Below are positions 1 through 63,874 of a DNA stretch of 63,874 nucleotides, in pieces (within the stretch, counting starts at the first letter, position 1; every line of letters begins with the position of its first letter). The position numbers were made by a program, and so were the translations under genes. Source of the stretch: a virus; IMG/VR virus record IMGVR_UViG_3300037510_000075; one strand, written 5' to 3'. The notes under the pieces were generated by a model. The model saw nothing but the letters and a program-made list of their open reading frames with translations, was not told the origin of the DNA and did not search any database.

Positions 1-225
1 GTTAGCCCCACTCAGGTTAGCCCTACTCAGGTTAGCCCTACTCAGGTTAGCCCCACGCAGGTCAGCCCCACGCAGGTTAGCCCTACTCAGGTTAGCCCCA
101 CGCAGGTCAGCCCAACGCAGGTCAGCCTTACTCAGGTTAGCCATCCTACCGTTAGGCTTACCATCTAACCAGTTTTGGTGAGACTGCAGGATAGCCTTTA
201 GTTCGTCAGCACTTATGATTCTCAT
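1..225 (-). CDS. pentapeptide-repeat protein, N-terminal part (gene crosses the circular junction and continues 63809->63543)
   Basis: ATG at 225-223 with an AAGGAAC SD upstream. Translation is [26 protein letters not shown] followed by A(N/D)LxX pentads encoded by imperfect 15-bp units. The frame runs off position 1 and is continuous with the window end once the 65-bp overlap is removed (about 163 aa in total). Confidence 0.8.
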
Positions 226-246
226 TGAGAGAGTTCCTTTTTAGAT

Positions 247-342
247 TGGTAGACCCACCCGGACTTGAACCGGGACCTCACTGTCGTCTCACAGTTAATA
301 CGGAGTATAAAGCCGCTGCTCTACCTATTAAGCTATGGGTCC
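247..342 (-). tRNA. aberrant class-II-like tRNA, anticodon UAU (nominally Ile, reads AUA), 96 nt
   Basis: Reverse complement is GGACCCA TA GCTT AATAGGTA GAGC A GCGGC TTTATAC TCCGT [25-nt extra arm with ACTGT/ACAGT stem] CCCGG TTCAAGT CCGGG TGGGTCT A CCA. It has a G1-U72 pair, A73 and an encoded CCA. There is a C31-U39 mismatch in the anticodon stem. Confidence 0.7.
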
Positions 343-361
343 ATAAGTAATCAAATTAGAT

Positions 362-448
362 TGGTAGCTCCGGTCGGACTCGAACCGACATACTCTTACG
401 AGCAACAGATTTTAAGTCTGGTGTGTCTACCACTTTCACCACGGAGCC
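362..448 (-). tRNA. tRNA-Leu (anticodon UAA), class II, 87 nt
   Basis: Reverse complement folds as acceptor GGCTCCG/CGGAGCT, anticodon loop CTTAAAA, variable arm with CTC-GTAA-GAG stem, and T arm GTCGG TTCGAGT CCGAC. A73 and CCA are encoded. Confidence 0.88.
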
Positions 449-455
449 TTAGAAA

Positions 456-713
456 TTATCTATAATAAGTTACACCATTACCACAAAGATAACCCGTCTT
501 ACCGGGAACATAAGCGATACCACCACTCTTACTAGTGAAGACATAAGCCGTAGTTCCACTCTCTTTTGAGACAACCTTACAGTGGTTTTCTGTTGCCCAT
601 TTATTCCAAGAATTTTCATCTGAAATAATAAGACAAAACATCATTATTAAAAATAGAACCATACATAAACCCCATATCCAACCGAAATGGTCATAAATCC
701 AGTCACTCATCAT
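456..713 (-). CDS. small membrane-anchored protein, unknown function
   Basis: 85-aa ORF with an N-terminal hydrophobic helix (WIWGLCMVLFLIMMFCLII) followed by a small soluble domain. It lies between tRNA genes. Confidence 0.55.
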   Translation of the reverse strand: MMSDWIYDHFGWIWGLCMVLFLIMMFCLIISDENSWNKWATENHCKVVSKESGTTAYVFTSKSGGIAYVPGKTGYLCGNGVTYYR

Positions 714-739
714 TAAAATTCCCTATAAGATTTTAATAT

Positions 740-883
740 TTAATGTTTAGTGATTAACTTGTAGAGTAAATATATTAATCCCCCTATTAGAGTACCACTG
801 ACAAAAAGTGTTATACACCCAAATAATATTGTTATACATAGTGTCATAATTGTATCTGTTATACATACAAAACGAGAATACAT
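740..883 (-). CDS. 47-aa hydrophobic micro-protein (below ORF-track threshold)
   Basis: ATG at 883-881 with an AAGGA SD 7 nt upstream. The product MYSRFVCITDTIMTLCITILFGCITLFVSGTLIGGLIYLLYKLITKH is almost entirely membrane-like. Confidence 0.4.
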   Translation of the reverse strand: MYSRFVCITDTIMTLCITILFGCITLFVSGTLIGGLIYLLYKLITKH

Positions 884-915
884 AACAAATCCTTTCTAGC
901 TTTAGGCTTGAATGA

Positions 916-992
916 TGGTGACTCTGGTAGGAATTGAACCTACAGCCTGTAGATTAGAAGTCTACTGCTCTATCCGATTGAGCTACAGAGTC
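916..992 (-). tRNA. tRNA-Arg (anticodon UCU), 77 nt
   Basis: Canonical cloverleaf: GACTCTG/CAGAGTC acceptor, GCTC-AATCGGATA-GAGC D arm, anticodon loop CTTCTAA, GTAGG-TTCAATT-CCTAC T arm, A73 and CCA. Its 5' end overlaps the stop codon of the upstream CDS. Confidence 0.92.
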
Positions 993-1554
993 AGACTTGA
1001 TAATTCTCGGCTTCTCTACGAGTGATGAAGAAGTGGATACCACCAGCACATTCTTGCCAACGATCTTCACACCACTGATCACAACGAACTTCTGCACCTA
1101 TGGTATAGGTAGTAGTGTAATCATAGGAGGATACACCTTTATTGGAGCCGATGACTTCGAGAACCTTTACGTATTCAGCCCTGCACTTACGTCCTGTAGC
1201 ATTAGACCGCTTTGCTTGAGCCGGTATGAGCAGTTTAACGATCACGCCATTTTGACATTTCTTCCATCCGATAACATCACCTTCATCGGGTAGAATAGAC
1301 ATCTCTGGAAAGTTGATAACCCCACTCAGGTTAGCCTCACTCAGGTTAGCCTCACTCAGGTTAGCCTCACTCAGGTTAGCCTCACTCAGGTTAGCCTCAC
1401 TCAGGTTAGCCTCACTCAGGTTAGCCCTACGCAGGTTAGCCCCACACAGGTCAGCCTCACTCAGGTCAGCCCTTTTACCGTTAGGCTTAGCTTCTAACCA
1501 GTTTTTATGGGACTGTAAGATGATCTTCAGCTCGTCAGCACTTATAGTTTTCAT
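991..1554 (-). CDS. pentapeptide-repeat protein with Cys/Trp-rich C-terminal domain (paralogue of the junction gene)
   Basis: 187 aa. The N-terminus [26 protein letters not shown] and the 5' UTR (AAAGGAACTCTCT) are shared with the 225->1 gene. It has about 14 A(N/D)LxX units. The C-terminal domain ends [15 protein letters not shown], which I recall (unverified) as a phage pentapeptide-associated domain. Confidence 0.85.
1330..1419. repeat. six identical tandem 15-bp units (GTTAGCCTCACTCAG) inside the pentapeptide gene
   Basis: Perfect head-to-tail copies encode (ANLSE)x6. The flanking units are diverged versions. Confidence 0.95.
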
Positions 1555-1652
1555 TTAGAGAGTTCCTTTTAGGAGACGCTAAAAGAAAAGATAGGCTTAA
1601 CGTACCTACCCTGAATCTCACCAGAGGAGATAACGATGGTGTTATGTCGGAA

Positions 1653-2327
1653 TTAGGCCGCAGCCTGTTCCGGGCGGACTTCCGAAGCCAGTGCATCACG
1701 GGCGGCCTTTTTTGCACGCTGGACAGCCGACCGGGATTCGCCCTTGGGGTTCTGAGGCTTGATTTCAGCCTTGTCGCCGCCGGTACGCAGAATGGTGAGC
1801 GTATTGCCGGTTTCGACCAAGCCGTTGATCCAAGCCTTCGTGACTGCGACTTCTTCGGGCGTCATCCTCTGCCCTGCGGGAGCTTCTGCATTCAGCTTGT
1901 CTACCTTGCTCGCCCAGCGTGACATCATACCCTTGAAATAGGCGATGTTGGGCTGAGTGAACGGGCGATTAGCACGGGACTTGACTTCGGCGTCCTGAGT
2001 CCAGTCCTTGCCCATAGCTTCTTCGAGCTTGGTCTCTTCGGGCTTGCCGGTGACTTCGGCCTTGCCCTTGACATCGAACTTGACGGGGGCGAAGTCCTTG
2101 AACCACTTGGCGAGACCAGCCACCACCATGCCCGGAGGCAGAGAAGCGAGCAGGCGCTCGGCCAGAGTGATATCACCGTGAGCCTTGAAATGGGCGAGAC
2201 ACTGGTTGGCATTCTCGCGGATCATGGCCAACAGTTTAGTGCCAGACTTGGCAATCTTGTCCTGCTGTTTCTTGATCTTTGAGGCGCCCCAGAGTTTCAG
2301 CCCCTTGTTTGTGGTAGAGTTTTCCAT
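1653..2327 (-). CDS. hypothetical protein, GC-rich foreign composition
   Basis: ORF 1653..2348, with the likely start at the ATG at 2327 (MENSTTNK), which has an AAGAGG SD 7 nt upstream. GC3-rich codon usage is unlike the rest of the genome. I recognise no family. Confidence 0.6.
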   Translation of the reverse strand: MENSTTNKGLKLWGASKIKKQQDKIAKSGTKLLAMIRENANQCLAHFKAHGDITLAERLLASLPPGMVVAGLAKWFKDFAPVKFDVKGKAEVTGKPEETKLEEAMGKDWTQDAEVKSRANRPFTQPNIAYFKGMMSRWASKVDKLNAEAPAGQRMTPEEVAVTKAWINGLVETGNTLTILRTGGDKAEIKPQNPKGESRSAVQRAKKAARDALASEVRPEQAAA

Positions 2328-2332
2328 TGTAA

Positions 2333-2449
2333 ACCTCTTAATGGACACCCTAGCACATTGCTTTAGAGGGAATCTCTATTGCAACGCTAGGTGTTAACCT
2401 ATTAAGAGGTAAACTAGTAATAGACTAGCAGCTAACGTTGCAATACGCT
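2333..2449 (-). promoter_or_regulatory. structured 5' UTR with SD-sequestering helix and competing helix
   Basis: ACCTCTTAAT (2333-2342, the complement of the SD ATTAAGAGGT of the 224-aa ORF) is perfectly complementary to ATTAAGAGGT at 2401-2410. A second 13-bp inverted repeat with 1 mismatch (ATTGCAACGCTAG 2377-2389 / CTAACGTTGCAAT 2437-2449) crosses it. Confidence 0.4.
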
Positions 2450-3232
2450 CATATTTAGTGCTGTTAGTTAGCATTGTGTTAGAAGGTCTCTAGTAAATCC
2501 TCTAACTTCATACAATTAACCGATCAACTAGAATAGGGGTAGCTTTCCCTGCCAGTAAGACAGTTTCTACTGACAATATTAGGTCTCTATGTGACTAGTC
2601 AAGGTATCGCAACCTAAGAGACCTAAGCGATTGTGTTTACGTAAGCAAAGTGAGACAAACAAACTAACATTATTCTAACCCGGAACGGATGAATACCTTT
2701 TAAGGTAAGTCACCCCTAATAGTAGCCCTTATTGGGCTCTGCAAACACGGAAGAAGAATAAGAATTAGCTTGTTTGCCTTACGCTGCTAACGCAGCACGC
2801 TGGTAAACTTAAGTCCTACCAGCTAAACCAGAGGCTCCCTATGCTTACAGCTTGGCCTATGCTGTAAAGCCTCTTCTGGCAACCTTCCCGTCAAATGCTA
2901 CTAAGAGCGGCGGGGCGACTAGGGGTTTATCTAGTCTGTGGTCTACAGGCTTGTGAATACGCGCTTCCTGTTGCCTTCATAAGAAACTGCCTCGCACCCT
3001 AATACCCAAGCCCTAGAGCTTAGCTTAGAGACACAAGCAACCGGCTAGAGTTGTCCCGTGCTCAAAGAGTGCGAGCTACCGTTTCTAACGGCTGGATTTA
3101 AAAGACTAGCTACTAATCCCCTTTCAGGTTCCACCAGCCTCGGAGTTGCCCCCTCAGTTAGCTTCCCCCTAGTCAAGGGTGTTCGCTGGTCTACACCATG
3201 CGCTACTATCGGTCAGACTTGTGGTCCGCCTT

Positions 3233-3263
3233 AAATAGCACCCTTCAAAAGAGGGTGCTATTT
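3233..3263 (-). terminator. 12-bp perfect hairpin downstream of the 111-aa ORF
   Basis: AAATAGCACCCT-tcaaaag-AGGGTGCTATTT. The A/T-rich ends make it symmetric. It lies about 85 nt after the stop at 3347. It has no long U-tract, so it may instead be a processing or stability element. Confidence 0.45.
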
Positions 3264-3346
3264 AAGAAGGATTTAAGTGAGAGCATATAGCAGGAATAGA
3301 AATAGAAGCAACACCAACCCTGCTAGGCTGTCCTGCCAATACTGCC

Positions 3347-3682
3347 TCACAGAGTACCGTCCTTGAGAGATCGAACCTTGCCACCATGCCCTAGTTTGTT
3401 AGGCGAGATAGACTTCGGCTTAGGGAGATGAATCCCACGCTTAGTGTCTTTGATTGTCGAATAGTTCGGATCGTAACCTGAGCGGTATAACCCGTGAACC
3501 ATGGTAGCCTCATAAGGCTTAACCTTGGCGTAACCTTGGGAAGTAGGGAAAGCCTCCTTAGCAGCCACAGTGCGGATAGTCTCCATATTGCTATGGATGA
3601 TTTCTGCCCGTCTTGCTTTGAAGGATTGCCATAGCTCCTTGCGGAGTTGGCGTTCCCGCTTCCCTAAACGAGCCTTGCTCAT
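3347..3682 (-). CDS. basic 111-aa hypothetical protein (GC island)
   Basis: ORF with a GAAAGG SD upstream of the ATG. It is Lys/Arg-rich and I recognise no family. Confidence 0.55.
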   Translation of the reverse strand: MSKARLGKRERQLRKELWQSFKARRAEIIHSNMETIRTVAAKEAFPTSQGYAKVKPYEATMVHGLYRSGYDPNYSTIKDTKRGIHLPKPKSISPNKLGHGGKVRSLKDGTL

Positions 3683-3855
3683 TTAGAGTACCTTTCTTGT
3701 TTAACGTCCGGTGAGAGCCACTCAGACGACGAAGGCATACTCGCACAGGCCACCTAGAGAGTCACCTAAATAAATAGTTAGAATATTCACGAGATATTAC
3801 GAACCAGCTAGAATAATTCCAGTTAGCAGGTCCGGCTAGGGCCCACCAAGAGGGT

Positions 3856-3911
3856 TAGACCCCTGCAGTAGCTACCCGCTCACTGATCCTAGACCCCTGA
3901 TAGAGCCCCTG
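3856..3911. repeat. iteron-like direct repeats TAGA(G)CCCCTG x3
   Basis: TAGACCCCTG at 3856-3865 and 3890-3899, immediately followed by TAGAGCCCCTG at 3901-3911. CCTCCTTAG is also repeated, at 3983-3991 and 4029-4037. Confidence 0.8.
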
Positions 3912-4053
3912 AGAAGCCCGTACAGTGGCTCCAAAGCAGTCCCCTTAGTCGTACTGCCCCAACCACTACTGCCCACCAGTGGCCTCCTTAGAGCCTCTAA
4001 TAGACTTTCTACCACAGATAGCTAAGACCCTCCTTAGTGGTGCGACAATCTGA

Positions 4054-4140
4054 CCCCTTGACAAGAATTGAGCATGGTCAGCAGTGCTAAATCCAGTGTG
4101 ATTTCAATGAGTTAGCAATGTCAAGGGGGTGGGGGAGGGG
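4054..4140. repeat. 10-bp inverted repeat CCCCTTGACA / TGTCAAGGGG (55-bp spacer) running into a G-tract
   Basis: The arms are at 4054-4063 and 4119-4128. GGGGGTGGGGGAGGGG lies at 4125-4140, at the right edge of the GC island. Confidence 0.8.
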
Positions 4141-4402
4141 CAGTTTGTCGCAGCCTGTAGCGTAAATATGCCTCCGATTTGTATTAAAAATATTATACAA
4201 AATTTTCACTTTTTCTATGCCCAAAACTGCAAAATCTGATGATGCTGAAAAACCCCGACATTTTAGAGAGCTAAAAGACCAACAATATCAAATACTTAGT
4301 AATAGCATGTACAAGGTTTTTAAATAGTCTAAGCAAACCACATCAAAGAGTGAGCTAACTAATTGATAATATTACCCTTTTAGTTTTGAGAGATTAGGGG
4401 GC

Positions 4403-4431
4403 TTGACAAGCTTTTTGAAATTTGTTATAAT
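4403..4431 (+). promoter_or_regulatory. consensus sigma70 promoter for the plus-strand (late/virion) block
   Basis: TTGACA (4403-4408), 17-nt spacer, TATAAT (4426-4431), with a TGT extended -10 element. Confidence 0.8.
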
Positions 4432-4911
4432 ATATGTATTAAGAAGGGAAGCAATAAAGAGGATTGCTGTTAGCTGTTTATCAACTACTAACTGACTAAC
4501 AATTAGATAACTACTCTACATGAAAACTACCCCTTCCGTGAATAATGAATAATTATATTTAATTAGTAAATCAGCTATTCTAATATTTTAAAGAATCCCT
4601 TAATAATTAATGAGATCGGGTAGCCTATAAGAGTTAGGCGAATCTAAAATAATAAATATTATAATTATTTCCTGTTTTTTGTGTTTAATTGATGCTCTCG
4701 GCTCGAAGAGGTTAGAAAATTTCTAAAATACGAACATTTAAGATTTTTAACTTTAGTCCTCATTGTATAATTAGTTTCTATTCTTTTTCTCATATTCTTT
4801 TGGTCATTCCTTCTAAAACCCACCCTTATGGGCCAACTCGTTGGGCCTTTAATATAAATCTTATAGACCCTTTTAATCTAGTTCATAAATTTAGAGTTTG
4901 GCAATACAATA

Positions 4912-5214
4912 ATGAAAAAAACAAAATCAAAGCTAGAAAGATGGCAAACTGCTGCTGAGGTTAAAGCCCATAGAAAGGCTCAAGCTAAGTATCAGAAATC
5001 TGAAGAGCAGGTCCATAAAAGAGAGAATAGAAATCTAGCCAGAAGAACTCTAGAACGAGAAGGGAAAGTCCATAAAGGAGACCATAAAGATGTTGAACAT
5101 AAAGATGGTAATGCCCTTAATAATTCTCCTATTAATTGGTTAGTAGGCAGCAGACATAAAAATAGATCGTATGCCCGTGACAAACATGCTCATAAGAAAG
5201 ACCCACACTCTTAA
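4912..5214 (+). CDS. HNH endonuclease-like protein
   Basis: 100 aa with the motif DVEHKDGNALNNSPINWLVGSRHKN (H-N-H pattern). It lies immediately upstream of the terminase genes. Confidence 0.6.
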   Translation: MKKTKSKLERWQTAAEVKAHRKAQAKYQKSEEQVHKRENRNLARRTLEREGKVHKGDHKDVEHKDGNALNNSPINWLVGSRHKNRSYARDKHAHKKDPHS

Positions 5215-5768
5215 TGGCTAAAGATAAAGATAAACGTAGACCGTTAACTTATATGCAGAAGAAGTTTATAGACGAGTTGCTATTAGACCCTACTCGTAAT
5301 GCTACTGCTGCAGCTAAGAGGGCTGGTTATACTATTAAGAATGCAAGACACTTAGGTTGGCAGCTCACTAAGCATCCGGTTATTTCAGAGATACTCGAAG
5401 AAGAAAATAAGAAGATAGCTGCAAAGCTGGGTATCACCAAAGAAAGGGTTTTCCAAGAGTTAGCTCAAATTGGGTTCGCCAATCTAAAGCATATTATGAC
5501 TCAAGATGAGAACGGTAATACAGACGTTAATTTAGCTTACCTGCCAGATGCTGTAGCTAGCCCTATTACAGAGGTTAGTGTTTCTTCTTCTGATAATAAA
5601 GGTATTAAGGTTAAAAACGTTAAAGTTAAGATAGCCGATAAAAGACAGGCTCTCATCGATATAGCGAAGATCATGGGTTGGTTTCAAGAGAAGGTTGAGG
5701 TTACTCAGAATATGAGTTTAGAGCAACTCATCGAGAAATCTTACTCCGAGGAAATTAGTCCTGCTTGA
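5214..5768 (+). CDS. terS: terminase small subunit
   Basis: 184 aa. The N-terminal HTH-like segment KKFIDELLLDPTRNATAAAKRAGYTIKNARHLGWQL is typical of small terminases. It overlaps both the HNH stop and the TerL start. Confidence 0.75.
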   Translation: MAKDKDKRRPLTYMQKKFIDELLLDPTRNATAAAKRAGYTIKNARHLGWQLTKHPVISEILEEENKKIAAKLGITKERVFQELAQIGFANLKHIMTQDENGNTDVNLAYLPDAVASPITEVSVSSSDNKGIKVKNVKVKIADKRQALIDIAKIMGWFQEKVEVTQNMSLEQLIEKSYSEEISPA

Positions 5769-8260
5769 CAGAATTAGCAGCTAGTAAGCTTAAGCTCTGG
5801 AGAGAGCGACCGGACATAATGGTCCGTGAGATATTCAATGCTATTCCAGACCCTTGGCAAGATGACGTACTCAAGAGTTTTCCTACTAATCAACGCATAG
5901 CAATGAAGGCTTCGAAGGGGCCGGGCAAGCAGCTAGCGAAGTCAATAGTCATAGAAACACCTACAGGCAAGAAACGCTGGGGTGATCTTAAAGTAGGTGA
6001 TAAAGTTTGGGCTGTAGATGGTACACCTACTACTGTCCTCAGAATCTTTGAGAATGGTGTACAGCAGTGTTATAAGGTTGTATTCGATGATGGAAGCTAT
6101 ACGTATGCTGGCCCCGAACACAACTGGTCTGTAAGAGGCAACAAAGAACGAGCCTCTGGCTCACAAGAATTTGTGACTCTGACTACTCAGCAAATAATTG
6201 AAAGAGGCGTTAGAATCACCAATGGACGTTGGCAGCAAAGACAATTTGAAATACCAATACACCAACCAGTTCAATATCCTTTTAAAGAATTAAAGATAGA
6301 CCCTTATGTTCTGGGTGTATGGTTAGGTGATGGTTCTAAAAATTGTGGCGCTTACACCGGGATAGACGACTCAATAAAGGAAGAGATTCTTAGTAGAGGT
6401 TATACTTTTGGTAAAGAAGATAAGCTAAACACAGTAAGAACTATTCTGGGTATTCTAGGCTATCTAAAAGAATTAAATATCAGCCATCTGGGCAGCCATG
6501 AAAGATATATACCAGATGAATATAAATACGGGTCTATTCAACAGAGAAAAGACTTATTAGCTGGTTTATTAGATACAGATGGTTGCATCGATAAAGATGA
6601 TGGCCATACAGAGTTTGATTCTACTTCTAAACGATTAGCTAAAGATGTTGTTTGGTTAGTACGTTCTTTAGGTGGTAAGTCTTTCATCAAAGATACTATT
6701 AAGAAGACTTGGTATTATGATGAACATAGAAATAAGGTTCCGGGTAGAGATTGTTATAGAGTTAGTTTAAGACTGCCTTTCAATCCTTTCAAGTCTATGA
6801 AGAAGGCTGTGAGATGGCGTCCTGCTCTTAAGAAGACTCAAACCAGATATCTTACACGCTATATAGATAGAATAGAGCTAGCTCATTACGAAGATTGCTC
6901 TTGTATTCAAGTTGACCACTCTCAACATCTCTATCTAGCTAATGATTTCATAGTAACCCATAATAGCTGTATAGAGGCTTGGTTAGCTTGGAACTTCTTA
7001 TTAACTCGTCCTTTTCCTAAGATTGCAGCTACATCTATTTCAGGTGATAACCTTCGAGATGGTTTGTGGTCTGAGATGGCTAAGTGGAGAGAAAAGTCTC
7101 CTCTTCTTAAAGAAGCTTTCGTCTGGCAAAAAGAAAGAATCTTCTCTAAAGCTTATCCCGAAACTTGGTGGATGAGTGCGAGAAACTGGTCTAAGTCTGC
7201 AGACATCAATTCATTGGGTAATACCCTAGCTGGTCTCCACGCAGACTACATCATGTTTATCTTAGATGAAAGTGGTGGTATTCCAGACGCTATTATGGCG
7301 AGTGCAGAAGCTGCCCTGTCCTCTTGTAAAGAAGGGCATATCATACAAGCCGGAAACCCTACTCACTTAGAAGGGCCTCTTTACAGAGCCTGTACTAAAG
7401 AAAAGGGTTTATGGAAGGTCTTCGAGATCACTTCTGACCCAGATGATCCGAACAGGTCTCCCAGAGTTTCAGTACAATGGGCTAAAGAACAGATCGAAAA
7501 GTACGGTAGAGATAATCCGTGGGTGTTGGTCAACGTCTTCGGTAGATTCCCTCCTCATTCTTTTAATACTCTCATCGGCCCAGATGAAGTTAAAGCTGCT
7601 ATAGATAGAAGATATAAACAACCAGAGTTGGTTCTTCAGCCTGTTGTACTCGGTGTTGACGTAGCCAGATATGGTGACGACTCTTCAATAATTTTCCCTC
7701 GTCAAGGTCTTCAAGCTTATACGCCTTATCAATATAAAAATCTAGACGGTACTGAAGGTGCTGAAAGAGTAATCAGTAAGTGGCGAGAATGGAATGCAGA
7801 TGCTTGTTTCATCGATAACACAGGGGGCTTCGGTGCTTCTTGGATCGATAACATGGTCAGATTAGGCAAGTCACCGATAGGTATTCACTTCTCTCAGACT
7901 GCTATAGACGAACGATATTTCAATAAAAGAGCTGAAATGGCTTTCAATCTCGTTAATTGGATCAAGGCTGGTGGTGCTCTTCCTGATGTACCCGAACTTC
8001 TTTCTGCTTTAACTCAAACTACTTATACTTTTAAAGGTGATAAGTTATTATTAGAAGCTAAAGAAGATGTTAAAGTTAAGTTAGGCCATTCCCCTGATCA
8101 TATGGATGCTTTAATGCTTACTTTTGCCCATCCGGTAGAAAAACAATCGATTAATAATCCTTTTAACCAATCAACTCATCAAATCGAATATAATCCCTTC
8201 TCTAGGGATAAAGTTTATTCTGAAACCGATCAATACGTATATAATCCTAGGAGTTTTTGA
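5765..8260 (+). CDS. terL: terminase large subunit interrupted by an intein (486-aa extein)
   Basis: TTG start overlapping the TerS stop. Walker A KGPGK|S is split by the intein. Walker B-like MFILDESGG is present, as are the nuclease motifs GVDVARYGDDSS, IDNTGGFG and DHMDAL. Confidence 0.9.
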   Translation: MTELAASKLKLWRERPDIMVREIFNAIPDPWQDDVLKSFPTNQRIAMKASKGPGKQLAKSIVIETPTGKKRWGDLKVGDKVWAVDGTPTTVLRIFENGVQQCYKVVFDDGSYTYAGPEHNWSVRGNKERASGSQEFVTLTTQQIIERGVRITNGRWQQRQFEIPIHQPVQYPFKELKIDPYVLGVWLGDGSKNCGAYTGIDDSIKEEILSRGYTFGKEDKLNTVRTILGILGYLKELNISHLGSHERYIPDEYKYGSIQQRKDLLAGLLDTDGCIDKDDGHTEFDSTSKRLAKDVVWLVRSLGGKSFIKDTIKKTWYYDEHRNKVPGRDCYRVSLRLPFNPFKSMKKAVRWRPALKKTQTRYLTRYIDRIELAHYEDCSCIQVDHSQHLYLANDFIVTHNSCIEAWLAWNFLLTRPFPKIAATSISGDNLRDGLWSEMAKWREKSPLLKEAFVWQKERIFSKAYPETWWMSARNWSKSADINSLGNTLAGLHADYIMFILDESGGIPDAIMASAEAALSSCKEGHIIQAGNPTHLEGPLYRACTKEKGLWKVFEITSDPDDPNRSPRVSVQWAKEQIEKYGRDNPWVLVNVFGRFPPHSFNTLIGPDEVKAAIDRRYKQPELVLQPVVLGVDVARYGDDSSIIFPRQGLQAYTPYQYKNLDGTEGAERVISKWREWNADACFIDNTGGFGASWIDNMVRLGKSPIGIHFSQTAIDERYFNKRAEMAFNLVNWIKAGGALPDVPELLSALTQTTYTFKGDKLLLEAKEDVKVKLGHSPDHMDALMLTFAHPVEKQSINNPFNQSTHQIEYNPFSRDKVYSETDQYVYNPRSF
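5930..6964 (+). mobile_element. 345-aa intein with LAGLIDADG homing-endonuclease domain (class-3-like, Gln1)
   Basis: Starts QLAKSIVIETPTG and ends FIVTHN|S. LAGLIDADG motifs are LGVWLGDGSK and LLAGLLDTDGCI. Block B is PEHNW, block F is CSCIQV and block G is VTHN. Confidence 0.85.
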
Positions 8261-8265
8261 TCACA

Positions 8266-8571
8266 ATGTCTTTTAATTTATCTGGCATTCTAAATGCTGT
8301 ATTATCTTTTGTAGAAGCAGAAGCTCTTTCTGTTTGGTCAAAAGTCTCAGGTTCTATCAATGTGATTTTAAATGAAATCCCAGATGATGAAATTACTATC
8401 CTCCATAATGTTATGGCTAAGTTTGCTGATGATCTAAAGGCTGGTAAGCCTGCTGGTGAAGCTGCTGCAGATGCATGGGCTGTTCTAGCTAATGCTGAAG
8501 GTGGTGAAGTGAGTAAGGTTACTCAAGCTGTACTCGATGTATTCATCACATCCTTTGAGAGTAAGAAGTAA
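8266..8571 (+). CDS. hypothetical small acidic protein
   Basis: ORF 8257..8571. The ATG at 8266 is the likely start. Confidence 0.5.
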   Translation: MSFNLSGILNAVLSFVEAEALSVWSKVSGSINVILNEIPDDEITILHNVMAKFADDLKAGKPAGEAAADAWAVLANAEGGEVSKVTQAVLDVFITSFESKK

Positions 8572-8575
8572 GTAA

Positions 8576-9409
8576 ATGTCTTTAACAGAGACCCCACAAA
8601 CTCAACCACACATTGTAGCGGGATATTCTAATGATGCTGGAACTCTAGTACAGCTAGTTAGCCCTTCTAACCCTCTACCCGTCAGCCCTTCTGCCCCTTC
8701 AGGCACTCAAGACGTTAACATCAAACAAGTTAATGGTCACACAGTTCTAGAAGGTGCTGGTGCTACTGGTAATGGTTCTCAAAGAGTAACTATTGCTCAG
8801 GATAGTACTACTGTGGGTGGGGCCTCTTCTCTACCTGCTGGTACTAATATTATAGGTAAAGTAGGTATTGATCAAACTACTCCGGGAACCACTAATGGTG
8901 TAGTTGTTACTTCAAGCTTACCTGCTGGTACTAATAACATCGGTAATGTAGGTGGTAAGACAGTCAGCGTTACAGTAACACCAACGGTCACAGCTTCTAA
9001 CTCATATGGTACTAACTATGTGGTAGGTGGATTGCTGACATTTGCTAATGCATTGACTGCGACAGGTTCAGGTATTATCCAATCTGTTTCAGTGACCTGT
9101 AAAAAGGTAGAAACATCTGGTTTTACACTAACTTTCTTCAAATCTAATCCATCTAATACTACATGGACTGATGCAGCAGCAGCAGCTATTAATGCTTCAG
9201 ATGTTAGTGCTCTTAAAACAACAGTACCATTAACTGCATCTAGCGTTCTTGGAACTTGTACTATTCTTTCGGCTGATGGCCTTGGGATTGCCGCATCCCC
9301 CGGCGCGACATCTGTTTATGCTGTTCTTACGAGTAATGCATCTCTTACAAATCAATTTGGCTCTACTTCAGATATTACTGTAACCATTACAATTCTTCAA
9401 GATTTATAA
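8576..9409 (+). CDS. virion fibre/appendage-like protein
   Basis: 277 aa, Thr/Ser/Gly/Val-rich, with a duplicated SSLPAGTN(I/N)IG(K/N)VG motif. Confidence 0.45.
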   Translation: MSLTETPQTQPHIVAGYSNDAGTLVQLVSPSNPLPVSPSAPSGTQDVNIKQVNGHTVLEGAGATGNGSQRVTIAQDSTTVGGASSLPAGTNIIGKVGIDQTTPGTTNGVVVTSSLPAGTNNIGNVGGKTVSVTVTPTVTASNSYGTNYVVGGLLTFANALTATGSGIIQSVSVTCKKVETSGFTLTFFKSNPSNTTWTDAAAAAINASDVSALKTTVPLTASSVLGTCTILSADGLGIAASPGATSVYAVLTSNASLTNQFGSTSDITVTITILQDL

Positions 9410-9410
9410 T

Positions 9411-10652
9411 ATGACGTTTGTAGGGCCTAAAAGAGCTTTACTCAGAGCAAGACCTAGCTGGGTCAAGCCCGGCGCGTCGTTGGACTTCAAGTTCACGCAG
9501 AACATCGGATGGATCGCGGGCATAGGGCTCGTGAATCCGAATGCGTTTCTGTCGAACTCACGCTCGACGCAGGAGTATGTGCAGAACTCGTCCGGGGTCT
9601 ATGTGCCCGTCGGGGCGAACGTGAATGCGATCTCAGACCTCGGGCTGGCGTCGTGGCAGGCGAGCACGAACCTCTTTACATACAGCCAAAGCGTCAATAA
9701 TTGGACGACAAAAACAGACGAAACGATTTCTGACAACAATATCATTGCGCCCGATGGCACGGTCACTGGCGCACTCGTAACGGAAGGAAGTGCGGGAACG
9801 GCCATTCTGGGTACAAATTCACCCACGACAACCGCAAGCGTCAATCTTACAGCATCAATCTTTGTTAAAAAGTCTGGCACGCAATGGATACGCATTATTT
9901 TTGCGGATAGCTCGCTGACGAATGGGTTCAATCAATGGATTGACCTTACAAACGGCGTGCTTGGTTCACACACTACACGAGGTGCGGGAACTTGGACCTC
10001 TGCATCAATGACCGCTTTTGCAAATGGCTGGTATCGTGTTGTCTTAACTGGGATTATGTCCACCAGCACTACAGCGGAACTTGCAATTATTAGTGCAGCC
10101 GCAGACGGATCAACAACGCGAGTAAACGGGGCTACGTATTATGTGTGGGGGTGCCAGCTCGAAAACAATCAGTCCTTCGCCACCCCGCCAATCCCGACGA
10201 CCAACGCAGCGGTCACGCGGAATGCGGATGTGCCTCAGTTCACAGGACCGGCGCTAGCGACGGCGATTGCGGCGAAGTCATCGCTTGTTCAGACATATGC
10301 AATAGCTGGAACATCTGGAGCAAACCGATTTGTTGATTTTGGCGGACTGCAATTCTTTGACATGACCGGCAGCACATCAGCCAGAATTTCAAACGGTACA
10401 AACACCGCTACTGCAACCCTTGGTTCTGGATCATATTCCGGTATTACCAAGGTATCCGCCGGATTTGACAGCGCGTCACTGACAATCAAGGCGAATGGTG
10501 GAACGGCAGCCACGTCCGCTAACGCATGGGGTGTACCGGCGACGCCTGTATACCTCGGAAACAGTTCGGCAGGAGACCGCGCCCTCAACGGCTTCATTCA
10601 AGAGATCGCCTTTAGCCCGATCAAGGGCGCATTCGATGGGATGACGGCATGA
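9411..10652 (+). CDS. tail fibre / receptor-binding-type protein with high-GC C-terminal body
   Basis: 413 aa. The first ~20 codons have phage-like AT-rich composition, then there is an abrupt GC-rich body. It contains the motif YYVWGCQLE, and the lectin/jelly-roll-like Thr/Ser/Ala-rich sequence is typical of fibre tips. Confidence 0.55.
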   Translation: MTFVGPKRALLRARPSWVKPGASLDFKFTQNIGWIAGIGLVNPNAFLSNSRSTQEYVQNSSGVYVPVGANVNAISDLGLASWQASTNLFTYSQSVNNWTTKTDETISDNNIIAPDGTVTGALVTEGSAGTAILGTNSPTTTASVNLTASIFVKKSGTQWIRIIFADSSLTNGFNQWIDLTNGVLGSHTTRGAGTWTSASMTAFANGWYRVVLTGIMSTSTTAELAIISAAADGSTTRVNGATYYVWGCQLENNQSFATPPIPTTNAAVTRNADVPQFTGPALATAIAAKSSLVQTYAIAGTSGANRFVDFGGLQFFDMTGSTSARISNGTNTATATLGSGSYSGITKVSAGFDSASLTIKANGGTAATSANAWGVPATPVYLGNSSAGDRALNGFIQEIAFSPIKGAFDGMTA

Positions 10653-11002
10653 AGCTCATCCGCACCGTGATCATCGCCTGCCTGCTCACGTCTCCGGCCT
10701 TCGGCATGGGAGCTGTTATTCTGCCGCCAGAGGCGTTCCGCAAGCCCTGCCCGGAAAACCTTCCGGTCTATGAGTTCTACTACTGGGATGTCGCTCGGCA
10801 GTGTAGAGATTGGGGCTCGCCAGCGGAAGGTCGCTACGAAGCTTGTACGGTGTTCCACAACGGAAAAGCAGTGTTTCGCATCATGCCGAAGGTGGACGGG
10901 ATGAACATCACAGCCGACTACCGCAGAAACCTCGACATGCACGAGTGCGCTCATGTGAACGGCTGGGGGCCGGATCATCCCGGCGGGAGTTACGCAGAAT
11001 GA
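10649..11002 (+). CDS. secreted small HExxH protein (putative zinc metallopeptidase or fibre accessory)
   Basis: 117 aa with a Sec-type signal (MKLIRTVIIACLLTSPAFG), several Cys residues and the C-terminal motif DMHECAHVNGW. It has the same high-GC composition and overlaps the upstream stop (ATGA). Confidence 0.5.
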   Translation: MKLIRTVIIACLLTSPAFGMGAVILPPEAFRKPCPENLPVYEFYYWDVARQCRDWGSPAEGRYEACTVFHNGKAVFRIMPKVDGMNITADYRRNLDMHECAHVNGWGPDHPGGSYAE

Positions 11003-11047
11003 CACCTCAACGAGTGTTTTCACTCTAATGGAGAGTATTAATAATTA

Positions 11048-12736
11048 ATGTCTTATTCACCTTCATTATTCAGTTATAAAAACGGTAAGCAATTATCCTC
11101 TTATATGGGGTATGCAGACCCTATGCAGGCTGCAGACACAGATGCTGCTGGTGGATTTGTTTATCTAGATATAGATATTACACGAACAACTAGTTTTACT
11201 GCAACATCTAAATGGATAGGCGCTGGGGGTATTATAACTGCGGGTGCCAATAACATAACAGGTAACTTCTGGGCACCTCCCTCAGTTCAGATGTTTAATG
11301 CTGCAGATACTAATACTGTTACTCTTCCTCAAAGCTCTGAAATTTATGTAGCTTGGTATGGTGCTAAAGGCGACAACACTACAGATGATTCTAATGCTTG
11401 GAATCAAGCCTTAAAAACAGTAGTTAATTGTAAGGGCGGAGCAACACTTAAAGCATCCCCTAATGGGCAATACAAATTTACTTCACAAGTCTCTGGTACT
11501 GTTTTAAATAGCGAACTCAATTCTTTTCCTTTTGGTGCTCAATACGTCATCGACGGTATGGGTTGCACTATCAGCCCTTCTGGCTCTATATCAGGAATGG
11601 ATTTGAAAAGTGGTTCTGCTTTCTCTGGATGGATGTTAAGAAACACTCAATTCTATTTACACAATAATGCATCTGCACCCGCAGCATTAAGATTATATGG
11701 TGCTGTCAATTCTATTGTAGATCGTTGCAATTTTCTATATGGACTTAATTCAGCTAACTTTGCCGCTGTTTCTATCCAAAGTATGGACCCTTCAAATAAT
11801 GACTCCGGGTCTTTTTGGACTACAATTCAAAATTGTGTATTAAGAGTTCAGCAAGGTGGTGATGGTTTTTCACCAACAGGTATATTGGTTTATGGAACAG
11901 CTAATTCTTTAAGAATTCTCAATAACAGAATTACTGGTGTTACAAATGGTATTCTTATTACCAAAGACCCATCAGTGGGCGCTACTACAGCAATACCTAA
12001 TGCTGTTATGATAGCTTTTAATGCATTTGAAACAATTGAAACTAATTGTATTTCAGTGGTAGGTTCTGTGGGTGGGTTTACTGTTGCAGGATTAACTGTA
12101 ATAGGCAACAGATTTGAACACATTGAAAATGCTTCTGCAGTAAAAGGTAATCTAGTCTCATTAACTGGGGCAACTTTTTGGCAGAATAATATTACACCTT
12201 TTATAGGCTTTAATGAAAACATTTCATTTGGAGCTACTATTTGTAATAATCCTAATGCTATTCCAGTAACAATCATAGATTCTTCTGCTAATAAAGGCTA
12301 TAATGAAAATTTACAAGGTTTTACATTTACATCTCAAGACCCTTCTAAAGATGTTCTTACTGTAACCCCTTCTAATGCAAATTCAGGATTAGCTTTAACC
12401 AATCCAGTCGGGACAGTATTAGCGACTCTAAGACAAACTAGCGGCTCTCAAACTACCTTAGCTGGTAGTGGGCTGGTTTTAGGTTTAAGTTTAATCAATG
12501 GTATTAGTGGAACTACTACTATTGCTCAGAATCTAAGGGGAACAGTTACATTTGCTGGAGCAGGTACTGCAACAGTTACTTTTCCGGTAGCAGAAACTAA
12601 TAATACTTACTTTGTAGCTATCTCTGGTTCAGCTAATGAAACTTTCTGGGTTACTAGTAAAACTGCTAATGGATTTACTGTAAACAGCAGCAACGCAGCT
12701 TCTACAGCCGTAGTAAACTGGATTTTAGTACGCTAA
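11048..12736 (+). CDS. tailspike / depolymerase with right-handed beta-helix (pectate-lyase-like)
   Basis: 562 aa. The motif AWYGAKGDNTTDDSNAWNQAL is characteristic of pectate-lyase-3-type tailspikes. It also has a repetitive beta-strand-like Asn/Gly/Thr-rich body. Confidence 0.65.
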   Translation: MSYSPSLFSYKNGKQLSSYMGYADPMQAADTDAAGGFVYLDIDITRTTSFTATSKWIGAGGIITAGANNITGNFWAPPSVQMFNAADTNTVTLPQSSEIYVAWYGAKGDNTTDDSNAWNQALKTVVNCKGGATLKASPNGQYKFTSQVSGTVLNSELNSFPFGAQYVIDGMGCTISPSGSISGMDLKSGSAFSGWMLRNTQFYLHNNASAPAALRLYGAVNSIVDRCNFLYGLNSANFAAVSIQSMDPSNNDSGSFWTTIQNCVLRVQQGGDGFSPTGILVYGTANSLRILNNRITGVTNGILITKDPSVGATTAIPNAVMIAFNAFETIETNCISVVGSVGGFTVAGLTVIGNRFEHIENASAVKGNLVSLTGATFWQNNITPFIGFNENISFGATICNNPNAIPVTIIDSSANKGYNENLQGFTFTSQDPSKDVLTVTPSNANSGLALTNPVGTVLATLRQTSGSQTTLAGSGLVLGLSLINGISGTTTIAQNLRGTVTFAGAGTATVTFPVAETNNTYFVAISGSANETFWVTSKTANGFTVNSSNAASTAVVNWILVR

Positions 12737-13131
12737 TGGACAAAGCTTCAGAACTCCATCTCTTAAAAGTTCATCCAGACTTAATAAAAGTCATTAAAAC
12801 TTCAAAACAAACTCCTCAAGCTTTTATAGTAGTTTATGGTATTCGTACATTAGAGGCTGAAAAACAAGCTGTAGCGACAGGACATTCAACTACGATGCAT
12901 TCAAGACATCTTCCAAATAAAGATGGATTAGCTTGTGCTGTAGATGTAGCTGCTATGAATGATGGCCACATAGACTGGGCTAAAGGCAAAGAACAACAAA
13001 TATATGGTCAAATCTGGGCTCAAATAAAAGAAGCTGCTGATAATCTAGGAATACCCGTGGAATGGGGTGGAGATTGGCAGACATTCAAAGATTGGGGTCA
13101 TATACAACTTCCGTGGAAGGATTACCCTTAA
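12736..13131 (+). CDS. endolysin, peptidase M15 (L-Ala-D-Glu / D-Ala-D-Ala peptidase family)
   Basis: 131 aa. The zinc-ligand pattern SRHL...DGLACAVDV...GGDWQTFKDWGHIQL matches an H-x6-D...H arrangement. Confidence 0.7.
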   Translation: MDKASELHLLKVHPDLIKVIKTSKQTPQAFIVVYGIRTLEAEKQAVATGHSTTMHSRHLPNKDGLACAVDVAAMNDGHIDWAKGKEQQIYGQIWAQIKEAADNLGIPVEWGGDWQTFKDWGHIQLPWKDYP

Positions 13132-13292
13132 TGCCGAGTACTTCGAGCCGTCAAGAAAGATTTATGAGAGCGGCTGCGCATAATAAAGAATTTGCTAAGA
13201 AAGCTGGGATACCTCAATCTGTTGCCAAAGAATTTAATGATGCTGATAAAGCTAAGAAAAAATCTAAAGCTGATAAACTATATAAGAGTTAA
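13131..13292 (+). CDS. 53-aa conserved small protein (DUF3008-like by recollection)
   Basis: The ATG overlaps the endolysin stop (TAATG). The product is MPSTSSRQERFMRAAAHNKEFAKKAGIPQSVAKEFNDADKAKKKSK... Confidence 0.5.
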   Translation: MPSTSSRQERFMRAAAHNKEFAKKAGIPQSVAKEFNDADKAKKKSKADKLYKS

Positions 13293-13297
13293 TTGAT

Positions 13298-13513
13298 ATG
13301 GGATTTATGCAACCAAAACCTCCTGCAGCTAGAATGCCTCCTCCTGCTGCTCATCCGCCTTCTCTTGGGAGTGCTGCTACAGCTCTAGAACAAGAAGCCT
13401 CTAAGAAAAGAGCAGCAGAAGCTGAAGGCATGGGTATGGATGATACTATTAAAACAAGTCCTCAAGGGTTAACAGCCCCTCAAACAGCACGAACCACTCT
13501 ATTAGGCGGTTAA
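13298..13513 (+). CDS. Pro/Ala-rich 71-aa protein
   Basis: ORF directly upstream of the portal gene. I recognise no family. Confidence 0.45.
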   Translation: MGFMQPKPPAARMPPPAAHPPSLGSAATALEQEASKKRAAEAEGMGMDDTIKTSPQGLTAPQTARTTLLGG

Positions 13514-13516
13514 TAC

Positions 13517-15349
13517 GTGGCAGATAAAGAAAACTTTAATACTGCACATTATGAAAAAGCAAGTCCTACTCTTCTTGCTGAACAACCCACCGTAGAGGTA
13601 GAAGATAACCCTAAGATAGACAAAGACTGGCCTATCTTAAGGAGTAGCTGTGAAACGAGATTAGTTGCTCTTCGTAACTGGAGACAGAGTTGGTGGACAC
13701 AAAACTGGAGTGATCTAGCTTTGTTCATCGAACCTAGTCGATCCATTTGGCTTACTCAGTCTGCTGGTGGCAATCCTAATCCTAATAATATGACTAGAGG
13801 CCGTCCTCTCAATACGGCTATTGCTGATCCTACTGCTACTTATGCAGTTAGGGTGTGTGCCTCAGGTTTGATGAGTGGTCTAGCTTCTCCGAGTCGTCCT
13901 TGGTTTAAGATTATTCCCGGTGTACGGAGACTTGAAATAGATGCAGATGCTCGACAGTGGTTAGATGAAATCGAAGACCGTATGTACACGGTTATCGCTG
14001 GTTCTAATTTTTACAATAGTTTCGCACAAGAATGCGCTGACCTTGTTGTGTTCGGTACAGCCCCTTCAATAATTTATGAAGATGACAAAGACCTTATTAG
14101 ACTTTATAACCCGGCTGTGGGTGAATACTATCTTTCTGTTAGTTCGACTGGTCGCGTAGATGGTTTATACCGTCTGTTTGTTCAAACTGTAGCCCAGATA
14201 GTTAATTTCTTTGGTATTGATAAATGTCCAGATGATATTAAAGAACTCTGGAACCAAAAAGGAAATTCTCTTGAAGTTGAGAGACAAGTTGCTCATTCTA
14301 TTGAGCCTAATTTTGGGATTGGTGAGTCAAACGTAGGTAAGATTCCGGGTAACTTTACTTGGAGAGAAGTTTATTGGGTTTATGGTTCTTCTTCTGATCA
14401 ACCTCTGTCTAAAAGAGGGTTTGTAGACGATCCGTTTACTGCTGCTCGTTGGTCAACACAATCTAATGATGCTTACGGTCGTTCACCCGGCATGGATGTA
14501 TTACCCGATGTAATGCAGCTTCAAGTTATGACCCGCAGAATGGCAGAAGCTATCGAGAAGCAAGTTAGACCTCCTTTGATCGGCTCTATGGAGCTTAAAA
14601 ACAAACCTACTTCTACGCTACCCGGTCATCTAACATTCGTCAGCGATTTAGGCCCCGGTAAGGGTATAAGACCTATTTATGAGGTCAACCCTGATGTAAG
14701 GGCTATGTCTGAGAATATTCAGGCTATCGAAAAGAGAATTCAAATCGGATTATTTAATGATCTGTTCTTAATGTTAGAGCAGAAAGTTAATGAAGAGATG
14801 ACGGCTTATGAAGTTGCTCAAAAGATTCAAGAGAAGCTTCAAGTGTTAGGTCCTGTAATCGAGAGTTTAATCTCTGAGTCTCTGAAACCTAAGTTAAAGA
14901 GAATCTTCAATATCCTTAAACGAAAGGGCATGATCGATCCTCCGCCAGACTCTTTAAAGAATATACCATTAGATATAGAATTCGTCTCTATGTTGGCCCT
15001 AGCTCAAAAAGGAGCTGCAACTGGTGGTATTGAAAGATTGATGCAGTTAGTTGGTTCTATGTATAGTGTTTATCCTCAAGTAATCGATAATATTAATTCA
15101 GATGCTGTAATCAGAGAATACAATGATCTCTTAGGTAATCCTCAGAAGATTCTGTTCGGGCCCGATGAAGTTCAACAACAACGCCAAGCAAAGGCACAAC
15201 AGCAACAACAGCAACAACAAATGGCTATGGTTTCACAAGCCGCTGAAGCTGCCGGTAAGGCTGCACCCGCTGCTCAAGTCCTTCAAAATACTCCTGCTGG
15301 AGGCGGACAAAGTGTTCTAGCCTCTATGCTCGGTGGTGGACAAGCATAA
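13517..15349 (+). CDS. portal (head-tail connector) protein
   Basis: 610 aa with a GTG start. The call rests on its size and its position upstream of the scaffold and capsid genes. It has a C-terminal poly-Gln tract. Confidence 0.65.
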   Translation: MADKENFNTAHYEKASPTLLAEQPTVEVEDNPKIDKDWPILRSSCETRLVALRNWRQSWWTQNWSDLALFIEPSRSIWLTQSAGGNPNPNNMTRGRPLNTAIADPTATYAVRVCASGLMSGLASPSRPWFKIIPGVRRLEIDADARQWLDEIEDRMYTVIAGSNFYNSFAQECADLVVFGTAPSIIYEDDKDLIRLYNPAVGEYYLSVSSTGRVDGLYRLFVQTVAQIVNFFGIDKCPDDIKELWNQKGNSLEVERQVAHSIEPNFGIGESNVGKIPGNFTWREVYWVYGSSSDQPLSKRGFVDDPFTAARWSTQSNDAYGRSPGMDVLPDVMQLQVMTRRMAEAIEKQVRPPLIGSMELKNKPTSTLPGHLTFVSDLGPGKGIRPIYEVNPDVRAMSENIQAIEKRIQIGLFNDLFLMLEQKVNEEMTAYEVAQKIQEKLQVLGPVIESLISESLKPKLKRIFNILKRKGMIDPPPDSLKNIPLDIEFVSMLALAQKGAATGGIERLMQLVGSMYSVYPQVIDNINSDAVIREYNDLLGNPQKILFGPDEVQQQRQAKAQQQQQQQQMAMVSQAAEAAGKAAPAAQVLQNTPAGGGQSVLASMLGGGQA

Positions 15350-15361
15350 AAAGGAAAAGAT

Positions 15362-15790
15362 TTGTCATTATATGTAACAGAAGCAGAGATGAAAGAAAGA
15401 TATGTGGATTCTCTGAAAAAGGCAGCCTCTAGGGCTAAAGAATTTATGACTGCCGAAGAACAAGAAAAACCTCAATTATTTGTTGATTTTATTAATGGAC
15501 TGAAGGTCGCTGCTGGTAGTGCTCATCAATTAGGTATTTCTCAAGAAAATCCTCAATTCTTGGCTATCAGAGATAAGTTAGAAACTATTATTGAAGTCGG
15601 ACAAAAGCTTCCTATGTTCAACGGCAATCAAGCTGGTATTTGGTTTAATATCAAGACAGCTTTAGATGCTCTAGCAGATAAGGGTAGTAAGATCGCTGTG
15701 GCTAAAGCAATGCCTCGTCAACAGGTGTTAGCCGAACTAACGCATCGTGAATGGGAAACAAGAAAGAAAAATGACCCAATCCAATCTTGA
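15362..15790 (+). CDS. hypothetical head-module protein
   Basis: 142-aa ORF with a TTG start and an AAGGA SD. Confidence 0.45.
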   Translation: MSLYVTEAEMKERYVDSLKKAASRAKEFMTAEEQEKPQLFVDFINGLKVAAGSAHQLGISQENPQFLAIRDKLETIIEVGQKLPMFNGNQAGIWFNIKTALDALADKGSKIAVAKAMPRQQVLAELTHREWETRKKNDPIQS

Positions 15791-16115
15791 TATTGAAGAT
15801 AAAGTGCCAGAAGAAGATACTTCCTACGATACCTCTGATAAGGAAGCTGTAAATACAGCACGTAAGAAGTCTTCTAGAACTAGAGCAGACAGATTAGAGT
15901 TTGTCAAGGCTTCTATGAGCTTTGAGCAAGGAAGAGCTTGGTTCTATGATCTATTAGTTTTTTGTCATGTATTTGAAACTACTTTTGATGAAGACCCTCT
16001 CAGAATGGCCTTTAAGGCTTCTAGGCATAATGTTGGTCTTCGTATTTTAGATGATATTCAAACAGCAAGTCCAGAGAATTATATGACGATGATAAAGGAA
16101 AACAAGAGTAAATAA
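15771..16115 (+). CDS. hypothetical head-module protein
   Basis: ORF 15747..16115. The ATG at 15771 (MTQSNLD) is the likely start. Confidence 0.45.
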   Translation: MTQSNLDIEDKVPEEDTSYDTSDKEAVNTARKKSSRTRADRLEFVKASMSFEQGRAWFYDLLVFCHVFETTFDEDPLRMAFKASRHNVGLRILDDIQTASPENYMTMIKENKSK

Positions 16116-16978
16116 TGACCACAGAAACACCTCTGATAAATACACCAACAGAACCTGTAGCTCCAATAGCTGCACCAGCAGTAGATACCCCTGTAAATGC
16201 GGCTCCTACAGCCCCAGAGAAGGTCGTAGAGACGGTTCCTGTGGCTGAAGCTCCTTCTACTACTCCTATAGAAACCCCTCCTGCTGACGCTCCTAAAGCC
16301 GCAGAGACGGTCCTAGGTGAGGCTCTTGATAAAGATGCCCCTAAGACTGAGGATAAATCTAAAGAATCTAAGCCTGCTGCAGATACAGCTAAAGCCCCTA
16401 CTGAGGCTGCCCCTACTGCAGAGGCTACCACACTAACCCCGGAAGGCCAGTCCGATGACCCGGCTCCGCCTCCGACCTATGACGCTTTTGAAGTCCCAGA
16501 AGGTATTACTCTGGACAAAGATCGCGTTTCTAAGTTTACAGAACTTTTAGGTAAGTTTGAACAAACCACTAAAGCTGATCATGCTGCTGTTCAGGCATTT
16601 GGTCAGGAAGCTGTGAACTTTCATATAAATGAAATACAAAATGCAGTAACTGAACTACAGAAATTCTATCAAACTGCTTGGGATAAACAGAAAGCTGATT
16701 GGAAAGACGCTTTTATGAAAGACCCTGAGATAGGTGGAAATAGATTTCAAACTACAGTAGATGCTGCAAGAAATTTCATTCGAACACACGGAGGCACACC
16801 GGAACAACAAGCTGAATTCAGGAATGTGATGGAGACTTCAGGTCTAGGAAATCACCCTGCAATACTCAGAATCTTAGCCAATGCTGGAGCAGCAATGGGA
16901 GAAGGTACACCATTAGCAAATGTTAAACCTGTGTCTCAGCCTAAATCTAGAATACGTACTATGTACGGTAATTCTTAA
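16115..16978 (+). CDS. scaffolding protein (putative)
   Basis: 287 aa with a Pro/Ala/Thr-rich N-terminus and a charged helical C-terminus. It lies immediately upstream of the capsid gene. Confidence 0.5.
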   Translation: MTTETPLINTPTEPVAPIAAPAVDTPVNAAPTAPEKVVETVPVAEAPSTTPIETPPADAPKAAETVLGEALDKDAPKTEDKSKESKPAADTAKAPTEAAPTAEATTLTPEGQSDDPAPPPTYDAFEVPEGITLDKDRVSKFTELLGKFEQTTKADHAAVQAFGQEAVNFHINEIQNAVTELQKFYQTAWDKQKADWKDAFMKDPEIGGNRFQTTVDAARNFIRTHGGTPEQQAEFRNVMETSGLGNHPAILRILANAGAAMGEGTPLANVKPVSQPKSRIRTMYGNS

Positions 16979-17003
16979 ACTTAATAATAAGGAATAAATA
17001 AAT

Positions 17004-18059
17004 ATGGTAGCTTTTGCCTCTAACATCTATCCAAATCTGGTAGATTGGGCACGCAGAGCTGATCCAGACGGTTCAATCGCTATTATTGCTGAGCTTCTGT
17101 CTCAGTGCAATGAAGTTATGAAGGACATGATCTGGCAGGAAGGTAATCTGCCGCTCGGACACAAAGTAACAGTTCGTACTGGTCTCCCTCAAGGTACATG
17201 GCGCGCTGCTAACATGGGTGTCGCCAGCTCAAAGTCTTTAACTGCTCAATACCAGTTCTCTATTGGTCAGCTTCAGGCTTATTCAATCGTAGATAAGACA
17301 CTCGCCAATCTTAATGGTAACGTAGCTAAGTTCCGCTATTCAGAAGATATGGCACACATCGAAGGTCTTAGCCAGCAAGTTGCTTCTGCTCTCTTCTATT
17401 CAAATGAAGCGACCAGCCCAAGTCAATTCACTGGTTTTGCACCTATCTACAATACAACCAACACTTCAACAGCTAAGAATGCTGTGAACGTGCTCGATGC
17501 AGGTGGTTCTGCCAACAGTAACCTTTCAATCTGGTTACTCGGTTGGGGCGATCATACTACATTCGGTATTTTCCCGAAGGGTTCACAAGCTGGTCTAATC
17601 TACGAAGATAAGGGTGACGTTGTTCCTCAGTACGATACCAATGGTAATCGCTTTGAGGCTTATACATCTCTGTTCCAGTGGAACGTAGGTCTTTGCGTTA
17701 AGGATTGGCGTTATAACGTCCGTATCGCTAACGTAGATACTACAACCGCTGGTCTGCAGGGTACAACTCCCCCTGATCTGTTTGCTCTGATGTCTCGTGC
17801 AGTAGTTCGTCTACCCACAGCTTCTCGCAGACTCTCTGGTATTACTGAATCTGATGCCCCCGGCGATCCAGTCCCCGGTATCTCTCCGGCTTGGTACGTG
17901 AACCGTACTGGTCGTGAATTCATGGATATTCAAGCTATCCGTGACCGTAACGTCCTGCTTTCAAGCAAGGATTATGCTGGTGATCCTGTTGTAATGTTCC
18001 GTGACACACCTATCCGTGTTGTGGATGCTCTTACAAATTCAGAGTCTAACGTAACCTAA
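17004..18059 (+). CDS. major capsid protein
   Basis: 351 aa following the scaffold gene. It has a strong SD (AAGGAA) and a distinct translationally optimised codon usage (CGT, CTG, GGT, ATC, TTC) compared with its neighbours. Confidence 0.7.
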   Translation: MVAFASNIYPNLVDWARRADPDGSIAIIAELLSQCNEVMKDMIWQEGNLPLGHKVTVRTGLPQGTWRAANMGVASSKSLTAQYQFSIGQLQAYSIVDKTLANLNGNVAKFRYSEDMAHIEGLSQQVASALFYSNEATSPSQFTGFAPIYNTTNTSTAKNAVNVLDAGGSANSNLSIWLLGWGDHTTFGIFPKGSQAGLIYEDKGDVVPQYDTNGNRFEAYTSLFQWNVGLCVKDWRYNVRIANVDTTTAGLQGTTPPDLFALMSRAVVRLPTASRRLSGITESDAPGDPVPGISPAWYVNRTGREFMDIQAIRDRNVLLSSKDYAGDPVVMFRDTPIRVVDALTNSESNVT

Positions 18060-18084
18060 TAATTCTGAATTAAAGGAAAAAATA

Positions 18085-18618
18085 ATGTTTCTTGACAACA
18101 AATTAGTATTCAATACTGACTGGCAGACCCCTCAGGCAGTTACTACAACTGCTGACGGTACACAGCTTATTGACGTTACAGGTGCAGGCTCAGGCAATGC
18201 CCCTGCGATGATCAATGGTTTTCCAGCCACAAATACATCCATAGGTGAAGACTATGGTGCGGCAGATGGTCCTTCTGTACCGTGGTTCTATATGGTGGTA
18301 ACAACCGCCGGAACTGGTGCAGGCACTATTACTGTTAGCCTTAGTGCGGCTCCCGATAACGGTAGCTATTCTCCGGGTTCTTACACCCAGATTTACCAAT
18401 CTAAGGCTTTTACAGGCAGCACACTTGCTGCTGGTTCAGTGCTTACCTTCCCTGTTCCTCCAACCCTCTATACTGAAGGTGAAGCCCTTCCAAGATTCTA
18501 TAAGGTAACTTATACAGTCTCTGGTTCTGCTACAGCCTCTGTATTAGCAGGATTTGTACTGCATCCGACTACCGGAACCATTGGTGGCAAGTACGCCAAC
18601 AACTTCCTCGCCGTCTAA
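18085..18618 (+). CDS. capsid-associated structural protein (decoration/minor capsid?)
   Basis: 177 aa with the same optimised codon usage as the capsid gene. A hairpin follows it. Confidence 0.4.
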   Translation: MFLDNKLVFNTDWQTPQAVTTTADGTQLIDVTGAGSGNAPAMINGFPATNTSIGEDYGAADGPSVPWFYMVVTTAGTGAGTITVSLSAAPDNGSYSPGSYTQIYQSKAFTGSTLAAGSVLTFPVPPTLYTEGEALPRFYKVTYTVSGSATASVLAGFVLHPTTGTIGGKYANNFLAV

Positions 18619-18629
18619 TGTGGATATGG

Positions 18630-18663
18630 CTGGCCCCTCTGCACAATCCAGTGTACGGGCCAG
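18630..18663 (+). terminator. hairpin after the capsid gene pair (attenuator/terminator candidate)
   Basis: CTGGCCC (18630-18636) pairs with GGGCCAG (18657-18663), followed by TCTTCTT. The 20-nt loop makes this a weak call. Confidence 0.35.
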
Positions 18664-18692
18664 TCTTCTTAAATCGGAGATTATATATTTAA

Positions 18693-19136
18693 ATGAATGA
18701 TATTGTATTAGTAAATAAAGGTTATAAAGATCGTCCCGCATACCGTATACTCGATGTCGCTGGCTTCTTTGGCCCGGATGATCAGCTTTGGCCTGAGGGC
18801 TCAGAGATTTACTTTGATGGTGAACCAAACGAAGAAATGGAACCTTTAAATGCTGCTGCTCAGGCTAAGATGTTAGCCTATCTAGAAAAGCTCGATGCAC
18901 TCGGTAGGGCTGCTGCTGAAAAAGCTGGTCGTCCATTTGTAGGCCGTCCTAGAAGTCTTGACGGTAAGCTAGCTCTTGCTTCGGCTGTTCAAAGAGCTGA
19001 AATGGGTGTGCTCGGCGTCAAGGATAAGACAGTAAATACTATCGCCCCTCTTACAGATGAAGCCCCTGAAACAGGCCTACAAGAGAGACGTGGCAGAGGT
19101 CGCCCACGCAAGCAAGCTCTGGCATCAGCAGCTTAA
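18693..19136 (+). CDS. hypothetical protein with C-terminal RGRGRPRK (AT-hook-like) tail
   Basis: 147-aa ORF. Confidence 0.45.
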   Translation: MNDIVLVNKGYKDRPAYRILDVAGFFGPDDQLWPEGSEIYFDGEPNEEMEPLNAAAQAKMLAYLEKLDALGRAAAEKAGRPFVGRPRSLDGKLALASAVQRAEMGVLGVKDKTVNTIAPLTDEAPETGLQERRGRGRPRKQALASAA

Positions 19137-19175
19137 TGAGATATGGTTTCACCCAATTTAATAGATGTGAAAAAT

Positions 19176-19316
19176 ATGGTAAACTCTAAGAAGAAAAAGA
19201 TTACTAAAGCAGGTGATATCAAGAAGAAAATTGGTATTGAATCGGGTGAACATAAAAAGATGAAGACCCACTCTGCACAAGAAGTCCGTAAAGCTATGTA
19301 CGGTTCAAAGGATTAA
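19176..19316 (+). CDS. 46-aa basic micro-protein
   Basis: ATG at 19176. The product is MVNSKKKKITKAGDIKKKIG... It is below the ORF-track threshold. Confidence 0.3.
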   Translation: MVNSKKKKITKAGDIKKKIGIESGEHKKMKTHSAQEVRKAMYGSKD

Positions 19317-19320
19317 TTAA

Positions 19321-19635
19321 ATGGCTAAATCAGACAAATTATATGATAAGAGCCCTCGTCTTAAGAGGGATAAAGAGTCGGGCGAAATGGGTATTCATAA
19401 ACCGACAGAAGCAGACGCAGAAAATATGGGAGTAGCAGGAAATCCTCTTCCCACTGATGGTAGCGGCGAGATACCGATGGAAGTACATCAGGCTATGGCA
19501 AGTATGCACGATAGACACTCTAAAGAGATGAAAGATATGCATAAGCGTCACGAAGATGAACATAAAGATATGCATAAAAGACATCAAAAAGAAGTCAAGC
19601 ATATGATGAAAAAAGATTCGAAAGAAGAGGAATAA
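19321..19635 (+). CDS. His/Lys/Glu-rich 104-aa protein
   Basis: Contains repeated KDMHKRH(E/Q) motifs. Function unknown. Confidence 0.45.
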   Translation: MAKSDKLYDKSPRLKRDKESGEMGIHKPTEADAENMGVAGNPLPTDGSGEIPMEVHQAMASMHDRHSKEMKDMHKRHEDEHKDMHKRHQKEVKHMMKKDSKEEE

Positions 19636-19640
19636 ATTAA

Positions 19641-20666
19641 ATGGCATTACAAGGTAATGAGATTTTATTTGTAACACCAGTACAGTCCAACGGGCAATTA
19701 GGTGCTATTTTAGAACAAACAACCACAGGAGCTGTTGCAGCACTTGGTTCTTCATTCTCTAATGATAGTCCGGTGAGTGTTACGACTGCTACAGGTACAA
19801 CTTTAACAGCAGCTAATCTTCTAAAGGGTGTCATCAATCGTACTGGCACTTCTGCTGCGTTCACAGATACCACAGATACTGCTGCTAACATTTATGCTGC
19901 AGTAGGCCAGACAGGTTTCGGCTTCTATGTGATTATTAAGAACGGTACTCCTTACACACAAACTTTAGCTGGTGGTACTGGTGTTACATTCAGTTCTTCA
20001 ACTGTTGTTCCTCCTAACTCCTACGCTTATTTCTTAGTTACAGTTACATCTTCAACTGCTTCAGTGTTTAACCATGTATTTACAGGTCTTCTCACTAACA
20101 ATACTCCATTAGCAGTAACAGGTTTAAGCACTGTAGGTGCAGGCACTATTACAGGTGCTGGTATTGCTGGTGGCTATACTGGCCGTACTGGTTCTCAATC
20201 AAATACTGCATTTACTGATACTACAGATACAGCAGATAATATTATTGCAGCTCAAGCTAATGCTCATATAGGTATGACATGGGTGTGGCAATACAGAAAT
20301 AATACTAATGCTACAGCTACTATTGCTGGTGGCACTGGTGTAACAGTTTCTACCACTGTTCCCGCTTTTACTAGTAAAACTTTCCTAGTAACTTACACTG
20401 CTGCTAGTACTATTACTATGACAGTAATTAGTGCCAATGTAACTCCTTTCACAGTTAATGGTACATTTACTGCTAATGGTGCAACTGCTGTAGTTGTAGC
20501 TGATACTAATATTACAGCTAACTCAGTGGTTATGTTCGGGCTAAAAACTGTTGGTGGTACTCCGGCTGGTGCTCCCTTTATGAGTGCAGTAACACCCGGT
20601 ACTGGTTTCAGTGTTAAAGCTGCAGCAGGTGATACTTCAGTTTACAATTACCTGATCATCAACTAA
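19641..20666 (+). CDS. virion protein with internally repeated beta-rich domains
   Basis: 341 aa. Two segments share TAFTDTTDTA(A/D)NI...AGGTGVT... Confidence 0.5.
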   Translation: MALQGNEILFVTPVQSNGQLGAILEQTTTGAVAALGSSFSNDSPVSVTTATGTTLTAANLLKGVINRTGTSAAFTDTTDTAANIYAAVGQTGFGFYVIIKNGTPYTQTLAGGTGVTFSSSTVVPPNSYAYFLVTVTSSTASVFNHVFTGLLTNNTPLAVTGLSTVGAGTITGAGIAGGYTGRTGSQSNTAFTDTTDTADNIIAAQANAHIGMTWVWQYRNNTNATATIAGGTGVTVSTTVPAFTSKTFLVTYTAASTITMTVISANVTPFTVNGTFTANGATAVVVADTNITANSVVMFGLKTVGGTPAGAPFMSAVTPGTGFSVKAAAGDTSVYNYLIIN

Positions 20667-20682
20667 AATAGGAGTCTTACGT

Positions 20683-21027
20683 ATGAAGTACGTAGATATG
20701 GCTATGACTCCTGAAGAGGCTAAAGAATATAATAGCCCCACATCAGTTGGTAAAATGCCTAAATATCCTTATAATTTAAGTATTTCATTCTGTAAAGATG
20801 AACTAGAAAAATTAGAATTGGATATAAATGATATAGAAATAGGAGATTTCTTGCACTTACATAGTATGGCAAGAGTAACTTCTAAATCTAATTATGAAAC
20901 AGAAGAAGGGGAATGTCCTCGACTTGAATTAACTCTAGCTTTTCTTGAAGTAGAGGATGAAGCTATGGAAGATGAAGAAGAGGAAGACAAATCATTAAAG
21001 AATAAATTACCTAAATTATACAGGTAA
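20683..21027 (+). CDS. acidic 114-aa protein
   Basis: ORF with a GGAG SD and a Glu/Asp-rich C-terminus. Confidence 0.45.
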   Translation: MKYVDMAMTPEEAKEYNSPTSVGKMPKYPYNLSISFCKDELEKLELDINDIEIGDFLHLHSMARVTSKSNYETEEGECPRLELTLAFLEVEDEAMEDEEEEDKSLKNKLPKLYR

Positions 21028-21033
21028 TAGTTA

Positions 21034-21852
21034 ATGACTAGTCAAGTCGATATCGCCAATCGAGCTTTACTAAGTGTTGGGGCCAGAGCACAGATCAGTA
21101 GCCTAAGTCCTTCTGATGGAAGTGATGAAGCTAATGCTATTAGCGTGCTTTGGACCCCTACATTTGAGAGTTTAGCTCGTTCAGCCCATTGGAATTGCCT
21201 GCGTAAACAAGTAGTCCTTTCTCTATTGGCTGCGGCTCAAGGCACCCCTGAGAATCCTGACGGTACACTGTACCCCATTCCAGATACCCCTTGGTTATAT
21301 GCTTATGCATACCCGAGCGATTGTCTGGATATGAGGTATATCATACCGTCTTATCCTGCTAATACTGGTAGTACAACACCTTCTACTACTATTAACAATG
21401 CTGCGGGTACTTGGCTTCCTAGTGGAGGTCAGATACCCTATCAAGTAAGTTATGCTGCAGACGCTAATGGTAGTCCGATCACTATTATCTTGACAAACCA
21501 AGATCAAGCCCAAGCAGCCTATACGGTTAACCAACCCAATCCGGCTACTTGGGATTCTTTATTTCAAGCGGCTATGGTAGCCAGCTTAGGGGCTTTCTTA
21601 GTCCCTGCTCTATCTTTATCACTCCCTTTGATGCAGCTTTCTATTAAAACTGCTGAAATGGCTATTGCTCAAGCGAGGGCTGCAGATGGTAATGAAGGCG
21701 TCACTTCAATGGATCATCTCCCTGATTGGATGCAAGCAAGAGCTGGTGGGGCTGGTTGGGGTCCGGGCTTTGGCTTGGGTGTCAATAATTGGAGTGGTTA
21801 TTGCTGGAATATGACTTGGCCTTATGGCTCTAATGGTACATACGGAGATTAA
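21034..21852 (+). CDS. tail tubular protein A / adaptor-like
   Basis: 272 aa. The N-terminus VDIANRALLSVGARAQISSLSPSDGSDEANA resembles the N-terminal pattern of podovirus gp11-type proteins, from memory. Confidence 0.45.
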   Translation: MTSQVDIANRALLSVGARAQISSLSPSDGSDEANAISVLWTPTFESLARSAHWNCLRKQVVLSLLAAAQGTPENPDGTLYPIPDTPWLYAYAYPSDCLDMRYIIPSYPANTGSTTPSTTINNAAGTWLPSGGQIPYQVSYAADANGSPITIILTNQDQAQAAYTVNQPNPATWDSLFQAAMVASLGAFLVPALSLSLPLMQLSIKTAEMAIAQARAADGNEGVTSMDHLPDWMQARAGGAGWGPGFGLGVNNWSGYCWNMTWPYGSNGTYGD

Positions 21853-24800
21853 TTGGCTAGTATTGTTTCACTACAAAACTCATTAAGTGCAGGAGAACTT
21901 TCTCCTTCATTATTCGGCAGAACTGATCTAGAAAAGTACCATTCAGGTACTTCTACTTGTCGTAACTTCTTTGTAAACTATCGGGGTGGGGTTCTTAGCA
22001 GAGCTGGTTTAGCTTATGTTGGAACCTGCAAACAACAATATCCTGTGCCACCCAGAGATATTCCTTTTCAGTTCAGCCTTAATCAAGGTTATGTTTTAGA
22101 GTTTGGAGACTATTATTTAAGAATTAAGAGTAATGGTGCTTATGTAATAGAACCTACTAAATCAGTTACTACTGTTTCTGCTGCGGGGCTTTTTACTGTA
22201 GCTTCTCACGGTTATTCTGTAGGTGATTGGATTTATGATACAGGTAATACTGGATTCTCTGGTCTTACTTGGATTGTTAATACTACGCCTACAGCGAATA
22301 CATTTACAGTAACAGATTTATTTGGTAATGTTATTACTTCTGCCACAGCTAGTACAGGAGGTACAGTAGCCAGAATTTATACTGTTGTAGCCCCTTATGC
22401 TGCTGTCGATCTACCTTATTTAAAGTATACTCAATCTGCAGACGTAATGACACTTACTTGCGTAAACACATCAACTAATACTGAATATCCTCCTTATTCT
22501 TTAGAGAGACTAGATAATACTAATTGGGTTTTTACCCAAGAAACTTTCGTAGCTGCTATTAGTGCCCCTACTAATGTAAGTGCAGTAGCTAGATCATCTG
22601 ACACACCCTCCACTTGGTACTCTTATGTTGTTACAGCTATAGATGCCACTACAGGAGAAGAGAGTATTGCTTCCTCTATCGCTAGTGTTCAAAATAACGA
22701 TATTTCTATTAGTGCTGGTTCTAATACTATTACTTGGAGTGATGTAATAGGGGCTAGTTCTTATAATGTTTATGCTGCACCAGCTTCCTATCAAGTAGGA
22801 GTACCAGTTTCATCTGTATTTGGTTTTGTAGGTTCAGCCTTAGGGCCTAGCTTTACAGATGATAATATTACCCCTGATTTTACTAAAGTCCCTCCAGTCC
22901 ATAATGATCCGTTTGCTATAGGCGCTATTACAGATATTAGCGTAACTAATGAGGGTGGTAATTATGATCAAACAACTATTAGCTATCATATAACAACATC
23001 CACTGGTACAGGTTTCGCAGGCACACCTATTGTAGGCAATGGGCAGGTTTTAGGTTTTAATATAACTAATCCCGGCTCAAATTATAGAGATACAGACACT
23101 ATCGCATTTAGTGATAGTGGTGGTGGTTTGGCCACAGGTTATTTCCAAGGTGGTACAAACCCAAGTGACGGTAATTCTGTAATTATGAATGGAGTTACTA
23201 TTAAATTTAGAAGATCATCAACTGCTCCGGGGTATAATGAAACCCCATTAGGCAATACTTTAGCATTAACTATGCAAAGCTTATGCAATTTCTGCAATGC
23301 TTCTAATGATATTAGCCTATCTTGCGCTACTTACACTTGTGATGCTACTCATCTTTATGTTACTTATAAGACACCGGGGACAGTTGGTAATGCTTATACA
23401 TTAAATGCAGATAGTTCTGGGTTCAGCACAAGCGGTGCAACATTAACGGGTGGTGGTACAGTAGGCTCAGGAGCTACAGCAACCTTACACGTAGGGCCTT
23501 TGAGTGGTACATATCCTTCTGTTCCAGCTTATTTCCAACAAAGAAGAGTTTATGCTAACAGTTTAAATGAACCAGATACCTATTGGATGAGCAGGCCCGG
23601 TTTATTCAATAATATGGATTCTTCTACCCCAGTAACAAGTGGAGACAGTATTACAGGCACTCCTTGGGCACAACAAGTAAATGGTATTCAGTTCTTGGTG
23701 CCTATGCCGGGTGGATTAGTTGTTTTAACTGGTAAGGGTGCTTGGCAAGTCAATGGTGGTCAGAATGCTGCTATTACACCTTCTAATCAGAATGCTGTGC
23801 CCCAAGCTTATAATGGCTGCCACGATACTGTAACACCTATTACTATTAACTATGATATTCTTTATGTTCAATCTAAAGGTAGTATTGCCAGAGATTTAGC
23901 TTATAACTTCTTTACAAATATTTATACTGGCACTGATCTAACAGTTCTCAGCAATCATCTATTTATTAATAGACAAATAATTCAATGGGCTTGGGCAGAA
24001 GAACCTTACAAAACTATCTGGGTTGTTATGTCAGATGGTCAAATGCTCTGTTTAACATATTTAAAGGAGCAAGATGTTTATGCTTGGACTCGGCACGACA
24101 CTAATGGGCTTTTTGTTAGTGTGTGTAGTGTCACTGAACCTCCTGTTGATGCTGTCTATGTTATTACACAGCGTTATGTCCAAGGTGCGTGGAGATACTA
24201 TTCTGAGAGAATGAATAATAGAGTCTGGAATAAAGCTGAAGACTCTTTCTGTGTTGACTCTGGTTTGTCTACTGCTCTGAGTTATCCTGATGCCACATTA
24301 TCTGCTTCTTCTTCTCTCTTAGGAACTACTTCAACTTTTTCAGCTTCTGCTAGTGTTTTCTCTAATGCTGATGTAGGTAAAATATTAAGAATAGGTGGTG
24401 GTAAAGCTACGATCACTCATTATACAAGTCCTACTCAAATAGAAGGCACTATTACCGAGCCTATTACTAATGTTATATTAGATGACCCTAATCTAATGCC
24501 TGTACCAGCTTCTTCTGGAAATTGGAGTCTAAGTTCAAATGTGACCACAGTGAGCGGGTTAAATCATCTAGAAGGATTAACTGTTTCAGTATTAGCCGAT
24601 GGTTCAGTCTCTTCCAGTCAAGTGGTTACTAATGGTGTTATTAGCTTAGACTATCCTGCTTCTCTTATAGTTGTAGGACTTCCTTATGTTTGTCAAGTTC
24701 AAACTCTTTATGTAGATCACCCTGATCAAGGAAATACAGTTCAGAACAGAAGAAAAACTATTAGCTCTGTAGGTCTTCGTTTAGAGGCTACCAGAGGCCT

Positions 24801-25059
24801 TACAGTCGGCGCAGATCAGCCAGATGCTTCTACTCAACAAAATTATGCAACAATTCCTTGGACAGATATGCAAGAGATCAAAGAAAGAACTCAGTTCGAT
24901 CTTGCGGGAACTGCAGCACCTCTGTATACCGGAGATTACTATAAGAATATCACTAGCGGTTGGACTGTTAAAGGACAAGTAGCCCTACAACAAACTTATC
25001 CTCTCCCAGCAAGCGTATTGGCATTAATTCTCTACTGGACATTAGGCGATGACAAATAA
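21853..25059 (+). CDS. tail tubular protein B / nozzle-like large tail protein
   Basis: 1068 aa with a TTG start. The call rests on its position after the adaptor-like gene. Confidence 0.4.
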   Translation: MASIVSLQNSLSAGELSPSLFGRTDLEKYHSGTSTCRNFFVNYRGGVLSRAGLAYVGTCKQQYPVPPRDIPFQFSLNQGYVLEFGDYYLRIKSNGAYVIEPTKSVTTVSAAGLFTVASHGYSVGDWIYDTGNTGFSGLTWIVNTTPTANTFTVTDLFGNVITSATASTGGTVARIYTVVAPYAAVDLPYLKYTQSADVMTLTCVNTSTNTEYPPYSLERLDNTNWVFTQETFVAAISAPTNVSAVARSSDTPSTWYSYVVTAIDATTGEESIASSIASVQNNDISISAGSNTITWSDVIGASSYNVYAAPASYQVGVPVSSVFGFVGSALGPSFTDDNITPDFTKVPPVHNDPFAIGAITDISVTNEGGNYDQTTISYHITTSTGTGFAGTPIVGNGQVLGFNITNPGSNYRDTDTIAFSDSGGGLATGYFQGGTNPSDGNSVIMNGVTIKFRRSSTAPGYNETPLGNTLALTMQSLCNFCNASNDISLSCATYTCDATHLYVTYKTPGTVGNAYTLNADSSGFSTSGATLTGGGTVGSGATATLHVGPLSGTYPSVPAYFQQRRVYANSLNEPDTYWMSRPGLFNNMDSSTPVTSGDSITGTPWAQQVNGIQFLVPMPGGLVVLTGKGAWQVNGGQNAAITPSNQNAVPQAYNGCHDTVTPITINYDILYVQSKGSIARDLAYNFFTNIYTGTDLTVLSNHLFINRQIIQWAWAEEPYKTIWVVMSDGQMLCLTYLKEQDVYAWTRHDTNGLFVSVCSVTEPPVDAVYVITQRYVQGAWRYYSERMNNRVWNKAEDSFCVDSGLSTALSYPDATLSASSSLLGTTSTFSASASVFSNADVGKILRIGGGKATITHYTSPTQIEGTITEPITNVILDDPNLMPVPASSGNWSLSSNVTTVSGLNHLEGLTVSVLADGSVSSSQVVTNGVISLDYPASLIVVGLPYVCQVQTLYVDHPDQGNTVQNRRKTISSVGLRLEATRGLTVGADQPDASTQQNYATIPWTDMQEIKERTQFDLAGTAAPLYTGDYYKNITSGWTVKGQVALQQTYPLPASVLALILYWTLGDDK

Positions 25060-25507
25060 TATAACGATTAGAACCGCTGAGTTTAGAGATATAAAGAAGA
25101 TCATAGATAATCTAAGAGATAAAGATAAAGAAGAGGCCTTTAATTTAGGTGTTCGCCCTTATGATTCTCTGAAGTACTCTTATAAATCATCTCTTTATTC
25201 TAAAACTGCTTTGATAAATGGTATGCCAGCAGCTATGTGGGGTGTCATCGGGACTCTAACATCAGAGAAAGGTCATCCTTATTTAGTCACTACTAAACTA
25301 GTAGAAACTATTTCTCCACTACGATTTGCTAGAATCTATAAACAAGAAGTAAATGAAATGTTAAAAATATTTCAAAAACTTAATGGTCTTGTGGATCACG
25401 ATTATAATGAAGCCCAAAGGCTTTTAAAATTAAACAACTTCGATTTAATAGGTCCTGTTCATGCAGGTCCTCAAGATAAATTATTTTATCAATATCAGTA
25501 TGAATAA
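25049..25507 (+). CDS. hypothetical protein in the tail/internal-protein region
   Basis: 152-aa ORF that overlaps both neighbouring genes. Confidence 0.45.
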   Translation: MTNNITIRTAEFRDIKKIIDNLRDKDKEEAFNLGVRPYDSLKYSYKSSLYSKTALINGMPAAMWGVIGTLTSEKGHPYLVTTKLVETISPLRFARIYKQEVNEMLKIFQKLNGLVDHDYNEAQRLLKLNNFDLIGPVHAGPQDKLFYQYQYE

Positions 25508-26123
25508 TTTTATTATCTATGCACTACCTCGTTCTAGAACTGCTTGGCTCTCTAAATTCCTTTCTTATAAAGATATTACTTGTCTGCATGAACCTGCAGT
25601 TACTCTAAGAACTATAGAAGATATACCTTTTCTTTTTAAGAATAATACAGGCGTTGCAGAAACAGGGGCTGCTCAAGGGTGGTGGTTAATAAAGTATTAT
25701 GTGCCTCATATTAAAACAGTAGTTATCAAACGATCTGTAGAAGAAGTAGTTAATAGCCTATTAAAAGTGGATTTAAGCAACAAAGCTTTCTACGATAAAG
25801 ATACTCTTACTAAGCATATGAATTACACTAATAGAATGTTAGATAAGATATCGCAAGAATCTGGTGTTCTTACTGTTAATTATTATGATCTGCCCAAAAT
25901 GGAAACTTGCAAATCTATATTTGAGCACTGTCTTCCTTATAAATTTGATATTAAATGGTGGGCTTCTCTCAAGAATAAAAATATACAAGTAAGTGTAAAA
26001 GATAAACTACTATATTATCATAAGCATCTTAATGAAATAAACAATTTTAAAAACTTATGTAAAAAAGAATTGATAAGAATTAGAAGAATGGAACCTAATA
26101 ATGCTTTATGGCAAAGAAGATAA
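25500..26123 (+). CDS. hypothetical enzyme-like protein (sulfotransferase-like N-terminal motif, weak)
   Basis: The likely start is the ATG at 25500 (MNNFIIYALPRSRTAWLSKFL). The PRSRT segment resembles the PAPS-binding loop of sulfotransferases, but this is unverified. Confidence 0.4.
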   Translation: MNNFIIYALPRSRTAWLSKFLSYKDITCLHEPAVTLRTIEDIPFLFKNNTGVAETGAAQGWWLIKYYVPHIKTVVIKRSVEEVVNSLLKVDLSNKAFYDKDTLTKHMNYTNRMLDKISQESGVLTVNYYDLPKMETCKSIFEHCLPYKFDIKWWASLKNKNIQVSVKDKLLYYHKHLNEINNFKNLCKKELIRIRRMEPNNALWQRR

Positions 26124-26129
26124 TATCTA

Positions 26130-26789
26130 ATGCCTTCTGTTTCAATCCCAGCCGCAATTGCCTCTATCGGAACTACATTAACCAGTGCTATTGGTGGTAT
26201 CGGAGGAGCTTCAGCCATTGCAAGTGGTGGTCTCACAGCCGCTGCTTCAGCATCACCTTGGCTTGCATATGCAGGTATCGGAAGTAGTTTAGCTGGCGGA
26301 GCTTTAGGCGCTTATGGTAGTTATATGCAAGGGCAATCTGCAGCAGCGGCAGCCAGATATAATGCAACCATAGAAAAGAATAATGCTACTATTGCAAAAC
26401 AAAATGCAGCTATTGCTGGCGAAGCCGGAAGCTTTCAGGCTTATCAAGTAGGTCAAAAAACTAGATCAGAAGTTGGTACTATAGCAGCTAATCAGGCCGC
26501 TGGTGGTATCGATGTAAACAAAGGTTCTGCAGTTGATGTTAGATCGAGTGCAGCGGAATTAGGGGAATTAGATGCTCTTACCGTTAGGTCTAATGCAGCG
26601 AGAGAAGCTTATGGTTATCAAACTCAAGCAGATACACATACAGCACAAAGTAATCTTGATTTATTCGAAGCAGCCAATGATCAAACAGCAGGTACTATAG
26701 GTGCTGCTAGTACGTTCCTTGGCAGTGCTGGTAGTGCTGCTCTTAACTTCCGCAAGTATCAACTTGAAGCAGGAGGCCTCGGTGGCTAA
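26130..26789 (+). CDS. internal virion protein (Gly/Ala-rich, N-terminal hydrophobic)
   Basis: 219-aa ORF that precedes the transglycosylase protein. Confidence 0.4.
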   Translation: MPSVSIPAAIASIGTTLTSAIGGIGGASAIASGGLTAAASASPWLAYAGIGSSLAGGALGAYGSYMQGQSAAAAARYNATIEKNNATIAKQNAAIAGEAGSFQAYQVGQKTRSEVGTIAANQAAGGIDVNKGSAVDVRSSAAELGELDALTVRSNAAREAYGYQTQADTHTAQSNLDLFEAANDQTAGTIGAASTFLGSAGSAALNFRKYQLEAGGLGG

Positions 26790-29181
26790 GCCAGATGATG
26801 TATATAACCCAATTCCTACTGTTTCACCTCAAACAGGAACTCCTAACGATTATCTAAATGTCAGAGCTACACCCGCAGACATGGGGAGTCAAGTCGGGCA
26901 AGCTTTACAAGGTGCAGGTAATACTCTAGATAAACTAGGTGATCAAGCTGTTAACCTTGCTATTCAACAACAAGGTATGATCAATGAAACATTAGCTACT
27001 AATGCAGAATCTGCTTATGCTGCTGAAACCGGGTCTATCTATGGTAAGTATAAAGCTTTAACAGGACTTGATGCTGTTCATGCAAGAGATGGAACCGTCA
27101 ATGATATATTAGGTGTAAGACAAAAGATTCGATCTACTCTCCCAAATCCAGCAGCTCAAAGAGCCTTTGATCTTCTAGCAGTTAGAAGAGAAGGTTTTAT
27201 GGTACAAGATATCAATGCCTATGCTGGTGGTCAAATTAAAGTGGCTGATACTCATAGTGCTATGGCCGCTCAAAGCATTGCTATTGAGAGTGCTGGAAGA
27301 CCTGAAATAGCTTCTAATGATTTATTATTTAATAAAGCTATCGGGGATATTAAATTCCAAGCTGCTAGAATAATGATGAATCAAGGTTATGGTTCTGTCA
27401 TGCATCAGGACCCTGTTAAAGGTACTATTACTTTTGATGATACACCAGAAGGTAAACAAGCTTCTGTTGTTTGGCAGGATTATTTGAACAAAGCTGTTGG
27501 TGACGCATGGGAATATAGAATAAAAGCGCTATTAACTGATCCTGCATCAGGGAATGTTCAAACTGCAGTCAAAGTTTTAAATGACAATAAAGCTAATATT
27601 CCATCTGCCACACTTGCTAAACTTCAAGCTATGTTGTACGCCCCTTATAGACAAGCACAGGTTAGAAATATAGCTCAAGATGTATTAGCCGAGGCTGATC
27701 AAAACTATTTAGCAGATATCAGCGGTGATATCAAAGGTAAGTTTAACCCTGCACAGCTCACTAATGCCATTATCGGACAAGAGAGTGGTGGCCACCCTAA
27801 TGTTGTGAATGCCATATCTGGGGCTACTGGTCTAGGGCAGATAATGCCGGATACTTGGAAAGCGTATGCTCGTCCGGGTGAAGACATTAAGAATCCTAAA
27901 GATAATAAAGCTGTAACCCAAAGAATCTTAACTGACCTGTTAAATAAATATGATGGTGACGTAGAAAGAGCTGCAGTAGCATATTATTCAGGTCCATCTA
28001 ACGTAGCTCCTGCGGGTTCAGCAACTCCTTGGTTAAAAGATATTTCCAAGGATCGTCACGGAAATGATATTCCTAGTGTATCTACTTATGTTAAGAGCAT
28101 AGTCTCTAGATTACAAGGAGGTGCTGGGGGTTCCTCTAATTATGTTCCTAAAGTAGATTGGCTAGAAGAACATTATGGTGATTTAATTCTAAAATCTCGA
28201 CAACAAGCAGATCAAATGTATCCTGATGATCCTGCTCTAGCTGATGCAGCAGTTCGTAACACTGAGAGTCGTATCAGAGAAATAATTCAGTCTCAACGTA
28301 TGACCGATAGGGCTAACGAAGATGTTTTAATCAGAGCAGCTAATGGTCAATATACTAATGGCAAACCTATAACTGATCCTTCTCAATTTGATGCTATCCC
28401 TGAAGTTCGTGATTTATGGAATAGATATCAAATGGATAATCCTTTAGGAGCAGAAATGTTCGGTAAGATGCTCAGATATAATACACACGGAGCTAGCAAT
28501 ACTTTTGGTTCAGATTTCTATAAGTATTTTACAGATGTAGTTAGTGGCCATACTACTGATCCTACTCAGTTGCTAACCGGGGTTAATCCTGATGTAGTTC
28601 CTAAAGACTCTCCACTATCAAATTCTGGATTTAATACTCTTTATGGTGTCTTTAAAGACATGGGAACACCTCAAGGGCACTCTAATTGGCAGGCTGCTAT
28701 GAACTTTCTAAATTCCCCTAGTATTAGGCGAGCTATTACGATGAGTGGTGCCTCTCCGGGTTGGGTTGATGCAGATGGCGACGCACATTGGAATAGATAT
28801 ATGATGGATGTATTACCTAAGATTAAAGCAGGTTTCGACAAAGGCTTGACACCAGCGCAATTATTCGATCCTAAATCTAAAGATTATGTTGGTGGTTCAT
28901 TAGATTTATATAGACGTAGTATGAAAGAAATTATGGCTGACGCTCAAAAGAAACTGCTGAGTGGTACTAATATCACCGGACCTAATTCTCCGATCTGGGG
29001 AACAGCTCGTGATGCTGTTAAAGGATTTGATCTTTCAACCATCAAGACTAAAGATGATTGGGATAAGGCTACTAAAGACCCTAAATTTATAATGGACTTA
29101 AAGAATAAAAAGATTACTAAAGAACAATTCATGGATTTATACAATAAATTTAATCCTCCTCCAGTTCCAAGGGAACATTAA
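26782..29181 (+). CDS. internal virion protein with soluble lytic transglycosylase (SLT) domain
   Basis: GTG at 26782 with an AGGAGG SD 6 nt upstream. The SLT motif is IIGQESGGHPNVVNAISGATGLGQIMPDTW...AYYSGP. Confidence 0.7.
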   Translation: MAKPDDVYNPIPTVSPQTGTPNDYLNVRATPADMGSQVGQALQGAGNTLDKLGDQAVNLAIQQQGMINETLATNAESAYAAETGSIYGKYKALTGLDAVHARDGTVNDILGVRQKIRSTLPNPAAQRAFDLLAVRREGFMVQDINAYAGGQIKVADTHSAMAAQSIAIESAGRPEIASNDLLFNKAIGDIKFQAARIMMNQGYGSVMHQDPVKGTITFDDTPEGKQASVVWQDYLNKAVGDAWEYRIKALLTDPASGNVQTAVKVLNDNKANIPSATLAKLQAMLYAPYRQAQVRNIAQDVLAEADQNYLADISGDIKGKFNPAQLTNAIIGQESGGHPNVVNAISGATGLGQIMPDTWKAYARPGEDIKNPKDNKAVTQRILTDLLNKYDGDVERAAVAYYSGPSNVAPAGSATPWLKDISKDRHGNDIPSVSTYVKSIVSRLQGGAGGSSNYVPKVDWLEEHYGDLILKSRQQADQMYPDDPALADAAVRNTESRIREIIQSQRMTDRANEDVLIRAANGQYTNGKPITDPSQFDAIPEVRDLWNRYQMDNPLGAEMFGKMLRYNTHGASNTFGSDFYKYFTDVVSGHTTDPTQLLTGVNPDVVPKDSPLSNSGFNTLYGVFKDMGTPQGHSNWQAAMNFLNSPSIRRAITMSGASPGWVDADGDAHWNRYMMDVLPKIKAGFDKGLTPAQLFDPKSKDYVGGSLDLYRRSMKEIMADAQKKLLSGTNITGPNSPIWGTARDAVKGFDLSTIKTKDDWDKATKDPKFIMDLKNKKITKEQFMDLYNKFNPPPVPREH

Positions 29182-29184
29182 ATA

Positions 29185-32100
29185 ATGGCTGATTTCAATC
29201 ATCCAGAAGATTTATATAATTCATTAGTTAATGATAAGCCTACTAATCAATCTCCCGAAGATGCTTATAATAATTTAATGGGATCAAAGAATGACAATTC
29301 TTGGTCTTGGAGTGGGTTAGCTCATTCTGTTTTAAGTGCCACCCCTATGGTAGGTCCTTTAGCGGATACTCTTTTTAGCGATACTCCTTTTAAGAGAATT
29401 ATGTCTGCTTTCGGACAATCATTTGCAGATAATCATGGTTTGTCTGGTACTTCTCCAGAACTAGAAAGATGGATGATAGATCATCATATCTACAATGATT
29501 ACACTAACCACAAAGTTAACTTAATTCACAGTGCTAACGAAGCTCTATTAAGACCACTAGTTGCACTAGGTTATACTGGTGTAGCAACTTTACAAGGTCT
29601 AGGTGGAGCAACCTCTCAATTCGGTACTGAATTAAGAAATACAGCCGAAGATATACAAGCTATGGGCCCACAAACGGGTGGGCTAGAAGATAACCTATTA
29701 GGGATAGCAGCAGCTCCTTTTGGCTCTGCCGGTGAATTAGTCCACGGTACTGTAGAAGGTTTCTTACCTGAAGCAAGCTTATTTCATGGGGTATCTAATG
29801 CTTCTGAGTTAGTGAGAAGAGGCAGAGCAGAAGGTGCTATCGGGGAAGGAGAAAGCTCTTATTTCGGAACTAAACCTATTTCACCAGAAACTAAAGCTGT
29901 TAAAGATGACTTTATCAGTGATCTAACCCCAGAGCCAACCCCTCAACCAGATATCCACTCTGTAGTTAGAACTCAGAATCCTGATCTATTCTCTAAGTAT
30001 GATGCTCTAACCCTTCAAAGAGAAAGATATCGAGCACAACTAGCTTCTATTAATTCAGGTATTCCAGTCTCTAATCCAGACTATTTAGCTGTAACCTCTA
30101 AGATAGATGAATGGCTGGCTAAAGTAGGCGGAGATGAATCTAAACTATCTAAGAATAGAACGAGAGATATTGCCGAAGCCAGAGAAGTCCTAGAGACTCT
30201 CCCTAAGTATCTAAATGCTGATGAAGTCCGTCAAAAGATACTATCTACCGACTTCCAGATGAGGGATTTAGCCCCTGATGTAGCTAAGGCTTATAAAGAG
30301 GCTTCCACAGCCCCAGAGAGCCCCGTACAGCCCGTTTCTGAGGCTGCCCCTACTACGACTAAGCCCTCAGAGACTGCCCCTCCTGAGGCTCCTCAGAGGC
30401 CCGTAGAACCCTCTACTCAAATAGCAGATAAAGTCTCTAAAAAGTTAAGAGATTTAGGAAGAGACCCTGAAGAGGCTGATGCTGCTGCAGCTATCGTCCA
30501 AGCTTATTATAATACTAGGGCAGCTAGATTTAAGGGGGCTTTAGGTACCCCAGATGAACTATTTAATAGAGAGTTTCCTGAAGTTGTCAGGACTAGTTTA
30601 GGTTCAGGAGCCCCTGCTCAAGGCGAGTTAGCTCAGTATGGTGGTATTAGGTCCACTACTGCTAGATTAGATAAATTCAATAAGGCTGTTCAAATGGAAC
30701 AAGCCGGACATACACCAGAACAGATCAGACTAGCTACAGGTTGGTTTAGATCACCATATGATAAGAAGTGGAAGTATGAGTTCTCAGATAAAGAGGCTAA
30801 GTTAACCCCTGCTTTTGAGAATTTACCAGAGACCAAACTATTTGAAGCTCCTACTCAAACCACTACATTAGGTGAGGTGCTCGATCATCCTACTCTTTAT
30901 AAAGCCTATCCTGAAGCACGAAACATTGAAGTTAGAAAGCAAGGCGCTTTTATGGACATGTTTAATTCATATCAAGGTTGGTTTGATAAAAAAGCTAATA
31001 GGTTAGTTGTTACACCTTATGCTAAAGAACCATTAGAAACTATATTGCATGAGATTCAACACTGGATTCAAGGTAAAGAAGGGTTTGCTAGAGGTGGCAA
31101 TGCTCAAACAGTTATAAAAAATCTTTCTGAAGATAAACTAAAACCAATATTAGAAGATACTATTAATAAAGTTCAAACTAAATTAGAGCTTTATCCTAAG
31201 TATATAAATATTATAGATAACTTCACTAAAGATTTCAATATTGGTGAAGCCAGACAAATCTTTGACAGAGCAGATGAGCTTTATAAAGAGTTCAAGAAGG
31301 TTGAAAATCTTCCTTATGAAAATCCTACTCGTATAAGAGTCTCTACTGAATGGTTACAAGCTTTTGATACTAGAAATTCCATAATAGATGCAATCAGAGA
31401 AAAATACTTTGGCACTTCTAAGATCAATGAATTATCTTTAGAAGACTATTCTATGTCTAATAAATTAGTACAATTCATCAAAGATGATACTGATTTACAG
31501 AAAATTAGAGAAGAACTTCAAGATAAATTTGTAAAGACTCAAGAAACTTTGACTAAGCTCCAATCTGGGGATAAAGAAACTCTTCAGAAAGCTATCGATG
31601 AAGATACTGCGTTTAAGCTTTATCAGAGCATTGCTGGTGAGATTGAAGCCAGAGATACTGAAGCCAGAATGAATCTCTCTGATAAAGAACGTGCTGCGTT
31701 AGAGCCATATAGTTCTCAAGCTGAATTTAAACCTGAAGATTCTATCGTTAGCTACGATCAAGCTAAAAGAGGTTCTATTTTAATTAATAAAGGCAACATC
31801 AAGAATATTATTAAACTTGGTGAAGAAGCAGATGCATCCACCTTTATGCATGAGATGGGCCATCAGTTCTTAGAAGACCTTAGAGTAGATGCTAAACACC
31901 CAGAAGCCCCAGAAGACTTACTTAAAGATTCTGAGGCCATTAATAAGTGGTTAAAAGCTAATCCAGATAAACCCCTAACAAGAGCGCAACACGAAAGATT
32001 TGCTAGAGGGTTTGAAAAATATTTGATGGAGGGTAGAGCCCCTTCTCCAGAACTAGCTAGTGTATTTGCTAAATTTAAAGCTTGGCTGGTTGATATCTAT

Positions 32101-34851
32101 AAGACTTTAAGGGGTCTCAATGTAAAACTCAACGATGATGTTCGTGGGGTGTTCGATAGACTTCTATCTCGCCCTGAAGAAGAACCCACCATAGTCCCCG
32201 AGAATATCGAAGAAAAGTTAACTCCTACCCAGCAAGAAGATATCTCTCTGCCTTTATCTGGTGTTAACGAATCTGATAATCCTCTGGTCAATAAGATTAA
32301 AGGAGCCGATCAAAGCCCTGATCCTTATCAACCCAGAGAATTTAATCAATCTAAATATCTCGATAAAGATGGTAACATTAATTTTGATGCTATCACTTCA
32401 GATGAAGATTTAAAAGACTATCTCAGACAATATGCTGCAGAGAATAATAATTTCTTCAAGTCTAGAAAAGGTAATATAACAACCACAGAAAGACTCGAAG
32501 CAGCCGATCTATTAGGTGTTAATGCTAGAACTATCAACAGCAATCTTAATAAGTTAAATAAACTCTTCGTAGAAGATAATATCCCTGTTGATGCTAGGTT
32601 TATTGGACTCAAGAAAGCTTTAGAACAGAATGCCTATAGACTAAAAGATTTCGTTATGAAAGACGATCCTGTAGGTTATCTTGATGCTCAGCTTTTACAG
32701 ATGAAGCTGATGAAAACTTTCTTAGGTATAAGAACTACATGGGGTAGATTAGGCCAAGCTTTACAAGCTATCGGAGAAGGGGAAGCAGAATCTCAAAGAC
32801 TCTCTGAATTCTTCCAAAAAGTAGCTAATAAGACATTCGATGAAGTTAAGACAGAAATGGCTACTCTGAAGAACCTAGATTCTGCAGCAGACATCTCTAG
32901 CACTGTTATTAAGAATGGTCGTAAAGCTGAGCCCGGTTGGGGTTGGTATCCTCTAGAAGTTCTGATCAATGCTTATATCTCTGGTCCTATAACCCACTTC
33001 ACTTACTCTGTTGCTCAAAAACTTCTAACTTCTTATAAATATGGATTAGAGACTCTAGGTCAAGCTACAGTCAGTAAAATCAAAGAACAATTCACTGAAC
33101 TTAATCCCGGTGAAAAGGTTTACTATAGAGAAGTTCAGTCTCAATTAAAAGAACTTTCCTTACAATACACAGCGGCAGCAGGCCATAGAGATGGTTTCAT
33201 CGGAGCTAAACAAGCTATGATGGTTGGTAAAACAGTTGCAATTCCGGGTGAGAACAGTGTTTATGACTTTGCAAGAAGAAGTGTCGAAAGATCAGGTCTA
33301 AAGCCGTATATGGATGGTTACAAAGAAGCTGTTGATGACAAACTAGATAAACTCATCAATAGGATTGTAACTAAACAAGTACGCGGAGAAAACCTAGCGG
33401 GTGATGAAGCTGTCAACAGATTTAAAGAACTAAAAGACAATTTCGATACTAAAATGTCTTTAGAAGATGCAGATTCTATCTACACACACTCTAGGCTCAT
33501 TCCCGGAGTAATAGGTACAATTGTAAGAGCACCCGGAGAACGTATGGTGGCTCCTCTACATACCTTTGACAGATTTGTAGCTTATCGAGTTAAGCTTGCT
33601 GGCTTAGCAACTAGAATGGCTATGGATGAAGGATTAGAAGGAGCTGCTCTCGCTCAACGTGAAGCTGAACTTCTCAAGAACCCACCGGATGATATGATGG
33701 CTCAAGCGAGAGATGATGCATGGGAGGCTGCTCTTCTTGGTGGTGGTGGTGATTTTACTAGAAGATATCAACAACTTTTAAATGCTGAAGTAGCTGGGGT
33801 ACCAGTGGGTCGTTACATTCAAACCTTCGTAGGAATACCCGGACAGATAATAAAAATGGCTTTAGTAGATAGAGGCCCATTTGCTGTATTCTCACCTAAG
33901 ATTATTAAAGATTTAGTTGGTAAAAATGGCTCGTTAGCTCAAACAGAAACTATGGCTAAGTTAGCTATTACCACTGGAGCTTATTTAGGTATGTACACTC
34001 TTTACAAGGAAGGACTAGCTAATCCGGGCCCTGATCCTGACCCTAAGAAGCGTGCTGTTGACTTAATGGAAAAAGGATTGCCTCACGCATTTCACGTAGG
34101 GCATATGACCTATGCCTTCGATAAATTAGGTGTACTCGGTATGATAGCCTCCGAAGCTACTGATTTAGCGCACACTGAAGAATTAGCTGAAGATAGTGAT
34201 TATAAAGGGGCTGCTCTATATGCATTTCATTCAACTGTAAATAATATAGAAGAAGTATTCAGTGGATTCTCTGATCTATTTGATGCTATTCATAAACCAG
34301 AGACTAAAGGTACTAACTATGTTCAGGATAAAATCCTAGGATTTGTGCCTGTAGGTCTTTCTCAGACGGCTAGATTAGTCGATCCTTACCAGAGAGAAAC
34401 TAAAACATTTATAGATAAGCTGTATGCAAAGCTCCCAGGGTTATCAGAAGACTTACCAGAACGTATAGATATCTTCGGTCAACCCATTCCTAATAAAGAA
34501 TTCTATGGTGTTTACGCTCAACAAGTCCAAGATGATCCTGTTGCTAATTTCTTAGCAAAAGAAGGTTATTTTCCCGGTAAGGTAAAAGATACTATTAATG
34601 GAGTCCAATTAACACCTATACAATATAAAGAGTATGCGACTCAAGCAGGTGTTATGCTACGTCTTGATCTACAGACTCTGATGGATATGCCCGGCTTCTA
34701 TGATATGCCTAAGGGAATGCAACACGAGATGATCGTTAAAGCTGTAACCGATAGTAGGACATATGCTGGAAATTTCATCATGGCTAAATACACTGATTTA
34801 ATCCAGAAATCAATTGACAATAAACTAAATATTCTGAATGGAACTCAATAA
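29185..34851 (+). CDS. giant (1888 aa) internal/ejected polyvalent virion protein with two HExxH motifs
   Basis: HEIQHW (in LETILHEIQHWIQGKEGFARGG) and HEMGH (in FMHEMGHQFLED). It also has a Pro-rich linker. Its size and position are typical of ejection proteins. Confidence 0.6.
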   Translation: MADFNHPEDLYNSLVNDKPTNQSPEDAYNNLMGSKNDNSWSWSGLAHSVLSATPMVGPLADTLFSDTPFKRIMSAFGQSFADNHGLSGTSPELERWMIDHHIYNDYTNHKVNLIHSANEALLRPLVALGYTGVATLQGLGGATSQFGTELRNTAEDIQAMGPQTGGLEDNLLGIAAAPFGSAGELVHGTVEGFLPEASLFHGVSNASELVRRGRAEGAIGEGESSYFGTKPISPETKAVKDDFISDLTPEPTPQPDIHSVVRTQNPDLFSKYDALTLQRERYRAQLASINSGIPVSNPDYLAVTSKIDEWLAKVGGDESKLSKNRTRDIAEAREVLETLPKYLNADEVRQKILSTDFQMRDLAPDVAKAYKEASTAPESPVQPVSEAAPTTTKPSETAPPEAPQRPVEPSTQIADKVSKKLRDLGRDPEEADAAAAIVQAYYNTRAARFKGALGTPDELFNREFPEVVRTSLGSGAPAQGELAQYGGIRSTTARLDKFNKAVQMEQAGHTPEQIRLATGWFRSPYDKKWKYEFSDKEAKLTPAFENLPETKLFEAPTQTTTLGEVLDHPTLYKAYPEARNIEVRKQGAFMDMFNSYQGWFDKKANRLVVTPYAKEPLETILHEIQHWIQGKEGFARGGNAQTVIKNLSEDKLKPILEDTINKVQTKLELYPKYINIIDNFTKDFNIGEARQIFDRADELYKEFKKVENLPYENPTRIRVSTEWLQAFDTRNSIIDAIREKYFGTSKINELSLEDYSMSNKLVQFIKDDTDLQKIREELQDKFVKTQETLTKLQSGDKETLQKAIDEDTAFKLYQSIAGEIEARDTEARMNLSDKERAALEPYSSQAEFKPEDSIVSYDQAKRGSILINKGNIKNIIKLGEEADASTFMHEMGHQFLEDLRVDAKHPEAPEDLLKDSEAINKWLKANPDKPLTRAQHERFARGFEKYLMEGRAPSPELASVFAKFKAWLVDIYKTLRGLNVKLNDDVRGVFDRLLSRPEEEPTIVPENIEEKLTPTQQEDISLPLSGVNESDNPLVNKIKGADQSPDPYQPREFNQSKYLDKDGNINFDAITSDEDLKDYLRQYAAENNNFFKSRKGNITTTERLEAADLLGVNARTINSNLNKLNKLFVEDNIPVDARFIGLKKALEQNAYRLKDFVMKDDPVGYLDAQLLQMKLMKTFLGIRTTWGRLGQALQAIGEGEAESQRLSEFFQKVANKTFDEVKTEMATLKNLDSAADISSTVIKNGRKAEPGWGWYPLEVLINAYISGPITHFTYSVAQKLLTSYKYGLETLGQATVSKIKEQFTELNPGEKVYYREVQSQLKELSLQYTAAAGHRDGFIGAKQAMMVGKTVAIPGENSVYDFARRSVERSGLKPYMDGYKEAVDDKLDKLINRIVTKQVRGENLAGDEAVNRFKELKDNFDTKMSLEDADSIYTHSRLIPGVIGTIVRAPGERMVAPLHTFDRFVAYRVKLAGLATRMAMDEGLEGAALAQREAELLKNPPDDMMAQARDDAWEAALLGGGGDFTRRYQQLLNAEVAGVPVGRYIQTFVGIPGQIIKMALVDRGPFAVFSPKIIKDLVGKNGSLAQTETMAKLAITTGAYLGMYTLYKEGLANPGPDPDPKKRAVDLMEKGLPHAFHVGHMTYAFDKLGVLGMIASEATDLAHTEELAEDSDYKGAALYAFHSTVNNIEEVFSGFSDLFDAIHKPETKGTNYVQDKILGFVPVGLSQTARLVDPYQRETKTFIDKLYAKLPGLSEDLPERIDIFGQPIPNKEFYGVYAQQVQDDPVANFLAKEGYFPGKVKDTINGVQLTPIQYKEYATQAGVMLRLDLQTLMDMPGFYDMPKGMQHEMIVKAVTDSRTYAGNFIMAKYTDLIQKSIDNKLNILNGTQ

Positions 34852-34853
34852 AT

Positions 34854-35684
34854 ATGACTATTTCAACACAAACCAGTACTATTACTTATGTAGGTAATGG
34901 GGCTACTACTGTATGGAGCTTTCCATTTGTTGGGGTGAATGGATCAGATATAGAGGTTATTTACACAGATAGCTCTGGGGCAGAAACAACTCTCAATCCA
35001 TCTCAATATACTCTGGTCATTAATCCAGTTCCTGTGGGTGGTCTCTGGGGTATCGGAGGTTCAGTAACCTATCCTACTAGTGGTACACCCATTCAAGCCG
35101 GTACATTTATAACCATAAATAGAATAGTTCCGTACACTCAATCTGTAACTATCTCTAATCAAGGTCCTTTCTATCCCCAATCAGTAGAACAAGCTCTAGA
35201 TTTATTAGAATTACAGATACAGCAAATTCAGACACTAGCTACTTATGCTATTAGTGCCCCTATCGTAGATCAGTATCCACCCAACACTCTCCCACCGGCT
35301 GCTGAAAGAGCTAACGGCTATTTAGGCTTCGACAACTTTGGACAACCTGTTATCTTTACTGCTGCTCCTGCAGTGGCTACCGTAACGTATGCAGCCCCTC
35401 GTGCTATAACTACTACGGGCACTAATACTGTCAGCGTGCTGCAATCTGATTCTCTAGGTGGAGTATCTATCTATCAAAGTTCTACACCCGTAACTACCGT
35501 TCAACTTCCAGTTAGTTATGGTCCTTACCCTATATTTGATGGGTCCAAGAACTCTAGTACATACCCTATAAAGGTTCTGCCTCCGGTAGGATTAACTATA
35601 GAAGGTAGAACGAGTTGGAGTTTAGGGAGTAATGGAAGTTCACTTACCTTTTACAATGATGGCACTCAAATAACAATAGGATGA
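34854..35684 (+). CDS. tail fibre-like protein
   Basis: 276 aa. The N-terminus ITYVGNGATTVWSFPF is a pattern common in phage fibre N-termini. Confidence 0.45.
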   Translation: MTISTQTSTITYVGNGATTVWSFPFVGVNGSDIEVIYTDSSGAETTLNPSQYTLVINPVPVGGLWGIGGSVTYPTSGTPIQAGTFITINRIVPYTQSVTISNQGPFYPQSVEQALDLLELQIQQIQTLATYAISAPIVDQYPPNTLPPAAERANGYLGFDNFGQPVIFTAAPAVATVTYAAPRAITTTGTNTVSVLQSDSLGGVSIYQSSTPVTTVQLPVSYGPYPIFDGSKNSSTYPIKVLPPVGLTIEGRTSWSLGSNGSSLTFYNDGTQITIG

Positions 35685-35687
35685 TAA

Positions 35688-36038
35688 ATGAAATTACTTG
35701 ATTTTGCTCAAAATAAAAAGACTTATGCAACTGTTATCTTAACCATAGGGTTAGCAGCCTATCAGGGCTATACAGGACATGACATACCTAATTGGGTATA
35801 TGTTATCCTAGGGTTCGCTGGTTTAGGTTTCCATAGGGCTGCTATAACTCAACAGGCTAATGCAATAGCCACTCTTAAGGACACTCTAGGTGATGTTCTC
35901 TCTCAAATAGAAGTGCCAGAGCAGAAGCAAGCGGAGCTACCTCCTATAACAGATACAACAGAAGTTGTGGACAAACCTATTGCTCCTCCGAAGAATATAA
36001 CTGATATCTATCCTTCTCTGAGGCATTCTATAAAATGA
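35688..36038 (+). CDS. membrane protein, holin candidate
   Basis: 116 aa with two hydrophobic helices (ATVILTIGLAAY, WVYVILGFAGLGF). It lies at the end of the late block. Confidence 0.4.
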   Translation: MKLLDFAQNKKTYATVILTIGLAAYQGYTGHDIPNWVYVILGFAGLGFHRAAITQQANAIATLKDTLGDVLSQIEVPEQKQAELPPITDTTEVVDKPIAPPKNITDIYPSLRHSIK

Positions 36039-36262
36039 GAGATATTTCTAGTCAGATAAACTATATGTTTGATAAGCCTTACCTAACACCTGTGTTGTTA
36101 GCAGCGGGCATGATCCCTCAGTTTATAGCTCTCTTCAACTTAAGTCGTGTCTTGCAGTTCGCACAGTTGCTATACTTTATAGTATTGATACCCCCAGCGG
36201 CTTATCACTGTTGGCGATGGCTGACGAGTGTGAGTAAACGAAAACCACATACAAAACCTTAA
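36035..36262 (+). CDS. membrane protein (holin/antiholin/spanin candidate)
   Basis: 75 aa with two hydrophobic segments. It overlaps the upstream stop. Confidence 0.35.
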   Translation: MRDISSQINYMFDKPYLTPVLLAAGMIPQFIALFNLSRVLQFAQLLYFIVLIPPAAYHCWRWLTSVSKRKPHTKP

Positions 36263-36267
36263 AAATT

Positions 36268-36299
36268 AGCCCCCTAAGAGATGATCCTCTTAGGGGGCT
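36268..36299. terminator. bidirectional intrinsic terminator at the convergence of the two transcription blocks
   Basis: AGCCCCCTAAGAG-atgatc-CTCTTAGGGGGCT, a 13-bp perfect stem. It is T-rich on the plus side (TCTTTATATT) and has AATTTTT on the minus side. Confidence 0.85.
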
Positions 36300-36350
36300 T
36301 CTTTATATTCTGCCGGGACGGGTTAGGTCTCTTATGAGGCATCACCTCCT

Positions 36351-36608
36351 TTATACACTAGAATCTAAAGGGAACCTTACACACTGGCTGTCTATAGAAG
36401 TAATGGTTAGCTTGTGTGTCTTTCCGTTTAAATCTACTATCTCTAAGTCTGATGGATTATGCTGTTTGATGAGTTCTCCGGCTTTCTGACAATCTAACTG
36501 AGATTTAGCTTCTATACTCTGAGTGAGAAGTAATCCACCCTTCAGATAATAAACTAATACTAATACCCATGTAATCGTCATTCGGATTGTTCCTTTACAA
36601 GCTTCCAA
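36351..36608 (-). CDS. small membrane-anchored protein
   Basis: 85-aa ORF. The more likely start is the ATG at 36581 (MTITWVLVLVYYL), which forms an ATGA overlap with an upstream 41-codon ORF. Confidence 0.45.
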   Translation of the reverse strand: MEACKGTIRMTITWVLVLVYYLKGGLLLTQSIEAKSQLDCQKAGELIKQHNPSDLEIVDLNGKTHKLTITSIDSQCVRFPLDSSV

Positions 36609-36719
36609 CCGTTCAGCCAGATAAAAGCTAAGAAGAGTTCTATATCTGAATCGTAAAGATGCTTTTCTCTTAATGGAAATTTACTGAAGAATTTATAGAG
36701 CATCAACTTTAATTCAGTA

Positions 36720-36917
36720 TCAGGTATCTGAGTCATCTATTTCTCCGGTCTTCTGAAGGAGTTGTACGAACTGAGAATGAGTCATATGTTTATCGAACTT
36801 CTTCTTATGATCTTCCTTGATCTTCTGTCGGTACTTAGTTTTCTCTAAATCCTTTGCAATCTTAGACCTGATTCTCATTCTCTTCCTAGTCTTTTCTTCT
36901 GGGCTACCCATCTTCAT
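36720..36917 (-). CDS. 65-aa highly charged protein
   Basis: ORF immediately downstream of nrdJ. Confidence 0.4.
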   Translation of the reverse strand: MKMGSPEEKTRKRMRIRSKIAKDLEKTKYRQKIKEDHKKKFDKHMTHSQFVQLLQKTGEIDDSDT

Positions 36918-36921
36918 TCAC

Positions 36922-39540
36922 TTAACTGCATGTAGGTTGTCCGGTCACAGGATCGATCACACACACCTGCATTTCATCTTCATCATCTATATACTCTTTA
37001 GAAGGCTTTTCTTGTAGAATACCTTTACGCATACCTGCTGCTCTAAAGGTCGTGCAACCCTTAGCTCCATTATCGTAAGCCATCATATAGATGTTCTGGA
37101 ACCTCTCAAAGTTAACATCTGATCCTACATTGCAGGTCTTAGATACGCTAGAATCTACATATTTCTGAGTGGTCGTCAGAACATTAACGTGCTCTTCAGG
37201 TGATAGCTGATTAGCTGTCTTGCCCGTAATACCCCATGTTCTGTAGCCATAATCTTCTACATCTTCGTATTTGACTCCATCCATAGTCTGTATTGTTCTG
37301 GTGTATGAATAGGTGTAAACAGGCTCGATACCAGACGAGATATTGTCTGCTGCCAATGAGATAGTGCCTGTCGGGGCAATTGAAGTAAGATGCGAATTAC
37401 GGATTCCATATTTAGCTATATTCTCTATGATTTCTTTCGGAAGTGTTTGAATAAACTTGCTGTCTAAATACCTCTTATCGTAAACAGGAAAGGCTCCCTT
37501 TTCCTTGGCTAGCTCTACAGAAGAACTATAACAGAAGTCTCTGAGTATCTTTAAGATAATCTTACTAAACTCAAGAAAATCTGGGCTGCCATATTCATAA
37601 CCAAGATACTCTAGGGTATTGGCGAAGCCTGTGACACCTAAGCCCATACGTCTCTTAGCTTTGCCTTCTTGCTCTTGTTGAGGTAGTGGATAAATACCGA
37701 TATCGATGATATTATCCATCGCTCTAACTACATGCTGGATATCTTGTGAGAATGTTATAAAGTCAAACTCACGATCCTTAATGTATTTAACTAGATTAAA
37801 GGAACCTAGAAGGCAAGCACCGTATGGGGGCAACGGCTGTTCGGCACATTGCCCTGTTAATATACCATTAAATATGGCTGAGTTGCGAAGAGGTTCATTA
37901 AAACAATAAACTTTATCAGCTTTACCAGCTTCTTCGATAGAAGTTATCGTAATAAATCTAGAAGCGTCTCTATCAGGTTTCCTGTATCCAGATAATCTTT
38001 TAGTAGGTAATCCGAGATTATAAGCATGATTAGCTGAAATAGATAGTCTCCAGCAATCTCTCATTTCACTAATAGAACCAGTAACACTTAACGTGTTTAA
38101 CATTAAAGCTACATTGACAAGAAATTCTTTATTCTTCGAAGAAATTTGTAAACAACCATCTTCAGTTAAATAGCCATCACTGTCAGCAAGTCCAGCTAAC
38201 CAATGTAACCTATATTTTAGAGTAAACCTAGTATCAGGTACAAATAATTTAGGTCTTAATTTTCCAGACTTACCATAATATAAATAGACTTTCTTATTTT
38301 CATTTTTACTATCATACTCATTACGAGTTAATGGTGTTTCTAAGAAAGACTCTAATTCGCGCTTTTTATCATATAATCCTATATATTGTCTGCCACGAGA
38401 ATCTTCCCAACCATCTCCAGAAAAGAAACCTTGTGTATATGGCCCAGATAAAAAGTCTATCATAGGCCCCTCCTTCATGTCACCTATCCTAGGCCATTCA
38501 TGTTTTAATAGCTTATCACCGATTTGTAATTCGTGTGCTTCTTTTCTAGAGCCATCACTAAGAATAAATTTGTGGTATTTAGTACAAGTAAGCTTACGAC
38601 CATTAGATGTTGTTATATCTAAGATATCTTGATCGAGTCCTGTCACTCTGGGAATAACTTTAGACCACTCAAAGCCATTCCATACATTCACAACTTCTCC
38701 AACTAAGCTCTCAATCTCTCTATAGCCATGTTCTTTGGTTAGAATTTCTGTACTACCAATAACACATGGGTTTGTTGCAGTGAGTTGCTCACAATACCAG
38801 AGATTATTCCAGTAGTTGATTCTATCGATATAAAGAATACCCGGTTCAGCGTAATCCCATGTATTTCTCATAATGGAATTCCAGAGGGAACGGGCATCTA
38901 CTGTCTTATAAACCTTACCTCTGAACTTAAGATTAAAATCTGTACCGTGTTTAACTGCCTTCATAAAAGCATCTGTAGCAGCAACAGAAATATTGAATCT
39001 GGTTAGCTTGTGCTCATTCTGCTTTGCGTGTACGAACTCTTCAATGTCCGGGTGGTCTACTCGTAAAACTCCCATCTGCGCGCCACGTCTATGCCCGGCA
39101 CTGGCAATTGTTCCACAAAGAGCATCATAAATATCCATGAAGCTAACGGGACCACTAGAATAGCTGTTAAGAGACTTAATAAGAGAGCCGCGAGGCCGAA
39201 GAGTACTAAAATCGTACCCGATACCACCACCCAAACGCATTGTCTGGCCAGCTTCTTGAGCTTTTTCCATAATATCATTAAAGTCATCTGCTATAGCTCC
39301 CGAGACAAAGCAATTCCACGGTGTTACCTTAAGTGGTGATCCTACTGCAGCCTGCACTCTACCAGCAGGCATGAACCTCATACTAGAGAAGATATCTACT
39401 AGAGCATGTCTGTGTTCATCATTATCACTCAGGGCACTAGCTAATCTGGCACAACAAGCTTCAAAGCTTTCACCTTGAAGTCTGTATTTAGTAGCATGAA
39501 TTTCTTTAGAGATAGGTAGAGAAGGTCCAGTATTAGTCAA
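36922..39540 (-). CDS. nrdJ: ribonucleotide reductase (monomeric, class II/NrdJ-like) interrupted by an intein (566-aa extein)
   Basis: Motifs are RFMPAGRVQ, TPWNCFV, and the active-site TNP|C...|CAEQPLPPYGACLLGSFNL split by the intein. The class II assignment is from overall resemblance only. Confidence 0.85.
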   Translation of the reverse strand: MTNTGPSLPISKEIHATKYRLQGESFEACCARLASALSDNDEHRHALVDIFSSMRFMPAGRVQAAVGSPLKVTPWNCFVSGAIADDFNDIMEKAQEAGQTMRLGGGIGYDFSTLRPRGSLIKSLNSYSSGPVSFMDIYDALCGTIASAGHRRGAQMGVLRVDHPDIEEFVHAKQNEHKLTRFNISVAATDAFMKAVKHGTDFNLKFRGKVYKTVDARSLWNSIMRNTWDYAEPGILYIDRINYWNNLWYCEQLTATNPCVIGSTEILTKEHGYREIESLVGEVVNVWNGFEWSKVIPRVTGLDQDILDITTSNGRKLTCTKYHKFILSDGSRKEAHELQIGDKLLKHEWPRIGDMKEGPMIDFLSGPYTQGFFSGDGWEDSRGRQYIGLYDKKRELESFLETPLTRNEYDSKNENKKVYLYYGKSGKLRPKLFVPDTRFTLKYRLHWLAGLADSDGYLTEDGCLQISSKNKEFLVNVALMLNTLSVTGSISEMRDCWRLSISANHAYNLGLPTKRLSGYRKPDRDASRFITITSIEEAGKADKVYCFNEPLRNSAIFNGILTGQCAEQPLPPYGACLLGSFNLVKYIKDREFDFITFSQDIQHVVRAMDNIIDIGIYPLPQQEQEGKAKRRMGLGVTGFANTLEYLGYEYGSPDFLEFSKIILKILRDFCYSSSVELAKEKGAFPVYDKRYLDSKFIQTLPKEIIENIAKYGIRNSHLTSIAPTGTISLAADNISSGIEPVYTYSYTRTIQTMDGVKYEDVEDYGYRTWGITGKTANQLSPEEHVNVLTTTQKYVDSSVSKTCNVGSDVNFERFQNIYMMAYDNGAKGCTTFRAAGMRKGILQEKPSKEYIDDEDEMQVCVIDPVTGQPTCS
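37849..38766 (-). mobile_element. 306-aa intein with LAGLIDADG domain, ending Gly-Gln
   Basis: Starts CVIGSTEILT, with block B TCTKYHKF and LAGLIDADG motifs YTQGFFSGDGW and WLAGLADSDGYL. It ends FNGILTGQ followed by the +1 Cys of the RNR active site. Confidence 0.85.
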
Positions 39541-40183
39541 TTGTGATCAATCCTTTTAAGCTGGGGAATTGCTGTAGTATTATATTCCAACATTGTTCTG
39601 CTATAAGCTTGTGCTCTTTCTGAGTTCCGTTATCCCTACGAAGTTGACAATAATGTATCCAGCTACGCAGAGTACCAGCCATATACATATTAGATAGTGT
39701 CAGACCTTCTGATAGAAGACAACGAGCCTGCTCTTTAGCTATACCTCTGTTGATGGCTTCTTCATAATAATGAGAGGCCCAATTTTTAATATCGCTTTGA
39801 GCAGATAGAAACCAACTATTTAATTCATCATCTGCATTATCTATAGAATTCTGTCTATTTTTAGAATCCTGTAGTCTGCACTCTCTATTAGTAAATTGTA
39901 TTTCATCTGAATATCTCTGGGAGAACTCTTGGAAAGAGAATGATCTGTGTCTAAGTATCTGTCTGCCGATATCTCGGGTAGTTTGTATTTCCATAGTTAA
40001 AGAGACTATTTCAAATGGACTCCAATGCTTGTGATCTATTAGCCATTTTAAAAGCTTAGATGCAGTCATGTGATTGAGTTGATTATTAGGGTTGCTTACT
40101 CTAGCACAATAACTGATAAACTCTTCTGGTGTAGATACTTCAGGGATTACAGGATGTGTGAGACCGACTAACTTAACACTCAT
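39533..40183 (-). CDS. thyX: flavin-dependent thymidylate synthase
   Basis: 216 aa with the ThyX signature RHRSFSFQEFSQRY. Confidence 0.88.
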   Translation of the reverse strand: MSVKLVGLTHPVIPEVSTPEEFISYCARVSNPNNQLNHMTASKLLKWLIDHKHWSPFEIVSLTMEIQTTRDIGRQILRHRSFSFQEFSQRYSDEIQFTNRECRLQDSKNRQNSIDNADDELNSWFLSAQSDIKNWASHYYEEAINRGIAKEQARCLLSEGLTLSNMYMAGTLRSWIHYCQLRRDNGTQKEHKLIAEQCWNIILQQFPSLKGLITID

Positions 40184-40184
40184 G

Positions 40185-40376
40185 TCAAATTTCTTCTACC
40201 AAATTAAATTTAGTACCTATTTTAGTACAACATGATCCATCTCTTACATGATAAGACCATGAAGTTTTCAAATCATATAAATGATCATCCATATCCTTTT
40301 CTAAGGAATACTCTTGCATAGGCCCAACTATAACACCTCTTCCGTCTTTATAGAATTTATGTTCTCTTATTCTCAT
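40185..40376 (-). CDS. hypothetical 63-aa protein
   Basis: ORF tightly packed between thyX and the MazG-like gene. Confidence 0.45.
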   Translation of the reverse strand: MRIREHKFYKDGRGVIVGPMQEYSLEKDMDDHLYDLKTSWSYHVRDGSCCTKIGTKFNLVEEI

Positions 40377-40379
40377 TTT

Positions 40380-40745
40380 CTACCGATCATCTCCTGAGCC
40401 CTTCATAGTGCCTTTCTCAACTCTCTTCTGAAGCTTCTTAGTGTTAATCATAGTCAGTTCTGCAAGACCCACATTAAGTTCGTGAGCAAGCTTAGTGACA
40501 TAATAGAGTACGTCTCCCAGTTCATTTACTATCTGCTCTACGGTTATATTACCATCACCACGAGAAAGCTTCTTAAGCTTACCAGCTACTTCCCCGGCTT
40601 CCTCACAAATAGCTAATCCTATAAAGTTAAGTTCAGCTTTAGTTTCATCCATCTCTGGTGAACCTAGCCAAACATCTTCTACAAATCTATCATAATCTTC
40701 GTACATCTTAATATTGTTAAATAGTTCTAGTTGTTTTTCACTCAT
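40380..40745 (-). CDS. mazG: MazG-like nucleoside triphosphate pyrophosphohydrolase
   Basis: 121 aa with the motifs EEAGEVAGKLKK and ELGDVLYYV, the all-alpha NTP-PPase pattern. Confidence 0.75.
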   Translation of the reverse strand: MSEKQLELFNNIKMYEDYDRFVEDVWLGSPEMDETKAELNFIGLAICEEAGEVAGKLKKLSRGDGNITVEQIVNELGDVLYYVTKLAHELNVGLAELTMINTKKLQKRVEKGTMKGSGDDR

Positions 40746-41223
40746 TATCTAATAGATTCCATTGTTGATCTACCTGTGGTTTACCTCCATATACTTTGAT
40801 ATATTCAAAAGGAAAACTCTGTTTTACATTTCTGCCATACTTTTTATGTAAATCTTTGACTCTGTTATCTAATTCATACATCCAACCATCAGGATACTTA
40901 GGTGGTCTATCATCATTCATATTCTTGTATAACTGAGAATCCCTGAGCACAACTAGAGTAGCTAGGGCTTTAGTAATATGAGAAAGACCACTATCAGGAT
41001 CAATATTCTCGCCTTCCCACCATTTAGTTAGGTGTCTGAGTGCGGCATCATAATACACAGAAGCTCTAACACCAACATCTCTGTAGTTATGTCTTCCATA
41101 CTTAAGAGCGCCCTCTAGCATAGCTACACCGATCTCAGCGATCACAGGGGCAGATATAGTACTGAAGGGTGTTTTATTAATACCTAGAGCATCTTTAGGA
41201 TTAGTTTCTTTAAATTCAGACAT
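40738..41223 (-). CDS. dATP/dGTP diphosphohydrolase N-terminal-domain-like protein
   Basis: The likely start is MSEFKETNPKD (ATG at 41223, overlapping the upstream stop). The segments ISAPVIAEIGVAMLEGALKYGRHNYRD...AALRHLTKWWEGENIDPDSGLSHI resemble this phage domain from memory. Confidence 0.55.
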   Translation of the reverse strand: MSEFKETNPKDALGINKTPFSTISAPVIAEIGVAMLEGALKYGRHNYRDVGVRASVYYDAALRHLTKWWEGENIDPDSGLSHITKALATLVVLRDSQLYKNMNDDRPPKYPDGWMYELDNRVKDLHKKYGRNVKQSFPFEYIKVYGGKPQVDQQWNLLDNE

Positions 41224-41734
41224 ACTTTTGTAATTCCTTAATACTATCTTTAGCTGATGTATGCAATATCCCAATACCCCCCATTTGTTTCCATTCTTCG
41301 CAGTTTGCGTGTAGATCGTCTACTAATATCTTATTCTTTCCAGAATAATTCTTCTTCTCAGGTCTAAAGCAAGTTATGAAACGCTCTGGGTTAAGAGGAC
41401 CAAAGTTATCTGTAAACCAAATCCACTTTTCATTAGCAATCCAGTCTACACTTCCATCCATGTGAGAAGGTAAAGCTGTAAGGATTGCCGGATCAAATTG
41501 TTTACAGTAGTTCCATAGTTTAAGAGCATCAGTCATAGGTTTAAGGTTGAGCCAGAAGCCTTCCTCTGACATACAAGCTTTTACCTGTGCATCTAGCTTC
41601 TTGTTTTCTTCGGTCCAATCGCTCTTAGAAAGATGCAGAAAGGAGTTATCATTAATTATTCCTCTATCCACCAATTCTTGATCGAAGTTAGCTAACACTC
41701 CATCCATATCTAGATAGATCAAACTTCTAACCAA
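41216..41734 (-). CDS. 5'(3')-deoxyribonucleotidase (HAD superfamily)
   Basis: 172 aa with HAD motif I YLDMDGVLANFD. Confidence 0.7.
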   Translation of the reverse strand: MVRSLIYLDMDGVLANFDQELVDRGIINDNSFLHLSKSDWTEENKKLDAQVKACMSEEGFWLNLKPMTDALKLWNYCKQFDPAILTALPSHMDGSVDWIANEKWIWFTDNFGPLNPERFITCFRPEKKNYSGKNKILVDDLHANCEEWKQMGGIGILHTSAKDSIKELQKYV

Positions 41735-41889
41735 TCTTGTGCTTCTATAATCTCTTCTTCTAAGAGACTTATAATAATATTAATATCGATGAGACCTGCT
41801 TGTTCTAAGATATCTATTAACTCTAGAATAGTATATTTATCGGATACTCTAGAGAGGTACTCATCAACTTTCTCTCGATCTAAACTCAT
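41719..41889 (-). CDS. 56-aa acidic protein
   Basis: ORF 41719..41934. The ATG at 41889 forms an ATGA overlap with the upstream stop. Confidence 0.4.
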   Translation of the reverse strand: MSLDREKVDEYLSRVSDKYTILELIDILEQAGLIDINIIISLLEEEIIEAQDWLEV

Positions 41890-42644
41890 GTGGCTTCTGC
41901 CTTCGGGTACTTCTTCCAAGAGCCTACAGTCCAAGAACCACAGTCAGTACATTGATACCTCTGACGGGAACCAGTCTTAGTCGGAGAGAAACCTCTCTTA
42001 ATCAGATTAGTAGACCTACAGCTACCGCAAGCCATATCTTGATTATCAGCGAATGAGTTTAAGTCTGGATGGTTAGAGATGAAAGGTCTTAACTTATAAT
42101 AAACATTCTCTAAGAGGATTACATCTTGAGCATTGTAGTCTTTCATAGCTTTCCAAGCTTCCTTGTCACCAGCTATGCATCTCACCCATAGATCGAATCC
42201 ACCATTACTGATTTTCTGACCCACATTGAGGTAGGCACCTAAAGAGTTTAGAGACTTAGAATCAAACTTAAAGTATTTAGAAGCAGCTTTATAAGTATCT
42301 ATGCTTTGATAAGGTGTGGGTGCATTAAGACCATAATAGACAAATCTAGCATTGAGTTTCTTTAGATCGAATGCATCTCCGTGATGAGCTATAACTATAT
42401 CTGCTTCATCTAAAACATTCCATACTTCTTTAACTAAAGCTTCATCATTAACTACGTTAGCTTTATAAGACTTATAGTCAGCTATGCATTTAGTAGTTAA
42501 ATCTTCTACACCTAATGTCTTCCACGAGCAACTGATGATCTTAGAAGGCTCTAATACTTTAAGTACATTAGTATCATAAGTCTCCCAAGTATAAGCAACT
42601 ATAGGAGATGTTTCAATATCTATTAATTTAATATTAAGGGTCAA
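41886..42644 (-). CDS. DnaQ/RNase-H-fold 3'-5' exonuclease with C-terminal zinc ribbon
   Basis: Exonuclease motifs are IDIETSP, HHGDAFDLKKL and YNAQDVILL. The C-terminus is CGSCRS...CTDCGSW. Confidence 0.65.
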   Translation of the reverse strand: MTLNIKLIDIETSPIVAYTWETYDTNVLKVLEPSKIISCSWKTLGVEDLTTKCIADYKSYKANVVNDEALVKEVWNVLDEADIVIAHHGDAFDLKKLNARFVYYGLNAPTPYQSIDTYKAASKYFKFDSKSLNSLGAYLNVGQKISNGGFDLWVRCIAGDKEAWKAMKDYNAQDVILLENVYYKLRPFISNHPDLNSFADNQDMACGSCRSTNLIKRGFSPTKTGSRQRYQCTDCGSWTVGSWKKYPKAEAT

Positions 42645-42927
42645 GTGATTCTTGTTTCTTTTGTTTAACTCTTTTAATAGAGAGTTCTCTAATGTCAGTT
42701 ATTACTGCTTTAGGAATTGTTACATGACCTGAGACTAATTCTTGATCGGTTTGTAAATCCATAGATGCAACTAACACAAGTCTATCGGGTCTATCAGAAA
42801 CCAACCAACCCACAGAGATACATTCCATAGATTTATCTTCTACTATATCTTTTAGTGACACCCAAGAGTCGTGAGACCCAGCATCATTCCAAGTAACTTG
42901 TACTAGTTTATAATCTTTAGGATTCAT
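42634..42927 (-). CDS. hypothetical 97-aa protein
   Basis: ORF that overlaps both neighbouring genes. Confidence 0.45.
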   Translation of the reverse strand: MNPKDYKLVQVTWNDAGSHDSWVSLKDIVEDKSMECISVGWLVSDRPDRLVLVASMDLQTDQELVSGHVTIPKAVITDIRELSIKRVKQKKQESLDP

Positions 42928-43300
42928 TAATCCACTCTATCGGTATAAGCCCAACAGCGTAAGGAAAATCATTCCTCTTACACCACCGAATGTTTCTTTC
43001 CAACTCTTTATGAGCACTAGGGGTCTTAGGTTCGCTGAACACCATTCTTACATCGAGATGAGGGTTACTCTTCTTCAGAGACTTCATCTTTCGTTTATCT
43101 TCTACTCTAAAGTAACCCTTAGTCTCTACTATAATCTTCTCTTTGATCACAAAGTCTGGATTGTACTCAGCTTGAATAGAGTAAGGAATAGAGTAAGGTT
43201 CATACTCAAAGTCTACTCCTAACTCATATAGGAGATCGAAGTTAGCTTGTTCTAAGCTATTCCGAGTTTTAACTCTCGGTTTCTTCTTCGACTTCTTCAT
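42917..43300 (-). CDS. T7 endonuclease I-like Holliday junction resolvase
   Basis: 127 aa. The motif YNPDFVIKEKIIVETKGYFRVEDKRKMKSLKKSNPHLDVRMVF parallels the T7 gp3 core (PDF...ETKG). Confidence 0.65.
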   Translation of the reverse strand: MKKSKKKPRVKTRNSLEQANFDLLYELGVDFEYEPYSIPYSIQAEYNPDFVIKEKIIVETKGYFRVEDKRKMKSLKKSNPHLDVRMVFSEPKTPSAHKELERNIRWCKRNDFPYAVGLIPIEWINES

Positions 43301-43574
43301 TTGTAATATCTTTTACGTACTTCCATTGGCCTTCGGCAGCAGCAAACTTGATATTACCATCACTATCACCCACTGCTAGGAATGAACCAGTGAGACCGAT
43401 AAGGCCTTCCATCTCTATAGAGCCCTCTTCTAGATCAATGATATACTTTCTAACCGTAGGCACTCTAGGCAAAGGCGCTGGAGTATTAGGAGCACCCGCA
43501 TTTAATCTAGGTTCAGGCTTCTGAAATGGAACTACTGTATTGGATGTATCATTATTATCGTTATTATCATTCAT
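43269..43574 (-). CDS. hypothetical 101-aa protein (Asn/Asp-rich N-terminus, acidic C-terminus)
   Basis: ORF only. Confidence 0.4.
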   Translation of the reverse strand: MNDNNDNNDTSNTVVPFQKPEPRLNAGAPNTPAPLPRVPTVRKYIIDLEEGSIEMEGLIGLTGSFLAVGDSDGNIKFAAAEGQWKYVKDITNEEVEEETES

Positions 43575-43579
43575 ATGTG

Positions 43580-44452
43580 TTATTCACTTTCTTCTTTTGT
43601 TTGAAATTCTTCGTACTTTAATCTAGGCTCTTTAACTAATAGTGTAAAGTATTTAGGGCCTGTACTATATATTCTGGTTAGTAATCCTTGTCCATTATTA
43701 GCATCTCTCCAACAATGGAATTTATACTGACAATAAGAACACCCTGTACTTAATACTCTATTACCACTCTTATCCTTCTTAGAAGGAAGCTTATCTTCAT
43801 AACATCTAGAAGGCTCTGTTTCAGTAACTACTTCAGACTTAACTTTCTGAACGATGCTATTAAAAGTTTGAGGTAAGTTAGGTTCTTTAAACTCTACGAA
43901 CTTAAAATGACCGAGGACTTTATCGATAATTAACCAACCAGCCCTCTGTGCCCCTAGAGCTTCCTTATAGGCCTTTAATTGAAAGACATAGCCAAAAGGA
44001 TCGTTCTCGTAGAGAGAACTGTCTACAAACTTATTGTAAGAGAATGTAGAACAACTCTTAACGTCTACTAACACTCCATCGATGATACAGTCAGTTCGTC
44101 CTTTAATTCCTTCGAACTCAACTTCTTTCTGTAGGCCTTCTACGGTGTGCCCTGCTTGAGTAGCTAGAAAAATAAATAAACTCTCTAGCAGATCGCCATA
44201 CAGAAACTTTACCTTGGCATCTACGGGTAACTCTTCACCTTTAGTTCCATTAAGATAATACCAAAGTTTGCGAAGAGGCCAACCTATATTAGATAGTCTG
44301 AGATAAGGCTTCTTCTCTTCTCCGTATTCCTTAAATCTTTTAGTGAAGAGGTTAGTTAATTCAGAACCCAGATTAGCTGTAAGAACATCATCTAATGAAT
44401 GTCCTTTAAAAAGAGATGCAATATCTTCTTCTAATGTTTCAATCTGTTTCAA
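43580..44452 (-). CDS. PD-(D/E)XK / Cas4-like exonuclease
   Basis: 290 aa with the motif GRTDCIIDGVLVDVKS and a C-terminal Cys cluster CSYCQYKFHCW. Confidence 0.6.
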   Translation of the reverse strand: MKQIETLEEDIASLFKGHSLDDVLTANLGSELTNLFTKRFKEYGEEKKPYLRLSNIGWPLRKLWYYLNGTKGEELPVDAKVKFLYGDLLESLFIFLATQAGHTVEGLQKEVEFEGIKGRTDCIIDGVLVDVKSCSTFSYNKFVDSSLYENDPFGYVFQLKAYKEALGAQRAGWLIIDKVLGHFKFVEFKEPNLPQTFNSIVQKVKSEVVTETEPSRCYEDKLPSKKDKSGNRVLSTGCSYCQYKFHCWRDANNGQGLLTRIYSTGPKYFTLLVKEPRLKYEEFQTKEESE

Positions 44453-44633
44453 GTTTATAATTCACTATAGTAATATTACTCGCTCTTTGTTTTCTTAATT
44501 CCCAGAGTTTATCATATTCAGCTAAAAGGGTACGTAAAGCCTTTAACTTACTGAAAGGAGCAGCCCACGTAGTGGCCTCAACCGCCACTCTTATTTCAGC
44601 TATCGTTAAAGGCTTTACGTATTTGGTAGACAT
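44439..44633 (-). CDS. hypothetical 64-aa protein
   Basis: ORF that overlaps the downstream gene start. Confidence 0.4.
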   Translation of the reverse strand: MSTKYVKPLTIAEIRVAVEATTWAAPFSKLKALRTLLAEYDKLWELRKQRASNITIVNYKLETD

Positions 44634-44634
44634 A

Positions 44635-45111
44635 TTACCACTTCACCTCAGAAGTGGCATCATCATCATTTAGTTCATCGGGCTTCTTAGCCTCGAAGTC
44701 TGCGTTGCTTGTATAGGGTACGTGTTCCCAGACTTGGACCTTAATGGCGCTAGGCTTGATGAACTTCTCTTTACGATACTCACGCTCACTCAGAACCACC
44801 ATTACATTGAGAAGCGAACCATTACCGATCAGTTTGTCCTCTGGCCAAGGATTCTTCTGATTATCCACCACCTTAAATGGCTTGGCAGATTCACCATCAG
44901 CCTTAACAGATTTACGCTTGAAGGTTAGGAATACACCTCGTTCATCATTCTTATTACGCAAATAAGTAGGCTTCATACCCGAAGTTAATAGCTTCTTCTG
45001 AGTACCTTCATCGATAGATAGATCGAAACTCCAAAGCGGAGGACCCCCAAAGCTATCCTCGTGGGGCTTACCCAGAATGCGTGGATAGAAAGCTTTACCT
45101 TTAATAATCAT
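44635..45111 (-). CDS. single-stranded DNA-binding protein (DUF2815-type, by recollection)
   Basis: 158 aa with an N-terminal KGKAFYPRILGKPHEDSFGG segment and an acidic C-terminal tail (DELNDDDATSE). Confidence 0.55.
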   Translation of the reverse strand: MIIKGKAFYPRILGKPHEDSFGGPPLWSFDLSIDEGTQKKLLTSGMKPTYLRNKNDERGVFLTFKRKSVKADGESAKPFKVVDNQKNPWPEDKLIGNGSLLNVMVVLSEREYRKEKFIKPSAIKVQVWEHVPYTSNADFEAKKPDELNDDDATSEVKW

Positions 45112-45117
45112 TTATAT

Positions 45118-45279
45118 TTATACCTCTAATAACTTATTTAGATTACTTACGATCTTACGAGCCCTACTTGACTCTTCACTATGCTGATCTGCAAGTAATG
45201 AAATTCTTCTAGCTTCTGACATATGGTAATCTGATTGTTGATTATGCCAATCCGCTAGATTATCTAATTTGGAAACCAT
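45118..45279 (-). CDS. 53-aa micro-protein
   Basis: ATG at 45279. It ends 6 nt before the SSB-like gene start and is below the ORF-track threshold. Confidence 0.3.
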   Translation of the reverse strand: MVSKLDNLADWHNQQSDYHMSEARRISLLADQHSEESSRARKIVSNLNKLLEV

Positions 45280-45370
45280 ACTAGTAAACTCTGAAATAAC
45301 AGAATCTACTGTTGGTGCTACTATATTTCTAATTTTGTTTAACAGTTTATGTTCCTTTCGTAACTCTTAT

Positions 45371-45399
45371 ATTGTATCAAACTTGAGCAATGGTGTCAA
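45371..45399 (-). promoter_or_regulatory. near-consensus sigma70 promoter (minus strand)
   Basis: TTGACA (complement of 45399-45394), 17-nt spacer, TACAAT (complement of 45376-45371), with a TGA extended -10 element. Confidence 0.7.
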
Positions 45400-45538
45400 G
45401 TTCTTTCTTTCGTCTGATTCTCTTAGGCTTAAGTTCTTCTATCCAAGTTTGTAATGTATCTACAGGCTCGGACCCATCAAATATACTTTTTAATAAGTCT
45501 CTTAATTGGTTCTGTTGTTCAGTTGTTAACGTCTTCAT
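45377..45538 (-). CDS. 53-aa micro-protein
   Basis: ATG at 45538 (MKTLTTEQQNQLRDLLKSIF...). Its 3' end contains the -35 element of the promoter above. Confidence 0.35.
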   Translation of the reverse strand: MKTLTTEQQNQLRDLLKSIFDGSEPVDTLQTWIEELKPKRIRRKKELDTIAQV

Positions 45539-45546
45539 TTTACTAT

Positions 45547-46350
45547 TTAAATCTCTATGATTAGGTTGTCATTAAAGTTAATATTTTCTATATCGTGATG
45601 ATAATTTTCGTATCCTCTTGGATTGCAAACTATTCTAGTAGTTCCTAACTTATAGTCAAAACTATCATGGACATGACCGTGAGTCCATAATACTATATTA
45701 GGGTGATCATCCATCATCCATTCCAAACTCGAAGAATATCCTCCATTCATATATTTATCATGTAAATATCTAGGATGTGTGGAAACTTTAGAAGGTGCAT
45801 GGTGAGTACATACAACTACCTTTTTATCATGATATGTTTTACATACATCTTGTAGAGAATTTACAGTTTGATAATATTCATTAATAGTATTAGTAGGTAA
45901 TAAATGATTAATCTGATTCTTTTCTTCCACTAAGTATTTAATTAATCTATAATCATTTAATCCTTTAGCTAATTCTCTTTTAGTTCGCTCATCCTTATTA
46001 TTACAATCTGTCCATAGAGTAGCTCCAAAAAAGACTATATCATCTATTATAATAAACTGTTTTTCTAAAATAGATAAGTTTCTAAGATGAAAAAAAGAAT
46101 CTTTGAAGATATCAAAGGTTTCTTGAAAAACTGAATGATAATGCTCGTGATTACCCATTAAATAAATCACTCTAGGATACTTCTCACAAACATTCTCAAA
46201 GAAGTCTAGACTGTAATCAGAGTTTTTTAAGGCATTAATAGTCGTTATATCACCTCCTAGAATAAGCACATCTGCATCAGCATCATTATTTAGTTGAAAT
46301 TGGCAGGAAGGAAATTCTAAGTGAAGATCACTAACTAATTGAATTTTCAT
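45547..46350 (-). CDS. calcineurin-like metallophosphoesterase
   Basis: 267 aa with the motifs VSDLHLE, GGDIT, GNHE, HHAP and GHVH. Confidence 0.75.
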   Translation of the reverse strand: MKIQLVSDLHLEFPSCQFQLNNDADADVLILGGDITTINALKNSDYSLDFFENVCEKYPRVIYLMGNHEHYHSVFQETFDIFKDSFFHLRNLSILEKQFIIIDDIVFFGATLWTDCNNKDERTKRELAKGLNDYRLIKYLVEEKNQINHLLPTNTINEYYQTVNSLQDVCKTYHDKKVVVCTHHAPSKVSTHPRYLHDKYMNGGYSSSLEWMMDDHPNIVLWTHGHVHDSFDYKLGTTRIVCNPRGYENYHHDIENINFNDNLIIEI

Positions 46351-46388
46351 TGAACCACACTACCTTTCTAGTCGTTTCATATTAGACA

Positions 46389-46589
46389 TTAGAATTCTTC
46401 TTCACGAATTATTACATCTTCCTCTATTTTTGATTCCTTCGAATCTCTCTTATCCCTTAATTCAGTTTCACAACCCCATAAAGGACCACTAAATATTGTT
46501 ACCCATCCAAATAAAAAATGCCATTTTTGTAATTTATGTAAAAAAGTAAATCCTGCTGGTTTAATGATTCTGTATTTAGCCATTGACAT
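46389..46589 (-). CDS. 66-aa membrane protein
   Basis: ORF with a hydrophobic core (WHFLFGWVTIFSGPLW). Its start codons lie inside repeat copy A. Confidence 0.4.
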   Translation of the reverse strand: MSMAKYRIIKPAGFTFLHKLQKWHFLFGWVTIFSGPLWGCETELRDKRDSKESKIEEDVIIREEEF

Positions 46590-46653
46590 TCTCTATTTCA
46601 TCTGTTATAATATCACTGTTATTGGCGCCCGGTAAAGTATACCCTATAGAGGG
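46583..46653 (+). promoter_or_regulatory. copy A of the 71-bp inverted duplication: perfect sigma70 promoter pointing antisense into the DNA polymerase gene
   Basis: TTGACA (46583-46588), 17-nt spacer, TATAAT (46606-46611), with a TGT extended -10 element. It differs at one position from the reverse complement of 63476-63546. Confidence 0.75.
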
Positions 46654-46669
46654 AAGCCAATTCATAGAC

Positions 46670-48553
46670 CTAATGTGTGTCACACCAAGTATCTCCTACC
46701 TTAGATGCACCCGTCAGAGGCACCCTAAACTTTAATTCTTCTGCAGCTTGTGTCATACTTTCTACAGCTAATTCTCCTAGTCGTTGAGCATTCTTTTCTT
46801 CGGTCTCCATCTGCCATTCATCGTGGATATTACCCACAAACCACCATTCAAAGTCTCTCTTTCTGTCTAAGATGATAGCAGCTAACTTCATAACTATACC
46901 ACCTAAACTCTGTATTCTGTAGTTCAGAGCAGCATTCATAGAGTTACATCTGACGTATCCACCATCTATAGTTCTTAACAACCCTTTGTTGAGTTTAAAC
47001 TCCGACTGAACATCCTCGATCAGAGCCCCTAATCCGGGTACGTTCTTGAAGAAAGTCTTAATAACTAACTCACCTTCTTCGGGTGTACCTCTAATAATAC
47101 TACCTAGCTTAGGTGGGTAAGCTCCATATAGCCAAGCATACCAGCTAGTCTTAGCCCCCCATTCTCTGTCTATTTCTCTATTAAATAGTCTAGTTAATTC
47201 TCTAGAGTTCATAGAGTGGATATCATTAGGTTTAGGCTGATTTAGGATAGCCTCCGCCTTCTTATTATTTAAATAGTGTAAAAGCCCTACGGTCTCTAAC
47301 CCACTAGCATCTGCCCCCACCAATTTAAGGCCCTTCTGAGGCTCTACGGACCACAGAGAGCGGCATTCTGCTCCGTAGGCTGCCTTAGTAGGGTGAGGAA
47401 TATTGGCCGTGTTGGGGCTGCTGTGAGTCATACGGCGGGTGCTAGCCCCGCAGGTGAGAACCCTACCGTGGATACGGCTATCTGGTTTTAGATTCTCTAA
47501 CCAAGTCTCTATCATATTAGCTCGGCCATTACAGACGAGCCATTCTGCTATAGCCCCTACCTCTGGTTTCCCAGATAGTTTAGCAAAGGCTAAGAGGGCT
47601 TCTTCATCTACCTTAGGATTACCTTTCTCAGTAAAGGAGGTAGGCTCAAACCCTAGCTTGAGGAGTCTCTCGACTCGTTGGACTGGAGAACCAATATTAA
47701 AATCCACATAGTCCAAGCAACTATAAGTATCGTCATCGTTATCTTGGATTACTGGATAGGTTTCAAAGTGGCGAATATATGACGAATAGTCGCTTCCATC
47801 CTTACGTTTTCGTCTAGTATATCTCCCCACCTCTTTGAGTTCTGGCGGAAAAAGCTTTTGTATCGGGATGGAAAGATCGGACTCCTTTCCCCGCAGGTAG
47901 TCACGTAAGTTCTCAGCTCCGACCCTGTTAAACCAAAAGCCTCTAGCTGTCTGTCTATCGATAATCTCTCTGATGCGGTGCTCAATCTCACAACTTTTTT
48001 CTGAAAAACCTATTTTATACATACGTGAACTAAGAGCCTCATAAACTTTCTCTAACAACTCTACGTCTTGTTCACATCTAATTAACATAGCCTCACTGTA
48101 TTGAGACCAGTCTTCGTGTTCTACTTTTCTGTGATTTAATCTATATCCGTATGCCTCTAGTGAATGAGCACCTTTCCTGTCTGTCTTACTTCTTTTAGCA
48201 TTCTCTACCTTCAATCCCTCTGGAATCTCTAGGTTAGGATTGTAAAGATAACTCAGAACTAAAGTATCGATCTGATTGTCTAATGGAATAGTAAAGCCAG
48301 TAAACTTAGACAATACAGGAAAATCGAAAGACACACCGTTATGAGCAACAAACTGAGAGACAGATAAATTTCTCTCATTAAAAAACTTTCTTAATTCATG
48401 GTAGATATTAGCAGACCCATCATTGATGAATCTCCATATCTGTTGTGTGCCTCTGTTCTTGATGATGCAGCAATGAATCCGAGTAGGATTCAACCCATCG
48501 GTTTCTATATCTAGAAAGTAGCAATTATTATTATCGAGTTGCTTTAAGTACAA
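46670..48553 (-). CDS. family A DNA polymerase with N-terminal 3'-5' exonuclease
   Basis: 627 aa. Exonuclease motifs are FLDIETDGL, HNGVSFDFPVL and CEQDVELL. Polymerase motif A is GADASGLE, motif B is REWGAKTSWYAWLYG and motif C is GNIHDEW. Confidence 0.9.
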   Translation of the reverse strand: MYLKQLDNNNCYFLDIETDGLNPTRIHCCIIKNRGTQQIWRFINDGSANIYHELRKFFNERNLSVSQFVAHNGVSFDFPVLSKFTGFTIPLDNQIDTLVLSYLYNPNLEIPEGLKVENAKRSKTDRKGAHSLEAYGYRLNHRKVEHEDWSQYSEAMLIRCEQDVELLEKVYEALSSRMYKIGFSEKSCEIEHRIREIIDRQTARGFWFNRVGAENLRDYLRGKESDLSIPIQKLFPPELKEVGRYTRRKRKDGSDYSSYIRHFETYPVIQDNDDDTYSCLDYVDFNIGSPVQRVERLLKLGFEPTSFTEKGNPKVDEEALLAFAKLSGKPEVGAIAEWLVCNGRANMIETWLENLKPDSRIHGRVLTCGASTRRMTHSSPNTANIPHPTKAAYGAECRSLWSVEPQKGLKLVGADASGLETVGLLHYLNNKKAEAILNQPKPNDIHSMNSRELTRLFNREIDREWGAKTSWYAWLYGAYPPKLGSIIRGTPEEGELVIKTFFKNVPGLGALIEDVQSEFKLNKGLLRTIDGGYVRCNSMNAALNYRIQSLGGIVMKLAAIILDRKRDFEWWFVGNIHDEWQMETEEKNAQRLGELAVESMTQAAEELKFRVPLTGASKVGDTWCDTH

Positions 48554-48554
48554 A

Positions 48555-49079
48555 CTATATTAATCCTGATAATTCTATAGGCCTCCAATTGGTATGTTCT
48601 AAACTAACGCATTTGTATCTTTTGTCTTCTAGACCCTTATCATCTACCACAAAACCAGAATGTAGATGACCGTGAATATTTATACCAAATCTAATTAAAG
48701 AATTAGGATGAACAGGAACATGAGAGAGAACATATCTCTTTTCGCCATCTCTCATCTTACCAACTACATAAGCTCTTATATCATCAAAATAAGGTAAATA
48801 GTCTTCTAATTTAAAAATATCGTGATTGCCTTTCACTAAAACCTTACGACCTTGTAATTGTCCTAATTTATATAAGCCTTTTCTTCTTATTACAATATCC
48901 CCTAATAAATAAACTCTATCTTGAGGGGCTACTAATTCATTCCAATATTGGATTAAAGCTTGGTCATGTTCTTCATAGGAATCCCAAGGACGTAGTTTAG
49001 AACCATCTTGCCTATGAAAATTAACTATATTAGGGTGCTCTAAATGGAGATCGGCAACAACCCATGTCTTACCACTCAT
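48555..49079 (-). CDS. small metallophosphoesterase
   Basis: 174 aa with the motifs VADLHLEH, LGDIV, GNHD and HGHLH. Confidence 0.7.
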   Translation of the reverse strand: MSGKTWVVADLHLEHPNIVNFHRQDGSKLRPWDSYEEHDQALIQYWNELVAPQDRVYLLGDIVIRRKGLYKLGQLQGRKVLVKGNHDIFKLEDYLPYFDDIRAYVVGKMRDGEKRYVLSHVPVHPNSLIRFGINIHGHLHSGFVVDDKGLEDKRYKCVSLEHTNWRPIELSGLI

Positions 49080-49276
49080 AAAATATCCCAGTACCTGTTG
49101 ATATACTCTTTATCAAGTTCAGTCTCTTTAAGACCTGTGGGAAGGTTTACATAATGAACCTTATAAGTAAAAGGTCCACAGTGATATGCAATTTCTTTGA
49201 GTCTGTGTTCTATAGAAGGCCAGTTCCATCTATTGAGATGGACTAGAAAGGTAGTGTAATTCACTTGTTTAGTCAT
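49076..49276 (-). CDS. hypothetical 66-aa protein
   Basis: ORF 49076..49333. The ATG at 49276 (MTKQVNY) avoids overlap with the upstream ORF. Confidence 0.4.
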   Translation of the reverse strand: MTKQVNYTTFLVHLNRWNWPSIEHRLKEIAYHCGPFTYKVHYVNLPTGLKETELDKEYINRYWDIL

Positions 49277-49280
49277 ATTA

Positions 49281-49469
49281 TTAACACCATAATTTATATT
49301 CCTCCAAATATTTCCACGCAAGATTAATATCAAACTGAATAGTAGTGTGCACAGAATGCCATTTAGGAAATTGTCTTTGAACAGCTAAATACTTTAAAAG
49401 AGATTCTCTAAGCTCTTCTAATTCATTAGAAGGTCCACCTAAATATATTCCTTTGATGTTCAATCCCAA
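49281..49469 (-). CDS. hypothetical 62-aa protein
   Basis: ORF that overlaps the primase-helicase stop. Confidence 0.4.
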   Translation of the reverse strand: MGLNIKGIYLGGPSNELEELRESLLKYLAVQRQFPKWHSVHTTIQFDINLAWKYLEEYKLWC

Positions 49470-51130
49470 TCCTCATCTATCGATATCTTCTTAGACTTAT
49501 CATTGTTCAGGTACTCTTGTAAACTCTCTTGTGGTAACTCCATTAACCTTCCGATCTCAGCATCATACTTCAGCAAACAAGCAGGTCCTGTCTTACCAGA
49601 GAATCTATTCTTCTCTACGGTTACTTTAGTTAGGTTTCTTACTTCATCATCATCAGACTTCAAATCTCTGTATAGCTTAATAACTATATTAGAGAGTTGT
49701 TCGATACCCATAGTACCACGGATTTCACCCTTACGGTTCTGATGCACTACAGCTATTACGGCTATGTTAAGTTCCATACACAGAGTCTTTAGCTTTGTGC
49801 TGATCTCATCTAGCTGCTTTCTTTCATCACCACTCTGATCTGATACAATAATAGATAGATGATCTAATACGATGTACTTACACCCTAGATTATGCATGTA
49901 CCTTACAAAGTCTAAGACCTTAGTAATATCATTAGAACCGAAGTGATCCCAGATAACTATCTTCTCATTACCGTAGACAGCATCAAAATATTTACGAAGC
50001 TCGTCATCAGGCACCTTATCTCTTACATCAGGTAAGTGTAAAGGTTTATTAGCTGCTAATGACATTAGGCCTAGAAGAGTCTCTTTATTAGAGTCTTCTA
50101 GCATCATTAAACCAATACCCCTACTATCATCCTTATTAGCTAGTATAGTTTGAAGAATATTAAAAACTATCTCCCTGACCGTAGAAGTCTTACCTACTCC
50201 GGGGAAAGCTGTAATAGTTACAAATTCAGATAGTCTGATTCCGTAGGTGAGTCTATTAAGACCATCCCAAGGATAAGGAACAGAAGTAGTATTATCATCT
50301 TTACGGATAACCTCATCCCACATATCTTTGGCTAATTTAAGCCCTAGCGGGGACCATACAGGGGCTTTCCACCATTCCTTGACAAACTCCTTATCCCAAC
50401 CCTTCATCAGGTAATCGTTAGCATCTTTGGCTTTACGAAGAGTTAGGACTCTAACTTTACCTAACTCAAATCTAGCGGCTACCTTTTGTGCTGCCTCTTG
50501 TCCGGGGAAATAAGAAGAGCCATCCGGTCTGAAGTGTTCTTTATCATTATCAAAACAGATAACGATAGTCTCGAAAGAGTTTAAGTATTGGAAGTTATCT
50601 TGAATCTCTTTGAGAGCTGAACTCACAGACTTAATAGCCACACACGGATATTCTTTACCCGTCATTTCGTAAGCAGCTAGAGCATCAAATGCACCCTCTA
50701 GAATGGTGATCTGCTTCGCAGAGCCTGCAGGAAATAACTGTTGTCCGAAAAGACAACTCTTATTGATATCCCCTTGGATCATAAAACCCTTAGTAGCTTC
50801 TACCTTGAATTGGTTAGCTATATGGGTCTTACCATCTCTAGAGTAATAAGGAAACACAAACTCATTGTTGTCGTTAACCCAAACTCCATAGAACTCTGCG
50901 GTCTGCTTAGATATATTTCTCTCTGAGATAACCCTGCACTTATCTTTGTTCACAGGAGTTATTGCAGAGACAGGCTTTAAATCAAAATCTTCTTTTTGCT
51001 CTATCAATTTCTTAGTATCTCTATTCTTGTAGATGTGCTTATTGCACGAATAACAATGAGTGTATTCTCCATAATCTGTTACAGCGTCTGAACTTCCACA
51101 AAACTCACACGATAGTTTATAAATAGGCAT
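49460..51130 (-). CDS. bifunctional primase-helicase (T7 gp4-like)
   Basis: 556 aa. It has the zinc finger CEFCGSS...CYSC, the TOPRIM motif ILEGAFDALAAY, and Walker A AFPGVGKTS followed by a DnaB-type helicase body. Confidence 0.88.
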   Translation of the reverse strand: MPIYKLSCEFCGSSDAVTDYGEYTHCYSCNKHIYKNRDTKKLIEQKEDFDLKPVSAITPVNKDKCRVISERNISKQTAEFYGVWVNDNNEFVFPYYSRDGKTHIANQFKVEATKGFMIQGDINKSCLFGQQLFPAGSAKQITILEGAFDALAAYEMTGKEYPCVAIKSVSSALKEIQDNFQYLNSFETIVICFDNDKEHFRPDGSSYFPGQEAAQKVAARFELGKVRVLTLRKAKDANDYLMKGWDKEFVKEWWKAPVWSPLGLKLAKDMWDEVIRKDDNTTSVPYPWDGLNRLTYGIRLSEFVTITAFPGVGKTSTVREIVFNILQTILANKDDSRGIGLMMLEDSNKETLLGLMSLAANKPLHLPDVRDKVPDDELRKYFDAVYGNEKIVIWDHFGSNDITKVLDFVRYMHNLGCKYIVLDHLSIIVSDQSGDERKQLDEISTKLKTLCMELNIAVIAVVHQNRKGEIRGTMGIEQLSNIVIKLYRDLKSDDDEVRNLTKVTVEKNRFSGKTGPACLLKYDAEIGRLMELPQESLQEYLNNDKSKKISIDEDWD

Positions 51131-51691
51131 TTATACATTAGCTAATTCAAATTTGGATTTATCACCTTCAAAAGTTCTCTTAAAGATACTATCTGTGTAT
51201 GTGTGATATATACAAATACCTTCTGGGTCCATAAATCCGGGAGAAGCCTTTGATCCACCCAATCTTAATTCGAGCATAAATTTATCTATCTCATCTCTGA
51301 AAAACTCACAGAACCCTAAGACAGGCACCACATCGCAGCAATCAGGCTTATTAGAATTAGGATTAGTCCATCTACCTGTGTTAAAAAGAGAGAATCTCTT
51401 CTCTTTAAGATTATAACCTCTCTGAATACCATAACCCCACCACTCACCAAAATGGTGTCCCGGTCCTAACCCTCTTAATTCTTCTTCATTTTCATAAGCC
51501 CATTTAGCAAATCCATAATTATCTCGTTCAGGTGTTATCCATCTATTTCTAGAGCCTACAAGAAAATCTCCATTCTCTCCTATATAGATCGATGCATTAG
51601 TCCCATCTAGTTTTTCTGTGATAACACAACCATTAACTTTACTCAGTCTTCCAATTTTAGGGAAAGGTTTGAATTCAATTGTCATGGCCAT
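51131..51691 (-). CDS. ATP-dependent RNA/DNA ligase-like nucleotidyltransferase (small RNA-ligase type)
   Basis: 186 aa with the adenylylation motif KLDGTNASIY and downstream GEWWGYGIQ. Confidence 0.55.
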   Translation of the reverse strand: MAMTIEFKPFPKIGRLSKVNGCVITEKLDGTNASIYIGENGDFLVGSRNRWITPERDNYGFAKWAYENEEELRGLGPGHHFGEWWGYGIQRGYNLKEKRFSLFNTGRWTNPNSNKPDCCDVVPVLGFCEFFRDEIDKFMLELRLGGSKASPGFMDPEGICIYHTYTDSIFKRTFEGDKSKFELANV

Positions 51692-52167
51692 ACATTCCTT
51701 GTGATCGCCTCAAATAACATTACTCTATCTTTCTTCTCTAGAAGGTTCATACTCTTAGCTAATACCGTTGCCTTTAAAAAGTTATCGAAATACTCTGGTG
51801 AACAAGTTAGTATTAGATTTAATGAATCTTTCTTAAAAGAGAGAAATAAACCTCTATTCTCTTTTACATCTTCTTCTGAAGGAAATTCTTTCAAATTCAA
51901 ATTTGCGTTTTCGACTTTTATTTTTGTATATTCTACACCAGTCCCATTCCATACAGCTTTATATCGTATAACTTTTGAGCTTAATGAACCTCCTATTATA
52001 AACCCATGATCTGTTAAATCTTCTATAAATTTATTAACAACTCCTGTATCTACTAAGCATAAATAATCTTCATCTGTATCCATAGGAGGTGGATCACAGA
52101 TAACACGGCTACCAGTAGGAAGGATATCTAAACAGTATTGAGCCCACCATTCTTTCTTATAAAACAT
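51682..52167 (-). CDS. hypothetical 161-aa protein
   Basis: ORF only. Confidence 0.45.
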   Translation of the reverse strand: MFYKKEWWAQYCLDILPTGSRVICDPPPMDTDEDYLCLVDTGVVNKFIEDLTDHGFIIGGSLSSKVIRYKAVWNGTGVEYTKIKVENANLNLKEFPSEEDVKENRGLFLSFKKDSLNLILTCSPEYFDNFLKATVLAKSMNLLEKKDRVMLFEAITRNVWP

Positions 52168-52179
52168 AATAACCTCTGA

Positions 52180-52434
52180 TCAAGATTCTTCTTCTAGTTC
52201 TTCTTCTATGAGTAAAGACTCTAACGGTATATAATTCTCTTCTACTATATCTAATAAAGGATCGTGAACACTCATACTAATATCTGTTATTCGACTCCAT
52301 TCTATTTCTTTAGACATTGCTGCTAATTGAACTTCTAGTGTAGGTTCAAAACACTCCGCACAATACCAACGTCCTGTATGTTGATCTACTGGTGTTGCTT
52401 CAGCAAGATTTATATCACAAGCATAGCATCTCAT
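52180..52434 (-). CDS. zinc-ribbon protein with acidic tail
   Basis: The likely start is MRCYAC, which forms an ATGA overlap with the upstream stop. The Cys pairs are CYAC...CAEC. Confidence 0.45.
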   Translation of the reverse strand: MRCYACDINLAEATPVDQHTGRWYCAECFEPTLEVQLAAMSKEIEWSRITDISMSVHDPLLDIVEENYIPLESLLIEEELEEES

Positions 52435-52835
52435 AATCCTAATATTCTCTTTCTGGCTTCTGTGTACATACACATATTACCATATATAGGCCCACTCAAT
52501 CTCTGACACATAAAATGAAAGTGTCTGGCTCTAATATTTCTATCTGTATAATTCTTAACAAAAGTAGCCCATTCCCCTTTGTGAGCTATCACTTCTTCTT
52601 GTAATCTAAATTGTGGTTCATTTATGTATCGGTCCCACCAATCATCTATGGATGGTAACTTTAATTGTCTCTCTCCGTGGATTAGCTCATGTACTACTAA
52701 GTGTTCGGGGATATCTACACCACTAGGATTATAGATGGTTGTACCATAAGCATAAAGCACATTAGGTTTATCTTTTACTTGAAAAGCTTTATCTATAGCC
52801 TTTATATTAGGCGGCCAATTCTTCTCTTCTTTCAC
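52431..52835 (-). CDS. hypothetical protein with HELIH motif (possible metallopeptidase)
   Basis: 134 aa with a GTG start. It contains VVHELIHGERQ. Confidence 0.4.
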   Translation of the reverse strand: MKEEKNWPPNIKAIDKAFQVKDKPNVLYAYGTTIYNPSGVDIPEHLVVHELIHGERQLKLPSIDDWWDRYINEPQFRLQEEVIAHKGEWATFVKNYTDRNIRARHFHFMCQRLSGPIYGNMCMYTEARKRILGL

Positions 52836-52948
52836 TTAACAGACCCTCCTCATAATTCATTTCTTCCCAGTCATTTAGAGACATATATGTTTCCTCCGAT
52901 TCGAATGGGTCCATAAATACTGTTTCTTCTCGTTGATAAGGGTAAAAT

Positions 52949-53734
52949 CTATACATCTACAAACTCCTGAGACAGTGCTTCAACGTACTTTTCTAAGGTT
53001 TGACCTTGTAGTCCGGGGGCAGTATTGATCTCTAGAACATAAGCTTTTTCCCTGTTTTTATTGTAGATAACATCTACAGCACCAAAGTCTAATCCGCTAT
53101 TAAGAAAAGCTTTATTAGCTTGATCTAGAACATCTTGTGGAGGTTCACCAGAATTACGTACATAGATAAATCCATTCTTGTGGGCTCTTATACGCCACTC
53201 AGTCGGTGTCTGCTGAGGGTCTCTAATCTTACGTTGAACGTCCATAATGCTTAGAGAAGAACTTATGTGGACTCTCCACTCACTGTCTTTAGGGACATAT
53301 TTAGTATATAAAGGTGCGTCTGGTATATCATCTAGAGAATTATCTACGTTATTAACGAGTATTATACCATCTCCAGAGTGGCCTGTCAACTTAGTTCTAC
53401 ATACTAAAGTATCTCCTTGGTTAAACCAAACTAAAGCTAAGTCTTTTTCAGTTGTCCAAGGAACTAATCTACATGCACTATCATCAAAAGATGACTGATG
53501 CTTAAAGAATTTAATCTTATTCGTACAAGTCCCCACTAGTTCCGGTTGATTGACAATCCACTTAGCAGCAGAGAATTCAGAAGGAACCTCTGAACAACCC
53601 CAGTTAATAATATACTTATCTTGTGGATTGAATTTTGAGTTCTCTCTTTTAATTCTCTTGATACCTAAGGCTTCGGATAAGGCTTTAGCAGACTGACTCT
53701 TACTGTTGTAGGAGTATAGAAATACATTATTCAT
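52949..53734 (-). CDS. ATP-grasp ligase (RimK-like)
   Basis: 261 aa with the motifs TGHSGDGIILV and KAYVLEINTAPGLQG. Confidence 0.65.
   Translation of the reverse strand: MNNVFLYSYNSKSQSAKALSEALGIKRIKRENSKFNPQDKYIINWGCSEVPSEFSAAKWIVNQPELVGTCTNKIKFFKHQSSFDDSACRLVPWTTEKDLALVWFNQGDTLVCRTKLTGHSGDGIILVNNVDNSLDDIPDAPLYTKYVPKDSEWRVHISSSLSIMDVQRKIRDPQQTPTEWRIRAHKNGFIYVRNSGEPPQDVLDQANKAFLNSGLDFGAVDVIYNKNREKAYVLEINTAPGLQGQTLEKYVEALSQEFVDV
53361..53389 (-). promoter_or_regulatory. perfect sigma70 promoter embedded in the ATP-grasp coding sequence
   Basis: TTGACA (complement of 53389-53384), 17-nt spacer, TATAAT (complement of 53366-53361), with a TGG extended -10 element. Confidence 0.7.
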
Positions 53735-53745
53735 TTAGGTTCCTT

Positions 53746-54018
53746 TTAGATAGATTTAACTCTAATAACTTTTATGTGGGGGATTGCTAGTGGTTGATCA
53801 TACCAAATATAGTAAAGTCTGCAGTTTGGGGGTAATGAACAATCAAATGTTATTTGAGTTGGTCCGTGAGTTAATGTTATAACGGAATTGTTTGCAGACT
53901 CATTAATCACCGATTGAACAACACAAGGACGTCCTTGCATCCAAATAAGATCACCCTCTTCCGATTCAAAGTATTCAGATTGTGGTGTAGAATATCCATC
54001 CCAATAATGACTTTGCAA
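53746..54018 (-). CDS. hypothetical 90-aa protein (operon member)
   Basis: ORF with an 11-nt gap to the ATP-grasp gene. Confidence 0.45.
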   Translation of the reverse strand: MQSHYWDGYSTPQSEYFESEEGDLIWMQGRPCVVQSVINESANNSVITLTHGPTQITFDCSLPPNCRLYYIWYDQPLAIPHIKVIRVKSI

Positions 54019-54038
54019 GTCACTTAAACCAAGTTCTT

Positions 54039-55121
54039 CTACACTACTTGTACTATTGGTTTCTTCCTTTTGCGGACTACTCTCTTTTTTTTTGGTGCTG
54101 TATCAGACCAATCAATTTTATAAGCGACATCTCTCATCATTCTCAATCCATCCCATAGTTTATTTGACAGAGAAGGAATAGGACTGAGTAAGACATTTAG
54201 TTGATGGTCATCAAATATCTTAGAGAAGAAAAGCAATGGACCTAACTCACTGAACTCTTCTACGATATCGATAGGGTTTTTATAACCTTCTGCCTTTACT
54301 CGAATATTATTTAGTAGGTTTACCCATAGCATAATCAACTCAGGATCAATAGTACCCTTCAAGGCTCTGAACTCTAGAGAACCAAACTTGGGGATGGCAC
54401 TAATATTGCAGGCACTATAACGCATATCCTCTTTCCAATCAGAGAGAGTTTTATGTTCTAGTGCAAATTCTAACATACGAATGATATATTCAGAGTCTTT
54501 AGCTCGTAAACAAAATAAATTACCCGCTCTTTCGGGTGAGGCCCAATCAATCAGAACTTCTTCGAAGATCATATAGAGAAGAATAAAACAATAGAGTTGT
54601 CTAATAGTATACTGCTGGCAATTAAAGTGTACGTGCACAGAGCATCTATTAGACATGATTACTTCAGACTTATTATCTTGAAGCTTATAATACAGAAACT
54701 CTAAAGCTTTTCTGGTTTCTTCTATAGAAAGAGGTTGTCTCAAAACATACTCTACTGCAGGGTGTCCTTCTACTTCTCTTAGAGAACCATCTTGGTGACA
54801 ACTCCAATATTTAAATGTGCTTCCTAATAGATTCTTACCTTCTACCTCTACTTCTAATCCTATTAATCCTTCTTTAAGTCCATTTCTAAATGACACTATT
54901 TGTGCTAAAGGTGCATTATGGAAGAGTTCCATATATTTCTTTTCCTTTTTAGATGATTTTATTCCGGTTACATAACCACCATCACTAGTGGCGCCTATAT
55001 AAACCCATTGAGAAGGTGTGGAAGGAGGTATAGGATTAAGGATTGGTGGTAAAACACTATTAAGAATATTAGCTTGTACTATCTCTGTGAGATTTACATT
55101 ATAACTTAGTGGATCAGGCAA
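54039..55121 (-). CDS. amidoligase-like (glutamine-synthetase-fold carboxylate-amine ligase) protein
   Basis: 360 aa with the segments GLIGLEVEVEG, CHQDGSLREVEGHPAVEYVL and SVHVHFNC, which resemble the amidoligase family from memory. Confidence 0.5.
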   Translation of the reverse strand: MPDPLSYNVNLTEIVQANILNSVLPPILNPIPPSTPSQWVYIGATSDGGYVTGIKSSKKEKKYMELFHNAPLAQIVSFRNGLKEGLIGLEVEVEGKNLLGSTFKYWSCHQDGSLREVEGHPAVEYVLRQPLSIEETRKALEFLYYKLQDNKSEVIMSNRCSVHVHFNCQQYTIRQLYCFILLYMIFEEVLIDWASPERAGNLFCLRAKDSEYIIRMLEFALEHKTLSDWKEDMRYSACNISAIPKFGSLEFRALKGTIDPELIMLWVNLLNNIRVKAEGYKNPIDIVEEFSELGPLLFFSKIFDDHQLNVLLSPIPSLSNKLWDGLRMMRDVAYKIDWSDTAPKKKRVVRKRKKPIVQVV

Positions 55122-55746
55122 TTTTAAACCCCTGCATTTCGGTTAATTCTTCAGCTAAAAATTTCTTGTGCGGTGCGAGCTTCAAGAGCTTTCCATCTTC
55201 GGTATACCCTACTCTCTCATTTCGATAGATAAGATTAGGTGGGTTAACTTTATCAAATGCTAACATACATTTCCTGCTGATAGCCACACTTCTAACTTCA
55301 TCCGGTGAATTGAGTAAGTCTTTAATAGCAGTGGAAGCAGGTGTATATTTATTTTTTATGGTAGAGTTCAATGATTCCTGCTCTAAGATATGATCCCAAG
55401 AGTAACTATGTCTATCATTAAAGAATGAGAAGATACGAACAACCCTAGAATCAACACCTTGACGTGTAGTTCTGACTGGTGCTCTGCTCACAAACAAAGC
55501 TTCTCTAATTCCACGAGAACTATAATAATCCACATAACCTAGCTTAGAGCTAATAGATTTAAAATCTAATAGAGGGTCATCGATATCTACCCATTGTCTC
55601 TTGTTAGAACCAAAAGGAATCTTGCAGAACTCTAGAGTTACTTTACCATCTGATCCACCTACATTGCTTATGTAAACAGGATCACCATCGTAGAGAATTG
55701 TTGTACCACTAATCTTTTGTTCTGCTTCAGCTCTAGTAGTATACAT
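55114..55746 (-). CDS. hypothetical 210-aa protein (operon member)
   Basis: ORF that overlaps the downstream start by 8 nt. Confidence 0.45.
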   Translation of the reverse strand: MYTTRAEAEQKISGTTILYDGDPVYISNVGGSDGKVTLEFCKIPFGSNKRQWVDIDDPLLDFKSISSKLGYVDYYSSRGIREALFVSRAPVRTTRQGVDSRVVRIFSFFNDRHSYSWDHILEQESLNSTIKNKYTPASTAIKDLLNSPDEVRSVAISRKCMLAFDKVNPPNLIYRNERVGYTEDGKLLKLAPHKKFLAEELTEMQGFKIA

Positions 55747-55762
55747 CTTTTATTCCTATTGT

Positions 55763-56614
55763 CTATGCTGCTGTTTGTTGCATCCATTTAACAAACTCCT
55801 CTGGACGCCCTCCGAATTCTCCACAAATTTCTTTACCTTCTGTAGTATTATACCAATCTACAATACCTTCATCAATAACTCTTTGGGCAAAATTACCGTA
55901 CTTATCTTCCATCGAGTATGATTTAGTAGACAGATCATTAACTGCAGACGCAGTTCTGTTGAATACAAAAGCTTGTAGCTTCCTATTCTTCAGCCACTTA
56001 TTCGAGAGAGTTCTGTATTCGCACCCATAAGATTTATATCGCAATGCCCCTGCTTTACCATATAATGAACGTCTGCGTGGATCAGGGTCCCAGAATAAAG
56101 ACCATATACCCAAGTAATAGTCTAATTGCTTAGCTACTAAATGACAATCCTCTCTATGAGACTCACATCCTGTATTTGCATCATCTCTCCAACCTACGTG
56201 AATATGACCTGAAGCTGTTCTAAACGGCATGTCTGCATCTGGAGTTACATTAACTTGTCCAGTCCAAGCATTATAATCTGGATTACACCCTAGCTCTTTT
56301 ACTTCTACGGGTAGAGACTTGAAATAATCTAGATCAAATGAAGAGACAGGCTCCATAACTAATTCATAGTCAGGTACAAGACTCTTCAGTGTATTAATAA
56401 CATTAGTAATGTTATCTACAAATTGTGGGTAATCACCAGCCGGATCAATATTAAACTCAGCGGCGGTACCATCTACTTGAATAGCCCCGTTGGCCACCTT
56501 AAAAGGTTTTAGTTTAGTGCCCGGTAAGAGTGTATGAGCACTCACCATCTTACCTGTGATCTTATGCTTGAGGAATAATTCAGGATCAGCACCAACAAGA
56601 ATCTTACTAACCAT
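55763..56614 (-). CDS. phiEco32-type COOH-NH2 ligase-like protein
   Basis: 283 aa. The N-terminus ILVGADPELFLKH and the segments ASGHIHVGW and GCEYRTLSN match my recollection of this phage ligase family. Confidence 0.55.
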   Translation of the reverse strand: MVSKILVGADPELFLKHKITGKMVSAHTLLPGTKLKPFKVANGAIQVDGTAAEFNIDPAGDYPQFVDNITNVINTLKSLVPDYELVMEPVSSFDLDYFKSLPVEVKELGCNPDYNAWTGQVNVTPDADMPFRTASGHIHVGWRDDANTGCESHREDCHLVAKQLDYYLGIWSLFWDPDPRRRSLYGKAGALRYKSYGCEYRTLSNKWLKNRKLQAFVFNRTASAVNDLSTKSYSMEDKYGNFAQRVIDEGIVDWYNTTEGKEICGEFGGRPEEFVKWMQQTAA

Positions 56615-56783
56615 CGCATTGCTCCATCGTTCTAAGAAATTCTAAGATAAGTTCTGCATCATCTCTGTAAGAATCTTTAAACCACTCTACTTCTTTATCC
56701 CACATAAATTGATTGTAATCACAATGAATTTCATCGTGTAGAAATTCAGCTAACTTTTCTACTACTGAGTCTATTTTTGTCAT
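56607..56783 (-). CDS. 58-aa micro-protein (operon member)
   Basis: The ATG at 56783 forms an ATGA overlap with the class-II GATase stop. The product is MTKIDSVVEKLAEFLHDEIHCDYNQFMWDKE... Confidence 0.4.
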   Translation of the reverse strand: MTKIDSVVEKLAEFLHDEIHCDYNQFMWDKEVEWFKDSYRDDAELILEFLRTMEQCDG

Positions 56784-58288
56784 GCAGCTTTCTTTCCTAA
56801 CTTCTCTATTTGATCTGGTAATTGTGGGGTTAATGCACACCACTCACAAAAGAACTCATGCTGAGGTGTGACGAATCTAACTTCATTACCCCATTCTGGT
56901 GTTCTTCCGCACTGGATACAACCGCTAGACATTAGCTCTTCAAAGTATTGTTTATCCAGTAGCTTTCCATTATAGCCTTTATAGTAAACACGCTTCTTAT
57001 TCTTCTTACCTTTATGTTTGAAATGATGTCTAGCATTTATATCTAAAGGTTTAAAAGGTAAGTCAGCCGGAGGAATAGCTACATCCTTCCATAAGTCCCA
57101 CTTATTATCTATCGAGTTGTAAGCAAGATAACTCCACTTACCAGTAGTAGAATCACGCCATACTTTGATATTAGCATTTTCATATATCTTAAATAACGGA
57201 GGTTCTTCTTGAAGACACAATCCAGCTTTGACTGCTTCTTCTAAAGCTCTCTTACGTATAATATCAAAAGCAGTAAGAGCCTTATTTTGAGGCACGTGAT
57301 TATTTATCTTACTAAGATTATCACTGACTCTCTTTAAAATATCCACATTGGAAGTAATATTAGTAGTTTTCTTTGGGATATAACCTACATATAATCCACC
57401 ATATTCCATTTCATCCGTGTCTTTATTTACTGGCTCATATACTGTAATATCCTTCCCAATATTCGCTTTCTGAAAGTTCGTATCTTCCTTTTTTTTATTG
57501 TCACCTTTAGTCCAATAAGAGTTACTATGATAATAGACTGTTGTTTTTCTACCTACTAGTTTAGTTCTGGTAGGTGGTTTAATGATCTCATCGGCCTTAA
57601 GAGGAATATCCCAAGTGTGTAATGTATCTACAGGTAAGTCTATAAACTTATCATCTACAGGCTTAAGGCCTTCTCTGTGAATAGCTGCAGCCAACATTCC
57701 ATATTCAGAAGACCAAGCAATAGTCTTGCCATCATTTACATAACAATACACTAAAGTTCTATGCTCATTACGTATTAGATTTAAAGTGTTCGTATTGTTG
57801 TCGAACCAAGTTAAAGCATAAGCTTCTGTGTCATCTATACGAGAGATAGTATCTTCGATACCGCGGACTTGAATAGTGTTAAAGATAGCTTCAGAGTCAG
57901 TAGAGAAACTAGAACCAGATTCTAATCTATTCTTATTTTGGAAATCTAATGTACCATTGTGAGCACCCATAATATTAGGGAACAGAAATGGGTGAGCATT
58001 TTTTCTGTTGTTCTCGCCAACAGTCTTGCTTCTATTATGACCTATGTAACATAGATTGACACCAGCAAAAACCTGATTATATCTCTTAGTATCTTCTAAG
58101 AAATAGAATGGTCCTGTTTCTTTAGCAATCTGCATCTTAAGATTGCCATCTTCATCGTGATTACTACGGGAAACAGAACCTACTCCAGTCGCATCCGTAC
58201 CTCTTAGTTGATTGAAGATGAGTAGTGTCTTAACTACTTTCTCTTCCTTTAGGGATACTGAACCGGCAACACCGCTTAATCCACACAT
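56780..58288 (-). CDS. class II (Ntn) glutamine amidotransferase-like protein with C-terminal Cys4 ribbon
   Basis: 502 aa. It starts MCGLSGVAG, giving a catalytic Cys after Met removal. The C-terminus is CIQCGRT...FFCEWC. Confidence 0.65.
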   Translation of the reverse strand: MCGLSGVAGSVSLKEEKVVKTLLIFNQLRGTDATGVGSVSRSNHDEDGNLKMQIAKETGPFYFLEDTKRYNQVFAGVNLCYIGHNRSKTVGENNRKNAHPFLFPNIMGAHNGTLDFQNKNRLESGSSFSTDSEAIFNTIQVRGIEDTISRIDDTEAYALTWFDNNTNTLNLIRNEHRTLVYCYVNDGKTIAWSSEYGMLAAAIHREGLKPVDDKFIDLPVDTLHTWDIPLKADEIIKPPTRTKLVGRKTTVYYHSNSYWTKGDNKKKEDTNFQKANIGKDITVYEPVNKDTDEMEYGGLYVGYIPKKTTNITSNVDILKRVSDNLSKINNHVPQNKALTAFDIIRKRALEEAVKAGLCLQEEPPLFKIYENANIKVWRDSTTGKWSYLAYNSIDNKWDLWKDVAIPPADLPFKPLDINARHHFKHKGKKNKKRVYYKGYNGKLLDKQYFEELMSSGCIQCGRTPEWGNEVRFVTPQHEFFCEWCALTPQLPDQIEKLGKKAA

Positions 58289-58291
58289 CAG

Positions 58292-58471
58292 TTATTTACT
58301 TTCCTTTAGAAGTTTAGGTGAATCTAAACTAGTTAATACAACAGTATAAGAAGAATAGAGAGAAATGATATCAGCTTCTTTATCTGTTAAATACAATACA
58401 GGTCCTTTTGAAATTGGATTACCTTTTGAAGTGTGTCCAATAAACTGATAGGGCTTTCTCTTTTCTCTCAT
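58292..58471 (-). CDS. 59-aa micro-protein (operon member)
   Basis: The ATG at 58471 lies 1 nt after the upstream stop. The stop lies 3 nt before the class-II GATase ATG. It is just below the ORF-track threshold. Confidence 0.4.
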   Translation of the reverse strand: MREKRKPYQFIGHTSKGNPISKGPVLYLTDKEADIISLYSSYTVVLTSLDSPKLLKESK

Positions 58472-58472
58472 G

Positions 58473-59135
58473 TTACTTACTCCAATAGTATTTATCCATT
58501 AGCTCATGGAAATACTTGGTTGTGGGAGGATGACCGAACTCAGGATGAAACTGTACTAGTAAGCTATCCGTCTTAGGATACCACAGAGCTTCTACATCTC
58601 TGTCTGCTTCTTCTATATGATCGCCTACTCTGGTGTGTGGTCTGTTCCACAGATCGTGTTGAGCTTCTTTACGAGTACACTCATATGCCCAACACAATAA
58701 CTCAGCCTCTGAAGTAGGGCGCATCATCTGATGGTGAACAGAGTTTATGACCACCCAACTACCAGAAACACAATCAAAGGCTCTGTGGTTTCTGCCATCA
58801 TGGTTATCTACATCTTGCCAGAGCTTACCACCGTTGACTACTACGTTGAGAAGTTGAGCACCTCTGCAGATACCTACCAGAAACTTAGAATGGGCTACCG
58901 CATCCTTTACAGCTTCTATATCTGAAATATCTCTGTCAGAGAAATAGGTGCTATTTAAGGGTGTCTCATCATATAGTCTTGGATTGATATCTTCTCCACC
59001 AGTCCATACGACTATATCTGCATCCTTGAGCTTAGGTGCAAGCTTGTATCGACCTGTGCTCAGGAACACTTCTGAGGTAATACCATTGTAAGGTTTACCC
59101 ACTACAAAGATATTAGCTCTACTGAATAATGCCAT
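58473..59135 (-). CDS. class I glutamine amidotransferase / peptidase C26 (gamma-glutamyl hydrolase-like)
   Basis: 220 aa with the nucleophile elbow GICRGAQLLNVV and the His/Glu motif VQFHPEF. Confidence 0.72.
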   Translation of the reverse strand: MALFSRANIFVVGKPYNGITSEVFLSTGRYKLAPKLKDADIVVWTGGEDINPRLYDETPLNSTYFSDRDISDIEAVKDAVAHSKFLVGICRGAQLLNVVVNGGKLWQDVDNHDGRNHRAFDCVSGSWVVINSVHHQMMRPTSEAELLCWAYECTRKEAQHDLWNRPHTRVGDHIEEADRDVEALWYPKTDSLLVQFHPEFGHPPTTKYFHELMDKYYWSK

Positions 59136-60072
59136 CTTTAATTAGCCTCTTCTGTTCTTCTTTCATAATAGCGATAACTGCTTCGGGTGTGAATATCTGA
59201 ACCTCAGCTTGTTTCGCCTTACCGAATTGAGATTGTGTGGTCGTTAAATCTCTTTCAGTATAGTCTTTATACGTATCTAATAGCTTGGTCAGATAATCAT
59301 TTCTGTGGATTCCAATAGTGTTACTTTGACCCCATAGAGTATTGATAGGTTTAGTATGTTGATTAGCAAAATAAGAGAGCTTAGAAGGATTTACTGGTGT
59401 GCCTCTGAGGAAGTTATGAAAGTATTCTTCGTTAGAAGTACCTACATCTAGAGGCCAATCATATTTATTTGCATAGGTTATTCTTGAATATCTACCTCTA
59501 GGGCCTAACCAACAGAGCGAATCTTTTATATCTTGACTACAAACTTTGAATACATCCAAGAAATAGAAAGCTAAGTCTGGGTTGATATTCTCTACGGTAA
59601 CACTGTGAAACCATGCATTTATGAAGTCCGGCCATTCTGCAGCTAATCGAGAAGCAATCAGAAAGTTGTGTAGATAGTTACCGGGTATCTGATCTAAATT
59701 AGTAAAGATAAATGCATTATCAAAGATAAACTCTTCGGTGCATTCATTGTTGAACCAAGAGTTATTACGCACCCAAGGGGACTTATGTAGAAGCCAGTGC
59801 AGATAATAAGCAGCTACTTCTTCACTAGTCCTATAACCAAATGCACTCCACAGAACCTTAGGGCGATCAAACCCGGTGATAGGATGATGACAAGGATATG
59901 TTCTATAATCTGAATATCCTGTAGTAGATATATAACCTACTAATACATTATCTGCACCAGTACCAACACTAGTAAGATCACCACTAGGATTCCAATTAGG
60001 AGTATTTTCTTTTGCTTGTAAATAATGTTCGTAACCTCTTTGTAAATCTTTATCTTTAAACTTTATGGTCAT
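59119..60072 (-). CDS. hypothetical 317-aa protein (operon member)
   Basis: ORF. ATGA overlap with the upstream gene (60069-60072) and a 17-nt overlap with the downstream gene. Confidence 0.5.
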   Translation of the reverse strand: MTIKFKDKDLQRGYEHYLQAKENTPNWNPSGDLTSVGTGADNVLVGYISTTGYSDYRTYPCHHPITGFDRPKVLWSAFGYRTSEEVAAYYLHWLLHKSPWVRNNSWFNNECTEEFIFDNAFIFTNLDQIPGNYLHNFLIASRLAAEWPDFINAWFHSVTVENINPDLAFYFLDVFKVCSQDIKDSLCWLGPRGRYSRITYANKYDWPLDVGTSNEEYFHNFLRGTPVNPSKLSYFANQHTKPINTLWGQSNTIGIHRNDYLTKLLDTYKDYTERDLTTTQSQFGKAKQAEVQIFTPEAVIAIMKEEQKRLIKDGIIQ

Positions 60073-60554
60073 CTAAAGAACCTCTTCTTAGATTTCTTAT
60101 TACGTGGGGTTAAAGGATCATACATATACACATATAATCTGTTACCTGAATTAGAGTTAACAGTTCTAGAACTAACCAATCTAAAACCCAACTCTCGTAA
60201 GCACGGTGCAATCCAAAGCTGATCATTTATCAGAGTAGCAATAGTGATATGCCCTTTAGAAGGTACATCAGAATTGAATTTATCTTTTAAATAATCAAAG
60301 TAGATTCTCTTTATAGTTTGTTGAGATATCTTATTATACTTTAGTTCTCTTGAATCACAGAAATATTTATAAGATTCATTAACTTTATGATAAAGTACTG
60401 CTAAATTTTCCTCTAAAAATCTACCCCATTCACTCATACCACAACAATATGTTAATTCACTTGGTACTAAGTGATTTTTAAAGATTAGATTTTTCCCAAG
60501 TAAAAAACTTACAATGTCATAATTTTTCCCGATATCATATTTATCTTTAGTCAC
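60069..60554 (-). CDS. hypothetical 161-aa protein (first gene of the operon)
   Basis: GTG start with an AGAGGAAAG SD. It is preceded by a structured leader. Confidence 0.5.
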   Translation of the reverse strand: MTKDKYDIGKNYDIVSFLLGKNLIFKNHLVPSELTYCCGMSEWGRFLEENLAVLYHKVNESYKYFCDSRELKYNKISQQTIKRIYFDYLKDKFNSDVPSKGHITIATLINDQLWIAPCLRELGFRLVSSRTVNSNSGNRLYVYMYDPLTPRNKKSKKRFFR

Positions 60555-60733
60555 AATACTTTCCTCTTCTAAGTAAAGTTAATTGGTGGTACTAACCCCA
60601 ACCGACGAAACCTTTAAGAACCTCTGGTTAGTACCTTTGCTCGTCAGGGTTTGATAGGTATTTTTACGAGCCCCTCTTGTGCCACTCACACAGGAATCCC
60701 ACCTGTTAGTTCGGGTTGTTAACCCTTGAGTGA
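60555..60733 (-). ncRNA. structured 179-nt intergenic leader / candidate cis-regulatory RNA
   Basis: Minus-sense helices are CACUCA/UGAGUG enclosing GGGUU-AAC-AACCC and ACAGG-UGGGAUU-CCUGU, then GCUCGU/ACGAGC, then the 10-bp GGUACUAACC/GGUUAGUACC. The alternative pairing GACGA/UCGUC competes with the second helix. Confidence 0.4.
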
Positions 60734-61090
60734 CTAATCAATCTCGACTTCTTGGGTAAATGCTTTTAAAATAGTACAGCCATACCAGCAACCACACCAA
60801 AGTGAATTAACCTCAATATCCTTTTTCATTTCTTTTTTATCTATGTATGAAGCTACCTTTAAATCACCTTGTTGGCTTTTAAATATAATAATATTAATCG
60901 TTACTGTCTTAGGTTTAGGCACCAATCTATCTGCAGTAAACATAGAAGTGATCAGAGTCGATACACCAAGCCTGACACACAGATATGAATCTCCGTACTT
61001 ATATACGGGTCTCCATAGACCAGCACCATCGGATGGAGTTACTCTGTAATCTTCACCTAGTTTAATCTCTTTATCTTTCTTCTTAGCCAT
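60734..61090 (-). CDS. hypothetical 118-aa protein
   Basis: ORF 60734..61105 begins with TTG. The ATG at 61090 (MAKKKDKE) with a GGAG SD is the more likely start. Confidence 0.45.
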   Translation of the reverse strand: MAKKKDKEIKLGEDYRVTPSDGAGLWRPVYKYGDSYLCVRLGVSTLITSMFTADRLVPKPKTVTINIIIFKSQQGDLKVASYIDKKEMKKDIEVNSLWCGCWYGCTILKAFTQEVEID

Positions 61091-61095
61091 ATGCT

Positions 61096-61563
61096 TTATC
61101 TCCAAGTCGGTGGACCATCTATAGTCCAGTTAGGTGGATATACATCAGAGTTCCATTTGTCTCTGAGTGTTTGCTTATATGCTTCTATGATAGGCAAGCT
61201 TTTATAGGGTGTACAATTAGGGTGCGGTGTTCTAGTAGAGTGATAATCATAGGAGAAGATAGAATAACTGATGAATCCACGGATAATAGGCTCACTCTTA
61301 TGTTCTCTGCCGTATCTACGAGTATAAGTCTCGGCTAATTCAACACCGTGTATTTTAAGCCAAGAGAAGTTAGCTAGAGATTGACCCGCCCATAGAACAC
61401 AAGGATGGTTCATATGAGTGGGCTTATAGGGTGTATCACACCCTAGTTTATGAGTTATAGTAGATAGTATTTGTGCAGTTTCTAGAACCATCTTTACTAA
61501 ACGCTTATCATCTAAAGCAACTGCACAAGCTTTAGGGTCGTCTGAAGTATAGAAGATGTTCAT
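61096..61563 (-). CDS. conserved phage protein (MNIFY..DDP....A..LDDKRLVKM..E.AQ family), function uncertain
   Basis: 155 aa. I recognise the N-terminal signature as a family widespread in phages and large DNA viruses, sometimes annotated as DNA glycosylase-like. This is unverified. Confidence 0.4.
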   Translation of the reverse strand: MNIFYTSDDPKACAVALDDKRLVKMVLETAQILSTITHKLGCDTPYKPTHMNHPCVLWAGQSLANFSWLKIHGVELAETYTRRYGREHKSEPIIRGFISYSIFSYDYHSTRTPHPNCTPYKSLPIIEAYKQTLRDKWNSDVYPPNWTIDGPPTWR

Positions 61564-61772
61564 TCAAGGCCCTTCTTACGTTCTACTAACATAATATCAG
61601 CAATAGAATAGGCTTTACTGGCAGCGGATGGCGGACTGATGGATAGATTGGAAGTTATTAACCCTATTAAAACTTGACTAGCAAACCAATCACGGAGAGA
61701 CATACCAGAATATGAATCACTATATTCATCCTGAAAGGGAAACGCAGGACCACCATCCTTTTTTATAACCAT
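61560..61772 (-). CDS. hypothetical 70-aa protein
   Basis: ORF that overlaps the downstream start (ATGA). Confidence 0.4.
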   Translation of the reverse strand: MVIKKDGGPAFPFQDEYSDSYSGMSLRDWFASQVLIGLITSNLSISPPSAASKAYSIADIMLVERKKGLE

Positions 61773-61808
61773 GATGTTTAAATCCTTTTGATTGACTCAC
61801 AAAAAGAA

Positions 61809-62168
61809 CTATGACTGATGCTTTACATATTCTACTTCAGAGATGTGGAGAACCTTACACGTATTCATGTATAGTTTAACACCATCACATTCAGAGATGT
61901 ATTTATTTTTCTGTTCTTGGTTTACCGTATATGTCCATACTTCTCCTGGTATAGAACGACTAGTACACCAAACTACATATCTCTTATGTACTACAGGTTC
62001 TTTGTATTCTTTATCTATTTGATCTAGGTGAACCCAACGCGCTAAGTAGTCTTGTGCTACCATTAAATATGTAGATGATTGATTTTTAGATATAACACGG
62101 TGAACACATAGATAAGTAGTAATAGGGTCATTCTTTAGAAGATACTTTTTACCTACTTCAATATTCAT
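61809..62168 (-). CDS. hypothetical 119-aa early protein
   Basis: ORF only. Confidence 0.45.
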   Translation of the reverse strand: MNIEVGKKYLLKNDPITTYLCVHRVISKNQSSTYLMVAQDYLARWVHLDQIDKEYKEPVVHKRYVVWCTSRSIPGEVWTYTVNQEQKNKYISECDGVKLYMNTCKVLHISEVEYVKHQS

Positions 62169-62374
62169 TGTTGTGATTCCTCTAGGTTAGAAAGACAGTC
62201 TTACTACGGCTAAGATAGCGGTCAGCATCAACACTGAACATACTAAAGCAAAGACTCTAGCACCGTAAACCAGAGCCTTATCGAAGTTAATGTTTTCCAT
62301 TGTAGTTATTCCTTAACTATAAAACATACAAATATAAATCCCATTATCATTCCTGTAATAAACCCTGTTAACAT

Positions 62375-62701
62375 CTAAATAGATTCCTTTATTAAATGTC
62401 CCCACATAGAAGGTCCTCCGTGATCTAGTTTGTGAGTCTTAACAGGTTCTTCTGCTATGATTACAGGCACTGAAGGGACTTCTATGGGTGCAGACTTATC
62501 TTTCTTAAAGGCTAGAGCTTCTACTATCCTCCAACCTTGAGTGAATAGATTTAGTGGCATCTCTGTTACCTCTTTCTCTCCGTGACAATAGACTATGACT
62601 GCATACTTATCTTGATTAGCATTGAGTATGACTTCACAATGAGAGACAGACTTCTTACATTGGTCACACTTAACTTCTATGGATTGAGAAAGACTAATCA
62701 T
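62375..62701 (-). CDS. hypothetical 108-aa early protein (CxxC...C..H)
   Basis: ORF containing CDQCKKSVSHC and YCHG, a possible zinc site. Confidence 0.4.
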   Translation of the reverse strand: MISLSQSIEVKCDQCKKSVSHCEVILNANQDKYAVIVYCHGEKEVTEMPLNLFTQGWRIVEALAFKKDKSAPIEVPSVPVIIAEEPVKTHKLDHGGPSMWGHLIKESI

Positions 62702-63050
62702 TATCTGGTATCTCTAGTTCTACTTCTTGAACCCCTAAGATTTTACGGCCTTGTTCGACAAAGACTTTGAGTATGGATTCTAAGTTAGAATTATTCTCTT
62801 TTTTATCTATGATATGATTACATATTACAGTACCATTACGGTATATAAAATGTATGCTCCAGAATTTCTGTGTCTTAGGTATCTTAGAGTAGTTGTCTAA
62901 CCATCCAATAAATCCATTAGTGTCAGGTTTATCTACTTCTTTAAGCCAACCCCAATTACCATTAATATGTATAATCTTATATTTATAGAGGCCATTAAAA
63001 GGTTTATGCCTGCAAAGATCACCAACTTTTAACTGTATTTTAATAGTCAT
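62694..63050 (-). CDS. hypothetical 118-aa early protein
   Basis: ORF 62694..63110. The ATG at 63050 forms an ATGA overlap with the deaminase stop. Confidence 0.45.
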   Translation of the reverse strand: MTIKIQLKVGDLCRHKPFNGLYKYKIIHINGNWGWLKEVDKPDTNGFIGWLDNYSKIPKTQKFWSIHFIYRNGTVICNHIIDKKENNSNLESILKVFVEQGRKILGVQEVELEIPDND

Positions 63051-63448
63051 GTTGTCCACTCCATTTCCTTGATGTTGAAAGATGCTATGGCTTTTAAACA
63101 ACCAGAGCAAGGCTTCGCTATACTAGGAGTCCCATCATTAAGAACCCTAGCCACACTGAGTCTGTATTTAGATAGGTCAGTTATATCTTTGTAACGGGCA
63201 CCAGCTTGAGAGGCTTCCCATCTAATAGCTTTGATGATAGCATCTAACTCTGCGTGTATGTGGATAGACTCTGAATTGCTACCGAACTTCTTCTGTAATG
63301 GGTGAGTCTTATAAGAGTTAAACCCTGTGTGTTGAACCCAGCTATTATCTAGAACACAAGCGAACCTACTAATATTATTCCTGCCTAATGGTTTAATAGG
63401 ATTAGTCTTAGCTAACTCTATAGCTCTTAGTAGATTAGTAGAATACAT
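63047..63448 (-). CDS. cytidine/deoxycytidylate deaminase-fold zinc protein (first gene after the early promoter)
   Basis: 133 aa with the CDA signature HAELDAI...KPCSGCLKAI. Confidence 0.65.
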   Translation of the reverse strand: MYSTNLLRAIELAKTNPIKPLGRNNISRFACVLDNSWVQHTGFNSYKTHPLQKKFGSNSESIHIHAELDAIIKAIRWEASQAGARYKDITDLSKYRLSVARVLNDGTPSIAKPCSGCLKAIASFNIKEMEWTT

Positions 63449-63475
63449 AGGGTTGGATATCCACTATTGGGTCTA

Positions 63476-63546
63476 CCCTCTATAGGGTATACTTTACCGG
63501 GCGCCAATAACAGTGATATTATAACAGATGAAATAAAGAATGTCAA
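63476..63546 (-). promoter_or_regulatory. copy B of the 71-bp inverted duplication: perfect sigma70 early promoter plus leader
   Basis: TTGACA (complement of 63546-63541, overlapping the pentapeptide gene stop), 17-nt spacer, TATAAT (complement of 63523-63518), with a TGT extended -10 element. The near-palindrome TACCCTCTATAGGGTA lies at about 63475-63490. The leader can form a CACTGTTATTGG/CCAATAGTG stem. Confidence 0.8.
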
Positions 63547-63874
63547 GACTTATTAATCTTTCTGATCTTTATCATCTTCTCTAGGTACTCTAAAATTGCT
63601 AGAGTTTTCTTAGCTTTATCTGTATTAGGGTACGTAGTTTCGATGTGCGTTCTATACTCTTTAAACGATAAATATCTACAACCTGCTCTAACCTTTAGAC
63701 CATCATAATCAAATCTGAATCCATCTGAACGAGTAGGCCCTACTATGTAGCAAGTGTTCCGCAGGTCAGCCCCACGCAGGTCAGCCTTACTCAGGTTAGC
63801 CCCACTCAGGTTAGCCCCACTCAGGTTAGCCCTACTCAGGTTAGCCCTACTCAGGTTAGCCCCACGCAGGTCAG
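63543..63874 (-). CDS. pentapeptide-repeat protein, C-terminal part (continuation of the 225->1 gene)
   Basis: Reading the complement gives ...[109 protein letters not shown], with the stop at 63545-63543. Confidence 0.8.
   Translation of the reverse strand, partial: DLRGANLSRANLSRANLSGANLSGANLSKADLRGADLRNTCYIVGPTRSDGFRFDYDGLKVRAGCRYLSFKEYRTHIETTYPNTDKAKKTLAILEYLEKMIKIRKINKS
63810..63874. repeat. 65-nt terminal overlap identical to nt 1-65 (circular closure / assembly redundancy)
   Basis: The unit-by-unit comparison of the 15-bp repeats aligns in only one register. Removing the overlap restores the reading frame of the junction gene. Confidence 0.9.

Follow-up and report, generated by a model that had tools for sequence, protein, structure and literature searches.

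Why would a phage keep a kilobase of DNA without genes between the first two genes of its early unit? Phage genomes are tightly packed, so a gene-free kilobase where the early programme begins comes at a cost that calls for an explanation. The question arises in IMG/VR record IMGVR_UViG_3300037510_000075, a complete phage of 63.9 kb, whose reverse complement is the window considered here (the whole stretch of DNA that was analysed, 63,874 nucleotides). The spacer lies between a small gp1-like open reading frame (ORF) and a gp2-like gene, and all neighbouring genes are on the minus strand, so RNA from the spacer would be minus-sense. An earlier note on this DNA had proposed a large structured RNA at this place and had named a fallback, namely that the 224-aa ORF has a very long regulatory 5′ leader. 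The fallback fits best, with genomic context and strand asymmetry both pointing to the minus strand. We tentatively read the spacer as a strongly base-paired, untranslated segment in the middle of the first early transcript in the leftward direction, and we give this reading a probability of roughly 45%. That a structured minus-strand RNA is made here at all is plausible, supported as it is by two independent positional counterparts.

The phage is of podovirus type and without close cultured relatives; the best identity to any deposited phage is at most 36% for the portal protein and at most 45% for the capsid protein. Its plus-strand gene block extends from 4912 to 36038 and carries an HNH-like 100-aa gene, TerS, TerL with an intein, portal, capsid, tail proteins, and internal virion proteins. 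The minus-strand block runs downward from about 3682, crosses position 1, continues to 36922, and includes DNA polymerase, primase/helicase, ribonucleotide reductase, and an amidoligase. The early unit is arranged in the order AT-rich control region, gp1-like ORF, spacer, gp2-like ORF, and terminator-like hairpin (Table 1). Genes for tRNA-Arg, tRNA-Leu, and tRNA-Ile are found at 247–992 on the strand of the spacer. The description of the spacer as adjacent to a tRNA cluster is therefore loosely true, as these genes are about 1.4 kb away with two genes between. The ends of the contig (1–225 and 63543–63874) join inside a pentapeptide-repeat gene, indicating that the assembly broke in 15-bp repeats and that the record is either permuted or closed as a circle. 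Another pentapeptide gene, with DUF5758, is located at 991–1554.

Table 1. Features of the early region, in window coordinates (L100 and L094 are related uncultured lineages described in the text)
Feature	Position	Strand	Basis
Terminator-like hairpin with T run, closing the early unit	1588–1612	minus	L100 equivalent at 6518–6497
gp2-like early gene, 224 aa	1653–2327	minus	phrog_1448, LUZ24 gp2 family; 58% G+C
ORF-free spacer between gp1-like and gp2-like genes; candidate structured untranslated RNA	2328–3346	minus	stop counts, fold excess, no Rfam match
3′ end of spacer: hairpin 2377–2445 and predicted Shine-Dalgarno pairing	2328–2445	minus	inverted repeat, minimum free energy (MFE) fold
16-pair hairpin, apical loop GUAUGA (UGUAUG motif)	2489–2532	minus	folds
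10-bp helix TTAGGTCTCT/AGAGACCTAA	2579–2626	minus	listed in the earlier note and present in the fold
Y-shaped long hairpin, about 168 nt; stem of about 40 pairs, three-way tip	2631–2798	minus	folds
Hairpin, 20 pairs	3225–3271	minus	inverted repeat; pair probability 0.96
gp1-like small early ORF, 111 aa	3347–3682	minus	homologues in L100 and L094
GC-elevated, CTAG-rich untranslated stretch upstream of gp1-like ORF	3683–4150	minus	CTAG counts; structure not unusual (fold z −1.8)
AT-rich divergent control region	4150–4911		promoter motifs

The true start of the gp2-like gene is the ATG at 2327 (protein P0004), and the spacer thus measures 1019 nt. No credible ORF was found in 2328–3346 in any frame, which bears out the claim that the segment is not coding even under a code with reassigned stops. 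Within 2349–3346, each of the six frames has 17–30 stops in 332 codons, and the longest stop-free run is 61 codons on the plus strand and 55 on the minus strand. Altogether, 151 stops are observed in the six frames compared with about 104 estimated from base composition. A recoded gene in which TAG or TGA is reassigned was considered and rejected. With a single stop reassigned, no frame exceeds 170 codons (reached on the minus strand when TAG is read through), the product of that frame is not protein-like, and none of the three tRNAs (anticodons UAU, UAA, and UCU, decoding AUA, UUA, and AGA) is a suppressor. When the spacers of L100 and L094 were included, neither an ORF consistent across the three spacers under any code nor a small peptide common to them was found, and tblastn detected no relics of the relatives' leader genes in the spacer.

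The spacer is also predicted to fold better than chance would allow. Compared with dinucleotide shuffles made inside 125-nt blocks, which keep local composition, the minus strand reaches −365.1 kcal/mol where its shuffles average −309.1 (z −6.3, n = 67); for the plus strand the figures are −327.1 and −281.6 kcal/mol (z −5.8, n = 56). The choice of shuffle matters: the minus-strand z of −10.4 obtained with 20 whole-sequence shuffles falls to −6.3 with block-wise shuffles. Length-matched coding controls (n = 5) gave z values of +0.16, −1.04, −1.12, −2.82, and −4.87, and 600-nt coding controls (n = 12) ranged from +0.3 to −3.5. All 17 are weaker than the spacer, which is the most structured stretch tested. 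The closest control, at z −4.9, is the region of the major capsid gene (17500–18497, plus strand). Because the coding controls range from +0.2 to −4.9, the fold excess is real but not overwhelming. It is also uneven, with z −5.8 for 2349–2948 and z −3.1, inside the range of the controls, for 2747–3346.

The main source of the excess is the Y-shaped hairpin. The fold z is −4.45 for 2600–2900, and for 2626–2875 it reaches −9.3 on the minus strand and −6.8 on the plus strand (12 shuffles). The hairpin itself contains 14 G-U pairs when folded as the minus strand and four as the plus strand. The helices that the earlier note had picked out by eye are all present in the folds (for example, 2579–2588/2617–2626 and 2830–2874). 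The pair probability of its CCGTT/AACGG hairpin is 0.83, and many hairpins of the spacer have values above 0.9. Hairpins of 16–17 pairs tipped by UGUAUG, such as that at 2489–2532, are also seen in L100 (spacer sense positions 499–539) and L094 (601–643); these could be a shared element or could have arisen by chance.

The two ends of the spacer have predicted structures that could be relevant to gene expression. The 20-pair hairpin at the upstream end lies 76–122 nt past the gp1-like stop codon and is followed by the tail UAUUUAAGG. As folded, it resembles a terminator or attenuator whichever strand is read, and L100 has a counterpart of 19 pairs located 91–139 nt past its own gp1-like stop. 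At the downstream end, the MFE fold predicts that CCUCUUAAU (2402–2410) pairs with the Shine-Dalgarno sequence AAGAGG (2334–2339) of the gp2-like gene. The spacer thus has the attributes of a cis-acting leader: it is on the same strand as the gene, it is directly upstream of it, and it has a predicted pairing able to occlude the Shine-Dalgarno sequence. An rrn-type antitermination leader was also considered. An exact lambda-type boxA octamer, CGCTCTTA, is present as a single copy on the sense strand in mid-spacer (2909–2902), with no promoter upstream of it, and the relatives' best matches to the boxA 13-mer have three mismatches. We do not favor this candidate, as the octamer stands alone and is not kept in L100 or L094.

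Scans that used the portal protein and the TerS-adjacent 100-aa gene as queries turned up uncultured relatives. Two of these lineages, L100 and L094 (contig G001), have the same layout; L101 and L102 are identical to L100 in the leader, and the three were counted as one lineage. In this common layout, an AT-rich divergent region with a perfect TTGACA-17-TATAAT directed toward the HNH-like gene and TerS is followed by about 0.5 kb of GC-elevated untranslated DNA, the gp1-like ORF, the ORF-free spacer, the gp2-like ORF (about 58% G+C), and a terminator-like hairpin. A tRNA is also present downstream of the gp2-like gene in L094. The spacer is 998–1019 nt long in this phage, 1009 nt in L100, and 1142 nt in L094, and scans of viral contigs, metagenomes, and genomes found it in these three lineages only. 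Neither blastn nor nhmmer detected sequence similarity or an alignable block among the three spacers, and their MAFFT alignment is essentially random; therefore, nothing shows a shared structure. Local blastn and nhmmer searches against the relatives' loci gave matches only in the AT-rich promoter region and in the 100-aa gene, which is 71–79% identical in relatives whose spacers share no sequence. A blastn search of 50,697 phage records with the leaders of this phage, L100, and L094 returned no match.

The folding bias, on the other hand, recurs. In this phage the spacer has z values of −6.3 (sense) and −5.8 (antisense) with 42 and 23 G-U pairs, respectively. The corresponding values are −6.1 and −3.1 with 59 and 26 G-U pairs in L100, and −5.0 and −2.7 with 62 and 25 G-U pairs in L094. 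The recurrence of this sense bias is the strongest indication that the structure is relevant at the level of RNA and on the minus strand. The spacer is not universal among the relatives. In its place L095 (10546–12345) carries a 304-aa ORF with an intrinsic terminator and, on the reverse strand, a 140-aa ORF, indicating gene turnover at this position, and L097 has a short control region only and no spacer. The element is thus dispensable within the wider group. The earlier note had held that relatives in which the region proved to be freely deletable, variable junk would speak against a large RNA, and the protein genes of L095 are in part such a case.

The control region contains a perfect TTGACA-17-TATAAT at 4403–4431 on the plus strand, which has the extended sigma-70 consensus TTGACA-17-TGnTATAAT and is aimed at the HNH-like gene, TerS, and the structural block. 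The same plus-strand promoter is present in L100 (9708–9736) and L094 (6189–6217 and 6516–6544), and it is the only part of the control region kept between lineages (86% over 44 nt against L100). In the leftward direction, a weaker promoter candidate is located at 4687–4658, and no convincing sigma-70 promoter was identified on the minus strand. A sense-strand sigma-70 promoter within the spacer was sought and rejected; TTGAC words are present, none with a −10 box. The composition of the region is also distinctive. CTAG occurs 19 times in 2300–4200 compared with 7.4 expected from base composition (2.6-fold) and 46 times in the L094 leader (3088–6150, small ORFs included) compared with 11.9 (3.9-fold), and it is near expectation in the remainder of both genomes. 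This over-representation disappears in a model that accounts for dinucleotide content. Because the leaders of L094 and L100 share this composition, it is a trait of the group's early leader, and a foreign GC- and CTAG-rich island was rejected.

Searches with covariance models did not connect the spacer with a known RNA. At the gathering score, a cmscan of the whole window with Rfam 15 returned only the three tRNAs. Over 2200–4700, relaxing the cutoff to E ≤ 10 added nothing beyond matches at chance level, to miRNA, snoRNA, and leader families. The relatives' spacers have no Rfam match either. A link to GOLLD, ROOL, HEARO, raiA, or OLE is therefore not supported. The GOLLD (RF01998) and ROOL (RF03087) models gave no match at the gathering score or at E ≤ 10, and there was no Rfam match for group I or group II introns, OLE, raiA, HEARO, or ribozymes. 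An intron is also contradicted by the flanking ORFs, which are both complete and have full-length homologues. To the extent that covariance models can show it, all of these classes (GOLLD, ROOL, OLE, raiA, HEARO, introns, and ribozymes) can be excluded.

The setting is, all the same, of the GOLLD and ROOL type, being a phage genome with same-strand tRNA genes nearby. Like these RNAs, which are several hundred nt to about 1 kb long, phage-borne, and accompanied by nearby same-strand tRNAs (bioRxiv 10.1101/2024.12.08.627333; PMC5737381), the spacer would contain many nested helices. Unlike them, it matches no model and has no conserved sequence blocks between lineages. Moreover, because it is flanked by two protein genes that belong to a single early unit, it may be no more than a leader.

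The gp1-like ORF matches an 80-aa ORF of L100 (8236–8478; 44% identity, E 8e-13) and aligns with a 166-aa ORF of L094 (4230–4730), and because of these matches we take it to be a real gene and the gene order to be homologous. The gp2-like gene belongs to family phrog_1448, which comprises 446 cluster representatives in a family profile search. Its homologues in L100 (6546–7226) and L094 (2374–3087) give 26–37% identity between lineages. This divergence is found where the lineages' portals are more than 70% identical, and the gene has about 58% G+C in phages of about 40%. Closer homologues are encoded on Logan/ENA contigs: eight gp2-like proteins (P0005–P0012) are 50–61% identical, gp1-like and gp2-like proteins identical to those of this phage occur on additional contigs, and a 79-aa form of the gp1-like protein (P0013) is encoded by a second contig. 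A confident AF2 model of the gp2-like protein (pLDDT 87) is all-helical, and no match was found in Pfam, PDB sequences, or the PDB by Foldseek.

In cultured phages, gp2 homologues occupy second place from the far left end of linear podophage genomes: Pa223_002 of a LUZ24-like Bruynoghevirus, RSB1 ORF2, and, in Vibrio phage IME271, the second annotated gene. Judged by position and family, Pa223_002 is the counterpart of LUZ24 gp2, which is described as a conserved hypothetical protein without an inhibitory effect on host growth (PMC10914365). An unannotated leader of 1.0–1.15 kb precedes each of the homologues in Pa223, RSB1, and IME271. Arrays of CTTGACA promoter boxes are visible in these leaders, and the fold z is −2.2 for Pa223 and −4.3 for IME271. 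The left end of T7 is gene-free for about 0.9 kb, and promoters A1–A3 and the RNase III site R0.3 precede gene 0.3.

The spacer resembles the left-end leaders of T7, Pa223, RSB1, and IME271 in being gene-free for about 1 kb and in holding long duplexes that could be processing sites. It resembles those of Pa223, RSB1, and IME271 further in preceding a homologue of the same early family, phrog_1448, that heads the early block. There are also differences. The Pa223, RSB1, and IME271 leaders have TTGACA promoter arrays and less exceptional folds, whereas no sense-strand array is seen in the spacer, and the spacer follows the first small gene, whereas the podophage leaders stand at the very start.

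From layout and folding, we infer how the spacer may be transcribed, where its RNA ends could lie, and how it may be processed and regulated. We predict that transcription will start in the AT-rich control region near 4150–4900 and pass the small gp1-like ORF, and that a share of the transcripts will stop at the hairpin 3271–3225. The RNA that reads through would carry about 900 nt of stop-dense, G+U-rich, hairpin-rich leader ahead of the gp2-like gene, and the last helices of this leader could sequester the gp2-like ribosome-binding site by the predicted pairing. Rho binds long stretches of C-rich RNA that are unstructured and free of ribosomes, and RNase III cleaves long duplexes. The structure of the spacer would therefore protect the long untranslated RNA against both Rho-dependent termination and nuclease attack. 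Its long duplexes may in addition be sites of RNase III-type processing, and the structure may time or limit how the gp2-like protein is translated.

The same stretch could instead be a stand-alone RNA, cut from the early transcript or made apart from it: a stable, large noncoding RNA of a new, fast-evolving class that acts in trans, for example as a scaffold, a host-factor decoy, or a defence sensor. The size of about 1 kb in three lineages and the sense-biased fold excess are consistent with such an RNA, as are its bounds (a strong hairpin upstream and the gp2-like start downstream), the many hairpins with pair probabilities above 0.9, and the same-strand tRNA genes a little downstream in this phage and in L094. 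We nevertheless consider this unlikely. The RNA would have no Rfam match and no promoter of its own that could be found, its fold excess sits in few hairpins, and it is missing from L095 and L097. Moreover, no sequence or motif is kept between lineages, which is unusual for ornate RNAs with tertiary contacts. What stands of the large structured RNA first proposed is that the spacer is non-coding, more structured than shuffles and all coding controls, and matched in two lineages by positional counterparts of the same size and the same excess. The evidence for its large, ornate character is thin, with the excess in one long hairpin and a few local ones and with no sequence conservation in the relatives. 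At the other extreme, the spacer could be functionless, fast-evolving filler in a hypervariable early region where small genes come and go, and the fold excess could be a by-product of composition (TA/AG/CT-rich, with locally palindromic CTAG) or of a few recent inverted duplications. The lack of conservation beside a 100-aa gene that is 71–79% identical would fit, as would the genes that L095 has in the spacer's place, the CTAG excess that vanishes under a dinucleotide model, and the one coding control at z −4.9. We find filler improbable, however, given that a useless 1 kb is rarely kept in phages, yet three lineages keep about the same length and place. The stops are denser than composition predicts, no gene relics were detected by tblastn, shuffles of the lineages' spacers that keep local dinucleotides still fold 46–56 kcal/mol worse, and the sense bias is seen in all three lineages. 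If the spacer is filler after all, this phage group tolerates an early unit in which genes make up only about a third of some 3.3 kb.

The stretch could also function as DNA at the leading end of the genome, either as a palindromic spacer that binds protein or pauses genome entry or as part of an origin or packaging site, with the gene-free left end of T7 and the leaders before the LUZ24-like gp2 homologues as analogues. The analogy with LUZ24-like phages, drawn from two convergent gene blocks, would put the physical ends in the adjoining AT-rich divergent region, and gp2 homologues lie 1.0–1.5 kb from the left end in cultured podophages. Both strands of this phage's spacer fold nearly equally well, and GACTAG/CTAGTC and CTAGTCAAGG are found there as recurrent words. 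A DNA palindrome, however, would not show a sense excess about twice the antisense excess and more than twice the G-U pairs, as observed in L100 and L094. In addition, no iterons or repeats were found within 2328–3346, and the CTTGACA arrays of the Pa223, RSB1, and IME271 leaders are absent here. We consider a DNA-level role very unlikely.

The untranslated, base-paired leader that we favor may be part of how podophages time their first proteins, and it sits before a widespread family, phrog_1448. If the spacer is a functional structured RNA, it joins a growing set of large phage RNAs (GOLLD, ROOL, and others), and the persistence of position, length, and foldedness without sequence would explain its escape from family-based searches. 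A more speculative and quite unlikely extension is that the spacer represents a kind of kilobase early phage RNA defined by place, length, and folding rather than by sequence, evolving too fast to align, perhaps under arms-race pressure because it acts as a sponge or decoy that engages a host nuclease, an RNA chaperone, or a defence sensor. Should that be true, many such RNAs would be invisible to covariation-based discovery.

A distant gp2-like homologue is also found in another metagenomic phage, L008 (6000–8000), behind about 2 kb of ORF-poor DNA. The first part of this DNA is AT-rich and contains reiterated TATCTTTATTTATCT-like units, and the next 650 nt are TAG-rich with a structure that is not unusual (z −1.6).

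Follow-up and report, generated by a model that had tools for sequence, protein, structure and literature searches.

A conserved reverse-oriented promoter cassette past the DNA polymerase gene of uncultured podovirus-like phages, and its possible head-on role at a transcription unit boundary

Introduction

Why would a phage genome carry a consensus promoter of the host type just past the stop codon of its DNA polymerase gene, pointing backward into that gene and ahead of no recognizable coding sequence? The question is raised by IMG/VR record IMGVR_UViG_3300037510_000075, a 63,874-nt stretch of viral DNA (hereafter the window) in which two nearly identical promoter-bearing segments, copy A beside the DNA polymerase gene (polA) and copy B at the head of the same operon, face one another. 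A preliminary description of this DNA treated copy A as a device directed at polA that acts together with copy B. Here we examine the repeat pair, its equivalents in related phages, and the readings that these data permit.

Results

Genome organization

The window represents a complete or near-complete phage genome that is circularly permuted (63.9 kb, 39.6% GC), with a pentapeptide-repeat gene split over its two ends. A plus-strand block from ~4.4 to 36 kb encodes the terminase, a T7-like portal, the major capsid protein, and tail proteins. The minus-strand block, which runs from 63.4 kb down to 36.9 kb, carries a deaminase-like gene, a phiEco32-like amidotransferase/amidoligase cluster, and genes for an RNA/DNA-ligase-like protein, a primase-helicase, and a family A DNA polymerase, together with a metallophosphatase, a PD-(D/E)XK nuclease, endonuclease I, a 5'-3' exonuclease, and ribonucleotide reductase. 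Among the genes of this phage we recognized neither a phage-encoded RNA polymerase nor lysogeny genes. It belongs to a family of podovirus-like phages of ~60 kb that carry a T7-type replication module. The polymerase and the portal are each at most 36% identical to those of any deposited phage, no DNA match to the polA region was found among cultured phages, and a comparison of the 91-nt cassette with cultured phages returned only sub-significant matches to the promoter. The features needed below are as follows.

42917-43300, minus-strand block: endonuclease I
43580-44452, minus-strand block: PD-(D/E)XK nuclease
45371-45399, minus strand: next sense-strand promoter, TTGACA-17-TACAAT with TGn, 1.2 kb past copy A
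46389-46589, minus strand: 66-aa ORF of no assigned function, with ATG codons at 46589 and 46583 that overlap or abut the -35 element of copy A
46583-46656, plus strand: cassette copy A, reverse-oriented promoter and conserved initial transcribed region
46583-46588, 46603-46604, and 46606-46611, plus strand: -35 TTGACA, TG, and -10 TATAAT of copy A, with a predicted start at ~G46618
46628-46637 and 46644-46653, plus strand: conserved parts of copy A, the core CCCGGTAAAG and CTATAGAGGG, respectively
46607-46636, minus strand: weak candidate opposite-strand promoter, TTTACC (46636-46631), 18 nt, TATTAT (46612-46607), with TGn, 9/12, using the conserved core as its -35
46670-48553, minus strand: polA, family A DNA polymerase (Pfam DNA_pol_A, 2.6e-31, and RNase_H_2; 3'-5' exonuclease-like N-terminus)
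49460-51130, minus-strand block: primase-helicase
63047-63448, minus strand: first gene past copy B, 133 aa, weakly dCMP/cytidine-deaminase-like
63473-63546, minus strand: cassette copy B, same promoter and transcript start, sense to the minus-strand gene block
63546-63541 and 63523-63518, minus strand: -35 and -10 of copy B, with a predicted start at ~63511 and the core at 63501-63492
63543-63874, minus strand: 3' part of the pentapeptide-repeat gene (TGA stop at 63545-63543), the rest lying at window positions 1 to ~230

An inverted pair of perfect promoters

A repeat finder identifies copies A and B as the 74-nt arms of an inverted repeat (46583-46656 on the plus strand and 63473-63546 on the minus strand) that are identical at 72 of 74 positions (97% complementary) and lie 16,816 nt apart. 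The preliminary description had reported a 71-nt inverted repeat with one mismatch bracketing a 16.8-kb early/replication segment, and base-by-base comparison of 46583-46653 bears this out (70/71 identical), with the repeat extending to 74 nt. The sole mismatch within the first 71 nt falls at position 11 of the promoter spacer, where copy A has C and copy B has T. Similarity between the copies ends past GAGGG+3; the outer flank of A reads …GTATTTAGCCA and the inner flank of B reads TAGACCCAATAGTGG…. Both arms contain TTGACA-17 nt-TATAAT with TG at -15/-14, forming an extended -10 element, and the perfect match claimed for each copy holds at 12 of 12 positions (46583-46611 on the plus strand and 63546-63518 on the minus strand). 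These promoters belong to the housekeeping-sigma (sigma70-type) class by consensus.

Exact 12/12 matches with a 17-nt spacer occur four times in the window, at +4403, +46583, -53389, and -63546. Dinucleotide-preserving shuffles yield 0.07 +/- 0.26 perfect promoters per window, and none of 100 shuffles reaches four; the chance expectation of 0.008 quoted previously is of the same order for one strand, the shuffles giving 0.07 for the exact pattern. Two of the four sites are where real promoters belong, +4403 heading the plus-strand structural block and copy B lying ahead of genes. The promoter at -53389 sits within a gene, yet its hexamers are conserved.

Copy B fits exactly between the deaminase-like gene and the pentapeptide-repeat gene, whose stop codon falls within the -35 hexamer of the copy. 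The leader of the deaminase-like gene is ~63 nt long, and its first ~38 nt are shared with copy A. On the other side of the segment, the TAG stop codon of polA lies 13 nt past the end of the repeat and 16 nt past coordinate 46653, so the close position noted earlier stands, with the distance of 17 nt corrected to these values. The 3' end of polA is thus the DNA into which copy A would transcribe. Copy A is not an assembly artifact, because another contig, the 3.8-kb L081 (JGI 3300037473), matches the window at every base through the 3' end of polA, copy A, and the gene that follows, with the same orientation. The 66-aa ORF on the far side of copy A is called as a gene in this contig, and small unrelated ORFs occupy the position in the relatives.

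The reverse promoter is retained in relatives

Relatives with the same gene order were found as metagenomic contigs whose polA homologues are 54-62% identical to that of the window. A plain promoter scan of these contigs, a generic procedure by which the relatives' antisense copies were found, revealed a reverse-oriented near-consensus promoter zero to three genes past polA in 7/7 relatives with sequence there; relative L084/L110, whose contig ends 1 kb past polA, was left out of this count. The seven are listed with the -35 start, the match to consensus, and the number of genes from polA to the promoter.

L111: -35 start -16821; 11/12; 0 genes, directly past the polA stop
L104: -35 start -13060; 12/12; 1 gene
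L105: -35 start -4043; 11/12; 1 gene
L106: -35 start -12723; 11/12; 2 genes
L085: -35 start -12345; 11/12; 2 genes
L082: -35 start -13123; 12/12; 2 genes
L001: -35 start -7991; 10/12; 3 genes

All of these reverse promoters occupy an intergenic gap and run antisense to their neighboring genes on either side. The cassette faces polA in just two genomes, the window and L111; in the others it faces a Fic-like gene, a YAcAr-like gene, a gene for a 48-aa protein, or another gene. Because the genes flanking the cassette are not homologous between genomes (the small sense ORFs of L105 and L085 excepted), the conserved unit is the cassette itself together with its place in the operon. A sense-oriented 11/12 promoter follows in every relative, 150-800 nt past the reverse cassette, and its counterpart in the window, at -45399, lies 1.2 kb on.

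Homology between the window and its relatives extends through the first ~35 transcribed bases, with the core CCGGTAAAG, and stops at ~+40 past the predicted start. The consensus for the transcript start of the cassette is GTTA..GGCnCCGGTAAAG..TATAC..CTATAG. TGn is present in all 11 aligned cassettes, in which the gap from the hexamer to GGTAAA is 16-19 nt. In the relatives, GTTA occupies the predicted start in most, a CCG(G/A)(T/G)(A/G)AAG-like core is common to all, and the TATAC…CTATAG tail appears in many. The L104 cassette is identical to that of the window at 41 of 47 positions from the -35 element to +17, and since the corresponding polA proteins are just 60% identical, this similarity points to selection reaching past the hexamers.

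Sequence models give the same picture. Model R1 assigns 36-56 bits to the cassettes in its training set and 26.7 bits to that of L111, which lies outside it; ordinary perfect promoters receive 12-16 bits. Across 0.62 Mb from other phage loci, which comprise 79 distant polA relatives together with L107, L109, and L110, no match scored above 15.5 bits. Model R2, from which the window was left out, recovers solely copies A (33.8 bits, E = 1.5e-9) and B (33.5 bits), at E values of ~1e-9, and has no match to the other two perfect promoters of the window. The conserved-core motif does not occur in this genome beyond the two copies. Part of the motif search took the motif itself as its starting point; the L086 and L108 loci described below came to light by different routes, and further pattern scans of IMG/VR yielded nothing new. 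Four loci in which a promoter is followed by a CGCCCGGTAAAG hairpin (L089, L093, L094, and L099) have a different context and were judged unrelated or coincidental.

As judged by sequence comparison, then, position, orientation, and transcript start are conserved family-wide in a cassette predicted to be non-coding, one that apparently has not been described so far. With an equivalent reverse promoter in 7/7 assessable relatives, the promoter of copy A is very probably functional. These data bear directly on the view that copy A is a functionless by-product, arising either by chance or through neutral duplication of the early promoter. Such a view would fit the lack of any obvious expression product from copy A, but we find it hardly credible given a chance expectation of 0.07 per genome and the retention of position, orientation, and sequence in seven relatives whose polA proteins have diverged so far.

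Properties of the predicted transcript

With a predicted start at ~G46618, the part of the transcript shared by copies A and B amounts to ~36-39 nt rather than the ~42 nt proposed initially. The earlier statement that copy A is antisense to the polA 3' end and lacks a plausible plus-strand ORF is upheld: we found no credible ORF past copy A, stops occurring in all three frames within ~40 codons, and no start codon near a ribosome-binding-like site. Nor does a terminator-like site occur on the plus strand from 46.6 kb to 50740 (~4 kb). The antisense RNA predicted from copy A has a C/G ratio of 1.5-1.6.

RNA structure prediction for the transcript start gave uniformly negative results. The z-scores of ten single-sequence folds range from -1.5 to +1.8, showing no significant stability; RNAalifold predicts 0 pairs for 11 sequences; and the L082 transcript, folded over a long stretch, has z = +0.2. 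Rfam has no match around copy A even at E <= 10, and at the gathering threshold the window and eight loci contain only tRNAs and one glutamine riboswitch, all located elsewhere. The orientation of the transcript-start motif tracks that of the promoter and not that of the operon, which implies that the motif acts with the promoter, either as DNA or through the RNA 5' end, and not within the long sense mRNA. One possible function for the GC-rich stretch from +7 to +15 is to strengthen the early RNA:DNA hybrid and thereby aid escape from an over-tight consensus promoter, a suggestion that is inference only. Simple interference between polymerases does not account for the conserved ~35-nt transcript start.

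The conserved core might instead be part of a second promoter. According to this proposal, the core serves, on the opposite strand, as the -35 hexamer (TTTACC) for a weaker sense promoter that uses the same -10 element (TATAATA) through its symmetry, so that sense transcription would be restarted for the small gene beyond, or for a tRNA in L082, yielding a stop-and-restart boundary. The window does contain TTTACC-18-TATTAT with TGn on its minus strand (9/12), L082 has the same arrangement, and the tRNA-Thr gene of L082 begins 5 nt past the -35 element of that genome's reverse promoter, which places it ~20 nt from where sense transcription is predicted to start. In addition, the TAnnnTA geometry (A after the hexamer) is present in 8/11 cassettes, every cassette has the core at 16-19 nt from the shared -10, and the layout is the one described for widespread bidirectional promoters, whose starts are separated by 18 bp (bioRxiv 10.1101/2020.01.31.928960). 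The best opposite-strand scores, however, are 6-9/12 (mean ~8.1), barely above the 5-9 (mean ~6.9) of 21 control promoters, and the hexamer, with TTTACC matching at 4/6 positions, always lacks the key G at position 3. The proposal also leaves unexplained why the strong arm is always at or near consensus, and the core is equally conserved in the sense copies of the window (copy B), L108, and L086. We accordingly regard a bidirectional promoter as improbable.

Sense copies and the probable derivation of copy B

The reverse, type A copy is present in eight genomes (the window and seven assessable relatives), while sense copies with the same transcript start occur in only three places. One is copy B of the window. 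Another, in L108 (+2741), precedes a 113-aa gene and occupies a different place in the operon. The third belongs to the unrelated L086 family, in which the cassette is back-to-back with the promoter of the terminase operon and faces ~600 nt of AT-rich non-coding DNA. The existence of the latter two indicates that nothing in the cassette itself commits it to an antisense role.

In L109, L110, and L111, a search of the 4-7 kb that the contigs contain upstream of the amidotransferase gene detected no second copy. In L107 and L108, overlapping genes precede the deaminase homologue, leaving no promoter gap. Copies A and B are 97% identical, and the cassettes of other genomes are much more diverged, the closest being that of L104. 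Because the two copies are so alike while orthologous cassettes have diverged, and because the position of copy B is not conserved and the three relatives have no detectable upstream copy, we consider copy B to be secondary; it was probably copied recently from A, or homogenized with A, within the lineage of this genome. The preliminary description had implied copying in the opposite direction, with the antisense promoter derived from the early one, which runs counter to the conservation of A and the non-conservation of the B site. The odd feature of this genome is its sense copy B and not its antisense copy A.

These comparisons also weigh on the proposal that the copy A transcript is an antisense RNA aimed at the 3' end or UTR of polA, and that the leader of the copy B mRNA pairs with the polA 3' UTR or with the copy A RNA in a long-range duplex that serves as a substrate for RNase III. 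The complementarity is real by construction (70/71), copy A lies 13 nt from the polA stop, and L111 has the same direct juxtaposition with polA. A design specific to polA is not supported by the cassettes of six of the eight genomes, which face another gene, and since a second copy was not found in the 4-7 kb upstream of the amidotransferase gene of the three relatives, a two-copy mechanism cannot be the conserved function. There is, moreover, no terminator that would define a discrete RNA, and the leader has no significant fold. We judge RNA pairing of this kind to be quite improbable as the role of the cassette.

A further proposal is that the inverted pair is a recombination substrate selected to invert the 16.8-kb early/replication segment, which the identical inward-facing promoters would transcribe in either orientation. 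Arms of 74 nt that are nearly identical, inverted, and equipped with inward-facing promoters suit this idea, and the phage encodes recombination nucleases (the PD-(D/E)XK nuclease and endonuclease I). The relatives, however, retain the reverse cassette without a partner in the stretches searched; L081, the sole other contig over a junction, has the same orientation as the window; no invertase or recombinase domain was detected in 29 early-block ORFs scanned with Pfam, a scan from which some ORFs of <100 aa were excluded; and 74 bp is short for efficient homologous exchange. Inversion between the arms may well happen and would be transcriptionally neutral for the segment, but that it is what the pair was selected for strikes us as very improbable.

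The promoter as a possible replication origin

A strong host promoter that serves no gene could also act in replication. In such a scheme the cassette would be a transcription-primed or transcription-activated origin, at which transcription opens the duplex or supplies a primer, with the GC-rich transcript start as a hybrid-forming or RNA-to-DNA switch region and with two such sites in the window. The phage has a T7-like replication module (primase-helicase, PolA, ligase-like protein, endonuclease I, and 5'-3' exonuclease) and no recognized RNA polymerase of its own; the cassette always adjoins this module and drives no ORF; conservation ends ~40 nt past the start; and in the L086 family the cassette faces the AT-rich non-coding DNA noted above. 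Several observations are at odds with this scheme. The DNA past copy A is polA coding sequence of ~40% GC with no AT-rich unwinding element, five genomes have neither iterons nor local repeats near the cassette, cumulative GC skew tracks the direction of transcription without a switch at 46.6 kb, and copy B and the L108 copy are placed directly ahead of genes like ordinary promoters. On balance, the T7-type replisome makes an origin function a competitor to be taken seriously, albeit an unlikely one. The broader form of the idea, that the cassette is the origin of an entire family with a T7 replisome and no RNA polymerase of its own, that the host polymerase lays down a primer or R-loop at a fixed sequence, and that a second, convergent origin-promoter in the window doubles as the early promoter, is likewise one we consider rather unlikely.

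Discussion

Our preferred reading, which we hold only tentatively, is that copy A is a conserved cassette for the host RNA polymerase lying head-on to the replication operon, where it would give rise to a non-coding antisense RNA and to transcriptional interference at a unit boundary. For a conserved consensus promoter that drives no product and is directed at the replication operon from such a boundary, head-on transcription is the most economical reading. We infer both that copy A fires and that interference, or the antisense RNA, is the effect under selection.

In structural terms, the cassette consists of a consensus or near-consensus extended -10 promoter and ~35 nt of conserved initial transcribed sequence, situated in a short gap zero to three genes after polA that marks the boundary ahead of the next sense-strand promoter. 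Host RNA polymerase carrying the housekeeping sigma factor would fire from copy A head-on into the early/replication operon, producing a non-coding, C-rich antisense RNA and, at the same time, promoter occupancy and collisions between polymerases. Acting together, the antisense RNA, the occupancy, and the collisions would delimit or damp read-through and polA-proximal expression, and the genes past the boundary would then depend on their own promoter for re-initiation.

Antisense and head-on promoters recur in phage transcriptomes and have rarely been shown to be under selection. In the present case, sequence comparison alone shows that a backward-pointing, non-coding consensus promoter and the first ~35 bases of its transcript have been kept at one boundary of the replication module throughout a deeply diverged, uncultured family. 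The cassette thus offers a defined 75-bp element with which to test whether head-on host-polymerase promoters of lytic phages insulate transcription units, regulate early genes, or prime origins, and its conserved transcript start is a specific motif with no fold, ORF, or database match.

Several known systems share some of these features. The OOP RNA of phage lambda, transcribed from Po, is cis-antisense to the 3' end of cII; it is a discrete RNA of 77 nt that ends at a terminator of its own and acts on a fixed target. As with OOP, a host-polymerase promoter is located just past the stop codon of a gene and points backward in a regulatory or replication region; unlike OOP, no terminator is predicted here for ~4 kb, the facing gene varies among relatives, and the conserved part is intergenic and does not overlap a gene. 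The promoters pR/pL of coliphage 186 and PR/PRE of lambda are convergent pairs of unequal strength, tens to hundreds of base pairs apart, that operate in lysis/lysogeny switches. They resemble the arrangement in the window in that host-type promoters face each other, such that elongating polymerases would meet bound or oncoming ones, and they differ from it in that the promoters of the window are identical and 16.8 kb apart and that most relatives have the reverse member only. The primary origin of T7 is formed by the promoter pair phi1.1A/B followed by an AT-rich region. There, too, a promoter stands beside a gp4/gp5-type replisome module and its transcript need not encode anything, whereas the cassette would be read by the host polymerase, runs against genes, and has no AT-rich element downstream in the window.

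Bidirectional promoters based on -10 symmetry (bioRxiv 10.1101/2020.01.31.928960) share with the cassette the TAnnnTA form of the -10 element and an opposite-strand -35-like hexamer at 16-19 nt, but the opposite-strand arm described here is a weak one, predicted from sequence and indistinguishable from controls. Antisense RNA is reported to protect mRNA from RNase E during infection by a cyanophage (PMC3113571). A further precedent is found in the phiKMV-like phages, which have a conserved non-coding antisense promoter, P001 of LUZ19 (PMC10914365). Like the cassette, P001 keeps both its sequence and its position throughout a family of virulent podophages, is directed against all coding sequences, and yields a non-coding antisense transcript. 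It differs in being read by the single-subunit RNA polymerase of the phage and in its early genomic location, the cassette having instead a host-sigma consensus beside polA, a conserved ~35-nt transcript start, and, in the window, an inverted twin. P001 has been proposed to restrain transcription from entering other gene classes (PMC10914365), and a similar role is what we suggest for the cassette at the boundary past polA.

A putative intragenic promoter preceding the replication genes

The 261-aa gene upstream of the minus-strand primase-helicase and polA genes contains a perfect TTGACA-17-TATAAT promoter with TGn, a sequence that the gene reads in frame as LTGHSGDGII. The hexamers of this element, including a rare ATA codon, are conserved in five related phages represented by metagenomic contigs, while its spacer is variable. 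The element looks like a selected intragenic promoter preceding the replication genes.

Window 53361-53389, minus strand: promoter within the 261-aa ORF (52949-53734)
L001, +130: conserved counterpart
L085, +4281: conserved counterpart
L107, +10074: conserved counterpart
L108, +13743: conserved counterpart
L111, +10884: conserved counterpart

A gene cluster encoding GATase_6, a phiEco32-type COOH-NH2 ligase, Amidoligase_2, and Peptidase_C26, which may function in peptide or nucleotide modification, is kept upstream of the replication genes in all relatives.

Window 53746-59135, minus strand: amidotransferase/ligase cluster

At 872 aa, the window's ribonucleotide reductase ORF exceeds that of several relatives (about 570 aa), and its PHROG matches are split into two stretches. 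LAGLIDADG or Hint signals occur in two relatives (L104 and L082), and the window gene may harbor an intein or other insertion.

Window 36922-39540, minus strand: ribonucleotide reductase ORF

tRNA genes and the genome ends

In two relatives, a tRNA gene adjoins the reverse cassette, the promoter-bearing copy that points against its surrounding genes shortly after polA. In the window, three tRNA genes are flanked by two pentapeptide-repeat genes, each with 15-nt periodic repeats; the tRNA-Ile-TAT gene, at 96 nt, is longer than usual. Because one pentapeptide-repeat gene is split by the window ends, the window represents a circularly permuted whole genome.

L082 13128-13202, plus (sense) strand: tRNA-Thr-CGT, starting 5 nt past the -35 of the reverse cassette
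L085 12603-12675, plus strand: tRNA-Lys-TTT, about 260 nt beyond the reverse cassette, after its own sense promoter (+12541)
Window 247-342, 362-448, and 916-992, minus strand: tRNA-Ile-TAT, tRNA-Leu-TAA, and tRNA-Arg-TCT genes
Window 63543-63874 joined to 1-~230, minus strand: split pentapeptide-repeat gene
Window 991-1554, minus strand: second pentapeptide-repeat gene

Promoter arrangements in other contigs

In low-GC metagenomic contigs, a perfect promoter leads directly into a perfect hairpin of 10 bp, CCCGGTAAAG-tttt-CTTTACCGGG, with a T-rich tract behind it; such units are predicted from sequence to yield a tiny terminated transcript.

L089 116-166: promoter-hairpin unit
L093 3942-4010: promoter-hairpin unit
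L094 1167-1230: promoter-hairpin unit
L099 189-250: promoter-hairpin unit

The L086 contig family represents an estuarine phage unrelated to the window. Here, two perfect promoters lie back-to-back; one of them, with a cassette-type CCCGGTAAAG transcript start, is directed at an AT-rich, non-coding stretch of about 600 nt. The terminase-side operon of this phage contains a glutamine riboswitch.

L086 4740-4830: back-to-back promoters
L086 3808-3863, minus strand: glutamine riboswitch (50.7 bits)

Follow-up and report, generated by a model that had tools for sequence, protein, structure and literature searches.

What does a tightly packed block of eleven minus-strand genes in an uncultured phage make, and is the block a unit of its own? 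The genes lie in a 63,874-nucleotide stretch of viral DNA (hereafter the window) and had been taken, in a preliminary description, for an eleven-gene operon. Our analysis identified the block as a copy of the “phiEco32-type” amidoligase cassette, which is exclusive to phages, and not as a novel operon. New here is the copy in an uncultured phage; the cassette itself has already been noticed in hundreds of phages, cultured ones included. It is better studied in cultured phages; our literature searches, as had been anticipated, found no experimentally defined product of the cassette.

All eleven ORFs were confirmed from 60554 to 52949 (Table 1). An independent gene caller, run on another assembly of this sequence, returned identical ORFs of 161, 317, 220, 59, 502, 58, 283, 210, 360 and 90 aa, followed by a truncated ATP-grasp gene. 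The two ATGA overlaps described earlier, at 60069-60072 and 56780-56783, are borne out by the start and stop codons, and neighbouring ORFs of the block overlap by 4, 8 or 17 nt or are separated by at most 20 nt. The packing is equally tight downstream of the block, running unbroken for about 6 kb through the replication genes as far as the gene for DNA polymerase at 46670. Upstream, it is interrupted only by a 179-nt spacer (60555-60733). Eleven genes are thus an arbitrary limit and no operon boundary; the transcription unit probably extends beyond them. The block takes up 7.6 of 63.9 kb, the previously quoted 12% of the genome, provided that the window is the whole genome.

Table 1. Positions of the eleven ORFs of the block in the window and the evidence for each.
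Feature	Position	Strand	Evidence
g161, 161-aa “CCG-motif” accessory protein	60069..60554	-	iterated HMM family
g317, 317-aa conserved cassette protein	59119..60072	-	locus conservation
GAT1, class-I GATase-fold, peptidase-C26-like thiol enzyme (putative)	58473..59135	-	Pfam, PHROG
59-aa ORF	58292..58471	-	gene caller; GGAG-like ribosome-binding site
GAT2, Ntn (class-II) glutamine amidotransferase (putative)	56780..58288	-	Pfam, PHROG
58-aa ORF	56607..56783	-	gene caller; ATGA overlap with GAT2 stop codon
CNL2, phiEco32-type COOH-NH2 ligase (putative)	55763..56614	-	Pfam PF14395, PHROG
u210, 210-aa beta-rich partner protein	55114..55746	-	PHROG, hhalign
AML2, Amidoligase_2 family ligase (putative)	54039..55121	-	Pfam PF12224, PHROG
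90-aa ORF	53746..54018	-	TTG start, weak ribosome-binding site
GRASP, RimK-like ATP-grasp ligase (putative)	52949..53734	-	PHROG, family profile versus RimK structures

Pfam, PHROG and family-profile searches upheld all five enzyme family calls of the preliminary description, and the block is accordingly predicted to encode three ATP-dependent carboxylate-amine ligases (CNL2, AML2 and GRASP) accompanied by two putative amidotransferase-type thiol enzymes (GAT1 and GAT2). CNL2 matched COOH-NH2_lig (PF14395, “Phage phiEco32-like COOH.NH2 ligase-type 2”; E = 1.6e-9) and phrog_3815 (1.3e-78), which points to a glutamine-synthetase-like carboxylate-amine ligase; matches of AML2 to Amidoligase_2 (PF12224, E = 1.4e-9) and phrog_7469 (2.6e-64) suggest a second ligase of this kind. 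Residues E12, E53, H137, H139, R192, E199 and R201 of CNL2 and E90, E92, E94, E124, H163, H165, R198, E250 and R252 of AML2 are conserved in at least 98% of homologues. Using hhalign, no link between the two ligases was found past an R-x-S/G-H-x-H motif. Sequence-based search found no solved structural relative for either protein, so that their substrate specificity cannot be read. GRASP had no Pfam match and was assigned through phrog_2599 (5e-72) and its family profile, which retrieved RimK (5zct/4iwx) at 2e-6, then alpha-L-glutamate ligase, CdnC/MdnB and Ddl. It is a short form whose alignment begins at RimK residue 68, and its K73, E152, R154, K169, D221, E235 and N237 are conserved in at least 99% of homologues.

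GAT1 matched Peptidase_C26 (E = 5.5e-19), GATase (7e-5) and phrog_7218 (3e-36), and its intact Cys90-His197-Glu199 triad is 100% conserved across 85 homologues. It is a candidate gamma-glutamyl-amide hydrolase or glutaminase; in NCBIfam it showed a sub-threshold likeness to gamma-glutamyl-CDP-amidate hydrolase and PuuD. GAT2 matched GATase_6 (E = 2.3e-12) and phrog_4736 (2e-56). Among its 101 homologues, R29, H84, R86, N111, G112, D131 and the four cysteines of a C-terminal zinc ribbon (C457/C460/C481/C484) all reach at least 93% conservation and C2 reaches 82%; residues about 225-450 are poorly conserved. Scored on about 100 homologues per enzyme, all listed catalytic residues of the five enzymes are at least 93% conserved except Cys2 of GAT2, and all five enzymes have their catalytic residues intact. 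In addition, a gamma-glutamyl cyclotransferase (GGCT) gene, absent from the window, directly adjoins the cassette in 21 of 115 related loci (18%) and in the examined phiEco32-like and LUZ24-like representatives (phiEco32, phiIBB-PAA2). GAT1 is also present in 17 of these 21 loci, therefore the two are not simple alternatives. Cleavage of gamma-glutamyl amides is an established activity both of the GGCT/AIG2/BtrG fold and of C26 enzymes, PuuD among them, and the GGCT neighbours lend support to the earlier proposal of a pathway that builds and trims a glutamyl or glutaminyl adduct.

The cassette was found in 315 GenBank phage records (CNL2 tblastn), and more than 551 IMG/VR contigs carry relatives (CNL2). 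Conservation was counted in 83-115 related loci from IMG/VR and GenBank, where the genes are strictly co-conserved in the fixed order (g317)-GAT1-GAT2-CNL2-u210-AML2-GRASP. GAT2 (107/115), CNL2, u210, AML2 (106/115) and GRASP (100/115) each occur in about 85-100% of the 115 loci, GAT1 in about 75% (86/115), g317 in about 57% and g161 in about 24%. The conserved unit hence comprises five to eight genes, not eleven, and this, together with the packing that continues to the DNA polymerase gene, speaks against the eleven-gene operon. The same families also occur in PA11 (colinear), phiEco32, phiIBB-PAA2 (LUZ24-like), SE131 and MW202615; the window has no DNA-level match among GenBank phages and a protein identity to them of at most 30-50%. 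The cassette is confined to phage genomes: 185,579 species genomes gave just 30 matches, of which most came from metagenome-assembled genomes and many lay on contigs of phage size. It adjoins replication genes, with a primase/helicase gene downstream in 77 of 83 loci. In SU10, a relative of phiEco32, the ATP-grasp, GATase and GGCT-like proteins and a neighbouring 23-kDa protein were detected by MS as early gene products (PMC4281155). That these families co-occur in phages, as the preliminary description stated, had been described by Iyer, Abhiman, Burroughs & Aravind (2009, Mol Biosyst), as that work is cited in PMC10580990 and PMC4431377.

Three further proteins, previously counted among five orphans, belong to conserved families. 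The 210-aa protein u210 (phrog_11055, 4.7e-16) lies between the two glutamine-synthetase-like ligases and is present in 82 of 83 loci; hhalign relates it to phiEco32 gp85 (84% probability, E = 7.8e-6). Its AF2 model (pLDDT 80.4) matched solely uncharacterised phage proteins, LUZ24-like and phiEco32-like ones included (TM 0.7-0.78), and had no significant match in the PDB, the best being an EF-P/eIF5A barrel. No conserved Lys, Glu, Cys or terminus and no conserved acceptor residue was found in u210, a non-catalytic, beta-rich protein that may serve as a scaffold or adaptor. In 60 of 83 IMG/VR and GenBank loci the C26 GATase gene is immediately preceded by a g317 homologue, and the g317 family, clustered at 50% identity, counts 908 cluster representatives at E <= 1e-3. 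Predicted as mostly helical, g317 has an invariant Cys61-His62 (“PCHA”), an S-P-W motif and Arg142, and some homologues are fused to SH3-like repeats; g317 may be a thiol or metal enzyme. None of 126 family members matched Pfam, no PDB relative was found and the AF2 model was unusable (pLDDT 39.5). Members of the g161 family, one to three paralogues per locus, open the cassette on its 5' side in 28 of 115 loci. The iterated HMM of the family converged on 38 ORFs, of which 25 have a CC[GSA] motif, and the window protein is 54% identical over 61 aa to the ORF that immediately precedes the g317 homologue in a close relative (L117). Searches of Pfam, PHROG, NCBIfam and PADLOC returned nothing for g161.

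The ORFs of 59, 58 and 90 aa had no homologue at any of about 115 related loci; they are unique to the window phage, lie outside the conserved cassette and are putative in coding status. The 59- and 58-aa ORFs were both predicted by the independent caller, the latter with a good ribosome-binding site; L117 and L118, the closest relatives, lack the former at the equivalent site. The 90-aa ORF is unlike the 68-aa ORF at the corresponding position in L117 and, given its start codon and poor ribosome-binding site, is a doubtful gene.

Taken together, we favour, with a little more than even confidence, a reading of the cassette as an early- or middle-expressed, multi-step ATP-dependent pathway that would build and trim glutamyl or gamma-glutamyl amide bonds, a chemistry derived wholly from family membership. 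We propose that CNL2 and AML2, of glutamine-synthetase fold, probably form a complex with u210, whose gene always lies between theirs. Each of CNL2, AML2 and GRASP would convert a carboxylate to an acyl-phosphate and join it to an amine, so that as many as three amide or isopeptide bonds, most likely glutamyl or gamma-glutamyl, would form in succession; linked ligases with different folds usually carry out successive peptide ligations (PMC4431377). GAT2 might pass glutamine-derived ammonia to an activated carboxylate (amidation) or remove a gamma-glutamyl group in an EgtC-like manner. The C26-type GAT1 would cut a gamma-glutamyl amide, a step that GGCT may take over or share in many relatives, and glutamate would be a handle or protecting group, or else the mark would be reversible. 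As acceptor we tentatively rank first a protein or other macromolecule, because of the adaptor-like parts (u210, the GAT2 zinc ribbon, the SH3-like repeats on some g317 homologues) and the likeness to RimK; a free small metabolite follows closely, a cytoplasmic cell-wall precursor is unlikely and a nucleic acid less likely still.

It is possible, though we hold this only tentatively, that the cassette makes a free small molecule (a gamma-glutamyl peptide, polyamine conjugate or amidated metabolite) aiding replication, or that it boosts host nitrogen assimilation. Five enzymes with trimming enzymes look like a small biosynthetic cluster. PuuA/PuuD pair a ligase with a C26 hydrolase, EgtA/EgtC a ligase with an Ntn GATase and BtrJ/BtrG an ATP-grasp enzyme with a GGCT, pairings that those of the cassette may parallel. 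The NCBIfam likeness of GAT1 fits this reading, and homologous genes of a Planctomycete phage were speculatively read as auxiliary genes of nitrogen metabolism (eLife, PMC10945688). Nevertheless, the cassette families are phage-exclusive and highly divergent from host metabolic enzymes, hence unlike borrowed host genes, and a universal non-catalytic u210, a zinc ribbon and SH3-like repeats are atypical of a purely small-molecule pathway.

Bacterial peptidoglycan is amidated by ligase-plus-GATase pairs (MurT/GatD, AsnB-type), which the ligases and GATases of the cassette recall. Amidation or extension of D-iso-Glu/mDAP on UDP-MurNAc-peptide or lipid II, leading to superinfection exclusion or affecting lysis timing, would also agree with early expression and the resemblance of GRASP to Ddl, and PMC10580990 credits Iyer et al. 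(2009) with such a function for phiEco32. We consider it rather unlikely, however: no cassette protein matched a Mur-ligase-type family (Pfam, PHROG, NCBIfam), no lysis-gene linkage was seen at cassette loci, and the cassette spans phages of very different hosts with unlike stem peptides (contigs binned with Patescibacteria and cyanobacteria).

A hypermodified DNA base, one of the products first suggested, is improbable. A glutamyl, glutaminyl or amidated side chain added or extended on a base would block restriction, and the GAT2 zinc ribbon, the location in a replication and nucleotide-metabolism module and the amidoligase/amidotransferase domains that some viral contigs combine with genes for thymidine hypermodification (PMC8989533; bioRxiv 10.1101/2025.08.14.668559) accord with this. 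Yet among the window ORFs (Pfam and PHROGs) there is no 5-hmU DNA kinase, amino-acid:DNA transferase, TET/JBP dioxygenase, ParB, dUMP hydroxymethylase or DpdA/QueC-type gene, and the phage has its own ThyX, an enzyme that yields ordinary dTMP. Furthermore, 44% of 6-bp palindromes are under-represented, versus 4% of other hexamers, and five are wholly absent, the pattern typical of a genome that faces restriction. Phage tf, a LUZ24-like phage with genes for an amidoligase and a glutamine amidotransferase, yielded DNA that was cut with HaeIII and then ligated and sequenced in the normal way (PMC3517423). Finally, graspetide-like or Pup-like tagging, with a 59-, 58-, 90- or 49-aa ORF as precursor or tag for the ATP-grasp enzyme and ligases, is suggested by the GRASP profile matches to the microviridin-type maturases CdnC/MdnB (MvdC/D sub-threshold), by two glutamine-synthetase-fold paralogues reminiscent of PafA/Dop and by small ORFs interspersed among enzyme genes, but is very improbable and already largely refuted because these ORFs are unconserved in every related locus, closest relatives included, the cassette holds no conserved small protein family and u210 has no conserved C-terminal Gln, Glu or Gly-Gly.

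Among known systems, the Pup ligase system (PafA/Dop) likewise has two paralogous glutamine-synthetase-fold carboxylate-amine enzymes, and PF12224 and PF14395 probably belong to the same Pfam clan as the Pup ligase; cassette loci, however, have no conserved Pup-like tag gene. Gamma-glutamyl pathways combine an ATP-dependent carboxylate-amine ligase with a GATase-fold thiol hydrolase (class I C26 or Ntn class II) or GGCT. The “add and remove” gamma-glutamyl logic of PuuA/PuuD (putrescine), EgtA/EgtC (ergothioneine) and BtrJ/BtrG (butirosin) may match that of the cassette, although orthology to its enzymes is not detectable and the cassette has three ligases, two GATase-fold enzymes and phage-specific non-catalytic proteins. 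GRASP shares the ATP-grasp core with the MptN/CofF-type alpha-L-glutamate ligases and with RimK, the ribosomal protein S6 poly-alpha-L-glutamate ligase, which provides its best structural-sequence relatives. The Lys, Glu, Arg, Asp and Glu-x-Asn metal site are common to RimK and GRASP, a superfamily-level likeness below the NCBIfam cut-offs, and GRASP is without the RimK N-terminal domain. The closest systems are the cassettes of phiEco32, LUZ24-PaP3 and PA11. The window adds g317, the CCG-motif protein and the three unique small ORFs and has no GGCT, whereas in phiEco32 and LUZ24 GAT2 follows AML2, GGCT is present and the C26 GATase is absent. All share with the window the same five enzyme families, the same uncharacterised protein between the ligases and the position before the primase/helicase gene, and the gene order of PA11 gp001-gp008 is colinear with that of the window block.

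The eleven minus-strand ORFs running from 60554 to 52949 are a divergent new member of a cassette of ligases and glutamine amidotransferases (GATases) familiar from bioinformatic work since 2009 and carried by many cultured phages. All eleven were found in the window, and an independent gene caller gave the same ORF set for a second public assembly of the same sequence. Junctions within the block are overlaps of 4, 8 or 17 nt or gaps of at most 20 nt, the ATGA overlaps at 60069-60072 and 56780-56783 were verified from the start and stop codons, and a Shine-Dalgarno-like sequence is present at most starts, the 90-aa ORF having a TTG start with a poor site. The preliminary description had called the block an eleven-gene operon. 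Its ORFs and packing stand but not its delimitation, as tight packing continues past 52949 through four short ORFs, an RNA ligase, a primase/helicase and more genes to the DNA polymerase at 46670. Since this packing is unbroken and the sole break on the upstream side is a 179-nt spacer, the eleven ORFs form part of a longer early/middle run of genes read leftward. A scan for promoter and terminator consensus sequences gave nothing above chance and defined no operon boundaries. The spacer itself, directly upstream of the cassette, is relatively G+C-rich; a riboswitch within it was rejected, there being no Rfam match and a folding energy equal to that of shuffled sequence. Two sigma-70 promoters match the consensus perfectly (12/12) and carry an extended -10 TG. 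The first lies where the leftward genes begin at their far end, and the second, inside the ATP-grasp gene, could drive the downstream replication genes.

Features of the gene block and of the remainder of the window, with family matches, conserved residues and occurrence among related loci (first set, 83; full set, 115).
Feature	Position	Strand	Family match or description	Conserved residues	First set	Full set
g161	60069-60554	minus	161-aa protein
g317	59119-60072	minus	317-aa protein		60/83	65/115
GAT1	58473-59135	minus	class-I GATase; Pfam Peptidase_C26, E = 5.5e-19	Cys90, His197, Glu199	71/83	86/115
59-aa ORF	58292-58471	minus
GAT2	56780-58288	minus	Ntn class-II GATase; Pfam GATase_6, E = 2.3e-12; N-terminus MCGLSG	Cys2 (82%), Arg29, His84, Arg86, Asn111-Gly112, Asp131; Cys4 zinc ribbon C457/C460/C481/C484	82/83	107/115
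58-aa ORF	56607-56783	minus
CNL2	55763-56614	minus	COOH-NH2 ligase; PF14395, E = 1.6e-9, 37.8 bits (cut-off 25); phrog_3815, 1.3e-78	Glu, His, Arg clusters	83/83 (criterion for choosing these loci)	115/115
u210	55114-55746	minus	210-aa protein		82/83	97/115
AML2	54039-55121	minus	Amidoligase_2, PF12224, E = 1.4e-9, 38.6 bits (cut-off 22)	Glu, His, Arg clusters	82/83	106/115
90-aa ORF	53746-54018	minus
GRASP	52949-53734	minus	ATP-grasp; phrog_2599, 5e-72	Lys73, Glu152, Arg154, Lys169, Asp221, Glu235, Asn237	81/83	100/115
Spacer	60555-60733
Promoter, far end of leftward block	63546-63518	minus
Promoter, inside GRASP	53389-53361	minus
Zinc-ribbon protein	52180-52473	minus	small, CxxC...CxxC; very acidic C-terminal tail (...LIEEELEEES)
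RNA ligase	51131-51691		Rnl type
Primase/helicase	51130-49460	minus
DNA glycosylase	61096-61563	minus	T4 endonuclease V-like, pyrimidine-dimer; PF03013, 6e-10
Nucleotide-pool module	36922-41734	minus
tRNA genes (three)	250-992	minus	Rfam tRNA, 53-77 bits
Pentapeptide-repeat gene	991-1554		pentapeptide repeats and DUF5758
Terminal repeat DNA	1-241 and 63717-63874		same 15-nt-periodic repeat
Large terminase	5765-8260		831 aa, unusually long

The five enzyme family assignments made earlier were all upheld, four by Pfam and that of GRASP by PHROG together with a structure-profile match. GAT1, GAT2, CNL2 and AML2 exceed the curated Pfam cut-offs and have strong PHROG matches. GRASP has no Pfam match at 0.01, and its family profile (25 members) retrieved RimK (5zct/4iwx) first among structures (2e-6), followed by alpha-L-glutamate ligases, microviridin-type ligases and Ddl. 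Alignments of 85-111 homologues per enzyme show at least 93% conservation of the residues expected for catalysis in all five enzymes, with the exception of GAT2 Cys2, and because of this conservation all five are predicted, very likely correctly, to be active. The middle third of GAT2 shows no conservation. No solved relative of CNL2, AML2 or GAT2 was found by sequence or profile searches of the PDB, and the PPR and CpcN matches returned by such searches were discarded as low-complexity or repeat noise. CNL2 and AML2 are not detectable paralogues, hhalign having aligned only an R-x-S/G-H-x-H motif.

All ORFs of 83 related loci (115 in the later set) were collected and searched with iterated profiles built from each of the window's proteins. 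Gene-neighbourhood conservation bore out the grouping, as the cassette enzymes are co-conserved in a fixed order across these 83-115 loci. The commonest order is that of the window (g317-GAT1-GAT2-CNL2-u210-AML2-GRASP, 38 loci), most of the others are shortened versions of it or depart from it mainly in the position of the ATP-grasp gene(s), and CNL2-u210-AML2 is kept in almost all loci, with AML2 two genes downstream of CNL2. The primase/helicase lies 1.8 kb downstream of the window's cassette, and a cassette upstream of this gene was found in 77 of the 83 loci. Immediately next to the cassette, 21 of 115 loci have a gene for gamma-glutamyl cyclotransferase (GGCT), an accessory feature that phages of the phiEco32 and LUZ24 types also possess; GAT1 and GGCT are not mutual alternatives, both being present in 17 of those 21. 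A GGCT HMM search of the window gave no match, and phage PA11 is likewise without GGCT.

A near-identity search with the block DNA gave no match among GenBank phages. A CNL2-type ligase occurs in 315 GenBank phage records with at most 50% identity (121 with Pseudomonas and 94 with Escherichia hosts, followed by Vibrio, Aeromonas, Proteus, Salmonella and others), and more than 551 IMG/VR contigs are relatives. The hosts of cassette-bearing phages include Pseudomonas and E. coli as well as bacteria of marine origin and of candidate phyla. A search of 185,579 species-representative genomes of bacteria and archaea gave only 30 matches, most of them in metagenome-assembled genomes and many on phage-sized contigs of ~44-55 kb, probably the result of misbinned phage genomes. 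The cassette is phage-exclusive. The co-occurrence of these families had indeed been remarked on in comparative genomics, by Iyer et al. 2009 according to the passages citing that work in PMC10580990, PMC4431377 and PMC10945688, and phage genome papers routinely list the genes (PMC6209634, PMC3517423, PMC3890496). As supposed earlier, no experimentally defined product was found in the literature searched, and according to a 2023 paper the functions "remain to be explored" (PMC10580990).

Of the five orphans that had been listed in the block, three (u210, g317 and g161) belong to conserved families. The 59-, 58- and 90-aa ORFs are without homologue across the related loci, closest relatives included. 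The u210 protein (phrog_11055) is always encoded between the two ligases. Its homology and that of g317 are detectable with profiles only, and tblastn with either gave no match among GenBank phages. By hhalign u210 matches phiEco32 gp85 (84% probability, E = 7.8e-6), PA11 gp006 is 25% identical to it over the full length, and its fold matches LUZ24-like and phiEco32-like proteins. The AF2 model of u210 is of good quality (pLDDT 80, pTM 0.77) and beta-rich. Searching the PDB with the u210 sequence or profile gave nothing meaningful. Foldseek gave no significant PDB match for it, the best being EF-P/eIF5A/HEX-1 barrels (E >= 0.04, TM ~0.2); kinship with EF-P was rejected and these non-significant matches are read as "contains an SH3/KOW-like barrel". 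The u210 alignment holds no conserved Lys, Glu, Cys or terminus, and we take the protein for a scaffold or adaptor that has no catalytic role, rather than for a substrate. A word-indexed protein search with u210 returned the protein itself alone, searches with alignments returned 8 and 4 proteins, and, the word-indexed search being almost empty, the alignments for AF2 were shallow.

The g317 family comprises 908 representatives of 50%-identity clusters (E <= 1e-3), with an invariant Cys-His dyad, an invariant Arg and an S-P-W motif; sequence and profile searches placed g317 in no Pfam family and found no PDB relative, and its AF2 model has a pLDDT of 39.5. Homologues of 540-660 aa (in L029, L028, L025, L038 and L046) carry two to four N-terminal K-[IV]-G-D-x-V repeats, in which Pfam gave only sub-threshold small-barrel matches; each repeat is probably a small barrel of SH3/Tudor/KOW-like type, and together they could serve for targeting. 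PA11 gp009 and the ~320-aa proteins encoded next to the phiEco32 and MW202615 cassettes were rejected as counterparts of g317 (hhalign probability <1%). The g161 protein is 54% identical over 61 aa to its positional equivalent in the closest relative (L117). Searches started from it gather 38 ORFs from 28 loci into a family with a conserved Cys-Cys-Gly (CCG) motif, whose members are encoded at the 5' end of the cassette or between GAT1 and GAT2 and frequently number 2-3 per locus. The Cys-His (g317) and CCG (g161) families are two previously unnamed conserved families, and the parts list comes to five core genes, four recurrent accessory families and three unique small ORFs. These small ORFs were rejected as conserved tags or carriers, not being conserved in related loci. 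The acidic zinc-ribbon protein recalls LysW-type carrier proteins or RimK substrates; it was also rejected as a conserved tag or carrier and, since it occurs in one related locus only, is probably outside the cassette.

ATP-grasp and glutamine-synthetase-fold ligases activate a carboxylate to an acyl-phosphate that is then coupled to an amine. The reaction of Ntn and class-I GATases goes through a gamma-glutamyl thioester, and these enzymes either pass ammonia to a partner synthetase or hydrolyse gamma-glutamyl amides (EgtC, PuuD), and GGCT-fold enzymes, e.g. BtrG, cleave gamma-glutamyl amines. The repeated pairing of the ligases with two or three types of gamma-glutamyl-cleaving enzyme points to a chemistry based on glutamate and glutamine, in which up to three amide bonds would be formed and at least one trimmed or amidated. 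The five intact enzymes are strictly co-inherited, phage-specific and placed in an early/replication block. In SU10, a phiEco32 relative, the ATP-grasp, GATase and GGCT-like proteins and an adjacent 23-kDa protein were detected as early products (PMC4281155), and ligases that are linked but differ in fold usually work one after another on a single product (PMC4431377).

As to the acceptor, we lean towards a macromolecule, for which the adaptor-like u210, the zinc ribbon, the SH3-like repeats and the likeness to RimK argue. A small molecule would fit equally well, given the trimming enzymes and the cluster-like make-up. A role on a cell-wall precursor is ascribed to Iyer et al. 2009 in PMC10580990. 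In one form the macromolecular reading would make the cassette a complete phage "writer plus eraser" for a new modification, in which a protein (or RNA) of host or phage receives, early in infection, a short branch of glutamyl, gamma-glutamyl or glutaminyl type, with u210 providing targeting and g317 and the CCG proteins serving as new thiol-dependent transfer or carrier parts, a proposal that we offer tentatively and regard as rather unlikely.

A hypermodified DNA base, also among the candidates of the preliminary description, is disfavoured in this phage: no modification genes were found among the ORFs scanned, ThyX (PF02511, 1.3e-37) is present and palindromes are avoided. For a 5-hmdU-derived thymidine hypermodification pathway, Pfam and PHROG scans of essentially all window ORFs >100 aa revealed neither a source of 5-hmU (dUMP hydroxymethylase or TET/JBP thymine dioxygenase) nor a 5-hmU DNA kinase (P-loop) or amino-acid:DNA transferase (aGPT-Pplase), and they gave no ParB or deazaguanine gene either. 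Over the whole window z is below -2 for 44% of 6-bp palindromes vs 4% of other hexamers, the z-values being inflated ~1.4-fold by the counting of both strands; CAGCTG, AGATCT, TCCGGA, CCCGGG and ACCGGT have zero copies against 7-16 expected each, and CATG and GATC are likewise depleted. Such avoidance is expected of DNA visible to restriction enzymes and suggests selection by type II restriction systems. The nucleotide-pool module encodes ribonucleotide reductase, ThyX, MazG, a 5'-3' deoxyribonucleotidase and a dATP/dGTP diphosphohydrolase-N-domain protein (PF18909), of the family used by 2-aminoadenine phages; no PurZ-like gene was seen, hence a Z-genome is not indicated.

Several other features of the window were recorded. 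The Rnl-type RNA ligase gene lies just downstream of the cassette and an RtcB RNA ligase gene just upstream of that of L117 (4429-5661 in that locus), so RNA-repair genes neighbour the cassette in both phages. Only 6 related loci have the DNA glycosylase gene, which in the window precedes the cassette by ~0.5 kb on the upstream side. The three tRNA genes adjoin a pentapeptide-repeat gene, and with the same repeat DNA at both window ends a second such gene appears to span them, which suggests a circularly permuted or complete genome. PHROG matches to the large terminase are split (N-terminal ATPase 28-409, C-terminal 398-803) with an extra phrog_5902 match at 403-668, and this protein may be a fusion or bear an insertion.

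The cassette is among the most widespread multi-enzyme tailed-phage modules without a known product, and, taking up ~10% of genomes of 50-64 kb, it must bring the phage a benefit. The product, once known, would prove to be either a new metabolite made by phages or a new modification, of proteins or of the cell envelope, that serves host takeover, and either outcome would give a function to at least three large families: u210/phrog_11055, Cys-His (>900 clusters) and CCG. The window contributes a divergent member, a clearer parts list and evidence against DNA modification in this phage; the tractable system is the cultured cassette-bearing phages rather than this window.

PADLOC models gave no match to the eight conserved cassette proteins and two flanking proteins, and no conserved small ORF family that could be a Pup-like or graspetide tag or precursor was found inside the cassette in related loci. 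Were the writer-plus-eraser reading true, it would amount to a ubiquitin/Pup-like conjugation logic of phage invention. GRASP lacks the RimK N-terminal domain, has no RimK Pfam match at E <= 0.01 and scores far below the NCBIfam cut-offs; from its sequence it is RimK-like in fold and presumed mechanism, and not a RimK orthologue. PA11 gp001-gp008 are colinear with the window block, whereas phiEco32, the LUZ24-like phiIBB-PAA2, SE131 and a 65-kb environmental podovirus have the same families in another gene order. CNL2 is 34.6% identical to phiEco32 gp86, and the window shares with the phiEco32-type cassette PF14395, PF12224, a u210-type protein, an Ntn GATase, a RimK-like ATP-grasp and the position at the replication module.
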